From assembly GCA_964016885.1 (NCBI GenBank), contig OZ024746.1, forward strand, positions 30,442,001 to 30,506,000: 64,000 nt of DNA, in the 5' to 3' direction. How positions within the stretch are numbered: the stretch's first letter is position 1; the number at the start of each line of letters is the position of its first letter. Below are positions 1-64,000 of this stretch, one piece after another. The translations under genes were made by a program, and so were the position numbers. The notes under the pieces are model-generated. The model did no database searches. It saw nothing but the letters and a program-made list of their open reading frames with translations, and was not told the origin of the DNA. This DNA is from Eledone cirrhosa (lineage: Eukaryota).

Positions 1-63
<63 letters not shown>

Positions 64-72
64 GTGTGTGTG

Positions 73-350
73 AAGGTGCGCGGTTTATTGGTTAGAGAGT
101 TGAATTCACAATCGGGAGGTTGTGAATTCGAATCCAGACCGGGCAATGCATTGTGTCCTTAAGCACGACACTTTCTTTCACGTTGCCCCCAGTTCATTCA
201 GCAACAAAAATGAGTTGTGACGTCACTGGAGCCAAGTTGTATCGGTCTTTGTCTTTTCCTTTTCCTTCGACAACATCGATGGCGTGCAGAGGTGAACTTT
301 CTAGGTATAAATCTCATGGTCATTCGTGACCATAGGCGATCTTTACCCTT
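73..350 (+). mobile_element. tRNA-derived SINE, family 1 (CORE-like central domain)
   Basis: Degenerate A box (CGGTTTATTGG) and B box (ATTCGAATCC), then TTGTGTCCTTAAGCACGACACTTTCTTTCACGTTGC. Diverged relatives recur across the window. End coordinate approximate. Confidence 0.65.
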
Positions 351-659
351 TATATATATATACAGATATATACAGATTTCGTCTCACTCGCAGCTATTTT
401 TAATGATATGCTTCACTGTAGGCAACTAATAAGATCGAAACATGCTTCTTGTTATCACCGGTTGGTTTTCAACACAATTTACAAATATTTGAATTAAACG
501 ATATTATTGGAGTTACATCTTTCTTGCCTGTAACTTTTAGAGATTCTCTTTGTCTCCTAATTACTTGGATAATCTCAGTTAATCCGGGTGGGAGTCTTTA
601 CTGTTTGTATATATTTTGCAGAAAGCGTCCTTGGAGCATTTCCCCTCAGCCATTTTGCA

Positions 660-1466
<807 letters not shown>

Positions 1467-1469
<3 letters not shown>

Positions 1470-4400
1470 AATTGAAACAAAATGAAAACGAAATTTCATT
1501 TCTCACTCTTAGTATGGCACTTACTTAAATGTAAGTATGCATGTATACGTACATACATATATGTATACAGACGTACAGTAGCATGCACATATATATACAT
1601 ATATACATACATATGCATACAGGTACACATACATATATGCACGTATCAGTTTAGCGGCGCTTATTATAACGTCGCTTTGTTCGTTTGTAAACAAACTGAA
1701 CAGCCTGAATTTATGCCATACGGTGTTAAGGCAACCACGTCACCTTTTTGTTCAACACTGACACAGGAACGATGTACTAGTTTCAAGCTTGTTAGCTATC
1801 ATCAGCACCGTTTACCCATCTGCCAGATAGTTGAACGTTCGAAAGTATATACTTCCCTTATGAAAATTAAGGCTGAGCAGCCTAATTTGCATATTGAGTG
1901 AGTTAAATCGGTCAGGCATACCGAAAACGATAAATTGAAACAAAATGAAAACGAAATTTCATTTCTCACTCTTAGTATGGCACTTACTTAAATGTAAGTA
2001 TGCATGTATACGTACATACATATATGTATACAGACGTACAGTAGCATGCACATATATATACATATATACATACATATGCATACAGGTACACATACATATA
2101 TGCACGTATCAGTTTAGCGGCGCTTATTATAACGTCGCTTTGTTCGTTTGTAAACAAACTGAACAGCCTGAATTTATGCCATACGGTGTTAAGGCAACCA
2201 CGTCACCTTTTTGTTCAACACTGACACAGGAACGATGTACTAGTTTCAAGCTTGTTAGCTATCATCAGCACCGTTTACCCATCTGCCAGATAGTTGAACG
2301 TTCGAAAGTATATACTTCCCTTATGAAAATTAAGGCTGAGCAGCCTAATTTGCATATTGAGTGAGTTAAATCGGTCAGGCATACCGAAAACGATAAATTG
2401 AAACAAAATGAAAACGAAATTTCATTTCTCACTCTTAGTATGGCACTTACTTAAATGTAAGTATGCATGTATACGTACATACATATATGTATACAGACGT
2501 ACAGTAGCATGCACATATATATACATATATACATACATATGCATACAGGTACACATACATATATGCACGTATCAGTTTAGCGGCGCTTATTATAACGTCG
2601 CTTTGTTCGTTTGTAAACAAACTGAACAGCCTGAATTTATGCCATACGGTGTTAAGGCAACCACGTCACCTTTTTGTTCAACACTGACACAGAAACGATG
2701 TACTAGTTTCAAGCTTGTTAGCTATCATCAGCACCGTTTACCCATCTGCCAGATAGTTGAACGTTCGAAAGTATATACTTCCCTTATGAAAATTAAGGCT
2801 GAGCAGCCTAATTTGCATATTGAGTGAGTTAAATCGGTCAGGCATACCGAAAACGATAAATTGAAACAAAATGAAAACGAAATTTCATTTCTCACTCTTA
2901 GTATGGCACTTACTTAAATGTAAGTATGCATGTATACGTACATACATATATGTATACAGACGTACAGTAGCATGCACATATATATACATATATACATACA
3001 TATGCATACAGGTACACATACATATATGCACGTATCAGTTTAGCGGCGCTTATTATAACGTCGCTTTGTTCGTTTGTAAACAAACTGAACAGCCTGAATT
3101 TATGCCATACGGTGTTAAGGCAACCACGTCACCTTTTTGTTCAACACTGACACAGGAACGATGTACTAGTTTCAAGCTTGTTAGCTATCATCAGCACCGT
3201 TTACCCATCTGCCAGATAGTTGAACGTTCGAAAGTATATACTTCCCTTATGAAAATTAAGGCTGAGCAGCCTAATTTGCATATTGAGTGAGTTAAATCGG
3301 TCAGGCATACCGAAAACGATAAATTGAAACAAAATGAAAACGAAATTTCATTTCTCACTCTTAGTATGGCACTTACTTAAATGTAAGTATGCATGTATAC
3401 GTACATACATATATGTATACAGACGTACAGTAGCATGCACATATATATACATATATACATACATATGCATACAGGTACACATACATATATGCACGTATCA
3501 GTTTAGCGGCGCTTATTATAACGTCGCTTTGTTCGTTTGTAAACAAACTGAACAGCCTGAATTTATGCCATACGGTGTTAAGGCAACCACGTCACCTTTT
3601 TGTTCAACACTGACACAGGAACGATGTACTAGTTTCAAGCTTGTTAGCTATCATCAGCACCGTTTACCCATCTGCCAGATAGTTGAACGTTCGAAAGTAT
3701 ATACTTCCCTTATGAAAATTAAGGCTGAGCAGCCTAATTTGCATATTGAGTGAGTTAAATCGGTCAGGCATACCGAAAACGATAAATTGAAACAAAATGA
3801 AAACGAAATTTCATTTCTCACTCTTAGTATGGCACTTACTTAAATGTAAGTATGCATGTATACGTACATACATATATGTATACAGACGTACAGTAGCATG
3901 CACATATATATACATATATACATACATATGCATACAGGTACACATACATATATGCACGTATCAGTTTAGCGGCGCTTATTATAACGTCGCTTTGTTCGTT
4001 TGTAAACAAACTGAACAGCCTGAATTTATGCCATACGGTGTTAAGGCAACCACGTCACCTTTTTGTTCAACACTGACACAGAAACGATGTACTAGTTTCA
4101 AGCTTGTTAGCTATCATCAGCACCGTTTACCCATCTGCCAGATAGTTGAACGTTCGAAAGTATATACTTCCCTTATGAAAATTAAGGCTGAGCAGCCTAA
4201 TTTGCATATTGAGTGAGTTAAATCGGTCAGGCATACCGAAAACGATAAATTGAAACAAAATGAAAACGAAATTTCATTTCTCACTCTTAGTATGGCACTT
4301 ACTTAAATGTAAGTATGCATGTATACGTACATACATATATGTATACAGACGTACAGTAGCATGCACATATATATACATATATACATACATATGCATACAG

Positions 4401-5247
4401 GTACACATACATATATGCACGTATCAGTTTAGCGGCGCTTATTATAACGTCGCTTTGTTCGTTTGTAAACAAACTGAACAGCCTGAATTTATGCCATACG
4501 GTGTTAAGGCAACCACGTCACCTTTTTGTTCAACACTGACACAGGAACGATGTACTAGTTTCAAGCTTGTTAGCTATCATCAGCACCGTTTACCCATCTG
4601 CCAGATAGTTGAACGTTCGAAAGTATATACTTCCCTTATGAAAATTAAGGCTGAGCAGCCTAATTTGCATATTGAGTGAGTTAAATCGGTCAGGCATACC
4701 GAAAACGATAAATTGAAACAAAATGAAAACGAAATTTCATTTCTCACTCTTAGTATGGCACTTACTTAAATGTAAGTATGCATGTATACGTACATACATA
4801 TATGTATACAGACGTACAGTAGCATGCACATATATATACATATATACATACATATGCATACAGGTACACATACATATATGCACGTATCAGTTTAGCGGCG
4901 CTTATTATAACGTCGCTTTGTTCGTTTGTAAACAAACTGAACAGCCTGAATTTATGCCATACGGTGTTAAGGCAACCACGTCACCTTTTTGTTCAACACT
5001 GACACAGGAACGATGTACTAGTTTCAAGCTTGTTAGCTATCATCAGCACCGTTTACCCATCTGCCAGATAGTTGAACGTTCGAAAGTATATACTTCCCTT
5101 ATGAAAATTAAGGCTGAGCAGCCTAATTTGCATATTGAGTGAGTTAAATCGGTCAGGCATACCGAAAACGATAAATTGAAACAAAATGAAAACGAAATTT
5201 CATTTCTCACTCTTAGTATGGCACTTACTTAAATGTAAGTATGCATG
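1467..5247 (-). mobile_element. 463-bp HHR-containing tandem array, left arm (~8.2 units; ribozyme sense on minus strand)
   Basis: Exact 463-bp period (ORF starts 1482, 1945, 2408 ... 4723). HHR motif on minus strand at 1768-1812 and every +463 to 5009-5053. The sense 3' end (...TTTCAATTTAT) joins (TA)n at 1467. Confidence 0.9.
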
Positions 5248-5248
5248 C

Positions 5249-7785
5249 ACAAAAAAGGTGACGTGGTTGCCTTAACACCGTATGGCATAAATTCAGGCTG
5301 TTCAGTTTGTTTACAAACGAACAAAGCGACGTTATAATAAGCGCCGCTAAACTGATACGTGCATATATGTATGTGTACCTGTATGCATATGTATGTATAT
5401 ATGTATATATATGTGCATGCTACTGTACGTCTGTATACATATATGTATGTACGTATACATGCATACTTACATTTAAGTAAGTGCCATACTAAGAGTGAGA
5501 AATGAAATTTCGTTTTCATTTTGTTTCAATTTATCGTTTTCGGTATGCCTGACCGATTTAACTCACTCAATATGCAAATTAGGCTGCTCAGCCTTAATTT
5601 TCATAAGGGAAGTATATACTTTCGAACGTTCAACTATCTGGCAGATAGGTAAACGGTGCTGATGATAGCTAACAAGCTTGAAACTAGTACATCGTTCCTG
5701 TGTCAGTGTTGAACAAAAAGGTGACGTGGTTGCCTTAACACCGTATGGCATAAATTCAGGCTGTTCAGTTTGTTTACAAACGAACAAAGCGACGTTATAA
5801 TAAGCGCCGCTAAACTGATACGTGCATATATGTATGTGTACCTGTATGCATATGTATGTATATATGTATATATATGTGCATGCTACTGTACGTCTGTATA
5901 CATATATGTATGTACGTATACATGCATACTTACATTTAAGTAAGTGCCATACTAAGAGTGAGAAATGAAATTTCGTTTTCATTTTGTTTCAATTTATCGT
6001 TTTCGGTATGCCTGACCGATTTAACTCACTCAATATGCAAATTAGGCTGCTCAGCCTTAATTTTCATAAGGGAAGTATATACTTTCGAACGTTCAACTAT
6101 CTGGCAGATGGGTAAACGGTGCTGATGATAGCTAACAAGCTTGAAACTAGTACATCGTTCCTGTGTCAGTGTTGAACAAAAAGGTGACGTGGTTGCCTTA
6201 ACACCGTATGGCATAAATTCAGGCTGTTCAGTTTGTTTACAAACGAACAAAGCGACGTTATAATAAGCGCCGCTAAACTGATACGTGCATATATGTATGT
6301 GTACCTGTATGCATATGTATGTATATATGTATATATATGTGCATGCTACTGTACGTCTGTATACATATATGTATGTACGTATACATGCATACTTACATTT
6401 AAGTAAGTGCCATACTAAGAGTGAGAAATGAAATTTCGTTTTCATTTTGTTTCAATTTATCGTTTTCGGTATGCCTGACCGATTTAACTCACTCAATATG
6501 CAAATTAGGCTGCTCAGCCTTAATTTTCATAAGGGAAGTATATACTTTCGAACGTTCAACTATCTGGCAGATGGGTAAACGGTGCTGATGATAGCTAACA
6601 AGCTTGAAACTAGTACATCGTTCCTGTGTCAGTGTTGAACAAAAAGGTGACGTGGTTGCCTTAACACCGTATGGCATAAATTCAGGCTGTTCAGTTTGTT
6701 TACAAACGAACAAAGCGACGTTATAATAAGCGCCGCTAAACTGATACGTGCATATATGTATGTGTACCTGTATGCATATGTATGTATATATGTATATATA
6801 TGTGCATGCTACTGTACGTCTGTATACATATATGTATGTACGTATACATGCATACTTACATTTAAGTAAGTGCCATACTAAGAGTGAGAAATGAAATTTC
6901 GTTTTCATTTTGTTTCAATTTATCGTTTTCGGTATGCCTGACCGATTTAACTCACTCAATATGCAAATTAGGCTGCTCAGCCTTAATTTTCATAAGGGAA
7001 GTATATACTTTCGAACGTTCAACTATCTGGCAGATGGGTAAACGGTGCTGATGATAGCTAACAAGCTTGAAACTAGTACATCGTTCCTGTGTCAGTGTTG
7101 AACAAAAAGGTGACGTGGTTGCCTTAACACCGTATGGCATAAATTCAGGCTGTTCAGTTTGTTTACAAACGAACAAAGCGACGTTATAATAAGCGCCGCT
7201 AAACTGATACGTGCATATATGTATGTGTACCTGTATGCATATGTATGTATATATGTATATATATGTGCATGCTACTGTACGTCTGTATACATATATGTAT
7301 GTACGTATACATGCATACTTACATTTAAGTAAGTGCCATACTAAGAGTGAGAAATGAAATTTCGTTTTCATTTTGTTTCAATTTATCGTTTTCGGTATGC
7401 CTGACCGATTTAACTCACTCAATATGCAAATTAGGCTGCTCAGCCTTAATTTTCATAAGGGAAGTATATACTTTCGAACGTTCAACTATCTGGCAGATGG
7501 GTAAACGGTGCTGATGATAGCTAACAAGCTTGAAACTAGTACATCGTTCCTGTGTCAGTGTTGAACAAAAAGGTGACGTGGTTGCCTTAACACCGTATGG
7601 CATAAATTCAGGCTGTTCAGTTTGTTTACAAACGAACAAAGCGACGTTATAATAAGCGCCGCTAAACTGATACGTGCATATATGTATGTGTACCTGTATG
7701 CATATGTATGTATATATGTATATATATGTGCATGCTACTGTACGTCTGTATACATATATGTATGTACGTATACATGCATACTTAC

Positions 7786-7787
<2 letters not shown>
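5249..7787 (+). mobile_element. 463-bp HHR-containing tandem array, inverted right arm (~5.5 units)
   Basis: Reverse complement of the left-arm unit. HHR motifs at 5652, 6115, 6578, 7041 and 7504. Ends at ...CATGCATACTTACAT, running into (TA)n. Confidence 0.9.
5652..5696 (+). ncRNA. Minimal type I hammerhead ribozyme motif (representative of 20 copies)
   Basis: AACGGTG-CTGATGA-T-AGCT(AACA)AGCT-T-GAAA-CTAG-TA-CATCGTT. Stem I AACGGTG/CATCGTT (7 bp, one G-U), intact core boxes, palindromic stem III ACTAGT, GUA triplet with predicted cut after 5689. Stem II closes with a non-canonical U-U. Confidence 0.8.
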
Positions 7788-7860
<73 letters not shown>

Positions 7861-7926
7861 TATACATATACATATATATACATATACATATATAAATATA
7901 TATATATATATATTTATATATGTATA

Positions 7927-7960
<34 letters not shown>

Positions 7961-8153
7961 CATATATATATAGATATATATACATACATATATATATATA
8001 CATAAATATATATATATATATACATAAATATATATATATATATACATACATATATATATATATATACATAAATATATATATATATATATACATAAATATA
8101 TATATATATATACATAAATATATATATATATATACATAAATATATATATATAC

Positions 8154-8208
<55 letters not shown>

Positions 8209-8221
8209 TATATAGATATAT

Positions 8222-8300
<79 letters not shown>

Positions 8301-8313
8301 TATATAGATATAT

Positions 8314-8370
<57 letters not shown>

Positions 8371-8443
8371 TAGATATATATACATACATATATATATATA
8401 TATATACATACATATATACATACATATGTATATATATATATAC

Positions 8444-8486
<43 letters not shown>

Positions 8487-8661
8487 TATACATATATATA
8501 TATACATATATATACATATACATACATATATATACATATATATACATATACATACATATACATATACATATATATATACATATACATATACATATATATA
8601 CATATATATACATATATATACATATACATATACATATATATACATATATATACATATATAT

Positions 8662-8727
<66 letters not shown>
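7788..8727. repeat. Compound (TA)n microsatellite
   Basis: Seen directly. Confidence 0.95.
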
Positions 8728-8730
<3 letters not shown>

Positions 8731-9060
8731 TATCTCCGAAGTTTTAAAATGATTCAAACACGGTATTTGTAAATAAGATCATGTTGTCTACAATATAAAC
8801 TATGTCCCAAAGAAACCTGTCAGAAAATAGCAGAGTAATTTAGGAAAATATAATTTCCAAACAGCAAACGGGCATCAGTAGCTAAAGGCAACATATTGCC
8901 ATTGTACTACATGGTTGGCAGTAAACAGTGGAATTATAGTCATTATTGCCATTTCTAGTGTGCAGCTTGCAGATACACTGGATTGCATATACGTGAATTA
9001 GGAGTGTATTTAAATTAACGATAAAAACATGTATAAGAATATATAAATATAGGAATATAT

Positions 9061-9190
<130 letters not shown>

Positions 9191-9469
9191 GTATGACTGT
9201 ATATATACATATACAGAGAGAGAAAGGGAGAGCGAGAATGATATAGATCGATAGACATATATATATATATATATATAGGTATGTGTGTTTGTATGTATGT
9301 GTGGATATTATATGTGTGTGTGTATTTGTGTGAGCGTGTGTGTGTGTTAATTGACTGTTCCAAATGTATCTATTCGTTACTGATGTAGGAGATAGAACTG
9401 TTAGCGGTGGATTAGGAATTTGTAGAGTGTTAGGTGGAGTGTCAGCATTTACCAAAAACGTAAATGGGG

Positions 9470-10200
9470 TGCAATAGTAACTAAAGCGTTTCTTGAGGGC
9501 GACATCCCATTGAAAATATGTTGAGATGTTTAGACCAAGCACGGCTGAAAATTGCAAGAGATGCCTGGCCAATCAAAATGTATTTTTAATTATTGTTGAA
9601 AGTGAGATCGATGACCAAAACATGTATTTATTAGTTGAATTCAAAAAACGCTCTTAATAGGCTGTTTGCCACTCGAATCAGCTCTATATACTGCAGTATT
9701 CGCTCAGATCATCGATAATACGCTCAGTATGGCGGTTCCAAGAGTAAATTTTTTCCTACTATTGCCTGATGCTACTCGTCTATATGGTAACGAATTATGT
9801 ACCATAAGCTCTTCTACGTAACCTACTTTTCCTATTTACTGCACAACTATTCTCTAAAATTAAAAGCTTTCTATCCTGCAGCCGATTGTCTGATTGCCAC
9901 AGTTGAGAGCAATTCGGATACCCGCCTCAGCCAATTGTGACCAGGTAGGGTAACTGGTTTGGTGTCTGCAATTACTATGCTAATAACATTGTAGATGTTT
10001 CAGAAATTGAAGAGAGTTTTGAAGACGAAGGCATGTTGTTGCAGACATCCACAGAAGTTGTGCGAAATCCTGAGATCAAAACTAACCTCACCCAAATCTG
10101 TTCAAACTATCTGCAGATGAAAGAGTTAATTTTGAAAGCCGAATCAACAGCCTTCACCATCTACGATGCTTATAAAGTCCCAAAGAATTGAAATTCAACG
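9470..10200 (+). pseudogene. Degraded hAT-related (DUF659/CGGBP-like) transposase
   Basis: Manual translation gives collinear motifs VTKAFLEGDIPL, VFLIIVESEI, NFFLLLPDATR, LFYVT..LLHN and PPQPIVTR*GNWFGVCNYYANN. These match the family pattern AF..ADIPL, LLSDAARYM, HVTC.AH.LHN, PP.PV.TRWG.W. Stops and frameshifts are present. Confidence 0.7.
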
Positions 10201-10419
10201 AAGCTCCATGCTGCATCATGAATTACATTGATTATATTGATTTCGGATTCAATAAATACCAAATATATCATAAAGTAATCAAAACTAGAGTGAATTCTCT
10301 AATTTTTATGGATTTATTAATAATAATAGGTTAAAATGAGGTTAAAATATATCAACAAAGTTAAAAAATAAGGTTAAAAAATTATTAATAATTTTTTTTT
10401 TATATTGTTCCATCCTCCG

Positions 10420-10778
10420 TCTGTTTCGACGATCAGCATTCTGTTGTATTACAGACACTATACCCTTTGAATTACAGATACAGTCCATCTGACGGGCTTC
10501 AACACAGTTTCTGTCTACACAGTTTCACGTACAATTAACTTACAAGTACCTGAGCATTCCTCAAACATGTGCAGCCATAACTTAGTTCCCATGGAGATTC
10601 AGCGTAACACATGTGGAAAAAGTTGTATCTTTGAATTACGGATACAACTTATTTTTGCCAACTGAGAAGACTGAGGCAGCATGAAATAAATTGTCCTGGC
10701 GGGAAATACAACACACTGCTAGAAATAGAATTCTCGATTGTGAGATGGACACCCTAACCATTAAGCCATGCAACTACA
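10420..10778 (-). mobile_element. tRNA-derived SINE family 1, diverged
   Basis: Reverse complement begins GCATGGCTTAATGGTTAGGGTG (A box) and continues into the same central domain as 73-350. Confidence 0.55.
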
Positions 10779-10967
10779 CAACTTATTTAGTTATACCCGT
10801 GTTGATAAACGAGATTAAATAAATTATTTTTATACCTAATTCTTCTTTGGTATGTGACTGTATTTTCGAGTGAAGTAGTCGTAAATCGTTAATGTAACAA
10901 TTTTCAAAGGTATATATTTTGTGATATTTAACTATATGTGAAAATATAATATTAATACGCTGTATAT

Positions 10968-11205
10968 TTTACAGTTATACTTCTGTATACTATCTCCCTT
11001 CTTTACTGGTCTTTATTTTTATTTCTTGGGTTAAAATATAGTTTTGACACACCGATCACTTCTCATTATTGCCAAATTTGTTTTAACATTTTGCCATTAA
11101 GATGATTTATTTTTCTTTATATATTTTTATATATTTTTCCTTCATTTCGTACCAAAAAAAAACGAATATCAAATGCGTGATTAATTCCAAAAGTCAAATT
11201 CGTTT
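10968..11205 (+). repeat. Old dispersed direct repeat (~210-240 bp; partner ~12640-12829)
   Basis: Shared blocks TACAGTTATACTT, TTTTGACAC, TTGCCAA, TATCAAATGCG..ATTAATTC and AGTCAAATTCGTT in the same order. Confidence 0.6.
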
Positions 11206-11649
11206 ATGTTTTTATTAGCGGAAAAATTGGTTGATTTTTCTTTGTTTTTTCTTAATAGAAAATGTATCGAATTTTCTGCTCTTTTATCAAGTTAAGTGAT
11301 AAATCAGCCAAAATTGCCGCAGGAGACCTTAAAACAAACAACTAGTCAGTTAATAAAGAATACTACATAATGTTAAAGGTCGCATATAACAAACTGGAGG
11401 TGGGAGTTTTGAGGAGGAGGTGTCGTAGAGGTGGGAGTACTAGGGTGGTGTGGAGGATGTGGGAGGATTGAGAGGATGTGGGGGATGTGGCAGAGGCGGG
11501 ATTATTGGGGTGGTGTGGGGGTAAGTGGAAGTATTGGGGTGGTGTAGGGGAGGTGAAAGTAATATAGGGTATGGAGGATGTTGAAGGTTATGTAGGAATG
11601 GCTATTGTTTCTGAAACGTTTCTCTTTATATATAAAGTTGAAATGTTAA

Positions 11650-12200
11650 TAATAATCAAACTACACGCCCACCACTACCACATCACCAACCCCACAACCA
11701 TCAATACCACAACAGACATTAACAATATCCCAAACAAAACCAAACCCACATCCGCAACAACAACAGCAAATACAACAATGTGATAGAAACATCACACACT
11801 ATACAGCAATAAACACTAAAAACAGAAAACTATTGAACTACATACAACACAGCACTACAATTAGAGAAAAAGACTATATCACTTCTCAGAAAATTGTACT
11901 AACCATGAAATTTCGATGCAGGAACCCACAACTTGTCGGAAGGACAGATCAACCATCCTTCATCCTTCCTCAAAAAAATCTAAGGTAAGTGGTCTTTCCC
12001 ACTTTTTCCTCCTCTTCATCGAACATGGCCTCACTCAAGATAGGCAGTGTAAATGCACGTGGCCTGGCGTCGTCTTGGGAGCAGGGCTAGCTGTTCAATG
12101 ACATCAGGTCACTAGACATAGATGTGGTAGCCATCAGCGTGACCAAAGCTTCCGACTCACGAATGGTCACACACATTTTCACATCTCCAAGTTCAAGTGT
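11650..12200 (+). pseudogene. L1/Tx1-type LINE fragment (ORF1 tail and ORF2 endonuclease N-terminus)
   Basis: From 12024: MASLKIGSVNARGLASSWEQG*LFNDIRSLDIDVVAIS, homologous to MAVIRVGCLNVRGLGMAWKQGKLLNDLRSHRMDVIAIC of the LINE at ~63360. Confidence 0.7.
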
Positions 12201-12829
12201 CAGAGGAATGCTCAAACATTTATTTACATATTTATTTCATTGATGGGAAAAAAACTGGTGCACTCACCGTCGAAATTGATGGAGACCCATCATCGGTGCC
12301 TGTTTTATTACATCCCTTGCTTACTCTAATTTGGCTATTTCTTCTTATCTTTTCTTTTTGTTAGTAAAAGAACAGCTCTCGTAACACTTTTGCGGGATTC
12401 CAAGACTTGATTGGGCTGAGAGGAAGAGCTACCCTCAAAGCAAAGACCTCACCTAAATACTGGCAACTGAGAGTCTCGCAATGTCGTTTGTTAATACAGT
12501 ATACAACATTGAATAGGTTATTTTTTTAATATACTTCTTGACACGCAATTATATTTGCGAGTGAAATCATCATAAAAGGGTTAACTTGACGTTTGATGTG
12601 GTGTTTAACTAAATATATTGATACACACTAAATATACTCTACAGTTATACTTGCTGCTCTATTTATTTCTGAGGATAAAATATAATTTTGACACAATGGT
12701 CATTTCTTATTGTTGCCAAGTTTAGTCTAACATTTCGTCGATTGGATTTTTTTTTATTTATTTTGTTTCTTTTCTTAAAAAAATAAACAATTATCAAATG
12801 CGCCATTAATTCAAACAGTCAAATTCGTT

Positions 12830-13045
12830 GGTGGATTGGCAGAGACGATAGAGCGTCGGACAATATGCTTTGTGGCATAGAGTTGTAACCCTTTACACTC
12901 TGAGTTCAAATCCTGCAGAGGTTAGCTTTGCCTTTCATCCTTACGGGGTCAATAAAATAAAGTACCAGTGGTGTACTGGAGTCCATTTAATCGACTTTCC
13001 CCACCCCTTCAAATTACTGGCCTTGTGCCTAAACTAAAATCAATT
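12830..13045 (+). mobile_element. tRNA-derived SINE, family 2 (Meta-like central domain)
   Basis: A box TGGCAGAGACGATAG, B box GAGTTCAAATCC, then GCCTTTCATCCTTACGGGGTCAATAAAATAAAGTACCAG. Confidence 0.75.
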
Positions 13046-13305
13046 AATTATCAGTACAAAAGAAAAAATATAATTTTACTGTTCTGAGATGCTGTAGATT
13101 TTTGTGTGAGATAAATTGTTATAGACTGTCGTGACATGGACTACAGGGTTTAGGCTTTATTTCTGTTTTTATCGTATGGGGAATATCACCAGTTTAAAGA
13201 CGGAATGGAAGAAGATTGTGACTGATATTGGTACAATCAACTCATAACACTTAGTCTTCGTGACACTGACAATGATAAATCTTTAGAAAATTTAGTTCTT
13301 CGCAG

Positions 13306-13313
13306 ACTCTCTC

Positions 13314-13345
<32 letters not shown>

Positions 13346-13373
13346 CATCTACCTCTCTCTCCCTCTTTCTCTC

Positions 13374-13434
<61 letters not shown>

Positions 13435-13593
13435 TTCTCTCTCTCTCCCCCTCTCTCTCTCTTTATCTATCTATCTATCTACCTCTACCTCTCTCTCCTT
13501 CTTTCTCTCTCTTTCTCTTTCTCGCCCGCTGTCTCTCTCTCTATCTCTCTCTCTCGCTTTCTCTCTCTCTCCCCCTCTCTTTCTCTCTCCCTT

Positions 13594-13624
<31 letters not shown>

Positions 13625-13628
13625 CTCT
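13306..13628. repeat. (CT)n/(CTAT)n compound microsatellite
   Basis: Seen directly. Confidence 0.9.
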
Positions 13629-13704
13629 GACAAAAGGCCGTCAACTCTGTATCTATTCTATCTTGTCCGTGATGGTAATAAATTATATAAATATATATAT
13701 ATAA

Positions 13705-14597
13705 ATTTTATCGAGTTTATATTCATAGAAATCTGGGACTTGTCTCTTTCTTCTCACTTTCTGTTGCTTAAACCATTTTGTTTGTTCACCCTAACGTTCT
13801 CTTTATTTACGTGTCCCAACGACTTTTTTTAGCCGTTGTTCGCACCAACCTGAGGTATATGGCCCTTAAAGCGATGAAATGCCTAGGACGGTTGGAGGGT
13901 CACTGATGAAGGACTCACTTTTTTATATGTAACCCATTTGCAACGCCGCAGCTCCATTATTATCATATTTACACATATATTTTTTTCCTCTGCTGCCACC
14001 CGTCTGTTTCGTTCTTTGTATCTTTACCCTTTCTAGCAGTCTCTCTCTCTGTTAGCCTCTTCCTCAACTTTCACTCACTCATACCCTGTCACTAGCTCTC
14101 CTCCTCTCCTCTTTCTTCCCGCTTGACCTGTCCGATTTCTTTTCTCGCGCACTCTTGGCCAAGCCGGTATGAAATTTTTTTTCTCTCTCTCTCTCGTCTG
14201 CGTCTTCACAGAACTTATGTTTACCGAATTCGCAGACCAGACCCCTTCTTCTTCCTCCCGTTAGACCTGTGCGAAATTCCTTCCTTGCTCACATTTCAAC
14301 CAGGTCTGATGGTCTTTATTCTCTAGTTCACGATTTTATCGAGTTTATATTCATAGAAATCTGGGACTTGTCTCTTTCTTCTCACTTTCTGTTGCTTAAA
14401 CCATTTTGTTTGTTCACCCTAACGTTCTCTTTATTTACGTGTCCCAACGACTTTTTTTAGCCGTTGTTCGCACCAACCTGAGGTATATGGCCCTTAAAGC
14501 GATGAAATGCCTAGGACAGTTGGAGGGTCACTGATGAAGGACTCACTTTTTTATATGTAACCCATTTGCAACGCCGCCGCTCCATTATTATCATATT

Positions 14598-14600
<3 letters not shown>
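13705..14600 (+). mobile_element. Element with ~268-bp terminal direct repeats (628-bp period, 1.4 units) between (TA)n runs
   Basis: 13705-13972 is almost identical to 14333-14600. Each repeat holds a degenerate HHR-like fold (13845-13895, 14473-14523). Confidence 0.6.
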
Positions 14601-14658
<58 letters not shown>

Positions 14659-14662
14659 TGTA

Positions 14663-14690
<28 letters not shown>

Positions 14691-14693
<3 letters not shown>

Positions 14694-15215
14694 CAGGTCG
14701 CCTCAAGTGCTACTGGTAACATGTAACCCAGTACAACCTATCTCATGGTCGGGTCGTCGGCGACTAAACCAGCAACCCCACCAAGCTTGCTTGGTGAGGA
14801 GGGTGATATTTGGACACCTTATGGGATGAAATACAAGACCCGACAAAGGACAGAGAAACTCACCAGAGTCAACGGCCATCCAAATAGTACTTTTTTTTTA
14901 CCTGTGAGTGAAAGGCCCCCAGTTGTTGTCACAACACCTTTCTAGGAGAGGGAAACTCTGAAAAAAACCCTGCGGTTTCGGATGCACCCGATGATGTTGA
15001 CCAGCTCTCCTTTTCGGGTAGTGTTTTTAGTGTTTTCAATGCTCAGAGAGTGGGATTGGTCGAGTGCAAGGCTTTTCCCCACTTAAAAAACCTTCGAATC
15101 ACAGGCATTGCTTATTCAGGTTATATTACAGGTTCGTGTGGCTGGCCGTAGCCTAAAAGTGCACCAAAGTCTGTAATCTGACATGCGATTGCAGTACTCT
15201 TAGCAGAGTTTTCAA
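14691..15215 (+). mobile_element. Diverged copy of RTE-like non-autonomous element
   Basis: Homologous to 40691-41294 (CCCAGTACAACCT..CTCATGGTCGGGTCG, GAGGAGGGTGA, TCTAGGAGAG.GAAACTCT, CAGAGTTTTCAA). Confidence 0.6.
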
Positions 15216-15223
15216 CCATCATA

Positions 15224-15276
<53 letters not shown>

Positions 15277-15299
15277 ATATATATAACATATATATAAAT

Positions 15300-15373
<74 letters not shown>

Positions 15374-16483
15374 GGGGAGTGTCTTTGTACATATATAATA
15401 GTCCCTAATTTAGCAAGGGCAAGTCGATTAAATTGATCCCTGTACTTGACTGGTATATTATTTTATCGACCCTGAAGACAAATTAATGGACGTGAATATA
15501 ATTTTATATGAATGTATTTGTAGCTAAAAAAGAACCCCAGAATATATGTTGTGGGAAAAACAACAACAAAATAGCCAACAAGTAAACAAGCTTCTTAAGC
15601 GGAATATCTCGATTGGTAGCGCAGTAAATTACAGCGATAAAATATTTTTAAATTGGATAAATTCATTAATCTTGACAACTAAAATTAATTGAATTTTTGC
15701 GAAAATATCATTTATTACAGAAATGTTATACTGTACAACAAAAAAGAAAATACTACCCGAACTGATGAGGGAAGTACTATATGGTCAATATACATGCTAG
15801 AAATAGCAGCATTTGGATCACACCTACCGTTTCAAAAACTGGAACAAAATGATACATGAAATATATCTAAAAAGAATTATGGTAATGTCGCAGCTGGATT
15901 GTCTTTGGTATGTTCTCTGCACGAATATGCATGGATTGTTACTAAACAAAATGAGTAGCGAGCAAAAGAAAAAAATTGCATCTATCTGGTCCAACCATCT
16001 GCTAGAAATAGCAGCATTTTAATTGCACCCTATTGTATAGAAACCTTGAAGGATACATTGGTTATTGCTGTCTCACACAGTGGATCCTTCGTCGGTGTCG
16101 ACAATGAGCATCTAATCATTCAACTCGGAAATTAACGTGGTTAGCTATTCACCACACACGTAAATACTTAAAGTAATTCCACAACCGATTCAAAGTGGCC
16201 ACGTTTGTGACAAGGCTAGATCTTTAAATTATAGTTACCAACAATCTTATATTAGATTCCAGTAATTCCACAGCGAGATCTCGGTAACAATATATGTGAC
16301 AAGGCGAGAGCTTACAGACAAGCTTCTAAAGTTTCCATCCATTCAAACCTAATTTCCTTATCTAATTCTGTTTTTGCTATTACTTAATTATTTACAACAA
16401 AGAATTTAACTTGAACAATATGGTATCATAACTCCCCAGTACCTTGTTTTGGTAACAGACATGCGGGCTAATAAAAGACAAAT

Positions 16484-16549
<66 letters not shown>

Positions 16550-16657
16550 CGAAGGAAAGGAACCAGATGGACCATAACGCACCACTCACGTAAACACTTA
16601 AAGTAATTCCAAAACCGTCGAAACGGCTTGAGCTCTGCCGTTGGGGTCATACTTGTT

Positions 16658-16719
<62 letters not shown>

Positions 16720-16768
16720 AGTATGTATGTATACGTACATACATGTATGTATACAGAAGTACAGTAGC

Positions 16769-16830
<62 letters not shown>

Positions 16831-16833
<3 letters not shown>

Positions 16834-17339
16834 AAAACAAATAACGAAACGAAATTAAATTTCGTTTCGTTTGTAACTCACTTTTGTATGACTGACGCTT
16901 AAACAATTAAGTTAAAAATGTACATCCACATATGTATACTGAAATACTAGTATGCATATGAATACTCAAACGTGCACATATGTAGATGTACCGAGTTTTT
17001 CACTGGACACTTTACTGTGAGTGTTCAGCTATTCTGTATGTAAACACACAGTGGCTTTCTGGAGAATAGAGGAAAGGTGTTTCCTCGAAAACCAGTATGA
17101 CTCTAAAAACCGGTTTGTCTGTGTGTTTACATACAGAATAGCTGAACACTCACAGTAAAGTGTCCAGTGAAAAACTCGGTACATCTACATATGTACACGT
17201 GTGTGTATTCATATGCATACTAGTATTTCAGTATACATATGTGGATGTACATTTTTAACTTAATTGTTTAAGCGTCAGTCATACAAAAGTGAGTTACAAA
17301 CGAAACGAAATTTAATTTCGTTTCGTTATTTGTTTTTAT
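16831..17339. repeat. ~220-bp inverted repeat (16831-17051 / 17119-17339) with ~67-bp spacer
   Basis: Arms are reverse complements with very few mismatches. The terminus resembles the 463-bp unit end. The left end abuts (TA)n. Confidence 0.85.
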
Positions 17340-17559
17340 CGTCTCCGCTGAACCGGTACGTACTCACGCTCTATGCAAATTAGTCTGCCCACTACTTGAA
17401 ACTAGTACATCGTTCCTGTGTCAGTGTTGAACAAAAAGGTGACGTGGTTGCCTTAACACCGTACGGCATAAATCAGGCTGTCCGTTTGTTTACAAACGAA
17501 CAAAGCGAACATTATAATAAATGTTCGCTAAACTGATACGTACATATATATATGTTTGC

Positions 17560-17631
<72 letters not shown>

Positions 17632-17730
17632 GCTACTGTACTTCTGTATACATATATGTATGTACGTATACATACATACTTGCATTTAAGTAAGTGCCGT
17701 ACTAAGAGTGAGAAATGAAATTTCGTTTCA
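17340..17730 (+). mobile_element. Diverged, internally deleted copy of the 463-bp unit
   Basis: TATGCAAATTAG...CTTGAAACTAGTACATCGTTCCTGTGTCAGTG...GAGAAATGAAATTTCGTTTC. The 5' half of the HHR (CTGATGA) is deleted and the internal TA tract is expanded. Confidence 0.85.
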
Positions 17731-17744
17731 TTCTATTCTATCTA

Positions 17745-17779
<35 letters not shown>

Positions 17780-17948
17780 TTATGTCAGTTCGATTCCTGG
17801 ACCGGGCGATACGTTATGTCCTTGAGCAAGACACTTTATTTCGCGTTGCCCCCTCTACCTGGAGTTGCGACCGATAGATTGTATTAGCAATTGGAAAGAC
17901 CAACGGAAACATTGTTTCCTCGGTCCGATTTGACGAAATTCGATCGAC

Positions 17949-18013
<65 letters not shown>

Positions 18014-18106
18014 CACACAACACACAAAAATAAGGTGGTGTATGACAGAACAAAGGAGAGACACAAAATAACAAATTAGTCACTGAGGAGGTCATGGGTT
18101 TTCGTG

Positions 18107-21100
18107 GCCTTTCTCAGTTTACGATGACTTACCAGCTATATATAAGGGATAATAGAGACCTCTTTCTCAATCCACCATGCCTAAACAGTTATACATAAGT
18201 AGTATTCGATACCTTTCTCAGTTCACTATGGCATATCAGTTATACATACGGGACTTTTAATACCTTCCCGAGCGTTCCAAGGCGCACCAGTTATATATAA
18301 GGGATATTTGATACCTATCTCAATCCACCAAGGCTCACCAGTTATATATAAGGGATATTTGATACCTATCTCAATCCACCAAGGCTCACCAGTTATATAT
18401 AAGGGATATTTGATACCTATCTCAATCCACCAAGGCTCACCAATTATATATAAGGGATATTTGATACCTATCTCAATCCACCAAGGCTCACCAATTATAT
18501 ATAAGGGATATTTGATACCTATCTCAATCCACCAAGGCGCACCAGTTATATATAAGGGATATTTGATACCTATCTGAATCCACCAAGGCTCACCAGTTAT
18601 ATATAAGGGATATTTGATACCTATCTGAATCCACCAAGGCTCACCAGTTATATATAAAGGACATTTGATACCTATCTCAATCCACCAAGGCTCACCAGTT
18701 ATATATAAAGGACATTTGATACCTATCTCAATCCACCAAGGCTCACCAGTTATATATAAAGGACATTTGATACCTATCTCAATCAACCAAGGCTCACCAG
18801 TTATATATAAAGGACATTTGATACCTATCTCAATCCACCAAGGCTCACCAGTTATATATAAAGGACATTTGATACCTATCTCAATCCACCAAGGCTCACC
18901 AGTTATATATAAAGGACATTTGATACCTATCTCAATCCACCAAGGCTCACCAGTTATATATAAAGGACATTTGATACCTATCTCAATCCACCAAGGCTCA
19001 CCAGTTATATATAAAGGACATTTGATACCTATCTCAATCCACCAAGGCTCATCAGTTATATATAAAGGACATTTGATACCTATCTCAATCCACCAAGGCT
19101 CACCAGTTATATATAAAGGACATTTGATACCTATCTCAATCCACCAAGGCTCACCAATTATATATAAGGGATATTTGATACCTATCTCAATCCACCAAGG
19201 CTCACCAGTTATATATAAGGGATATTTGATACCTATCTCAATCCACCAAGGCTCACCAATTATATATAAGGGATATTTGATACCTATCTCAATCCACCAA
19301 GGCTCACCAGTTATATATAAGGGATATTTGATACCTATCTCAATCCACCAAGGCTCGCCAGTTATATATAAGGGATATTTGATACCTATCTCAATCCACC
19401 AAGGCTCACCAGTTATATATAAAGGACATTTGATACCTATCTCAATCCACCAAGGCTCACCAGTTATATATAAGGGATATTTGATACCTATCTCAATCCA
19501 CCAAGGCTCACCAGTTATATATAAGGGACATTTGATACCTATCTCAATCCACCAAGGCTCACCGGTTATATATAAGGGATATTTGATACCTATCTCAATC
19601 CACCAAGGCTCACCAGTTATATATAAAGGACATTTGATACCTATCTCAATCCACCAAGGCTCACCAGTTATATATAAAGGACATTTGATACCTATCTCAA
19701 TGCACCAAGGCTCACCGGTTATATATAAGGGATATTTGATACCTATCTCAATCCACCAAGGCTCACCAGTTATATATAAAGGACATTTGATACCTATCTC
19801 AATCCACCAAGGCTCACCAGTTATATATAAAGGACATTTGATACCTATCTCAATCCACCAAGGCTCACCAGTTATATATAAAGGACATTTGATACCTATC
19901 TCAATCCACCAAGGCTCACCAGTTATATATAAAGGATATTTGATACCTATCTCAATCCACCAAGGCTCACCGGTTATATATAAGGGATATTTGATACCTA
20001 TCTCAATCTACCAAGGCTCACCAGTTATATATAAAGGACATTTGATACCTATCTCAATCCACCAAGGCTCACCAGTTATATATAAGGGATATTTGATACC
20101 TTCCCCAGTTCACCAAGGCAGGCTCACCAGTTATATATAAGGGATGTTTGATACCTTCCCCAGTTCACCAAGGCAGGCTCACCAGTTATATATAAGGGAT
20201 GTTTGATACCTTCCCCAGTTCACCAAGGCAGGCTCACCAGTTATATATAAGGGATATTTGATACCTTCCCCAGTTCACCAAGGCAGGCTCACCAGTTATA
20301 TATAAGGGATGTTTGATACCTTCCCCAGTTCACCAAGGCAGGCTCACCAGTTATATATAAGGGATATTTGATACCTTCCCCAGTTCACCAAGGCAGGCTC
20401 ACCAGTTATATATAAGGGATGTTTGATACCTTCCCCAGTTCACCAAGGCAGGCTCACCAGTTATATATAAGGGATAGTTGATACCTTCCCCAGTTCACCA
20501 AGGCTCTCCAGTTATATATAAGGGATATTCGATACCTTTCTTAGTCTGTATAGACTTACCAGCTATATCTAACTGGATTCCTTTCTCAGTCTGTATAGAC
20601 TTACCAGCTATATCTAACTGGATACCTTTCTCGGTCTGTATTGAATTACCAGCTATATCTAACTGGATTCCTTTCTCAGTCTGTATTGACTTACCAGCTA
20701 TATCTAACTGGATACCTTTCTTAGTCTGTATATACTTACCAGCTATATCCAACTGGATACCTTTCTCAGACTGTATAGACTTACCAGCTATATCTAACTG
20801 GATACCTTTCTCAGTCTGTATTGAATTACCAGCTATATCTAACTGGATTCCTTTCTCAGTCTGTATTGACTTACCAGCTATATCTAACTGGATACCTTTC
20901 TTAGTCTGTATAGACTTACCAGCTATATCTAACTGGATACCTTTCTCAGTCTGTATATACTTACCAGCTATATCCAACTGGATACCTTTCTCAGACTGTA
21001 TAGACTTACCAGCTATATCTAACTGGATACCTTTCTCAGTCTGTATTGAATTACCAGCTATACCTAACTGGATACCTTTCTTAGTCTGTATAGACTTACC

Positions 21101-21830
21101 AGCTATATCTAACTGGATACCTTTCTTAGTTTGTATAGACTTACCAGCTATATCCAACTGGATACCTTTCTCAGTCTGTGTAGACTTACCAGCTATATCT
21201 AACTGGATACCTTTCTCAGTCTGTGTAGACTTACCCGCTATATCTAACTGGATACCTTTCTTAGTCTGTATAGACTTACCAGCTATATCCAACTGGATAC
21301 CTTTCTCAGACTGTATTGAATTACCAGCTATATCTAACTGGATACATTTCTTAGTCTGTATAAACTTACCACTTATAACTAACTGGATACCTTTCTCAGA
21401 CTGTATAGACTTACCAGCTATATCTAACTGGATACCTTTCTTAGTATGTATAGACTTACCAGCTATATCTAACTGGATTCCTTTCTCAGACTGTATAGAC
21501 TTACCAGCTATATCTAACTGGATACCTTTCTCAGTCTGTATAGACTTACCAGCTATATCTAACTGAATACCTTTCTCGGTCTGTATAGACTTACCAGCTA
21601 TATCTAACTGGATCACTTTCTCAGTCTGTATAGACTTACCACTTATAACTAACTGGATTCCTTTCTCAGTCTGTATTGAATTACCAGCTATATCTAACTG
21701 GATACCTTTCTTAGTCTGTATAGACTTACCAGCTATATCTAACTGGATACCTTTCTCAGTCTCTATTGACTTACCAGCCATATCTAACTGGTATTCGATA
21801 CCTTTCCCAGTCCGCCATGGCATATCAGCT
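18107..21830. repeat. Compound minisatellite: 51-bp (~18277-20100, ~36 copies), 55-bp (20101-20485, 7 copies), 45-bp (20531-21790, ~28 copies)
   Basis: Periods read directly. All units share GATACCT..CTCA/CCCA..ACCAG(T/C)TATAT; degenerate units flank both sides. Confidence 0.95.
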
Positions 21831-22194
21831 TTACTCTGACGTTTAAATCGATTTATTGAATAAATAAGCTCAAACTTTGGATTGTGCATGCTACTGCAGT
21901 TGTTTAACACAAACTCGACTAAATAAAACGCAAAAAATATAATACTCTAGTTTACAGCTCTTTATAAACACCAATCTAAGTAAATATTGTTTATCGATTA
22001 GAATATCTCTACGATTTCACTAGACAGGAATTTCTATAACACAACATAGAAACATATTTCGTTTTAATGTCTGTGAATGTATGCGATGAGGTGTAAGGAG
22101 TAAGATGTTTATGCATCAACAATAGCAGGTTAATAAAGGGAACTATACATTGAAATATATTAAATTTAGTACAGGTTTGGTGGGGGTTATGACA

Positions 22195-22530
22195 TGCATC
22201 TCCGCCAGTTTCCAAGATGAGTGTTCCAGTTGTTCGATCACCGGAACAGCCTGCTCATACAATTAACGACACCTCTACTCTTAATGTAATTCACTCAGAG
22301 ATTCAGCATGAGACAGCAAGGTAAATCTGACCCTTTGAATTACAGCTAGACTCCATCCATTCGACAGACTTCCAAACAGTTTTCCGTCTATTCAATTTCA
22401 CTCACAGGGTATTGGTCGAATTGAGACTATGGTAAATGACACAGGCCCAAGATGGCACACAATGGAATCGATCTCAGGAACTCATGATTGTAAAACGAGT
22501 TCTCCATAGCTATTCGGCCATGCTTCGACC
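22195..22530 (-). mobile_element. SINE family 1-related fragments, diverged
   Basis: Shares GAGATTCAGC, CCCTTTGAATTACAG and CAGTTT..GTCTA blocks with 10420-10778. Confidence 0.45.
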
Positions 22531-22952
22531 TCATGAATGTTAAAGCCACAAAAGAAAGAAATTTCCGCAAGGTATGTAAGAAAATGGCGTGTTAGTTATT
22601 TCAACATTACACGCTATTGCGGATCAGTGTATCTTGTAACATCCGGAAACAAGAATAGTGTCTGTAGTAAACAGAATCAAGGCGTGATATTATCTGTTAA
22701 ACAAATATCGCTATGACATGTGTGGAAAACCAACTAAACCTATATTCTGACATTCTGACATAGATTATTTCATCCACCCGCACCAAAGATCAATTATCAT
22801 TTTTTTTTCTTTCTTTATAAACAAAACAAAACAAAATGTCTTCCATCGGTCGAGCGAAACGCATTCATCGAAAATCTACTTTTTACAGTTGTATCAGTTT
22901 TGTTGTTGGTTTAGTACATATATATACATATATACATATACATACATACATA

Positions 22953-22998
<46 letters not shown>

Positions 22999-23005
22999 CA
23001 TACAT

Positions 23006-23048
<43 letters not shown>

Positions 23049-23055
23049 CATACAT

Positions 23056-23118
<63 letters not shown>

Positions 23119-24271
23119 CATACATACATACACATATATATATACATATTCGTGTATATATATATATATTCATATATAAGCGAATGTGTGTGTGTGTATG
23201 TCTATGTATGCGTCTGTGTTGTGTAGCTTTTATATCTTCAAACTTTGACTGCCGACCGTATCAGAGATCAAAGATATTTCAACCATTATTTGGTTCGATA
23301 AATAATTGTATTTCTTGCAACATCAATCAATATATTACATGGTGATCGAAATTACTAGTTTTAGAAAAAAGAAAAATAATTAAAAGAAATAAAACGAAAG
23401 AAAACAAGAAAACATTTGGTGGTGCTGATGTTTGATTCGTCCATCTATAAAAACAATTTCAGTGGAGGGAGAAAAGAAAAGAAAACGATGTCCCCGTTAT
23501 AGCACAGTCTCTCCCGTAAACTAACATCCACAACAACAGCATCAATGATAATGTTCAGTGATCATTTCCTTTAAAGCTTTGTTTTCTGCCTCAATTTGTA
23601 TCGATTCCTTTCCGCAAACTTCATACAGGTTTCTTTGAATGTGTGGTTCACATCTTGCGTTTCAATCTTCCAGCCCATTTTCAGTGCAAACCTCTTTTTA
23701 TAACGTCCAAAGATATTCATCTTAATGCCGTTTGCAAAGGATATATTTATAAATGCTAATTTGAATTTAAAATATTCCTCTGATGAATATTCACCGACAG
23801 AATCACTAACATCGGTAGAGTGCCTTGTGAATAAATTGTGGTAACTCGTAATTTCATTGTTTTTCTTTTGTTTTATTTATTATCTTCTTTTCATTGTACG
23901 GTCTCAGTTCAAATCCTTTTGGCATCATTTTGACTTTCACTAATCCGAGGGCGTGTCAATAAAACAGGTGGTTGTCATGAACTGTGTCCAATTTGATCTG
24001 TCTCCCAATAAAATATCTGACTTTGTGCCAATGTTACAAATCTAAATGTCATATACGGGCATAGACATAGCCCTAGGATTAAGAAGTTCGCAGACTTATC
24101 CATGGGATTACGAAGTTTGTAGACATAGTCATTTGTAATAATAAGTAGACATAGCCAAGTGGTTCTCGGTTTCACTTCACTGTACGGCATTTCAGACCAG
24201 AGTCATCTATTAAAATCTAAGGTTGAATAATCCACTGTTGGTATAATTTGTTAGACAAAAGCTGATCTCGT

Positions 24272-24333
<62 letters not shown>

Positions 24334-24604
24334 ACACCCTACAGCGATCATGTTTAATTTCGTAGTATGTACCATGCTATCTCTAAGGGGCCCATGCAGT
24401 CACGAGTTGAAACAGGTGCCCTCTCGACCCTCACTCTTATGATCTAGTACAATATCCAGTATGTGCGAATTTGAAGGACAAAGAGAGCTGCACCAACACA
24501 GGGCTGCTACTTTCTTTATCGACCGTAAACAGATGAAATGCAAAGTGAACCTTGGCGGCATTTGAATTCAGAACGCAGAGATCAAATATACAACACTCTC
24601 TCTA

Positions 24605-24693
<89 letters not shown>

Positions 24694-25112
24694 TGATGTG
24701 AAATGCAATGAAGCGAAAAAGTACTCAATCTATTAAGGGTAGTCGAATAAGATTTATTCAAAGCTGAGTCGGAGTCACATACATTTATGTGTGTGTGTAT
24801 GTCTGTGAGTATGAGAATGTGCTTTTATGTTCACGCGGGTGTGTGTGTCAGGGTTGGTTGGCCGATAAATAAAAACTGATAAACATAAGTAGTAGACAAT
24901 GTACTGAGATCGATAAATATTGACTAAAAAACCTTTGAAGGTGGTGCCCAAGGCTTCATCTACAGTTCACTGGTTGTAAGTAACAAAATACTAAAAAAAA
25001 TAATAGAATTTCTCCAAATACTCCCACACCGGCAAATTCCACTATTTATTTGTCGACTCCGAGATCTGGTTACAATCGATTTCCTATATAAATATATAGA
25101 TCTAGATCTAGT

Positions 25113-25163
<51 letters not shown>

Positions 25164-25278
25164 ATATCCTTTCTTTGGGTGGCGTCTTACTAGAAATAGA
25201 GACAATCATTTTAAAGATGTATTTGTCCGGAAACGTAAATATTTTAAGTATATTAACATTAGTTTATTATATTGTGTA

Positions 25279-25317
<39 letters not shown>

Positions 25318-25370
25318 TATATACACAGATATATATATATATATATATATACAGATATATGTATATATAC

Positions 25371-25417
<47 letters not shown>

Positions 25418-25424
25418 TGCGTCT

Positions 25425-25750
25425 GTGTATTTGTTTTGCAAGATTCTTGATGTGAGATCGTGTGTTGAAATAGATATTATTACATATGGGGATGGTCATG
25501 TTGCCAATATTGGCAATAAAAAACGCACACCCTATTTCATTTAAACTTCGGCTTTATTATTAATTATTAGTAAGACAAGATAGAATAAACAAAATAAAAC
25601 CAGAAAGAAGAGGAGGCACAGAGGAAAACAAATAGTCATGACAAAAGAATTTGACAATCTAGCTAATAACTAATAATATAGCTGCAGTGAAAATCAAATA
25701 ATGTGTGTGTTTTTATTGGCAGTATTGGCAGCATGACCAAACCTAAATAT
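25425..25750. mobile_element. Diverged inverted-repeat copy of the 27206-27695 family (HHR core deleted)
   Basis: GCAAGATTCTT..GTGTGTTGAAA..GGTCATGTTGCCAAT, with the inverted ATTGGCAGCATGACC downstream. AGTCA|TGACAAAAGAATTTGACAAT is the collapsed HHR region. Confidence 0.6.
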
Positions 25751-25766
25751 AAGAATATATATATAA

Positions 25767-25879
<113 letters not shown>

Positions 25880-25906
25880 CATATATATATACATATATAT
25901 ATATAC

Positions 25907-25987
<81 letters not shown>

Positions 25988-26070
25988 TATATATATACAT
26001 ATAAATATATATATTATAGAAGTGGATGTTTAATAACCGTTTGTTTCGCTACTTTTATAAATATATATAT

Positions 26071-26103
<33 letters not shown>

Positions 26104-26120
26104 CACACATATATATATAT

Positions 26121-26182
<62 letters not shown>

Positions 26183-26278
26183 GAAGTAATTCCATCGGAA
26201 AAGTCCAGGAAAAAAGAGTGCTCTATGTAGGCAACAGAGCTTAATTATTATTATGTAATAAACAACATAAGACAATTA

Positions 26279-26338
26279 TTCCATTTACCAGTGGTTTCTT
26301 AAAAGCAAAGGGTTTTGCTTTCAATCCTCAGAATGAAA
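26279..26338 (-). ncRNA. Type I hammerhead ribozyme motif (family 2, left copy)
   Basis: Reverse complement of 27023-27082. Confidence 0.78.
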
Positions 26339-26494
26339 ATATCCTGGTTTGTTTATTGAATTTGGATTTTAAAAACAAAAATGCAATCTATATGAAAGTG
26401 AGGCTGGAGAAGGAAGAAGGAAAGGAAAAATAAAATAAAACTACACATGCAAACACACACACAAAAACACAAAAGCATACATACACACACATAC

Positions 26495-26539
<45 letters not shown>

Positions 26540-26674
26540 TACACATATATATAAAACATACACTTATATACACATACACATACATATACACGTACATACA
26601 TTCATACATACACACACACACACACACACGCACACACACACACATATATACACACATATATATACATATATATG

Positions 26675-26705
<31 letters not shown>

Positions 26706-26826
26706 ATATATGTGTGTGTGTGTGTGTGTATGTATGAATGTATGTACGTGTATATGTGTATGTATGTGTATGTGTATATAAGTGTATGTTTTATATATAT
26801 ATGTGTATGTGTATATATGTAGATAT

Positions 26827-26866
<40 letters not shown>

Positions 26867-27022
26867 GTATGTGTGTGTATGTATGTTTTTGTGCTTTTGT
26901 GTGTGTGTTTGCATGTGTAGTTTTATTTTATTTTTCCTTTCCTTCTTCCTTCTCCAGCCTCACTTTCATATAGATTGCATTTTTGTTTTTAAAATCCAAA
27001 TTCAATAAACAAACCAGGATTT

Positions 27023-27082
27023 TTTCATTCTGAGGATTGAAAGCAAAACCCTTTGCTTTTAAGAAACCACTGGTAAATGGAA
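27023..27082 (+). ncRNA. Type I hammerhead ribozyme motif (family 2, right copy)
   Basis: TTTCATT-CTGAGGA-TTGAAAGCAAA(ACCC)TTTGCTTTTAA-GAAA-CCACTGG-TA-AATGGAA: 7-bp stem I, 11-bp stem II, short near-palindromic stem III, GUA triplet with predicted cut after 27075. Confidence 0.8.
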
Positions 27083-27205
27083 TAATTGCCTTATGTTGTT
27101 TATTACATAATAATAATTAAGCTCTGTTGCCTACATAGAGCACTCTTTTTTCCTGGACTTTTCCGATGGAATTACTTCATTTATATATATATATATATAT
27201 ATATA

Positions 27206-27689
27206 TTTCGTTTCTGAATTTGTTTAGCAAGATTCTTTATCTGAAAACGTGTGTTGAAACCGATATTGTTATGCTTTGGGAGGGTCATGTTGCCAATTAG
27301 AAACACACGCACCAGTTGCTTTCACTTCAATTTATAAATTTAGGAATTTATAAATTTCCGGTTGGTTGGTTGGTTGGTTGGTTGGTTGGTTCCACAACCA
27401 GACGATTGTTCATATATTGTCAAAGTTCTTTCGTCACACATTCAGATGGCGTAGGACAGAACAAAGGAGAGGCACAAAAACAAAGAAAAGAATCCCCAGT
27501 CACTGAAGAGCTCACAGAATGTGTGACGAAAGAACTTTGACAATATATGAACAATCGTCTGGTTGTGGAACCAACCAACCAACAGGAAATTTATAAATTC
27601 CTAAATTTATATATTTAATTTATAATAAATTGAAGTGAATGCAACTGGTGCGTGTGTTTCTTATTGGCAATATGACCCTCCCAAAGCAT

Positions 27690-27695
<6 letters not shown>
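27206..27695. mobile_element. Inverted-repeat element, HHR family 3 (Penelope pLTR-like)
   Basis: Arms 27266-27443 / 27517-27694; (TA)n on both sides; relatives at 18015-18094, 25425-25750 and 58160-58620. Confidence 0.75.
27499..27541 (+). ncRNA. Minimal hammerhead motif (family 3)
   Basis: GTCA-CTGAAGA-G-CTCACA(GAATG)TGTGAC-GAAA-GAAC-TT-TGAC. The closing pair of stem II is mutated here and intact in the 58515-58557 copy. Confidence 0.6.
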
Positions 27696-27730
<35 letters not shown>

Positions 27731-27787
27731 ATATATACATACATATTTATATATACATATATATTTATATACATATGTACATATATG

Positions 27788-27818
<31 letters not shown>

Positions 27819-27830
27819 GTGTATATCTAC

Positions 27831-27863
<33 letters not shown>

Positions 27864-27864
27864 A

Positions 27865-28260
27865 CAGTTATCTTCAAAAACAGAGAAAGGAATACTGACA
27901 ATCTCGGTGGTAAGGCATCTATTCAAAGACGCAAATAGAAACCCCAATTCCACAACAAACCAGAAGTCAACACCCAGTAGCAAATATTGACAGATGTACT
28001 ACCAGATCTCTTTCCAGTTCAACAATAGATACAACCACAGCTTAGATTAGAAAATAGCTAAGAACACATACCATGTGTTCAATTCAACACTTCCGGTTTT
28101 AAGAAAGCACTACTTTCAGATTCCACATTACCAGCACAATAACACAAACAGGAAATCCTACGCTTCCTCAACTCTTCTTTTGATGAAAGGAATTTCCCGA
28201 AATATTATAGACTATATAAAAACCACTAAAATATTCCAACAACTTTGTTGTTATTATTTT
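27865..28260 (+). pseudogene. Possible non-LTR retrotransposon ORF2 3' relic
   Basis: ...[10 protein letters not shown]...[15 protein letters not shown] loosely resembles LINE ORF2 C-termini; weak. Confidence 0.3.
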
Positions 28261-28331
28261 AAACATATATATATATATATAGAAATGGCTTCTACAGGAC
28301 TAGAACTGTTTCATGAAATTATCATCATCAT

Positions 28332-28407
<76 letters not shown>

Positions 28408-28412
28408 CATAC

Positions 28413-28462
<50 letters not shown>

Positions 28463-28601
28463 TAAAAGAGAAAACACAGGATCACAATAAGCAATTTTTT
28501 GCTTCTCTAACTATATATATATATATTAGGGTAAACATTGATGCAATTCAATTGAAGCACTCAACGTACTTTTTCCACATAGGAGTGACGGAGTAAATAT
28601 C

Positions 28602-28675
28602 GAATAAGGAAAAGCGAAGTAATTTCAGATGTTCAAGTCTTGAACATCTGAAACTACTTCGCTTTTCCTTATTCT
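28602..28675. repeat. Short near-perfect palindrome at the end of a TA-flanked insert (28525-28676)
   Basis: GAATAAGGAAAAGCGAAGTAATTTCAGATGTTCAAG..TTGAACATCTGAAACTACTTCGCTTTTCCTTATTC. Confidence 0.85.
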
Positions 28676-29541
28676 ATATATATATATATACATATATGGT
28701 GGACAAACCGAACATTACGGGTTATGTACTAGTACAATTAAACAACAACAGAATTCCTGTGACACTTCGCTTTATTATTTCTAACTTCATTAATTCTAAA
28801 GTTGCCAATTTTGAAATAATTAACGAGTAAAACGATGTAGAGCGGCCATTTTATTTGTTATTGTTTGTATGTGGTAATATGTTTTTCTCTTATTCTACAG
28901 TCTTTCTATTTATATACAATATTATATTAATAAACAATGGAACAAATAAGACTGACGCAACGTAAATTGCAATCTAAATGAAATACGCTATAAACTTTAA
29001 CTTGAGGCAAATTGTTTGTTTTTTAAACAACTATAGCAATTGTTTACAAATACGATCGAAAGCAAAACACAAAAAACACTGGAGGTAATTAGTTGCTAAC
29101 AATGATAACATGGTGTGTTAAATATCATTAAAAATAGAATAAAATAAAATAACATCTGGTTGATATAACAAACATTGGTAAATTTGTTAAATGAAGTCGT
29201 CCTAACGTAAATGACTATCGATCACTAAAAATAACATTTGAGAACATCGATTATAGAACCACTGGAGACACAAAGTACCCTCGGGATGGTAAATAGTCTT
29301 AGTGATGTAAAATGACCCTGGAGTGGTAAATACCTATGGGGATGTAAAATACCCCTGAAGGGGGAAAGACCTGTGATGTAAAGTATCCCTAGAGTGATAA
29401 ATACCCTTGTAGAGATAAAAATGCGAAATAATGCATTGGGACGACTACATATCAAATTTCAAAAGAAGTTATAAAATAAACATTGAAATTATAACAAATT
29501 CGTCCCAATCATTGAATGTTTACTAGCGGGTTTCTGAAAGA

Positions 29542-29950
29542 ATGTGGCTTAGTGGTTAGTGTGTTCATCTCGCGATCGTAAGTTCAATTCCCGCAGAAAG
29601 TAAATTGTGCCCTTGAGAAAAACACTTTATTTCACATTATTCCAGTCTATCTAACGGTTCAAAGGCCCGAATTTCTTATTCAGTGTGTCACGCTAAATCA
29701 CCCTGAGAACTACGTTAAGAGTACACGTGTCTGTGAAATGCTCACTCACTTACATTATAATACAGTATAATACACACTGGGTCACGCTGAATCTCCCTGA
29801 AACCTATGTTAATGATACACGTGCCTGTGGAATGTTCACCAACTTACACTATAATACGAAAGTGTCTGTGCCTTTAATTCAATGAGCCACACTTCTCACA
29901 CACTGGGTCACGCCGAATCTCGTGAAATCTACGTTTAATGGTGCATGTGA
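29542..29950 (+). mobile_element. SINE family 1 with internally triplicated 3' segment
   Basis: TGTGGCTTAGTGGTTAG A box, AGTTCAATTCC B box, TGTGCCCTTGAGAAAAACACTTTATTTCAC; GTCACGCT.AATC..CCTGA occurs three times. Confidence 0.65.
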
Positions 29951-30307
29951 CTTTGAATAATGATCGTAAACAATGAGGATGGATAGACAGATAGACAAAC
30001 AAACAGTGTCATTTCTCCAGTGTAAGATATAGATATATTAAGATATAGATATATTATGTAAAGAGATATGTTGTATATATGATGTATTCTCTCTACTGTG
30101 TATCTAATAAGATATAGATATATTCATTAAGCAGATATATTGGATATACGATGTATTCTCTCAAGTGTGTATCTAATACGATCCTCTCTACATAGAGATA
30201 AATTCAGAAACATTGCAATACGATTACTTATATTGTGTTAAAATGTGTTATATTGATAGAAAACATCTGATAGTTGCTGTACAGATATTAGACAAGTTAA
30301 TTGAAAA

Positions 30308-30327
30308 CTACAACAACGACGACGACG

Positions 30328-30360
<33 letters not shown>

Positions 30361-30420
30361 AAAACAACAACAACAACAACAAACAAACAACACCAACAAC
30401 ACCAACAAACAACAAAAACT
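30308..30420. repeat. (ACA)n/(ACG)n microsatellite
   Basis: Seen directly. Confidence 0.9.
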
Positions 30421-31294
30421 CAAGACAGATAAGATTTCCGTTTAATAAAGAGATTATTTATGGAACGGACGATCTTTGGTGTTGGCGAATTTTATTATGA
30501 AGAGTGACGGAAAAGTTAAGTGCAAGGAATAAGGTCCCAGCTGTAAAAAGCTGACAAAAGAAGCAGATGATAGTGTGAAAGAGATCTCTATATAGATTCC
30601 AATGTTCTGCTGAATGACAAAAGATTTGAATGAAAAGCTTAATAGTATCATCTTAACAAATTATAAGATCAAACAAAATAATACATAAAAGACATAAAGA
30701 GAGAAAAATCTGATAAAGATTTAAGATAAGAAAAATGGAAGACAAAAATATGACGGAATATTAGATTATCAGTTGACCAGAAACGTTTTGGTAATGGTGA
30801 TCTTATTTGTAATGATCAAGATCAAGGAAGGGGGTTAAATAATCAACAATGGCATGAAATGATATTCTGGCAAAGATTAATGAGGGGAAAGTTAAGACCT
30901 CGTTTGGCGATAGACAAAAGCGTGAAAAAAGTTGTAATTACACAGCAGATGATGGATAATTGGCTAAACCGGAAAAAATTACAAGTGGTGTGTTGTAGAC
31001 GATTTCAAGTCTGAAGTATGTTCAATGTATACATACGTCGTAAGATAGTTAACAAAATACACGAAAAGAAAGGTTTACAATACACTACTGAACAATGCAC
31101 ATAAGATTGGAAATATAAAAGCAACAAAATCGAGTGAAGAAACAAAGAGGTGACATTGATTGGAGAAGAGGAGGACAGAGAATGAACTATTATCAAGGGG
31201 TCCGAAAGGGGCCTCGAAAATTATTAGAGAAAGGCCCTTTCTAAACATGTGCATGACTCTTGCTGGAGCCACATGCACACACACACACACACAT

Positions 31295-31344
<50 letters not shown>

Positions 31345-31348
<4 letters not shown>

Positions 31349-31517
31349 CGGATAAAATTCCTGAGATACATGGACAACTTCTCTCCAGCGGTCTCTGTCC
31401 CTCATTATCGCTGCCATGTCCTGCTTCTCCAACAGACCAGTGTCTGTCCTTAGGGCATCAACATACGTTAACCTTGGTCTTCCTCTTCTAGTGTGTCCAT
31501 GTAGGGGCTCCCAGGGT

Positions 31518-31520
<3 letters not shown>
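31345..31520 (-). pseudogene. 5'-truncated RTE-type LINE 3' end inserted in (TA)n
   Basis: WEPLHGHTRRGRPRLTYVDALRTDTGL...MRDRDRWR matches the RTE C-terminal G.R.RGRP...DR..WR signature. Confidence 0.7.
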
Positions 31521-31558
<38 letters not shown>

Positions 31559-31964
31559 TTTAGATCTATCTTTGCACATGTAAGCTCGCATATCTGAAGA
31601 GATGTCGAAAAAGCGTCGGAACTTTCACCTTGATTGTGACCTGAGCTGATCGATATAGAAACAATTGTAATATGCAAATAAAGTTTGCATATATACTTCA
31701 ACACTGATTTCAACTCTTTTAAATCTATTTACACTCTGCACCCTACAGCCGTGACACTGGAATACAACCCCAAACGATACAGACCTCGTAACAACATTGA
31801 GTGCTTCAAACGGTGCACCGCCTGTAACTATTGTTACACACCTAACTAACATATTATATAGTGTGTGTGTGTGTGTGCCTTTGTGTGTATGTGTGTGTAA
31901 ATATGGATGTATATATATATAATATTTATTATTATCATTGTTACTATTACTATTATTATTATTA

Positions 31965-32757
31965 TTCCAGCATAGTTACGTCCCTTTACGGTCTGAGTTC
32001 AAATCCCGCCGAGGTTAACTTTGCCTTTCATCCTTACGGGGTCGATAAAATAAAGTACCAGTAATGTACTGGGTAATTGATGGCCTTGTGCCAAAAGTAG
32101 AAACAATTATTATTATTATCATATGGAAATGGCGGTGGATTGGCAGTATCGGTAGAGGGTCGGACGCCATGCTTTCCAGCATAGTTACGTCCCTTTACGG
32201 ACTGAGTTCAAATCCCGCCGAGGTTAACTTTGCCTTTCATCCTTACGGGGTCGATAAAATAAAGTACCAGTAATGTACTGGGTAATTGATGGCCTTGTGC
32301 CAAAAGTAGAAACAATTATTATTATTATCATATGGAAATGGCGGTGGATTGGCAGTATCGGTAGAGGGTCGGACGCCATGCTTTCCAGCATAGTTACGTC
32401 CCTTTACGGACTGAGTTCAAATCCCGCCGAGGTTAACTTTGCCTTTCATCCTTACGGGGTCGATAAAATAAAGTACCAGTAATGTACTGGGTAATTGATG
32501 GCCTTGTGCCAAAAGTAGAAACAATTATTATTATTATCATATGGAAATGGCGGTGGATTGGCAGTATCGGTAGAGGGTCGGACGCCATGCTTTCCAGCAT
32601 AGTTACGTCCCTTTACGGACTGAGTTCAAATCCCGCCGAGGTTGACTTTGCCTTTCATACTTACGGGGTCGATAAAATAAAGTACCAGTAATGTACTGGA
32701 TAATTGCTGGCCTTGTGCCTAAAGTAGAAACAATTATTATTATTATCATATGGAAAT
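31965..32757 (+). mobile_element. Tandem array of SINE family 2 (209-bp period, ~3.8 units)
   Basis: ORF starts 32064, 32273 and 32482 give the period. Each unit has an A box, a GAGTTCAAATCC B box, the central domain and an (ATT)n tail. Confidence 0.85.
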
Positions 32758-33079
32758 ACAAGTTTCAAATTCAATTTAAATTCCTATTAATAAATTTAAA
32801 AAATGATACATAAAAATCACCTGCCGCACTAGCGTGATTAATTTCAATAACCAGCGAGCTCAGCCTTGTGTAGAAGAGAAATTAATACATTTATTATATA
32901 TATTCATAAAGTATACATTTTTCCTTGAATTCACTAAATATTTTTCCTATACTCAGTTAAGTATCTGACATTTATTTTTCAAGTGTTTTTGCTACACTCT
33001 TTATAATTGCTCTTCATATATATACATTCAGTCAGTCACTATTTTGTAATTTCCTGTCACTTCTTATATAAGGATCTAT

Positions 33080-33476
33080 TACCACCACCACCACCACCAT
33101 CACGACATACACCACCAACAGCACCAACACCAACGCCCCCAACTATAACACCACCAACAACAACTCCATCATCATCGTCACTACCATCATTATGACCACC
33201 ACCAATAACACTACCATCATCACTACCATTATCATCACCGCCGCCATCATCTCTACTTTCAATACTACCACCACTAATGACACCACCACCACCAACACCA
33301 CTACCACCACCACCACCACCACTATCATCACCATCATCACCACTAATGACACCACCAACACCACCACCACCACCACCACCACCACCACCACTATCATCAC
33401 CAACATCACCACTAATGACACTGCCACCACCATCACCACCATCATCACTACCATTATTATTACCATCGCCAATGAC

Positions 33477-33507
<31 letters not shown>

Positions 33508-33584
33508 CTACCACCGCCCACAACACTGCCACCACCATCACCACCATCATCACTACCATTATTATTACCATCGCCAATGACACC

Positions 33585-33616
<32 letters not shown>

Positions 33617-33905
33617 CACTACCACCGCCCACAACACTGCCACCACCATCACCACCATCATCACTACCATTATTATTACCATCGCCAATGACACCACCAC
33701 CACCAACACCATCAACAACAACACTACCACCGCCAACAACACTGCCATCACCATCACCACCATCATCACTACCATTATTATTACCATCACCAATGACACC
33801 ACCAACAACAACACTACCACCGCCAACAACACTGCCACCACCATCAACACCACTAATGATACCACGACCACCATCACCATCAACACCACCATCATCACCA
33901 CAATC
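33080..33905. repeat. (CAC/CAT/CAA)n low-complexity tract with ~110-120-bp higher-order duplications
   Basis: Seen directly; open in several frames on both strands. Confidence 0.85.
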
Positions 33906-34191
33906 ATTTCAAATTTACTCCGGAACTTTGTTTTGTTTTGTCATTAACATTTAGCAATTGTTATGTTCACTGACAACAGCTGCGTTTTTAAATGTTAATG
34001 AAGATTTATGTAGATGTTGGAATGGACTGCATTGTAGAAAACTACATGGTCACGGGTTTGATATCACCCTCAGGCACTCGGTGCTACTACGTTGTACCCC
34101 AGCTTCGAGTGGATAGGTATCTCCGGAGTAGTATTTAGTATTCCGCACATTTTGTAGTCAAAGCACTGTGGATCATGTATGAAGTGTTTGC

Positions 34192-34310
34192 ATGAAGAAG
34201 GGCTTATGCCCGAAACGTCGTCCCCCACCTACCCCCCACTCTCCTGAGCGTGAATTTAATAAACATTTATCGTACTGCCTCTCTGTTCTGTCCCTGTTCA
34301 ATTTTTCATT
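34192..34310 (+). mobile_element. Penelope pLTR-like fragment with partial HHR core
   Basis: ATGAAGA-A-GGGC(TTAT)GCCC-GAAA-CGTC, followed by AATAAA and a TA run. First core base mutated and no stem I. Confidence 0.4.
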
Positions 34311-34574
34311 ATATATATATATATATATATATATGCAAAAGTTCTATTTAAAATTGTTGGGATACAACAAGTAAATATTTTTATAACTGATATAAAGCAT
34401 AACTTCCAAAAACAATGGTTGCATTTTAATAGGGTCCATCAAAGCTTATTTGTAAAACTGTTATATATTGTATTTTGTCTGATGAAGGCATACCATAATT
34501 TAATTTGGTATCCCTGAAATATGTATAATGAAATAAATATGGTTTTATAAATATAGTTTCCATTTATTAATATC

Positions 34575-34614
<40 letters not shown>

Positions 34615-34701
34615 TTAGGTTAATAGGAGTTAGGTTACGTAAGGAAGAAACATTGTTAGCCAATAAAAATCTTTTGATGTTGTAGACGCTCTTGTGTTCT
34701 T

Positions 34702-34761
<60 letters not shown>

Positions 34762-34762
<1 letters not shown>

Positions 34763-34865
34763 ATTTATTAAAATAACAGATTAAAGTTTAAGCAAAGAAT
34801 CGCTGCTTTCACCCTTAACGGGATCTTCTTTGCTTAAACTTTAATCTGTTATTTTAATAAATATT
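34762..34865. repeat. ~38-bp inverted repeat with 26-bp spacer at the edge of (TA)n
   Basis: TATTTATTAAAATAACAGATTAAAGTTTAAGCAAAGAA ... TTCTTTGCTTAAACTTTAATCTGTTATTTTAATAAATA. Confidence 0.85.
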
Positions 34866-34949
34866 TGCTCTACGGTTCTTATATATTTGATATATATTTT
34901 CCTTATCGAGCCCTCTTTGGATTTTAGTCTTCAATTTTATTATTATTAC

Positions 34950-35920
<971 letters not shown>

Positions 35921-36011
35921 TAACAAGCCGAAATCGCTGAACTCACGGTCAATCCTCTCATACCACGTATCGAGTAAGGTGCCAGTATCGCAGATTATCA
36001 ATATGTATATG

Positions 36012-36067
<56 letters not shown>

Positions 36068-37764
36068 CGTATGTGTGGGTGTGGATGTGGGGTGTAATTA
36101 GAGAAAGATTAACCAAAGATATATATCAAATTAACAACATTTAATTGTGTTTGAGGCGAGTTGTAAATGATTGACGGTTCTTTATGTATATACTATTATA
36201 TGTTTTATATATATATATATATGTTGGTATCGTTATTTAAAGCTTAAGGTTTTAGATCTTATCGTGTAGGTTAGCATGTGGTGTAGTATATCGAAGGGAA
36301 AGTGTATACCGCGCTGTAGGAGATATAGATAAGCTTTGGGTGAAAATATTGATTAATAGGGGTTATATTTAGAGGATGTTTGTAACGTTTTATGTTGAAA
36401 ATTGAAGATCTTGTTGTATCTGGAGTTTAATATGTCGTTTCGAGTCTTGATCTCCAATATTTCGTCTGAGTAAAGCTCACAATCCCGTCGGTCTCTCCAA
36501 TCAGCTCTTACGGCTCGTAGAATTGATTGTGAAATTTTGTCAATTTTACTCTGTTTTAATCGCCAGATCTTTTCGCTATCTCGGTTGATTTTTGTTGGTT
36601 ATATGTGTGTAACTCCTGAGAAAGTTGTCAGGGCGCCGTATTGACATACAGCGTTTCTATGGCATTTTAAAACCTAACGGAGCCCATCACTCTCCAGAGC
36701 CCATCACACTCCAGAGAATCATAGTGAGAGAATGGAAGTCAGAGAGAGATGTAGATGAAGAATCGACCCCAGTACTAGACTGGTAATTTTTTTATCTCCC
36801 TCGAATGGATGAAAGGCAAAGTTTACCATGGGTCTACATATAGACACTTTTTAAAACAACATTGAGGTTGTTCCAATATATTTTTATGTATCCGAGATCG
36901 GATTAATCTCGCACTTATATATTATATCTCCATGCAAAGATTTTCCTTTTTGATTGCATTGTCACAATGTATGACAAGACTATCATTTGAATTACATGCA
37001 CAAGTCATTTGTTTCCAATTGAGTGAAATGTACCAACGTGAAATAAAGTATCTTGTTCAAAGGCACAACGCACCTTAGAGAATCAAAACCACTGCTTTTC
37101 AATCGTTAGCCGAAAGACCTAAGCCAGGCGCCATCCTCTCTTTCCTACGGACTAAACAACATTAATTTAAGAATTTAACTTTGTATCAGACCTTTCTGAT
37201 ACCTTCAATGGCGGAATTTCTGCATTGATCTCCATTATTCATACTAAAAGTTATTTTCAATATTTTTTCTATGAAGACAACAGTCAGTTTCTATTCAATG
37301 AGAATCGATTTTAAGTACATTTCGTTTTAAACATGTTTCCTTTTTATTGTCCATGATAAAAAAAAAAAACACTCGCAAAATGCCACGCAGTGTGATAGAA
37401 CCTGATAATTCACAATTGCAGGACTTTTTTTTTACATGCACTACATGAGGAAGTTTACACCGCCATGGTGAAAGCCTCTATTAACTGCCACGACAAAAGG
37501 TGACATGTTGAATATTGTTTTTGTCGAATGATTTTCAGAAGAAAAAATGTCAAAATAAATAAAATAAGACAACTCAAATGAAATTATTCAGACAGGAGAT
37601 TCAGAGATAAACATGAAGTTATAAACAAACTCAAGTTTCATTTAGTTTGGAGCGGGGGGAAATCAGCAAGAAAAAAGACACTTGAATCGCAAACAAATTG
37701 AAATCCAGGAGCAATGCGTCCATATATAACATATATAATTATATATTTGCGCTAACGGACACAG

Positions 37765-37815
<51 letters not shown>

Positions 37816-37823
37816 CATGAATT

Positions 37824-37859
<36 letters not shown>

Positions 37860-38094
37860 CATATATACAAACATACATAAATATAAAATCTAATAAGAAG
37901 AGCTAAGAAACCACACACCATAACATACGCTAAGAAGCAGTAAAATACAGGCTAATTAGATAAAATAAGAAGGAATGCAATATGTACTGTGACGGTAGAT
38001 ATGCTACACAAAATATGTTGTTTCTGTTGTTGTTACTGTTGTTGTTGCTATTGCTGTTGTTGTTGTTGTTGTCGGCCTTGTTGTTGTTGGATCT

Positions 38095-38690
38095 CCGTTG
38101 GTTTCGACGACGAGTGTTCCAGTTGTATGGCAAAAGGATGAGCCTGCTCGTGAAATTAACGTGCATGTAGATGAGTGTTTCACACAGACATACACCCTTA
38201 ACCTATTCCTTAGAGTGTGACAAGACATATCTTGGAATTAAAGGCACAGTCAATCTAGTAGTATAGAGTAAGTGGTTGAGCATTCCACAAACTCTTGCAC
38301 GCTTAACCTAGTTTTCAAAGTGATTCAGCGAGACACAGTTTGTGACGGAGCGGACCCTTTCAATTATACGCGCAATCCATCTTGTATTATATCAGAATTC
38401 AGTGCGACACAGTTTATGACTAGACGGGTCTTTCAGCTACAGGTACAGTCGCTCTTCTGTTATATCACAATTCAGTGTGACACAGTTTGTGATATGGCTA
38501 GTCCTTTGAATTACATTTACAGTCTATCTGCTATTATATTGCGATAGAGCGTGACACAGTTTATGACGAGACTAGTCTTTGAATTGCAGGATTTTTCCAA
38601 CTGAGTGGAGTTGGGTAATGTGAAATAAACTATCTTGCTGCACGACACAACGTGAGCCAAACACTCTAACCACAAAGCCACGTTTCTTCA
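38095..38690 (-). mobile_element. SINE family 1 with tandemly amplified internal ~60-bp segment
   Basis: ATTCAG(C/T)G(A/T/C)GACACAGTTT(G/A)TGA occurs about four times; GTGAAATAAACTATCTTGC core and CTAACCACAAAGCCAC head on the minus strand. Confidence 0.55.
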
Positions 38691-38842
38691 CACACAAGAT
38701 ATAGAAGAGAAAGAGACAAGAGACATATCAATGGAATGAAGAGAGGACAGGTACAAGGGAGATAAACGATTGTAACTAACAGTGTAATGGAATATTGGAA
38801 CAATATCTATAAAAATGGGGGGACATACATCTCTCTGTCTCT

Positions 38843-38869
<27 letters not shown>

Positions 38870-38883
<14 letters not shown>

Positions 38884-39892
38884 TGAAGTTCCTGTCTGTT
38901 TGTTTGTTTGTTATATATAAAGTTGAAGCTCCTGTCTGTTTGTTTGTTTGTTATATATATATAAAGTTGAAGTTCCCGTCTGTTTGTTTGTTTGTTTGTT
39001 CACGAACTCCTCCCGTGGTTTTGGCGATAGACCCCCATAACCATATATATTCTGAAACTACATTGCCCAGGGTACTTGGATAAATATATTTCATTTTAAT
39101 CAAAGAGTTCCCCGGGAGCACAAACCCCCGCTGAAAATGTTTCCCTTCAATTTATATGAAATTTAAAGGTAAATGACAAGATATGGTGCCTATTCACAGA
39201 ATTTCAGCAAATTTCAATAATATTAAGACACCCTAATGGGTTTTAAACCCCCTATAGTGAAATATTTGGCCAATAAATGAAACAAGATGTGTTGTAACAA
39301 GATTGCATGAGAACTTGATTGAAGTAACCATCATTCCGATGATTCCACTTATACCAAGTGATAGCGAGTTACCTTTTACATTTAAGAGGTTGCAGTTCCC
39401 AGTGAGGCCATGCTTTGCCATAAGCATCAATAAGAGGCAAGGGCAAACTTTCAAAACTATTGGTATAGATCTGACAAACCCATGTTTCAGTCATGACATG
39501 TTTTATGTGGCTGTTTCAAGGACTGGAGCTTCAAAAAGTCTCTACATTTTAGCCAAGAAAGACAAGAAATGTTATTTACCCTGAAGTTCTTCTTTAAATT
39601 TCTAATTTGAAAATAATGCTCTACACAAAAATGAAATGTTCAAATTTTGAATTGATAATTTGAAAAAGATTATTTACAAGAAACAAAATAAGAATAAGAT
39701 ATAATAATGTAATTTTGATTTGATATATTATAAAAGATAATGTTTTCCAATTTTTCATGCATTACATTTTACATTGACTAATATTGAAATGCAGATTTTT
39801 TCTCCATAAATTATATCACTGATTTAAGATCAATCATAATTTTCTTACAAAAAAAATGTGTGATACGCAGGGAGGCGCGGGTAATTCGGCTA

Positions 39893-39893
<1 letters not shown>
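38870..39893 (+). mobile_element. Non-autonomous Helitron with Pif1-like helicase remnant
   Basis: 39303-39584 encodes IPLIPSDSELPFTFKRLQFPVRPCFAISINKRQGQT...PCFSHDMFYVAVSR (Helitron helicase C-terminus). The 3' end has a GC-rich subterminal segment then CTAG|T at 39890-39893. The 5' motif TATATAAAGTTGAAG occurs three times. Confidence 0.85.
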
Positions 39894-39961
<68 letters not shown>

Positions 39962-40369
39962 GAAGATAGGCGAGAGTAAATATAGTAGATAGAAGAGAAA
40001 GTACATATTAGTCATGTGTGTGTCGTTGAGTGTGTGCGTGCGCATATGTGGTTGTTTGTGTGTTCTATGTGTGTCTGTATATGCGGGGAGCGTCTGGGAA
40101 TATGTCGAGGGATCTATACCAATGGCCGGCTTACATCATCTAAATAAAACCAAATCTAGTACGACCTTCCTTCATAAATAAATTGATGGATTATGTCGCC
40201 ATAAAACCTGTATTAATGCTAACAACTGGAGCGCTGAAGACGAAAGCACAAATGTTTAGCTTACATTAGCAAATAGGCATTTGTATATACATATATATGT
40301 ATATGTGTATATATATATATATACATATACACACACACACAAACATATATATATGTATGTGTGTGTTTG

Positions 40370-40425
<56 letters not shown>

Positions 40426-40578
40426 AAGAGAAAGTGAGAGAGAGAGAGAGAGCAGGTCTAATTTTTAGCCTACATTGCCAAACAAACATATACCATCACT
40501 AGTCATATATCAAAATACATTTACTTTTTTCTCTCTTGCCTTTTTTTTTTTTTCTTTTCTGTGTTGCAAATATGTACA

Positions 40579-40648
<70 letters not shown>

Positions 40649-40690
40649 GCATGTATGTGTAATTATGTATATACGTATGTATGTATGTAT

Positions 40691-41294
40691 GTACTGGTAA
40701 TATGTATCCCAGTACAACCTGTCTCATGGTCGGGTCGTTGGCGACTAAACTGGCAACCCCACCAAGGTTTCTTGGTGAGGAGGGTGACTTTGGACATCCT
40801 GCAGGACTAAAAACAAAACCTGTCAAAGGCAAAGGAGCTCTTAAGAGTCAATGGCTATCCAAAATCACCGGGAGAGATTACCTGTTAGCCTTTGTCAAGG
40901 CAGAATTCTAGGAGAAGGAAAACTCTCATATAACACCTGCAACCCTGATGGTATCCAATGATATTGACTTGTTCTTCTTTTTGGTAAATATCATCTTGGT
41001 TAAGAGAGTGGGACTGGCTTTGTGCAGTGCCTTTGCTCACTATAAAAGTTTCACGGCACAGGCATTGCTTTATATCTGGAGATCTCTCTGCACGTGTCGT
41101 CACATGGTACCATGTGCCCAGCACTATGTGTCAATAATTGTCACAAGTGTAGTGTTTGTACCAGAGTTTTCAAGTCGCTGGCTTGACTAAAAAGTCACAC
41201 TCGTTCAGCGCATCGGTAGGGGTTCTCCTACATGGATATAAAGTAGTGGCCGTACTCGAAAACGAGTTGGCAGCCACCATGTATGTATGTATGT
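40691..41294 (+). mobile_element. ~600-bp non-autonomous RTE-like retroposon with (ATGT)n tail
   Basis: Highly similar to 48594-49204 (minus). Contains TCTAGGAGAAGGAAAACTCT, a motif I recall from RTE 5' UTRs. (TATG)n on both sides. Confidence 0.65.
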
Positions 41295-41656
41295 AAATAT
41301 ACATATTTGCATGTGACGAAAATGTCTCTATTCATTTATGAATATTCGAATTCTATCCAATAGTACACAAAACATTTCCTCTCTAGATGCATGTGTACAC
41401 TGTCTATCAGAAAACACATACACACTATACGCACACTCATATATTACACAAATCACACACGCACATATACACACATATATATATATATATATACATGCAT
41501 ATATATATATAATGATATCATTTATGATATTCATGCAATTATGTATTCTATACAGTCTCCCATCAATCCGAGTGTATATACGTATATTGTCCAGTATATA
41601 TATATTTATCCGCATGGGTCCATTTACATTCTTATTCATATATGCACATATATTCA

Positions 41657-41715
<59 letters not shown>

Positions 41716-41784
41716 TATATATATATATATATGAATATAATATATATATATATATGAATATATATATATATATGAACATATCTA

Positions 41785-41824
<40 letters not shown>

Positions 41825-41869
41825 TATAATATATATATATATGAATATATATATATGAACATATCTATA

Positions 41870-41952
<83 letters not shown>

Positions 41953-42277
41953 TCATATATGCACATATATTCCAGAAAAAGACAAAGTGGCTTTCTTTGT
42001 TAGACATCTCTATAGCCATTGCTAAGTATATTCCATTTGCTACCCAAACACACACACTCACACACACAAACACCCCCCCCCCACACACACAACACACACA
42101 CTCATAAAGATACTCGCACGTGGACACACCAGACAGAAACACAGTTACACACACACACACAGGGAACACATGATAATGGTCGCAAAAAAATAGGAAACTC
42201 ACTGGCATACACAAACACACAGAGACACATGCAAACTGCGGAACAAATACACACAGATAACATAGACATATATTAAC

Positions 42278-42318
<41 letters not shown>

Positions 42319-42399
42319 AGAAAATACACACAAGACACACTGTCACACATGTAAATCTTTTGTATCCATATTACAGCAGACATCTTTAATTTAATATAT

Positions 42400-43020
42400 A
42401 TGGCTTCAAAATATATTACTGATATATTGATGGATATATCGTGATATCTTATGATAGAGATATACAGATAGATATATCGTGACATCATATCGTCCATACG
42501 GATATATATGTCATGATGTCATGTTTTATAGATATACTGATAGATATATCGTGGCATCATATGATACAGATATACGGATAGATATATCGTGACATCATAT
42601 CGTCCATGCGGATATATATGTCATCATGTCATGTTTTATAGATATACTGATAGATATATCGTGGCATCATATGATACAGATATACGGATAGATATATCGT
42701 GACATCATATCGTCCATACGGGTATATATGTCATGATGTCATGTTTTATAGATATACTGATAGATATATCGTGGCATCATATGATACAGATATACGGATA
42801 GATATATCGTGACATCATATCGTCCATGCGGATATATATGTCATCATGTCATGTTTTATAGATATACTGATAAATATATCATGATATCATATGATACAGA
42901 TATACTGATTGATATATCGTGATATCATATTTGCATATATGCTGATAGATATATCGGGATGTCATATTATATAGATATACTGCTAGATATATCGTGATAC
43001 GACATGATAATGATATACTG
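42400..43020. repeat. 110-bp minisatellite with 220-bp dimeric higher-order structure
   Basis: GACATCATATCGTCCAT at 42481, 42591, 42701 and 42811; variants alternate ACG/GAT versus GCG/CAT. Confidence 0.9.
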
Positions 43021-43118
43021 ATGAATGGTTATTTGCTGGGTCGATAGAGCTTTCTGAATTCTAATCCAGTTCGCTTACACTTTCCTCTCTGGTGTCGATA
43101 AAGGAAGTAGCGGCCCTG

Positions 43119-43390
43119 CCCAGTACTGGTGCAGCCCTCTTTCATTCCATCTGGCACATCTTTCTTATTCAACTGGACCAAGGAAGACCTAGTACTGATG
43201 CAGCCTACCTGCACTCCAGCTATCGCATCTTAGCTGTTACATTGGATTAAAACAGCCCAAGTGCTGGTACAGCCTTCTCTCATACCACCTGGCTCAGCTT
43301 GGCTGTTTCGTTGGATCAAAGTAGACCAGAGGCTGGTACATCCTTCTCTTATTCGATCTGGTGCATCTTGCTTATTCAACTGGATTTAAT
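43119..43390. repeat. Diverged ~69-bp tandem repeat (4 units)
   Basis: CTGGT(G/A)CAGCC...TTATTCAACTGGA periodicity. Confidence 0.65.
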
Positions 43391-43614
43391 AAGAGTTGAT
43401 TGAGTGCATCTATGCTCACAACCTCATGGACACTTAAAACATTTACCAAGTCATACTCTATTGCGAACGACGGATGTAGGATATATGCAGATACACACAC
43501 CACACACATCCAGCGTTAAGCAAATATATATCTCCATTGTACTGCATTGCATCCTGTGTTGTTTATCCATTATATATATATATATATATAATGGATAAAC
43601 AACACAGGATGTAC

Positions 43615-46600
43615 AACGTTCAACTATCTGGCAGATGGGTAAACGGTGCTGATGATAGCTAACAAGCTTGAAACTAGTAGATCGTTCCTGTGTCAGTGTT
43701 GAACAAAAAGGTGACGTGGTTGCCTTAACACCGTATGGCATAAATTCAGGCTGTTCAGTTTGTTTACAAACGAACAAAGCGACGTTATAATAAGCGCCGC
43801 TAAACTGATACGTGCATATATGTATGTGTACCTGTATGCATATGTATGTATATATGTATATATATGTGCATGCTACTGTACGTCTGTATACATATATGTA
43901 TGTACGTATACATGCATACTTACATTTAAGTAAGTGCCATACTAAGAGTGAGAAATGAAATTTCGTTTTCATTTTGTTTCAATTTATCGTTTTCGGTATG
44001 CCTGACCGATTTAACTCACTCAATATGCAAATTAGGCTGCTCAGCCTTAATTTTCATAAGGGAAGTATATACTTTCGAACGTTCAACTATCTGGCAGATG
44101 GGTAAACGGTGCTGATGATAGCTAACAAGCTTGAAACTAGTACATCGTTCCTGTGTCAGTGTTGAACAAAAAGGTGACGTGGTTGCCTTAACACCGTATG
44201 GCATAAATTCAGGCTGTTCAGTTTGTTTACAAACGAACAAAGCGACGTTATAATAAGCGCCGCTAAACTGATACGTGCATATATGTATGTGTACCTGTAT
44301 GCATATGTATGTATATATGTATATATATGTGCATGCTACTGTACGTCTGTATACATATATGTATGTACGTATACATGCATACTTACATTTAAGTAAGTGC
44401 CATACTAAGAGTGAGAAATGAAATTTCGTTTTCATTTTGTTTCAATTTATCGTTTTCGGTATGCCTGACCGATTTAACTCACTCAATATGCAAATTAGGC
44501 TGCTCAGCCTTAATTTTCATAAGGGAAGTATATACTTTCGAACGTTCAACTATCTGGCAGATGGGTAAACGGTGCTGATGATAGCTAACAAGCTTGAAAC
44601 TAGTACATCGTTCCTGTGTCAGTGTTGAACAAAAAGGTGACGTGGTTGCCTTAACACCGTATGGCATAAATTCAGGCTGTTCAGTTTGTTTACAAACGAA
44701 CAAAGCGACGTTATAATAAGCGCCGCTAAACTGATACGTGCATATATGTATGTGTACCTGTATGCATATGTATGTATATATGTATATATATGTGCATGCT
44801 ACTGTACGTCTGTATACATATATGTATGTACGTATACATGCATACTTACATTTAAGTAAGTGCCATACTAAGAGTGAGAAATGAAATTTCGTTTTCATTT
44901 TGTTTCAATTTATCGTTTTCGGTATGCCTGACCGATTTAACTCACTCAATATGCAAATTAGGCTGCTCAGCCTTAATTTTCATAAGGGAAGTATATACTT
45001 TCGAACGTTCAACTATCTGGCAGATGGGTAAACGGTGCTGATGATAGCTAACAAGCTTGAAACTAGTACATCGTTCCTGTGTCAGTGTTGAACAAAAAGG
45101 TGACGTGGTTGCCTTAACACCGTATGGCATAAATTCAGGCTGTTCAGTTTGTTTACAAACGAACAAAGCGACGTTATAATAAGCGCCGCTAAACTGATAC
45201 GTGCATATATGTATGTGTACCTGTATGCATATGTATGTATATATGTATATATATGTGCATGCTACTGTACGTCTGTATACATATATGTATGTACGTATAC
45301 ATGCATACTTACATTTAAGTAAGTGCCATACTAAGAGTGAGAAATGAAATTTCGTTTTCATTTTGTTTCAATTTATCGTTTTCGGTATGCCTGACCGATT
45401 TAACTCACTCAATATGCAAATTAGGCTGCTCAGCCTTAATTTTCATAAGGGAAGTATATACTTTCGAACGTTCAACTATCTGGCAGATGGGTAAACGGTG
45501 CTGATGATAGCTAACAAGCTTGAAACTAGTACATCGTTCCTGTGTCAGTGTTGAACAAAAAGGTGACGTGGTTGCCTTAACACCGTATGGCATAAATTCA
45601 GGCTGTTCAGTTTGTTTACAAACGAACAAAGCGACGTTATAATAAGCGCCGCTAAACTGATACGTGCATATATGTATGTGTACCTGTATGCATATGTATG
45701 TATATATGTATATATATGTGCATGCTACTGTACGTCTGTATACATATATGTATGTACGTATACATGCATACTTACATTTAAGTAAGTGCCATACTAAGAG
45801 TGAGAAATGAAATTTCGTTTTCATTTTGTTTCAATTTATCGTTTTCGGTATGCCTGACCGATTTAACTCACTCAATATGCAAATTAGGCTGCTCAGCCTT
45901 AATTTTCATAAGGGAAGTATATACTTTCGAACGTTCAACTATCTGGCAGATGGGTAAACGGTGCTGATGATAGCTAACAAGCTTGAAACTAGTACATCGT
46001 TCCTGTGTCAGTGTTGAACAAAAAGGTGACGTGGTTGCCTTAACACCGTATGGCATAAATTCAGGCTGTTCAGTTTGTTTACAAACGAACAAAGCGACGT
46101 TATAATAAGCGCCGCTAAACTGATACGTGCATATATGTATGTGTACCTGTATGCATATGTATGTATATATGTATATATATGTGCATGCTACTGTACGTCT
46201 GCATACATATATGTATGTACGTATACATGCATACTTACATTTAAGTAAGTGCCATACTAAGAGTGAGAAATGAAATTTCGTTTTCATTTTGTTTCAATTT
46301 ATCGTTTTCGGTATGCCTGACCGATTTAACTCACTCAATATGCAAATTAGGCTGCTCAGCCTTAATTTTCATAAGGGAAGTATATACTTTCGAACGTTCA
46401 ACTATCTGGCAGATGGGTAAACGGTGCTGATGATAGCTAACAAGCTTGAAACTAGTACATCGTTCCTGTGTCAGTGTTGAACAAAAAGGTGACGTGGTTG
46501 CCTTAACACCGTATGGCATAAATTCAGGCTGTTCAGTTTGTTTACAAACGAACAAAGCGACGTTATAATAAGCGCCGCTAAACTGATACGTGCATATATG

Positions 46601-46759
46601 TATGTGTACCTGTATGCATATGTATGTATATATGTATATATATGTGCATGCTACTGTACGTCTGTATACATATATGTATGTACGTATACATGCATACTTA
46701 CATTTAAGTAAGTGCCATACTAAGAGTGAGAAATGAAATTTCGTTTTCATTTTGTTTCA

Positions 46760-46765
<6 letters not shown>
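43615..46765 (+). mobile_element. Second 463-bp HHR-containing tandem array (~6.8 units)
   Basis: Same unit as 1467-7787. HHRs at 43642 and every +463 to 46420. 5'-truncated; 3' end ...TTTCAATTTAT joins (TA)n exactly as at 1467. Confidence 0.9.
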
Positions 46766-46799
<34 letters not shown>

Positions 46800-46800
<1 letters not shown>

Positions 46801-47170
46801 GGTCATTCTAGTGTTGAGACCTTAGCCTTTTAAGTGCATTCTTGTACAATTTTACCTCTGTAATATGGAGCACCATCGTCTATGACCATGTTACATCCAA
46901 AGTCTGTCCATGTGTATTTCCAATTGATGCTTATGCTTCAAACGTTAAATATATTTGACCATTCATATTCGTTCTGGGGTCAAAAAGTGTAAACCAGCGG
47001 TTCCTGTCTTCGAAATGCCACCCCAAATCATTTCACTGAGTGAGCGTTTTATTTTCTGTCCATTATATTGTTCATATCTTTTTACACAAGACATCCTAAC
47101 ACGATGTTGGTTTACTAACTGCAGTATTGATTCATATGAAAACATAACTTGGCTCCATAGCTCTTCAGTC
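46800..47170 (-). pseudogene. Tc1/mariner transposase relic (DDE domain part)
   Basis: ELWSQVMFSYES (W..V.FSDES), MIWGGIS.TGTAGLHFL, MNGQIY, DDGAPYY (QDGAP.H), TLE*P (L.WP), then truncated by (TA)n. Confidence 0.75.
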
Positions 47171-47324
47171 TAATATTTGTTTGTACTTTTTTTTGGGGGG
47201 GGGGGAATATCAGGCCCTTATATACATAAGCAGGTGTCCATCAGTTACCATTTTGCTCAATGAAATAGTTAACAAAATAATTAATCAATTAGTCAGAACA
47301 TATGAAATGAATATGTACAGGAAA

Positions 47325-47723
47325 TAAGATAAAAAGAGTTACCTCAAATTACTTTTTGGTCACGGCTGCAGTTTCGTCGTAAAGATCAGTTTATATATTC
47401 TAATAATTTAGCATATTATTATGGGAGAAGTGGACTCGTCGGAGAACCTTCTCGTATGAAGAGAAAGATTCTAGTGGTTGCTACAAGCGATGTTTTCGAA
47501 AGGGAAAACTATCACCTGGCATGTCGTCCACCAGAAAGAGATAGACAAATTGTCAAGTAAGCGGGATTGATAGAAGCAGCAGTTTGTTTGGCCTTATTCA
47601 CTCGACCGTATAGGGGGCCACTTCTCCCAGAATGATATGCTAAATTGTGAGAATATCTAGACTGGTTTTTAAGGTGAAACTGCAGTCGGAACAAGGTAAT
47701 TTGAGGTAATTCTTTTTATCTTA
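47325..47723. repeat. Diverged ~110-bp inverted repeat (47325-47435 / 47616-47723)
   Basis: AAGATAAAAAGAGTTACCTCAAATTAC..CTGCAGTTTC..TTTAGCATAT..GGGAGAAGTGG mirrored by CCACTTCTCCC..ATATGCTAAATT..GAAACTGCAG..GTAATTTGAGGTAATTCTTTTTATCTT. Confidence 0.7.
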
Positions 47724-48299
47724 TATGCTTTACACTAGAGTCGATCGATTAATTGATCAACCAACGTTCCTTTACTTGGAATACTTATATATATACGTGT
47801 GTGTGGCTGTGTTTGTAAATTGAGAGAGAGACGAGAGAGAAGAAGGAGAGAGGGAGGCCTGTGTGTATATAATACTTTCACAGACATATACATAATGTAC
47901 ACGATGTTACTACTTTTCCTTTATTACATATTACCGAAGAAAAAGAACTAGGTATTTATATTAAAGTGGGGGGAATATAATGTAGATACTGTAGAAGAGA
48001 ACATTTCTTAAAGATGTCCAATATGGACGCCAATAATTTTATTACAATAGAGAAAACTTAAAATAACGATAGAATCGAAATAGTCTAAAGTAATATATGT
48101 GGTTAATATGTGGACAGTTATGTTATAGCTATAGATATATGATTAAATTTGAATAAATTGTATAAGATTGTGGCAAATGGAAGATATCTCGACACAGTTA
48201 CATTTCTAATAACAACTAATTTGTCGTGTTTGTTGTTTTATCGTAGTTTTATTTACATGTTCAAAGCGAGAAAGAAAATGTAGATCAATATATATATAC

Positions 48300-48370
<71 letters not shown>

Positions 48371-48593
48371 ATATTATTATTAATGAAATATACATATTTG
48401 TATACGCCCCACATATACACGTATGTATATACATATATGTATTTTTGTGTGTATATATGTGTTTGTATATATATATGTGTGTGTGTGTGGCGTGTGTGTG
48501 TATTTGTATATTTATACATACATACATACATTCATAAATACATACATAAATACATACATGCATACATGCATACATACATACATACATACATAC

Positions 48594-49204
48594 ATGGTGG
48601 CTGCCAACTCGTTTTCGAGTACGGCCACTACTTTATATCCATGTAGGAGAACCCCTACCGATGCGCTGAACGAGTGTGACTTTTTAGTCCAGCCAGCGAC
48701 TTGAAAACTCTGGTACAAACACTACACTTGTGACAATTACTGACACATAGTGCAGGGCCCATGGTACCATGTGACGACAAGTGCAGAGAGATCTCCAGAT
48801 ATAAAGCAATGCCTGTGCCGTGAAGCTTTTATAGTGAGCAAAGGCACTGCACAAAGCCAGTCCCACTCTCTTAACCAAGATGATATTTACCAAAAAGAAG
48901 AACAAGTCAACATCATTGGATACCATCAGGGTTGCAGGTGTTATATCAGAGTTTTCCTTCTCCTAGAATTCTGCCTTGACAAAGGCTAAGGGGTCATCTC
49001 TCCCGGTGATTTTGGATGGCCATTGACTCTTAAGAGCTCCTTTGCCCTTTGACAGGTTTTGTTTTTAGTCCTGCAGGATGTCCAAAGTCACCCTCCTCAC
49101 CAAGAAACCTTGGTGGGGTTGCCAGTTTAGTCGCCAACGACCCGACCATGGGACAGGTTGTACTGGGATACATGTTACCAGTAGCACCAACTGGTGACCT
49201 GACA
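48594..49204 (-). mobile_element. RTE-like non-autonomous retroposon, apparently full length
   Basis: Reverse complement of 40691-41294 with ~20 extra 5' bases; (CATA)n on both sides. Confidence 0.7.
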
Positions 49205-49245
49205 TAAACATACATACATACATACATACATACATACATACATAC

Positions 49246-49400
49246 ATGGTGGCTGCCAACTCGTTTTCAAGTACGGCCACTACTTCATATCCATGTAGGA
49301 GAACCCCTACTGATGCGCTGAACGAGTGTGACTTTTTAGTCCAGCCAGCGACTTGAAAACTCTGGTACAAGCACTGCAATTTTGACAATTATTGACACAT
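49246..49400 (-). mobile_element. 5'-truncated copy (3' ~150 bp) of the same element
   Basis: Duplicates 48594-48748; (CATA)n on both sides. Confidence 0.75.
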
Positions 49401-49824
49401 ACATACATACATACATACATACATACATTATGTAAGTATTATGTAGTAATATCATTGTCGCTAAGGATTCCAATTCGCTAATCTGTATTTCTGTAACAGT
49501 ACCTATGGTATCTTAGTGTCTTGTAATCTAGACCCGACTTTACAAATACTAAAATTCTCAGAAGAGAAACACAAAATATTGAAAACTAGGAATTTCCCTA
49601 ACGCTTTATATCATCAAATATTCTGTTTTATGTTATCATATATGTTCTGTTTTATAGAAATCCAATTGAATAGAGGAATTTAAATCCACATAGAAATGGG
49701 TAAAAATCATTTTCCGGATCTCTCAAAATCTGCCATGATAAGAAGTTTTGTCTATCCTTCCCGGCTAAAAGAAGGTGGTGAGGTGATCTTACCAATAAAC
49801 TCAGTTGATAGCCGACAATAAGAA

Positions 49825-50042
49825 TGGCTCCTTATATAGGCGCAAGGCCAGCAATTTTGGGGGAGGCGAAAGTCGATTAAATCGCCTCCAGTGCGTGACT
49901 GGTACTTTATTTTATCGACCCCTTGAGGATGAAAAACAAAGTTAACCTCGGCAGGTTTTGAACTCAGATCATAAAGGGCCGTAACTCTATGCTGCAAAGC
50001 ATGGCGTCCGACTCTCTACCAATACTGCCAATCCATAGCCGA
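49825..50042 (-). mobile_element. SINE family 2
   Basis: CTGGTACTTTATTTTATCGACC..GGATGAAA..TTGAACTCAGA..TACTGCCAATCC. Confidence 0.75.
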
Positions 50043-51871
50043 AAATAATAATATGACCATAAAATGACTACTAACCATGTAAAAACACTTCCAATTAGAT
50101 ATAAATGACAACATAATTGAAGTCAGATGAAAATTTAGTCGAATTTCTATATTTAGTTTGATTTTCTATCAGTCATTTACTTCTTCGATACCCAATCTGA
50201 TTGAAACTCTACTTGATATGAATATTTTATTGCATATAATCAATATTGATAATGTCTCTTAAGATTTTTCTTTCAATTTTCTTTCATTCTTTTTTTTTTT
50301 ATATATATTGGGACATTTTTTTTCAAAATGTATTCAAAAATTGCCTCGCTTTGGTTCCAAGGTGCAGTTCTATATATAAGTTTCTATTATCGAAGTTTTA
50401 TAAAACTGATCATATATTCGTTTCTCTGGTAAAATAAAATTAAAATAAAATTTTGTAAACAAAAACAATCATAATAGTTAAACTTACTTCCCATCTGTAC
50501 TGAATGAAACTCATGGCTGGCGGTATTGAATGTAAGATGTTGGGAACTCCAGACCAACTGTGTAGTGTGTAACCTGGTCAGCGGTGAGGTGTGTTACATG
50601 TGAAGAACTCCTAACCAGTAGTGTAGTGTGTCTCCTGACCAATGGACCAGCGTCTAATATTGGAATATTGGAGGACTCCTGGCCAGTAGTACAGTATGTC
50701 TCCTGGCCAGCAGTGTTTTGTGTTAGGTGTTGGGAGCACCTGATGAACACAAATTGATATCTTTATTCGATTACCGATAGTAATTGTTTTATTAGAATCC
50801 TATGTCTAAACGCCCTAGTAAACATCACAGTATGTTAAAATATCCAAATTCTCTGCTATTCTAAGAGTGCCTACTTAAAACTGAAATATCTTTATAGCGA
50901 CATATTAGTTTATCGATCTGTATCGCACCCTTACGGATACTATTGAAATCATTATACCTCAATAATGATTTTTTAAAAGAAGCCTCGCCATCTTAATATT
51001 ATATTTAATTTATTACATTCATGTTGATGTATCTGTGGTGTAAAATGTCTGTCAGGCTGTGGAAAGGAGATGGTAAGAATATGTGTGCGAGAGAGGGGGA
51101 GAGAAATAAAGGTGCAGACAGATAGACACACTAACAGAGATTGAGTTGCGGGGGCGGCGATGGTGGTGCCGGTGGTAACAGCTGCAGACGCGAGTATTTT
51201 TTTTTTTTTTTTTATCTCGTCGTCATAGAAAGATGATAGCAAGAGTCTGAGTGAGTGAGCGAAAAAAAGAAAGAAAGGGAGAGAAAGAGAGAAAAAGAAA
51301 GAGAGAGAGAGAAAGAGAACGGAGGTGGTGTTGGGGTCGAATATTTTTAAGCTCTCGCTGTACGAAAAATATTGTTTATCCTCAAATATTAATCAGTAAA
51401 ATATTCCACTTTATTAGGTTCAGTCATTTGTTAAATGTATACGATTTATATGTATTTAAGTAGTGTATGTACTATTTGTGTGTAAACTGTTGAATTCGCA
51501 AGATGTTGGCGAGTCATTGTTACTAATTCAGCCTAGTGTAATGCATGATTGCTATTTTAATTCAGATATATTTTATATCCAATTTCACTGATCAATAAAC
51601 ATTACTTAAGAAAAATATTCGTTTTCACTGACTTCCACTAAAAAATTCCGAATTCCTTACTAAGTATGAACTTATTTCAACTGCTATTGAGAAAATAAAT
51701 CACATAATTATATACCTTGAATGAAAGAATAATATATATATATATATACATACATATACATGTGTGTGTCTGTCTGTCTGTCTGGTCTGTGTGTTTGTGT
51801 CTGTGTCTGTATCTGTGTGTGTGCGTGTGTGTGTGTCTGCACGTGTGTGCGTGCCTTAGTGGTTAGGTTTT

Positions 51872-51878
51872 ATAGATG

Positions 51879-51930
<52 letters not shown>
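51872..51930. repeat. (GATA)n at the 3' end of LINE copy 1
   Basis: Seen directly. Confidence 0.95.
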
Positions 51931-51931
<1 letters not shown>

Positions 51932-52162
51932 ATTTCTATTTATTTGCCACGAGGGCACAAAAGAAGGGGACATTTACACAGTGGGGGAGTTTACATAAAT
52001 CGAGTAAAGAAAAAAGGAATAACAATAATAATATAACAATAAAAAGTCCTCAAAAGGGAGGGGGCGTGTTGGGGATTGCACATACCCCCGAAAAGTGTGC
52101 AACTCTTTTCGCGGGGGAAGCCCAGAGAGGAGGCGCTCCCCCTTTCCTCTTCACTTCTTCAC

Positions 52163-55100
52163 CTACAGAACAATGTAGAGAGAAGGCCCATTTACACGGG
52201 CCATTCTCGCTTCTTTCACCCACCTTTCATAAAACTGTCTGGGACCAAGCACTTCTCTCTCCATCCTGATTCTTCTTCCGAAGTGGTATCGGAAGAAGTA
52301 AACCAGGTGATGGCCGGAAAGAAAGTCACCCGACCTCAGACCTTTCAGGCGCATCCACCACACAACCTCTTTCATCATGGCTATTACGCACAGAAAGACC
52401 GCCTCTGCTTCATTTCTGAAGGGAGGAGGCGGCTTGATGTTCACCACAGACTCGGCGGTTAATCGAATCGGCGCCACACGCGGCAGCAGTCGTTCGACGT
52501 AGCCCCACAGATCGGCAACGCCCGGGCAGTGTACCAGTGCATGCGCAACGGTTTCCTCGTCGCGCACGCATCTGGGACAGATCTTTTTCGCGGGATCCCT
52601 GCCCGGGCGCCCGTGTCTGTAGAGCTTTTCTCGAACGGGCAGAGCCCCCGGTAACACTGCCAGGCTAGGGACCTCTGGAAGTTGTCCATGGGTCCCGGGC
52701 CGAAAGTTCTACCGAACAGGCTGGCCAGTTCGTCCTCCTTCATGTCTAGCGACTCTCCAAGGGTGTCGTCGCCCCTGCTAGCCACCAACCCTCTATAGAA
52801 TGTCGAGGTGGATTCTCCACTGACAGTCGGGTCCGCTTGCCAGATAGCCGTGAGCGCCTGGGCACACTCGGTGTGCCAGTTGCCCAGTTTTCTCGGTCTT
52901 TGCTTCACCCAGGATTGCAGTTCGGTGAGCGAGACGAGCTGTGGGAAGGCTCGCCTCACAAACGGGGCCCACACCGGCTGACCGTTGAGGAATACCTGTA
53001 GATGCCGTAGCCTCAATGCGTGCCTACGCATCAACAGCCACTGCATACCCAGCCCTCCTTTCGAAGGGTGCTGGCAGCAGATGGATCTCCTCACCATGGG
53101 AGGCCGCTTCTTCCAGAGGAACTGGAAGAGCATGCGTTCCATGATGGTGAGCTTTTCCTTGGGGCAAGGCACGACGGTCAGGCGGTAGTAGATGACGGAC
53201 GCTATGTAAGCGTTCGTCACCTCCGCCCGACCTTTCAGTGATAGTTTGCACTTGGCCCACTTCTGGGTCAGCGCAAACACCCTGCTCGTCACCTCGCCCC
53301 AATTCTTCTCCACCTGGAGGTCCGGTCCGAACCAGACCCCGAGCAGCTTCACCGGGCCCTCCGTCCACCGCCCGACGACACCGTCTAACGGCATCGGTTT
53401 GCCCCTCCACGTTCCGAGTTGCAAACCGACTGACTTGTCCTGGTTCAGCTTAGCCCCCGTCAGCCTTTCGTATTCCTCCAGTAGGGTGGCGATCGCCCCG
53501 ATTTCCGAGGCGTCCGCCACCATTACTGTTACGTCGTCGGCATAGGCCGAGACCGCTTTGTGCAATCCCGGTTCCGGGGGTATGCCCCGCAGCAACTCCA
53601 ACTTCCGCAGCAGTGGCTCGAGAGTCAATACGTACAGAAGGGAGGAGAGGGGGCACCCCTGTCTGATGGATCGGGTGATTTGAAACGGCTCCGAGAGGTA
53701 GCCGTTTACTTTAATCCTAGAGTAGATGTTGCCACTGTGCATGGCAGAAATCCAGCCCCTGAAAACGGGTCCGAAGCCCGCCGCCGCTAGCACCGCATCC
53801 AGGTAACCATGGTCGACCCTATCGAACGCCTTAGATTGATCCAAGTTGATCAGGGCCCCACCAAAGCCGGGTTCGTAGCCAACCCTCTCTATGATGTATC
53901 GCATGAGGTGGAGGTTGTCGTGAATGGACCTGGACGGGATAGCGCATGTCTGCGCGTCTCCCACCAAACCACCCACCACAAGCGCCAACCTCTTCGCCAA
54001 CACCTTGGCCAAAATCTGTAACTCTGCATTCAGCAGAGTTATGGGCCTAAAGTTACTTAAGTCGTCCCCCTTGCTCTCGTCCTTCCTCACTAGCGTGACC
54101 ACGCCCTTGATCACAGAACAGGGAATTCTCCCGTTCTGTTGCCAGTTGCAATAGACAGCCTCGAGGAGTTCGGAGAACAAGACCGGCATAGCTAAATAAA
54201 GTTCGTATGGTAGACCATCGAGACCCGGGGATTTGCGTCTGCTGCATTGGCTGAGCGCTTCCCCGATTTCAGTGGCTGTGATTGGCCTTTCGCAGCACTC
54301 CGCTTCGCCGCTCGAAAGACGCGGTAGACCGTCGAGGTATGGACCGAAGTCCACATCCCCGTCCGGCCCCCCGCCACCTCCGAACAGTCGAGCAAAGTGC
54401 CTTTGAAAGGTCTCGCACATTCGCTCAGGTTCAAGGATCACCCGTCCATCCTGGTCTCGCAAAGACCGAATGGTGGATTTAATCCCACTCTTGGCTTCTG
54501 TCACGCGGGCCCAGCTAACAGCTTTGGTCCCCTCGTTTCCTAAAGCACGTATTTTACTTCGGACAACGCAGCCTTCGTGCTTCGCGTCAAAGAACTGGCT
54601 CAATGCCGTTCTCGTCGCTAACACTCTGGCTACGTCTCCGCTCCTAATCGCCTCTTCTAGTTTATCTGTTAACTCCCTTTCCCTCCTATTTCTATTCGCC
54701 GCTAGTTCCTTACTGTAACCTATCGAACTTACTCTAATCTCTCTCTTTAGAGATATCCACCACCTACTGTTGACGATCGCTCCCGTCAACCGCATCTTAA
54801 CTAAGCTACTAATCTGGTTTCTGTAATCTTTCTTTGTCGGTAAGGACAAGTTCATCTTCCAGTAACCGGGACCCTGTCTATGCGTTCTATCAAGGTTGAC
54901 CACGCAGGTCACTAATTTGTGATCTGAATAGCCAACCATGATCAGTTCTGGACAACTAAATACGTCCCTATCCTTACTCCTAACCAAAAACCTATCTAGG
55001 TACGATCTAGATTGTCCACTGCGGTTTGCCCAGGTCCAGGTTGGCGCAGTTGGACAATCTAGTCGAAATCTATCGACCAGGTCGAATCGATCGAGTAACC

Positions 55101-55604
55101 CCTTGAGGCTGCTACACCCCCCTCTATCGGGACATGCCCCTGCATAGTCCCAACGCGCATCTAGGATTCCATTCCAGTCCCCCACTAAAAGCAGGGAACG
55201 CGACGTTCCTAGAAAAGTCTCCAGACGCTGGAAGAAGTCGGCTCTTTCCGCCCCGAAGGGAGCATAAAGACCGACCAGTCTGAAAGCCCCGCCTTCACCG
55301 CCTCCGACGTCCAGCACCAGTAATCGACCCCCCGGGTCCGAGTGAACAATCTGTACGTCGAGAGTCAGACGTTTATCCAGCAGTACGGCAACTCCCCCCC
55401 CCCCCTGCCTCCGGGTTGACAGAGAGATGCGTGCATCTCAAAGTCATCGAAGGCGGGCGCCAGCTGTCTCACGCTGCTGATCCGACTCTCGCAAACAACC
55501 ATCACATCTATACTTTGTGACCTGAGGTCACTTAGAAGCTTTGCTTGCTTCCAAGCTGAGCCCAGGCCACGCGCGTTCAAACAGCCAACTCTCAATTGAT
55601 CTAT
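52163..55604 (-). CDS. LINE ORF2: AP endonuclease, reverse transcriptase, C-terminal zinc finger (2 homopolymer frameshifts)
   Basis: LNARGL, CESR, VGDWN, SYLDRFL and YSDH (APE); KSPGLDG, FRPITLLN, LDQSKAFDRV, QGCPLS and AYADD (RT); CPRC...ETVAHALVHC. Joined from ORFs 55365-55595, 52459-55317 and 52163-52657. Confidence 0.85.
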
Positions 55605-57439
55605 TTTGGTGTTGAAAGTGAAGAAAGAAAAGCACTTACCTCTCCGGGTTGCGTAATTTCCATGGCATCAGGTGTGTTGGGTGGAGGGATGTTTTGTGGT
55701 GGTGTGGGGGTACACGTGTGTGGTGGGGTTGGGGTATTTGGAGTTGTGTCAGGGAGAGGGGCGGTTATGGGGAAATCTTTCAAGAGGACGCGATTCAACG
55801 GTTTTAAACAGGGGGGGGCTCACGTCCCGTCTAAATTGTTCTTTTAAGGAACGATAAAGGTCCAGAGGGACCTTTATCATTTTTAAATGGGTGAAGTTCT
55901 CTGTTGAGATAAAGTTTGGCCCTTCGGTCTGCACCATAGGGTTATTGTTTATTAATTTAACCAGTTTTTTGTTTTCTTTATTTATATATGTGTATTGCAA
56001 CGTCTTTTTTTGTGATGCTGTCAATGTTTCGGAGAGGGGAGGCGCAGATTTATTTTTGTTTGTTGAGGGTGGGGTGTTTTTGATTGGAGTTGGTGTTTGT
56101 GTGTGGGTTATTTGTGGTGTGCTGGGTGTGTGTTTTCTTTTTTTTCTTTTAGCTTGTCTGAAGGCTTCTCCTCCTTCTTCTTCAGAAGTTGGGGGAAACT
56201 CTTCAGCGCTAGGTGGGAGGGACGTGTTGTGTGGTTGTTGTTTTTTTGCGGGAGGGGTAGATTTGTTACTGTTTTTTTTATTATTTGTTTGGAATGGGTT
56301 TTGTGGTGGTGGTGGTAATGTTTGTGTCGTGCTTGTGGTTGGTGATGGTGGTGGTGATGTTTGTGTTGTGGTTGGTGGTGGTGATTTTTGTGTCGTGCTT
56401 GTGTTTGGTGCTGGTGGTGGTGATGTTTGTGTTGTGTTTGTGGTTGGTGGTGTCTGTATTTTGTTTGCTGTGTGTGGTATTAGTGTATTTTTGGAGGTGG
56501 GTGGTGTTGGTGTACTGTTTGTGGTGGGTGTGGGTAATAGTCCTTTTTGGGGGATAAGTTTCGGGCAGTTAGCCTTAACGTGTCCCCTTTCCATGCATAA
56601 ATAGCATGCTGGTCTTCTCCCCTCTACAATTATGTCTATTGGGGTAAGGTCATCCAGCCAGATGCGATCCGGGATTTGTGCTATTCTTTCGGGCCTCATT
56701 TGGACTAGTATGTCGAGGCCCATTCCCAGGAACGCATCTCCAGTTGCCTTCCCCATTGACAGCATTGTGTCTTCGCCCATATCAATGAAGCCAGCAATAG
56801 CCCACCAGAAGTCCATTGTGGGCAGCATTGTTTTTACTTTTACTCTCTGTGTTCTTCTACCCATGTAGGAGGGATAGAAGCTATATGTTGTCGACGAGAG
56901 TGGGCTTAGGGAAAGCTTCTCCGCCGTTTCTTTGTCTCTTGTTAGGACCGAAATGCTGCCATAGAGTCGGTCCTTTCGTATGAAGAGAATATTCTTCATA
57001 TAGTCTTTTAGGACTAACTCTATTTCCATTTGGCTGGGCTGTGCTGGCTTTCTTGTCTGGTTCAGTATAGTTCTGTAGAGAACTGTGTTTTCTGCTCTGG
57101 CTTTCTTGAATTCTGGGGGGGGAGTTAATGGAAAACATTCCGTTCTCCCCCAAAACAATGTGTTTCTTTGCTTCGGCCAGTTTTTCTCTGGCGGCAGTTA
57201 GGTCAATTGGTGTGTATGTAATGGATTGTTTTGTTTTCTGGGCGAAAGTTGCCCTGTCGTTATTTGTATTATTTTCTGTTTGTTTGTTTTCTGTTTGCTC
57301 ATTTTCCTTAACATTTGTTTTTTCATTTTGTTTGTTTGTTTCAATGTCTAATTTTGTTGTAATTATTTTTTGTTCTTCAGACTTGGGGGGGGGGCGTGGC
57401 AGAGCTAATGGCAGACATGTCTGCCATCTTTTCCGCCAT
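55601..57439 (-). CDS. LINE ORF1 (gag-like, CCHC knuckle, long P/T-rich linker; 3 homopolymer frameshifts)
   Basis: CYLCMERGHVKANC (CX2CX4HX4C). Joined from ORFs 56881-57447, 55749-57158 and 55601-55798; likely start ATG at 57439. Confidence 0.75.
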
Positions 57440-58209
57440 GCTGCCAAGAAAGAAATTTTTCGGCAAAAATAGATATTTATTTTACCCCCTAAAAAGGGGG
57501 TAAATGCAAAAATGCTTCCCTAAATAACAGGGGTTAGTGTTCCAAATGTGTTGCACTAAAAAATTTATCCGGTACTTACAATAGTAAGGGTAAATCCCGA
57601 TGGAATAGCGGAGCCGATGCGAAGCGTGTCTTACTCTATCAAGATAGATAGATAGATAGATAGAGAGATAGAGAGAAATAACATTAATAATATATTACAT
57701 TATATAGTATCGCATAATATAATAATACAAGATAAACACTTAGGAATTAAAATAGAGAAGTCATTAGCAAACAAACACAGGTCAATTATATTCCATTATA
57801 TTCCTCCACAAGAATTATCATTCCGATATTTTGGTATTCTGTTGTCATACATAAACTGAACTTACTCAGCATTTATGTCAATGTCTAAATCAACTGGAGT
57901 CAGATGCTGGTATTCTAGACACACATGTACATGCCCAGACATACACACACTGACACAGTTCTACTTAGAAATAAATGTCTACACGCTACGCACCAGTAGT
58001 GAGTGTTTATTCTGTTAATAGTTGTGTGTTAAATACTACGGTATTTTAAGCACATATTTTAATATATATGTTAATATACATTTATGTATATATATATATA
58101 TATATATAATATATATAATTATTATTATTATTGTATTTTTACTACTATATATATCGTTTTTGTATTTGTTTCGCAACATTTTTTATCTCAAAACCTGTGT
58201 TGAAATAGA

Positions 58210-58396
58210 TAATTGTTTCTACTTTAGGCACAAGGCCAGCAATTATCCAGTGCATTACTGGTACTTTATTTTATCGACCCCGTAAGGATGAAAGGCAAAG
58301 TCAACCTCGGCGGGATTTGAACTCAGATCGTAAAGGGACGTAACTATGCTGGAAAGCATGGCGTCAAACCCTCTACCGATACTGCCAATCCACCGC
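58210..58396 (-). mobile_element. SINE family 2 (same subfamily as the 209-bp tandem array)
   Basis: Nearly identical to the reverse complement of 32550-32735. Confidence 0.85.
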
Positions 58397-58514
58397 TATA
58401 CTTTGGGAAGGTTCTGCTGCCAATAAAAAACACAGGTACCTGTGGGTTTCACTTATTCATTATAATTTCTCAGTTGGTTAGTTTAATAACTGAACGGTTG
58501 TTTAGTTGTTGATT

Positions 58515-58557
58515 GCCAAAGCTCTTTCGTCACACATTCTGTGACCTCCTCAGTGAC
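58515..58557 (-). ncRNA. Minimal hammerhead motif (family 3)
   Basis: GTCA-CTGAGGA-G-GTCACA(GAATG)TGTGAC-GAAA-GAGC-TT-TGGC: perfect 6-bp stem II, 4-bp stem I, CUU triplet. Confidence 0.65.
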
Positions 58558-58682
58558 TACTTTTGTTGTTACTTCGTGTTTCATCTTTGTTCTGTTTTAC
58601 ACCATATTGTCTTCGTGAGGTCACGAGAGAGAGAGAGATAGAGAGAGAAAGATAGAATGTGATCGATTAATATAGATAGATC

Positions 58683-58714
<32 letters not shown>

Positions 58715-59697
58715 CATTTTTTTATTAGCCACAAGGGCACAAAAGAAGGGAACAAATACAAATGGGGAGTTTACATACAGGTATATGAAAATAAAACTAT
58801 TAATAAAATAACAAATAACAATTGAAATCCCCAATAGGGAGGAGGCGTTACACAGGGGTTGTACACACCCCGAAAAAATGTACAACCCTCATCTCCAGGA
58901 GCACCAAGAGTGAGTACTCCCTTCCTCTCTTCCTCTTTTTCCTCAATCTACAGGCTTATATAGAGAGAGGCCCAACCACTCGGGCCATCTTTGTCACATT
59001 CACCCACCTTTTATAAAATTTGCTGGGGTACAGCACCTCTCTCTCCATCCTGATTCTTCTTCCTAAATGATATTTGAGAAAACGAATCAGTTGCTCGCCG
59101 GAGAGAAAGGTGTCTGACCTCAGCCCTTTTAACCTCGTCCACCATATAACCTCTTTCAGCATAGCCATAACACATAGGAAAACCGCCTCTCCCTCGTTTT
59201 TGAAGGAGGGTGGCGGTTTGATCATGACAATGGACTCGGTGGTCAACTGGATTGGTCCCACCCGCGACAATAGTCGTTCTACATAGCCCCACAGGTCGGT
59301 AACGCCCGGGCAGTGTACAAATGCGTGCGCGACGGTTTCCTCGTCGCGCACGCATCTCGGACAGATCTTTTTCGAAGGGTCCCTGCCTGGGCGTCCGTGT
59401 CTGTAGAGCTTGTCTCGAACTGGTAGAGATCCTCGGTAGCACTGCCAGGCCAGCGACTTTTGGAAGTTGTCCATTGGTCCCGGGAGGAAGGTCCTACTGA
59501 ACAGACTGGCCAGTTCGTCCTCCTCTACGCCTAGAGTTTCTCCGAGCGCGTCGTCGCACCTGCTGCTGACCAACCCTCTATAGAATGTCGAAGTGGAGTC
59601 TCCACTGATCGCCGGGTCCGTTTGCTAGAGGACTGTGAGCGCCTGAGCACATTCGATGTGCCAGTCGCCCATTTTCCTCGGTCTTTGCTTGACCCCA
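58715..59697 (-). mobile_element. 5'-truncated L1/Tx1-type LINE (copy 2), flanked by (GATA)n
   Basis: ORF 58956-59573 is homologous to the ORF2 C-terminus of copy 1, with the same 3' end. (GATA)n at ~58673-58714 and 59697-59729. Confidence 0.9.
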
Positions 59698-59732
59698 GAT
59701 AGATAAATAGATAGATAGATAGATAGATATAT

Positions 59733-62700
59733 AACTTTCTATTTATTTGCCACCAGGGCATCAGAGATTGGGTCAAATACAAGGGGGGGGGGGGGGGGGG
59801 TTACATACATTTCAAAGGACGTGTAAAAACATATAACAAATCAAATTCAACAATCGAAGTTCTCAATAGGGAGGGGGCGTTGACATGGGTCGCACACACC
59901 CCCGAAAAAAAATGTGCAACCCTCCTCCTCAGGAGCACAAAGAGCGAGTTCTCCCTTCCTCTCCTCCTTCTTCACCTCTCTCACCTACAGGCTGATATAG
60001 AGAGAGGGCCCATTAACTCGGGCCATTCTCACCACTTTCACCCACCTTTCATAAAATTTGATGGGGTAGAGCACCTCCCTCTCCATTCTGATCCTTCTTC
60101 TAAAATGGTACTTGGAAAAAAAGACCAGTTGTTGGCCGGAGAAAATAGTGTCTGACCTCAGCCCTTTCAACCTCGTCCACCAATCAACCTCTTTCGCCAT
60201 AGCTATCACACAGAGGAAAACCGCCTCTCCTTCGTTTTTGAAGGGGGGAGGCGGTTTGATTGTGACAATGTACTCGGGGGTCAACCGGATTGGTCCCACC
60301 CGCGACAGTAGTCGTTCCACATAGCCCCACAGGTCAGCAACGCCCAGGCAATGTACGAATGCGTGCGCGACGGTTTCCTCGTCATGCACGCATCTCGGAC
60401 AGATCTTCTTCGAGGGGTCTCTACCCGGGCGCCCGTGTCTGTAGAGCTTGTTCCGAACGGGTAGAGCTCCTCGGTAGCACTGCCAAGCCAGGGACTTTTG
60501 GAAGTTGGCCATCGGTCTCGGGACAAACGCCCTACCGCACATACTTGCTAGCTCGTCTTCCTCCATGCCCAGAGCCTCTTTGAGAGCGTCGTCACACTGG
60601 CTGCGCACCAACCCTCTATAGAATGTTGAGGTTGAGTCTCCACAGATTGCCGGATCCGCTTGCCAGAGGGCCGTGAGGGCCTGGGCACATTCAATGTGCC
60701 AGTCGCCCACTTTTCTCGGTCTTTGCTTGACCCACGATTGCAGCTCGGTGAGTGAGGCGAGTCTCGGAAAGGCTCGCCTCACAAAAGAGGCCAACACCGG
60801 CTGACCGGCGAGGAATACCTGGAGGTGCCGTAGCCTTAATGCGTGTCTATGCATCGTCAGCCACGGCATCCCCCAGCCCTCCGTTCGAAGGGTGTTGACA
60901 GCAGATGGATCTTCTCACCAAAGGGGCCGCTTCTTCCAAAGGAATCGGAAGAGCGCGCGCTCCATTTTGGCGAACGTTTTCGCTGGGCAAGGCACGACGG
61001 TCAAGCGGTAGTAGATGACGGACCTTTCAAGGATAGTTTGCACTCGGCTCACTTCTGGACGAGTGCAAACACCCTGCCCGTTACCTCGTCCCAGTTTTTC
61101 TCCACCTGGAGGTTCGGTCCGGACCAGACCCCGAGCAGCTTCACCGGTCCCTCCGTCCAGCGTCCGACGACGCCGTTGGCGGGCATCGGTTTGCCTCTCC
61201 ACGTTCCGAGTTGCAAACCGACGGACTTGTCCCTGTTCAGCTTGGCTCCTGTAAACCTTTCGTATTCCTCCAGTAAGGTGCAGATCTGCCCGATTTCCGA
61301 GGCGCACGACACCATTGCTGTCACGTCATCGGCGTAGGCCGACACCGATTTCCGCAATCCCAGTTCCAAGGGGATTCCCTGCAACAGCTCCAACTTCCGC
61401 AGTAGTGGCTCGAGAGCCAGCACATACAGAAGGGAGGAGAGAGGGCATCCCTGTCGGATGGATCGCGCGATTTGGAACGGCTCCGAGAGGTACCCGTTCC
61501 CCTTGACCCTCGAGCAGGTGTTACTGCTATGCATTGCAGTAATTCAGCCCCTGAAAACGGGCCGAAGCCTGCCGCCGCGAGCACCGCATCCAGGTACCGA
61601 TGGTCGACCCTATCGAACGCCTTAGTTTGATCCAAGTTGATCAGGGTCCCACCAAAGCCGGGTTCATTCCCCACCCTCTCTACGGTGTATCGCATGAGAT
61701 GGAAGTTATCGTGTATGGACCTGGACGGGATTGCGCATGTCTGCACTTCTCCCACCAGGTTCCCGACGACAAGCACCAACCTCTTCGCTAACACCTTGGC
61801 CAAAATCTTTAACTCTGTGTTTAACAGATTTATGGGCCTGAAGTTATCTATGTCATCCCCTTGTTCTCGTCCTTCCTCACCAGCGTAACTACGCCCTTAG
61901 TCACAGAACTGGGAATTCTCCCGTTTTGTTGCCAGTTGCAGTAGACCGCCTCGAGGAGATCGGAGAACAAGTCCGGCATCGCTACATAAAGTTCGTATGG
62001 TAGACCATCGAGAACGCATTGACTCAGCGCTTCCCCTATTTCAGCGGCTGAAATCGGCCTTTCGCAGGACTTCGCCAACCCGTCCGAGAGCCGCGGCAGA
62101 CCGTCGAGGTATGGACCGAAATCCATGGCCTCACCCGGCCCGCCGCTCCTCTCGAACAGTGGTGCAAAGCGCCGTTGAAAGGCCGCGTCCATCCGCTCAG
62201 GTTCAACGATCACGCGTCCATCCTGGTCCTTCAAAGACCGAATCATAGACTTGTTTCCAATTTTTGCCTCTGTCACTCGGGCCCTGCTAACAGCTTTGGC
62301 TCCCTCGTTACCCAGAGCACGTATTTTACTCCTGACAACTCAGCCCTTGTGCTTCGGATCAAAGAACTGATCTAGGGCCGTTCTTGACACCAGCACACCG
62401 ACCGCGTTACCACTCCTAATCGCCTCTGCTACTCTATCTATCAATTCCCTTTCAGTTCTATTCCTATCTGATGCTAATTCCTGACTAAAACCTATCGATT
62501 CTATTCTAATTTCTCTCTTGAGAGAGCCCACCACCTGCTGTTGACAATTTCCCCCATCAACCGCTGCTTAACTAGAGTGCTAATCCGCTTACTGTAAGCT
62601 TTGTTTGTCGGTAAGGACAAGTTTAGCTTCCAGTAACCGGGTCCTTGTCTATGGGTTCTATCAAGGTTGACCACTCCGGTCACCAACTTGTGATCCGAAT

Positions 62701-64000
62701 AGTCAACCATGAACATTCGTGGACAGCTTAATATGTCCCAATCCTTATTTCTAACTAGGAACCTATCTAGGTACGACCTATGATGTTCCGTTGCAATTAA
62801 TCTACGTTCACAGTGGCACAGTCGGAAAATCTAGTCGATATCTATCGGCCGATTAACCGTTTGAGGCTGTTACACCCTCTCTATCGGGACATGCCCCTAC
62901 ATAGTCCCAACGTGCATCCAGGATACCATTCCAGTCCCCCACTAAAAGCAAGGAGCGAGACGTTCTCAGAAAAGTCTCTAGGCGTTGGAAGAAGTCCGGT
63001 CGCGGTGTCCCAGATGGGGCATACGCTGCCACCAGCCTGAAGGCTCCACCTTCAGTACTGCCGACGTCTAGAACCACCAGTCGACCTTCCGGGTCCAGGT
63101 GTACCTTCCGTGTTGCGAGGCCCAGGTGTTTTCGCAGCAGAACGACCTTCCTCCGCCACCCCCCATCCCCCGGCTGACAGAGAGATGCATAGATCTCAAA
63201 GTCGTCGAAGATGGGGGCCAGTTGGTGATCGCTGCTGATCCTGGACTCGCAAATAGCTATCACATCCATTCTGTGCGACCTGAGGTCATTTAAGAGTTTG
63301 CCCTGCTTCCAGGCCATCCCCAGGCCGCGCACATTTAAACATCCAACTCTTATAACAGCCATGTTAGTGGTGAAGAGTTTAGAGTGGAGAAAAAGGAAAA
63401 GACACCTACCTGTCCTTCTCCTGGGGACCAGGCTGCACAATTTCCATAGGGGTGTCGGCGGGGTTGTTTGGTGGGGTGGTGGTTTGGGATGTGGTGGGAC
63501 ATCAGTATGTGGTGGGGTGGGGGTGTTTTGTGGGGGAGGGGTGTCTGGGGTGGTGGTGGGGAAACATTTCAAGAGGACGCGGTTGCTAGGTCTAGTACAG
63601 GGGGTCCCCACGTCCTCGGGAAAGTTCTGTTTGAGCATTGTGTAGGTGTCCCGTGGGACCCTAATCATTTTTAAATGCGGTTTAGTCGACGCATTGGTGA
63701 GCATTTCCCTTCGGTTTCCACCGAAGGGTCTTTGTCTATTGTTTGCACAAGTGTTTTATAGTTTGTGTTGATGTATGTATACTGTTTTTGTCGTGTTGTG
63801 TTTGTTTTTGTTTGTTGTTCTTGTGTGTGTTTGCGTTTTGTAGTATGTGTTATATTTTCGGGAGGGGTGGGTTTTTTTGTTTGTGATGTTTGTTCTGTTT
63901 GTGCTGGTGGTTGTGTGTTTGTTGCATTTTTGTTGATGTGGTGCCTTCTTCTTTTCTTCCTTTTTACCGGTTGAAAGGGTTCTCCCTCGTCGTCACTGGG
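59733..64000 (-). mobile_element. Degenerate L1/Tx1-type LINE (copy 3), running off the window
   Basis: Fragmented ORF2 (APE, QGCPLS, AYADD, zinc finger) with many frameshifts, plus the ORF1 tail; 3' end at (GATA)n. Confidence 0.9.

What the first reader, a model, noticed from the sequence alone, without database searches (positions are those of the whole stretch)
5231..7787. Inversion breakpoints coincide in unit coordinates: twin-priming signature on a multimeric template
Seen: read in ribozyme sense, the inverted arm (5249 to 7787) stops at ...CATGCATACTTACAT and the other arm (5247 to 1467) starts at CATGCATACTTACATTTAAG. These are the same point of the 463-bp unit, with about 15 bp overlap, and both outer ends enter (TA)n. 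Established: twin priming of non-LTR elements gives a 5' inversion whose outer end is contiguous with the start of the non-inverted part. Inference: the whole ~6.3-kb block was inserted in one event from a 13-14-mer RNA or by rolling-circle reverse transcription, not grown by unequal crossover.
Basis: partly seen in the sequence, partly recalled or inferred. Interest (0 to 1): 0.8.

Follow-up and report, generated by a model that had tools for sequence, protein, structure and literature searches.

The report
Two-ended Penelope-type ribozyme repeat insertion
This is a back-to-back insertion of a 463-base self-cutting-RNA repeat whose two arms end at two different fixed points of the repeat, as they do at about a hundred other sites in this genome, likely because a Penelope-type enzyme copied the RNA onto both cut DNA ends at once; the breakpoint match that drew attention is likely chance.

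Summary
Arm B ends at unit position 246 and arm A starts at 232, a 15-nt overlap, and both outer ends run into (TA)n. Position 243-250 is simply a family-wide fixed end. Every resolved head-to-head insertion has one arm ending near 308 (site A) and the other near 246 (site B): 97 A/B pairs and no A/A or B/B pair. This is the known Penelope-like (PLE) 'inverted copy plus tail' layout, and autonomous RT+GIY-YIG PLEs in this genome show it too. Insertion in one event is still supported, but by other evidence: the two arms share variants, units diverge in a star pattern, and array length does not track age. True adjacent twin priming appears only in a 55-67-nt tail-only class (9 of 78). A period-3 variant in arm A means this arm may also have grown locally. 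Public contigs did not bridge the junction. Verdict: a retrozyme with a PLE dual-priming signature, useful for PLE mechanism.

The parts
679..1469 (.). Left (TA)n target tract
   Evidence: TRF
1467..5247 (-). Arm A: 8.17 retrozyme units, 5'-truncated at unit 232, 3' end at fixed site A (unit 308)
   Evidence: site-A end plus TA has 822 exact matches genome-wide
1467..1525 (-). The ~60-nt 'tail' (unit 250-308) between site B and site A, at the outer end of arm A only
   Evidence: tail concept from PMC8557442, PMC11167929
5248..5251 (+). 4-nt junction insert; matches the antisense of unit 186-189, reached through a 5-nt microhomology (templated insert, inferred)
5252..7787 (+). Arm B: 5.48 units, 5'-truncated at unit 26 (just 3' of the ribozyme cut), 3' end at fixed site B (unit 243-250)
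7786..8726 (.). Right (TA)n target tract
   Evidence: TRF
6116..6158 (+). Type I hammerhead motif, one per unit (5 on +, 8 on - in this block): 6-bp stem I, CUGAUGA core, 4-bp stem II, GAAA, palindromic helix III
   Evidence: not detected by Rfam at gathering score; cleavage untested
5010..5052 (-). First hammerhead motif of arm A (repeats every 463 nt down to 1769-1811)
2693..2693 (-). Point variant at unit 8, shared with 4082 (period of 3 units), absent from arm B
4082..4082 (-). Second copy of the unit-8 variant
5647..5647 (+). Private variant of arm B (unit 421)
43615..46765 (+). Second insertion of the same young subfamily: single arm of 6.8 units, unit 399 to site A (308) into (TA)n

Best explanation
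The block is one head-to-head insertion of a non-coding hammerhead retrozyme into a (TA)n tract, with one arm ending at fixed site A and the other at fixed site B, likely made by a Penelope-like RT/GIY-YIG enzyme priming both cut target ends on the repeat RNA. Shown: the geometry; two fixed 3' ends about 60 nt apart; strict A+B pairing; scattered 5' ends joined through microhomology or short inserts; arms of one insertion carry the same unit variant; long arms diverge in a star pattern. Inferred: (1) a PLE protein, probably a dimer, cuts both strands of (TA)n; (2) one end primes at site A (unit 304-309) and the other at site B (243-250, a hairpin loop), each with 2-3 nt of TA pairing; (3) both RTs run for 0.05-17 units on a multimeric or circular RNA, by strand displacement where they overlap; (4) in about 12% of cases RT-A stops at site B of the same unit, which points to one shared RNA; (5) end joining fuses the two truncated cDNAs. 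At this locus the stop at unit 232 is likely an ordinary truncation at the base of a hairpin that happens to lie 15 nt from site B. The period-3 variant in arm A likely reflects a multi-unit template or a later 3-unit duplication.
For: Site-A end: 822 exact matches, control 0. Of the first 100 listed, 81 are head-to-head; in 78 the partner ends at 240-253 and in none at site A. Of 28 site-B ends chosen for lacking an exact site-A match, 19 have a partner ending at 285-309 and none a site-B partner. Tail-only class: 9 of 20 A arms of 30-200 nt are 55-67 nt, p=7e-6; B-arm control 2 of 18, p=0.40; later laps do not stop there. Microhomology of 1 nt or more at 87% of 46 insert-free joins against 46% at random, p=9e-9. 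Arms identical in 24 of 36 loci against about 20% for foreign arms. 36 arms of 4 or more units: 66 singleton and 15 shared variants; length against age rho=0.01; one 13.8-unit arm has 22 singletons and none shared. Autonomous PLEs in this genome (RT + C-terminal GIY-YIG) are head-to-head with a 45-60-nt tail on one arm only: L123, L118, L120. In vitro, an anole PLE cuts and extends both strands and starts RT at two adjacent internal sites that bound the tail (PMC11167929).
Against: No autonomous partner was identified: blastn of the unit found no homology to the PLE bodies in 20 loci; the only link is one 12-nt match in the L118-family tail (1 of 3000 shuffles, post hoc). PMC11167929 saw no difference in start site between strands in vitro, which does not predict strict A/B pairing. 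8 of 36 long arms, including arm A here, carry variants shared among units, which a monomer circle cannot give. In L038 the arms share a multi-unit pattern offset by one unit, so A and B need not lie in the same unit. The tail-only excess replicates weakly in the second batch alone (2 of 5, p=0.05). Target-site duplications cannot be read in (TA)n. The junction was not confirmed in reads.
Confidence: 0.7

Rival explanations
1. L1-type twin priming on one linear 13-14-mer: the second primer anneals next to where the first cDNA ended, so the arms are contiguous, non-overlapping parts of one RNA.
For: Geometry fits and the offset here is -15. L1 inversions show 1-10-bp deletions or duplications at this point (PMC11702581). 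Arm B starts near the ribozyme cut, as an RNA 5' end would. Contiguity is real in the tail-only class.
Against: 0 of 59 other multi-lap arms within 15 nt. Site B is fixed family-wide, not chosen by where the first cDNA ended. A 15-nt overlap exceeds the 1-10 bp cited. No donor with the tandem unit-8 variant pattern among 70 genome matches.
Confidence: 0.07
2. Same two sites, but on two separate RNA molecules held by a PLE dimer whose two subunits each use a different site.
For: Arms often cover the same unit positions for many laps. In the window arm A has a period-3 variant that arm B lacks. PAc is predicted to be a dimer (PMC11167929).
Against: First-lap-only stops of RT-A at site B and same-variant arms are simpler with one RNA; a single expressed source per cell could mimic the latter.
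Confidence: 0.12
3. Snap-back self-priming: one cDNA (or an antisense template) folds back at a palindrome and copies itself to give the inverted arm, as proposed for PLEs in PMC3846280.
For: Two loci have exactly mirrored inner starts (L015, L064; 2 of 109, 0.24 expected). Flank fold-backs at (TA)n occur in some single-arm insertions.
Against: Mirror starts within 15 nt: 9 of 109 against 7.3 expected. B is longer than A in 48 and A longer than B+70 in 52 of 109. In the window the starts are 232 and 26.
Confidence: 0.04
4. A short inverted PLE-type insertion followed by local tandem growth through unequal crossover or slippage (the route suggested in bioRxiv 2026.07.22.740005).
For: Arm A's only variant recurs at period 3 and nowhere else in tandem. 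8 of 36 long arms have shared variants.
Against: 28 of 36 long arms have no shared variant; 16-17-unit arms have 0-1 variants; length does not rise with age; arm lengths are smooth from 23 nt to 8 kb. L026 shows period 5 within 8.3 units, which one in-place duplication cannot give.
Confidence: 0.05
5. Fold-back or chimeric assembly artefact.
For: Palindromic repeats are hard to assemble, and no contig bridged the junction.
Against: The arms are not mirror images (starts 232 and 26, different ends, different private variants, 4-nt insert), the flanks differ, and about 110 loci share the same biologically patterned ends.
Confidence: 0.02

Closest known systems
Canonical Penelope-like element insertions (inverted 5'-truncated copy plus one-sided tail; PMC8557442, PMC3846280, PMC11167929)
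   Same: Head-to-head 5'-truncated arms, a tail on one end only, two internal RT start sites, (TA)n target, type I hammerhead with palindromic helix III.
   Different: No ORF; both arms are multi-unit arrays up to 17 units; tail about 60 nt against the 30-40 nt reported; strict one-A-plus-one-B pairing was not reported in the passages read.
Metazoan non-LTR retrozymes (PMC7229834; bioRxiv 10.64898/2026.07.22.740005)
   Same: Non-coding, low-GC tandem repeat with one type I hammerhead per unit, dispersed as dimers to multimers, co-existing with PLEs.
   Different: Unit 463-475 nt against about 170-400 nt. Head-to-head arrangement and fixed ends are not described: 'inverted' occurs 0 times in the main text of PMC7229834 and once, in a reference title, in the preprint. 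Circular RNA untested here.
L1 twin priming / 5' inversion (PMC2912911, PMC11702581)
   Same: Both target ends primed on RNA, head-to-head product, microhomology at the inversion junction.
   Different: The second priming site is fixed, not variable; inner and outer breakpoints are uncoupled in multi-lap arms; no poly(A); contiguity only in the tail-only class.

Membership tests
L1-type twin priming | Head-to-head geometry with both 3' ends outward | tested here: met
L1-type twin priming | Start of the first cDNA lies next to the second priming site (1-10 bp deletion or duplication, PMC11702581) | tested here: not met
   0 of 59 multi-lap arms within 15 nt; window -15; met only in the tail-only class, 9 of 78
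L1-type twin priming | Second priming site variable, set by microhomology | tested here: not met
   78 of 80 resolved partners end at 240-253 although unit 130-235 is TA-rich
L1-type twin priming | Microhomology at the inversion junction | tested here: met
   87% against 46% at random; the window's own junction has a 4-nt insert instead
L1-type twin priming | Target-site duplication | not testable with these tools
   flanks are (TA)n
PLE-type insertion | Inverted 5'-truncated copy at the 5' end | tested here: met
   81 of 100 site-A ends
PLE-type insertion | Tail on one end only, bounded by two RT start sites | tested here: met
   97 A/B pairs, 0 same-site; tail about 60 nt; start sites inferred from ends
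PLE-type insertion | AT-rich or (TA)n target | tested here: met
   note that the search patterns required TA, the 20 similarity-chosen loci did not
PLE-type insertion | Autonomous RT + GIY-YIG element with the same layout in the genome | tested here: met
PLE-type insertion | Homology to the pLTR of a specific autonomous partner | tested here: inconclusive
   none in 20 loci of 10,597 candidates; one 12-nt match
Non-LTR retrozyme | Tandem non-coding units, GC below 45%, each with a type I hammerhead | tested here: met
   stem I shows a compensatory change in 2 diverged copies
Non-LTR retrozyme | Self-cleavage and circular RNA | not testable with these tools
   no RNA holder listed

The most novel reading that the evidence does not exclude
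PLE transposition is an obligately asymmetric double-priming reaction: one RNP engages one RNA at two fixed sites about 60 nt apart, site A always on one target end and site B on the other, and both RTs run many laps by strand displacement around a retrozyme circle or multimer. This one rule would explain the PLE inverted copy, the one-sided tail and the birth of kilobase satellite arrays in a single step.
Probability: 0.45. Interest if true: 0.72.

Novelty: new member of a known kind. Interest (0 to 1): 0.5.

Why it matters
How PLEs make inverted/tailed insertions is named as open in PMC8557442, and how retrozyme arrays arise (inserted whole or amplified locally) is open in PMC7229834 and the 2026 preprint. 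This young family gives hundreds of natural products with readable ends. It shows that retrozymes carry the PLE integration signature, that the two start sites are paired A+B, and that multimers mostly arrive whole. It names exact start positions on a 463-nt RNA for an in vitro test.

Tried and rejected
Rfam at gathering score found no family in the window; the hammerhead call rests on motif anatomy. MFE folding does not give the hammerhead as a monomer, as expected for a palindromic helix III; my constrained-energy calculation was mis-specified and is not used. Reads: no RNA holder listed. Contigs of 5 runs hold both halves of the unit, but no listed piece bridged 5247-5252; these are unitigs, perhaps of other individuals, so this is inconclusive. 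The empty allele could not be tested. BLAST-based breakpoints over-ran into TA repeats, so exact extension was used, with BLAST only to correct palindromic mis-seeds. Reciprocal coincidence (B start against A end): 2 of 85, 5.7 expected. Donor search for the unit-8 variant: no tandem donor among 70 matches. The variant private to L077 among my loci occurs at 5 genomic sites, three of them multi-unit, so it does not prove a single mutated circle. A partner PLE was not found. Earlier findings: none listed. The original L1 twin-priming paper was not held.

Full report
Observation. The block 1467-7787 is two arrays of a 463-bp unit set head to head between (TA)n tracts. With unit position 1 set after the hammerhead cut site, arm A (- strand, 5247->1467) runs from 232 to 308 over 8.17 units and arm B (+, 5252->7787) from 26 to 246 over 5.48 units, with a 4-nt insert between. 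The 15-nt overlap at 232-246 is real. Chance gives such a match in 6.7% of cases for one pairing, 12.9% for either.

The unit. Each unit has a type I hammerhead motif: 6-bp stem I, CUGAUGA, 4-bp stem II, GAAA and a palindromic helix III, the form said to work as a dimer in tandem repeats (PMC4209133, passages). Rfam did not call it. The block holds no credible ORF. This fits non-LTR retrozymes (PMC7229834, passages). The genome is 3.0 Gb; no call names the organism.

The site-A end plus TA has 822 exact matches, control 0. I took the first 100 listed, all on contig C1. Result: 81 head-to-head, 18 single-armed, 1 beside an assembly gap. Of the 81, 78 have the partner ending at 240-253, two end elsewhere (L041, L070) and one runs beyond the stretch (L144). 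Twelve of 20 similarity-chosen loci were added; L010 was already counted, and L017, L019 (irregular) and five single-armed loci were left out. Among A arms longer than 543 nt, 0 of 48 start within 15 nt of the partner's outer end (3.2 expected; KS p=0.82), and 0 of 59 with the site-B sample; the nearest is -17. So the match does not recur. Tables were entered by hand from the script output. Five B ends (L047, L049, L059, L068, L084) were read by eye, about a dozen inner starts were corrected, and starts at 368 or 384 are upper bounds caused by subfamily differences; none of these lies near 247.

What is really there. The outer ends are two fixed sites: A at 304-309 and B at 243-250, the latter in the loop of a predicted hairpin. 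They pair strictly. No site-A partner in 78; and of 28 site-B ends picked from the first 100 rows for lacking an exact site-A match, 19 have a partner ending at 285-309, 9 are single or unclear, and none pairs with site B. The 60 nt between the sites is therefore a one-sided tail. Inner joins show microhomology (87% of 46 insert-free joins against 46%; 18 of 64 scored joins have 1-13-nt inserts; 14 of 78 not scored). Genuine contiguity exists in one class: 9 of 78 A arms are 55-67 nt and stop at site B (9 of 20 arms of 30-200 nt, p=7e-6; B control 2 of 18; second batch alone 2 of 5, p=0.05). Later laps do not stop there, so a hairpin alone does not explain it; a second primer or RT on the same RNA would (inference).

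One event or local growth. The two arms of an insertion are identical outside the microsatellite segment in 24 of 36 loci, against about 20% for foreign arms (37 given, 1 with too little overlap). In 36 arms of 4 or more units there are 66 singleton and 15 shared variants; 28 arms have none shared, arms of 16-17 units have 0-1 variants, and length does not track age (rho 0.01). Multimers thus mostly arrive whole, against the local-amplification route in bioRxiv 2026.07.22.740005 (abstract, introduction, part of methods, passages and Discussion read). Against a plain monomer circle: 8 of 36 arms have periodic shared variants; L026 has period 5 in 8.3 units; L038 shares a pattern between arms offset by one unit; and arms longer than one unit start just 3' of the ribozyme cut more often than expected (12 of 85 in unit 1-30, 5.5 expected, p=0.009, width chosen among three), as cut linear multimers or a stall at the circle's junction would give. 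In the window, arm A's only variant recurs at period 3 (2693, 4082), is absent from arm B, and has no tandem twin among 70 genome matches: a trimer template for arm A or a later duplication.

The likely enzyme. A GIY-YIG search gave 10,597 candidates, 150 scored. In 20 long-ORF loci there are RT + C-terminal GIY-YIG PLEs. L123 is head-to-head, carries a minimal hammerhead, and has one short end and one end about 55 nt longer, both into (TA)n; L118 and L120, of another family, have inverted ends with about 60 nt more on one. No partner homology was found beyond a 12-nt match. The literature gives the frame: an inverted 5'-truncated copy and a 30-40-bp one-sided tail are typical of PLEs (PMC8557442 and PMC3846280, passages), and an anole PLE cuts and extends both strands and starts at two adjacent internal sites that bound the tail (PMC11167929, parts 1-3 of 4 read). 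L1 twin-priming features are from passages of PMC2912911 and PMC11702581. The snap-back model of PMC3846280 predicts mirrored inner starts; these are 9 of 109 within 15 nt, 7.3 expected, with 2 exact cases.

Artefact. The arms are not mirror images, the flanks differ, and about 110 loci share the pattern. Direct confirmation is lacking: contigs of public runs did not bridge the junction, so unit counts rest on the assembly.

Novelty. The parts are known: retrozyme, PLE layout, two start sites. I did not find head-to-head retrozyme arrays, strict A+B pairing or twin priming applied to PLEs in the searches; the library lacks most subscription papers and I read no supplements, which may show such structures. 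Verdict: observation confirmed, proposed signature chance, single-event dual priming supported by other evidence; new member of a known kind with useful mechanistic content; interest 0.5.

Noticed in passing
window 43550-43614: The 5' side of the single-armed array is an inverted copy of its own flank folded at a (TA)10 tract; similar fold-backs in L074, L063, L056 and L087. The second target end may self-prime when it does not prime on RNA.
   Followed up: partly
window 16712-17732: Older, diverged head-to-head pair of the same family with similar ends, with a palindromic element of another family nested between the arms.
   Followed up: partly
window 52462-55437 (-) and 58956-63755 (-): LINE with endonuclease, RT and zf-RVT domains (992-aa frame) and a second, broken copy.
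   Followed up: no
window 18131-21791: Adjacent 51-bp (46.7 copies) and 45-bp (28 copies) minisatellites; a 209-bp x3.8 repeat at 31965-32757.
   Followed up: no
L010:3752-5907 and L018:4186-5871: Two loci share the inner junction (unit 285 with 4-5) and A-arm length (1437 nt) but differ in variants and show no flank homology.
   Followed up: partly
L056, L063, L071, L164 and window 5247: Several arms stop at unit 232-233, at the base of a predicted hairpin; a possible RT pause site that would explain the window's breakpoint. Not significant after multiple testing.
   Followed up: partly
L118:6470-6590, L120:5917-6035: The tail of this autonomous PLE family shares a 12-nt word with the retrozyme tail; a lead for the mobilising partner. 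The family also seems to carry an atypical hammerhead core (by eye).
   Followed up: partly
L026:7788-9701, L035, L046, L052, L056, L086: RT-like frames without a Pfam hit in the one tested (L026) recur beside these insertions; they resemble Naiad-type PLEs (recalled, not tested).
   Followed up: no

Follow-up and report, generated by a model that had tools for sequence, protein, structure and literature searches.

Two fixed, paired 3' ends at (TA)n runs in a tandem-repeat family of Eledone cirrhosa, a likely retrozyme, probably copied by a Penelope-like protein

Non-LTR retrozymes of metazoans are tandem arrays of a non-coding unit of a few hundred bases with low GC content, which carries one type I hammerhead with a palindromic minimal helix III and occurs in thousands of dispersed copies beside Penelope-like elements (PMC7229834; 10.64898/2026.07.22.740005). 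Hammerheads of this kind have been described as acting as dimers (PMC4209133), and both circular RNA and cleavage have been demonstrated for published metazoan retrozymes. Their mobilisation by Penelope elements via circles was proposed (PMC7229834, PMC4209133) and has been supported by co-occurrence and phylogeny (10.64898/2026.07.22.740005); the accessible passages of these papers do not describe the ends of the insertions.

EN+ (Neptune-type) Penelope-like elements are found at (TA)n targets with a 5'-truncated inverted copy placed head to head (PMC8557442, PMC3846280). They possess a tail at one end only, two internal start sites of reverse transcription that bound the tail, and a hammerhead in the repeat. 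In the anole Penelope element, initiation is internal and takes place at two sites bounding the tail, both strands are nicked and extended, the targets are AT-rich and a dimer is predicted (PMC11167929). The inverted copy and the one-sided tail have been ascribed to endonuclease resolution or self-priming (PMC8557442, PMC3846280). The origin of these two features, as well as the mover of animal retrozymes, is stated as open in the cited literature.

A head-to-head inversion also results from the twin priming of L1, where both target strands prime cDNA and the products are joined by microhomology. In L1 the first primer sits on poly(A) and the second site is variable.

Arrays of the window and their likeness to known systems

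The window, the whole stretch of DNA that was analysed, comprises 64,000 nt of the 3.0-Gb genome of E. cirrhosa. It includes three arrays of one 463-bp unit, the units being 99-100% alike. The arrays, their targets and the predicted elements of the last unit are as follows.

1467..5247, minus strand: first arm (arm 1) of an insertion with two arms; 8.2 copies of the 463-bp unit, running from unit 387 at the 5' end to site A (unit 463) at the 3' end
5252..7787, plus strand: second arm (arm 2) of this insertion; 5.5 copies, running from unit 181 at the 5' end to site B (unit 401) at the 3' end
43615..46765, plus strand: single-armed insertion with 6.8 copies, running from unit 91 at the 5' end to site A at the 3' end
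679..1466, no strand: (TA)n-rich target tract beyond site A of arm 1
7788..8726, no strand: (TA)n-rich target tract beyond site B of arm 2
46766..46797, no strand: (TA)n run fused to site A of the single-armed insertion
43550..43611, no strand: 62-bp perfect palindrome, its centre a (TA)n run, at the 5' junction of the single-armed insertion
46415..46467, plus strand: type I hammerhead predicted in the last unit, with its core at 46427-46433 and the predicted cut after 46457
46580..46690, plus strand: TA-rich block, predicted long hairpin, length varying between copies
46696..46713, plus strand: short predicted hairpin containing site B; ends after unit 398, 401 or 404 correspond to 46700, 46703 and 46706
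46704..46765, plus strand: 62-nt tail from site B to site A, predicted hairpin 46730-46752

The two arms of the first insertion stand head to head with 4 extra bases at the junction. Site B is 62 nt upstream of site A, and both are fused to (TA)n. A previous reading of the window, made before any search (the sequence-only reading), stated that both arrays share one terminus. This holds for the minus-strand array ending at 1467 and the plus-strand array ending at 46765, which have the identical last base of the unit, each joined to (TA)n, but not for the third array (5252-7787), which ends at the second fixed site, B. The terminus had been placed about 300 nt past the predicted cut, and site A indeed lies 308 nt beyond it (the cut being after unit 155); the 5' ends, said to vary, are at unit 387 and unit 91 in the two site-A arrays. 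The palindrome 43550..43611 is an inverted copy of the left flank of the single-armed insertion and may represent a snap-back of the second target strand. Inverted flank copies were also flagged at four of 38 other single arms, in one case TA-centred.

Like the metazoan retrozymes, the family has a tandem non-coding unit of a few hundred bases with low GC content, one predicted type I hammerhead with palindromic minimal helix III per unit, and thousands of dispersed copies beside Penelope-like elements; a tandem non-coding unit (about 150-1000 nt) dispersed over many loci is one of the features by which a retrozyme is recognised. The features of EN+ Penelope-like elements are present as well, namely two fixed 3' ends bounding a tail, a tail on one side only, an inverted 5'-truncated copy, variable 5' ends and a microsatellite target. 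In contrast to Penelope-like elements, the unit has no ORF, the tail is 62 nt long as against the 30-40 bp quoted, and both arms can be multi-copy. The retrozyme papers, in their accessible parts, derive Penelope mobilisation from co-occurrence and sequence kinship, whereas here the insertion ends carry the Penelope footprint in A/B pairs; circular RNA and cleavage were demonstrated there, while for the present family both are predictions. It is likely that the family is a non-LTR retrozyme with ends A and B that is copied in trans by a Penelope-like RT/GIY-YIG protein.

Two other assignments were rejected. The arrays are not an autonomous Penelope-like element, as they contain no coding ORF for RT and GIY-YIG; nor was any coding ORF found linked to the unit in the fetched loci. 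A SINE- or LINE-mobilised element does not agree with ends that are internal to a unit which reads on in every inner copy.

Several other repeats were recorded in the window. An older insertion with two arms, which belongs to a related subfamily (83% alike), occupies 16712-17735. Its left end is of B type and its right end of A type, and another related family is nested between the two; the right part of the insertion has 2,264 search candidates in the genome. Adjoining minisatellites of 51 bp (46.7 copies) and 45 bp (28 copies) with a common core are located at 18131-21791, and a 209-bp unit is repeated 3.8 times, with 98% likeness, at 31965-32757. Several APE/RT LINE copies, including one minus-strand open frame of 992 residues, were found at 52163-55437 and 58956-63755.

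Insertion ends across the genome and their pairing

The exact pattern of site A followed by (AT)n occurs 889 times in the genome and its reversed-pattern control 0 times. For site B with (AT)n the count is 529 with 32 in the control, which leaves about 500, and the exact pattern of the hammerhead core gives 10,427 copies. In an independent public run, 11 contigs exit the unit at the site A base into (AT)n. The site A end is therefore not a product of chance, and many hundreds of (TA)n runs in the genome carry an insertion of the unit family.

The ends and flanks were tabulated in two sets of loci not selected by their ends, from which arms below 88% identity and weak matches shorter than 60 nt were excluded. 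Set 1 comprised all 51 loci behind 100 listed hammerhead matches (of the 10,427), and its 85 arm ends were 41 A, 37 B, one other, four unplaced in the TA-rich block and two cut off. The 26 loci of best identity that made up set 2 yielded 43 arm ends (21 A, 21 B and one cut off). Sites A and B account for 120 of the 121 resolved ends, and a TA run adjoins 112 of these 120, the background being 9%. The random scatter along the unit without enrichment at (TA)n that would have spoken against the sequence-only reading was thus not found; the ends are concentrated at two fixed sites in (TA)n. Site B is a cluster with ends after unit 398, 401 and 404, and site A is mostly unit 463, with some ends at 458-460. 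The 5' ends are scattered along the unit, and those at the ribozyme cut (6/147 versus 4.2 expected) show no significant excess of run-off. The A arm usually continues past site B; four of 53 A arms stop there versus 2.1 expected, so that stalling at B is not significant. The idea of internal initiation at a fixed site primed at (TA)n is supported by these counts, with the correction that there are two start sites, paired one per arm.

The last two bases are AT or TA at every sub-site of A and B, one arm stops 1 nt before the cut site (L157), and APE/RT LINE copies are present in the window. These facts agree with priming at a ribozyme-made RNA end, or by a LINE, or with ends that are microhomology joins to (TA)n. 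Such an origin is, however, scarcely credible, as the cut site followed by (TA)n was found three times and an internal TATA with 6-nt, that is longer, microhomology twice in the whole genome, against 889 and 529 for A and B, and the ends lack poly(A) or a LINE-like 3' end. Priming at the ribozyme end, which the sequence-only reading had regarded as the poorer fit, is rejected on the same counts.

In sets 1 and 2, every one of the 41 resolved back-to-back pairs joins an A arm to a B arm, with no A/A and no B/B pair (P = 4e-13 if the sites were chosen independently); five further pairs of set 1 have one end unplaced or cut off. A coordinate-only test on one chromosome compared 100 listed A sites with those 61 of 100 listed B sites that share their 368-Mb range. 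It found 35 A/B pairs facing outward, where 0.8 was expected by chance, and one facing inward at 23 kb, with no A/A and no B/B. A wider sample of 107 loci, 31 of them end-selected, contained 74 pairs, of which 65 were A/B, eight unplaced and one scored as A/A by the script. On reading, the end in question (L164) turned out to be of type B, with a TA run and then a related-subfamily fragment behind it, so that this pair is A/B as well.

The insertions lie in (TA)n and have their 3' ends at two fixed sites with 62 nt between them; the 5' ends are scattered, and every resolved pair has both A and B. The rule of one A arm and one B arm per pair had not emerged from the work in vitro, where the Penelope protein showed no strand difference in start site (PMC11167929). 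The parts, i.e., retrozymes, the tail and internal initiation, are already known. A survey at title and abstract level, with the subscription literature on Penelope structure outside its scope, found no report of Penelope-type ends on a retrozyme or of obligatory A/B pairing.

The two arms overlap by 1-6 nt at 29 of 48 junctions (BLAST overlap), and both arms exceed one unit in 24 of 66 pairs. For Penelope inverted copies another reading has been given (PMC3846280, PMC8557442), by which one arm is target-primed and the inverted arm arises by fold-back self-priming of the first strand, its end being set by endonuclease resolution. The exactly symmetric junctions (4/48) and the inverted flank copies at some single-arm 5' ends (4/38, and the window insertion) are in line with it, but two like cDNAs annealing at a palindrome should give symmetric joins as well. 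At 34 of 48 junctions a distance of more than 50 nt separates the two 5' ends, as for random ends (37.5 expected), the longer arm can be either one (36 versus 30 pairs), and the variant 163T of arm 1 in the window has no mirror in arm 2. This makes fold-back self-priming improbable.

The template and the predicted hammerhead

The divergence between the arms of one insertion is 0.51%, compared with 1.83% with shuffled partners (48 pairs), and the lowest of 2000 partner shuffles gave 1.37%. In seven of the 48 pairs, all units of the two arms (up to 13) share a variant that is rare among the 90 sampled loci. Each insertion has one source haplotype.

At least two cut sites are traversed in 82 of 187 arms, the 5' ends show no run-off at the cut, and recurrent variants are spaced regularly by 2, 3 or 6 units in seven of the nine arms having any. 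The multi-copy arms would be explained by a template circle read for several turns, and we give an even chance to the template having been such a hammerhead-cut, re-ligated circle. Penelope-type initiation and a circular template were offered as alternatives by the sequence-only reading. The Penelope-type internal start is upheld by the ends, yet the two do not exclude each other, and for the circle the balance stays as just stated. A single shared trimer circle cannot give the pattern of the window, since arm 1 carries the period-3 variant 163T and five consecutive units of arm 2 are without it. Compared in register, the arms have no polymorphic variant in common and 118 discordant cells (mostly singletons, with some alignment noise); two variants are common to both arms out of register. 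In L042, a second haplotype is confined to one arm.

With the same Penelope enzyme and start sites, the template could instead have been a linear read-through transcript, or two RNAs of a then-active subfamily, the long arms and the 2-, 3- and 6-unit periodicity being partly due to later DNA-level duplication, which has been proposed as a source of array growth (10.64898/2026.07.22.740005). The recurrent variants found in one arm only in the informative pairs W1, L042 and L120 point in this direction, as does the dispensability of the ribozyme in vitro (PMC11167929). An excess of A>G in multiply copied rare variants (18 of 56, versus seven of 143 singletons, p = 1e-6) counts for the circle, but its strand bias, A>G to T>C at 18:9 with some variants common to related loci, is not significant (p = 0.12), which also agrees with a linear template. 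Against it, rare variants are fixed across all 8 to 13 units of both arms (L103, L151), so that a step from one unit to many is needed; some arrays (L038, L051) consist of 12 to 16 identical units and have intact ends; and two independent RNAs leave the strict A/B pairing unexplained. On the whole, we consider the linear template unlikely.

L031 and L033 are older long arrays (more than 20 and more than 14 units) with 4% between-unit divergence, unlike the homogeneous young arrays, and at L040:1077-6391 one 3.8-unit insertion is present twice, with identical junctions 3.56 kb apart, as a local DNA-level duplication.

The predicted hammerhead has a 7-bp helix I, a 4-bp helix II closed by a U.U mismatch, which is atypical for a hammerhead, and a palindromic 2-nt loop III. 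The core, helix I, helix II and the palindromic minimal helix III are present in every full unit, and the unit RNA is predicted to carry a self-cutting motif. The motif is no proof of self-cleavage, since in vitro cleavage was absent in eight of nine predicted Xenopus elements (10.64898/2026.07.22.740005). The Rfam scan of the window produced no match, the motif being below the Rfam thresholds, and no compensatory changes were found among the 40 commonest variants; these two results and the U.U at the base of helix II count against the reading proposed here. A variant excess at unit 155-157, as from a ligation scar at the cut site, was not detected. For the hairpins predicted at A, at B and in the ribozyme region, folding is no stronger than in shuffled sequences (z about -1), and the z of -6.2 obtained for folding is driven only by the TA-rich block.

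Each unit also contains octamer-like and TATA-like motifs upstream of the hammerhead (46340-46347 and 46378-46386 in the window), which we take to be possibly an internal snRNA-type promoter. The octamer-like motif is kept in diverged relatives.

The candidate protein and the proposed copying route

GIY-YIG frames are abundant in the genome (10,596 candidates, of which 150 were scored), and the first 40 fetched GIY-YIG loci fall into about seven protein clusters. There are long ORFs with matches to both RT and GIY-YIG; in two of them the RT match is below the curated cut-off, and the GIY-YIG match of L082 comes from the GIY-YIG search only. The CX2-5CxxC linker, a feature of Neptune-type elements (PMC8557442), is present in three long ORFs. 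In all six two-armed insertions of RT/GIY-YIG families (L085, L089, L096, L082, L095 and, by terminal repeat only, L034), both ends lie in (TA)n, one of them short and the other long. The tails of these families are 62, 36 and about 50 nt long.

An autonomous RT plus GIY-YIG element sharing the terminus, such as the sequence-only reading had envisaged, was not found in 80 fetched loci, 79 of them distinct, out of the 150 listed among 10,596 candidates; none had the retrozyme unit as a terminal repeat, and this speaks against copying in trans by a Penelope-like protein. Retrozyme pieces beside L090, L091, L092, L096, L195, L219, L147 and L158 proved to be separate insertions in neighbouring TA runs and were rejected as terminal repeats. 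A search with the diverged window copy as query returned non-coding relatives only, and no pLTR kin of the unit was found in the fetched loci of this genome. The tail of family N1 has the same length as the retrozyme tail (62 nt); the likeness of the two tail sequences is not significant (138/2000 shuffles), nor is it for N2 and N3.

Four N1 loci (L080, L081, L216 and L223) carry a hammerhead-like motif some 1.1-1.4 kb beyond the GIY-YIG match, in which U3/A8 (or U3/G-shifted) replaces the C3-G8 pair. A similar hammerhead-like core is present in a sister family of N1 (L195, L202 and L217).

The following route is proposed for the retrozyme. The hammerhead unit would be transcribed into a putative RNA, which the Penelope protein would bind near the tail. 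The protein would introduce a nick into each strand of a (TA)n run, whereupon one cDNA would be primed at A and the other at B, each reading on through the units, and the two cDNA 3' ends would be joined by short microhomology. A second strand that does not prime on the RNA could snap back on a palindromic target, as may have happened at 43550-43611. A circle, cut by the hammerhead and re-ligated, could be read for several turns to yield multi-copy arms. We regard as very probable a twin priming in which a Neptune-type protein takes part, probably as a dimer that holds one RNA, with either microhomology joining of the cDNA 3' ends or second-strand snap-back; the enzyme, the dimer, the RNA and the circle are what we infer. 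The results obtained in vitro are at odds with this route in two respects, as no difference in start site was seen there between the strands and the ribozyme was dispensable (PMC11167929).

The proposed route resembles the twin priming of L1 in the head-to-head inversion, the probable priming of cDNA on both target strands and the microhomology join. It differs in having two fixed start sites within the unit, and in an A arm that usually continues beyond B.

A more specific picture is put forward tentatively, with somewhat less than even confidence. One Penelope dimer, its RT sites set 62 nt apart on one hammerhead-made circle, would cut both (TA)n strands and roll from both ends; the tail and the inverted copy in all animals would be the trace of such asymmetric twin priming, and the arrays would be born multi-copy.

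A young, high-copy, non-coding family provides hundreds of countable insertions, and with the short RNA, the two start sites and the (TA)n target named, the Penelope copying route proposed for retrozymes becomes testable. If true, the unit would be a minimal cis-element for a two-ended RNA-templated DNA writer.

Public runs of at least 14 other organisms contain 39-68% of the words of the unit, and the two of these runs that were aligned to it (X3 and X4) show diverged relatives.
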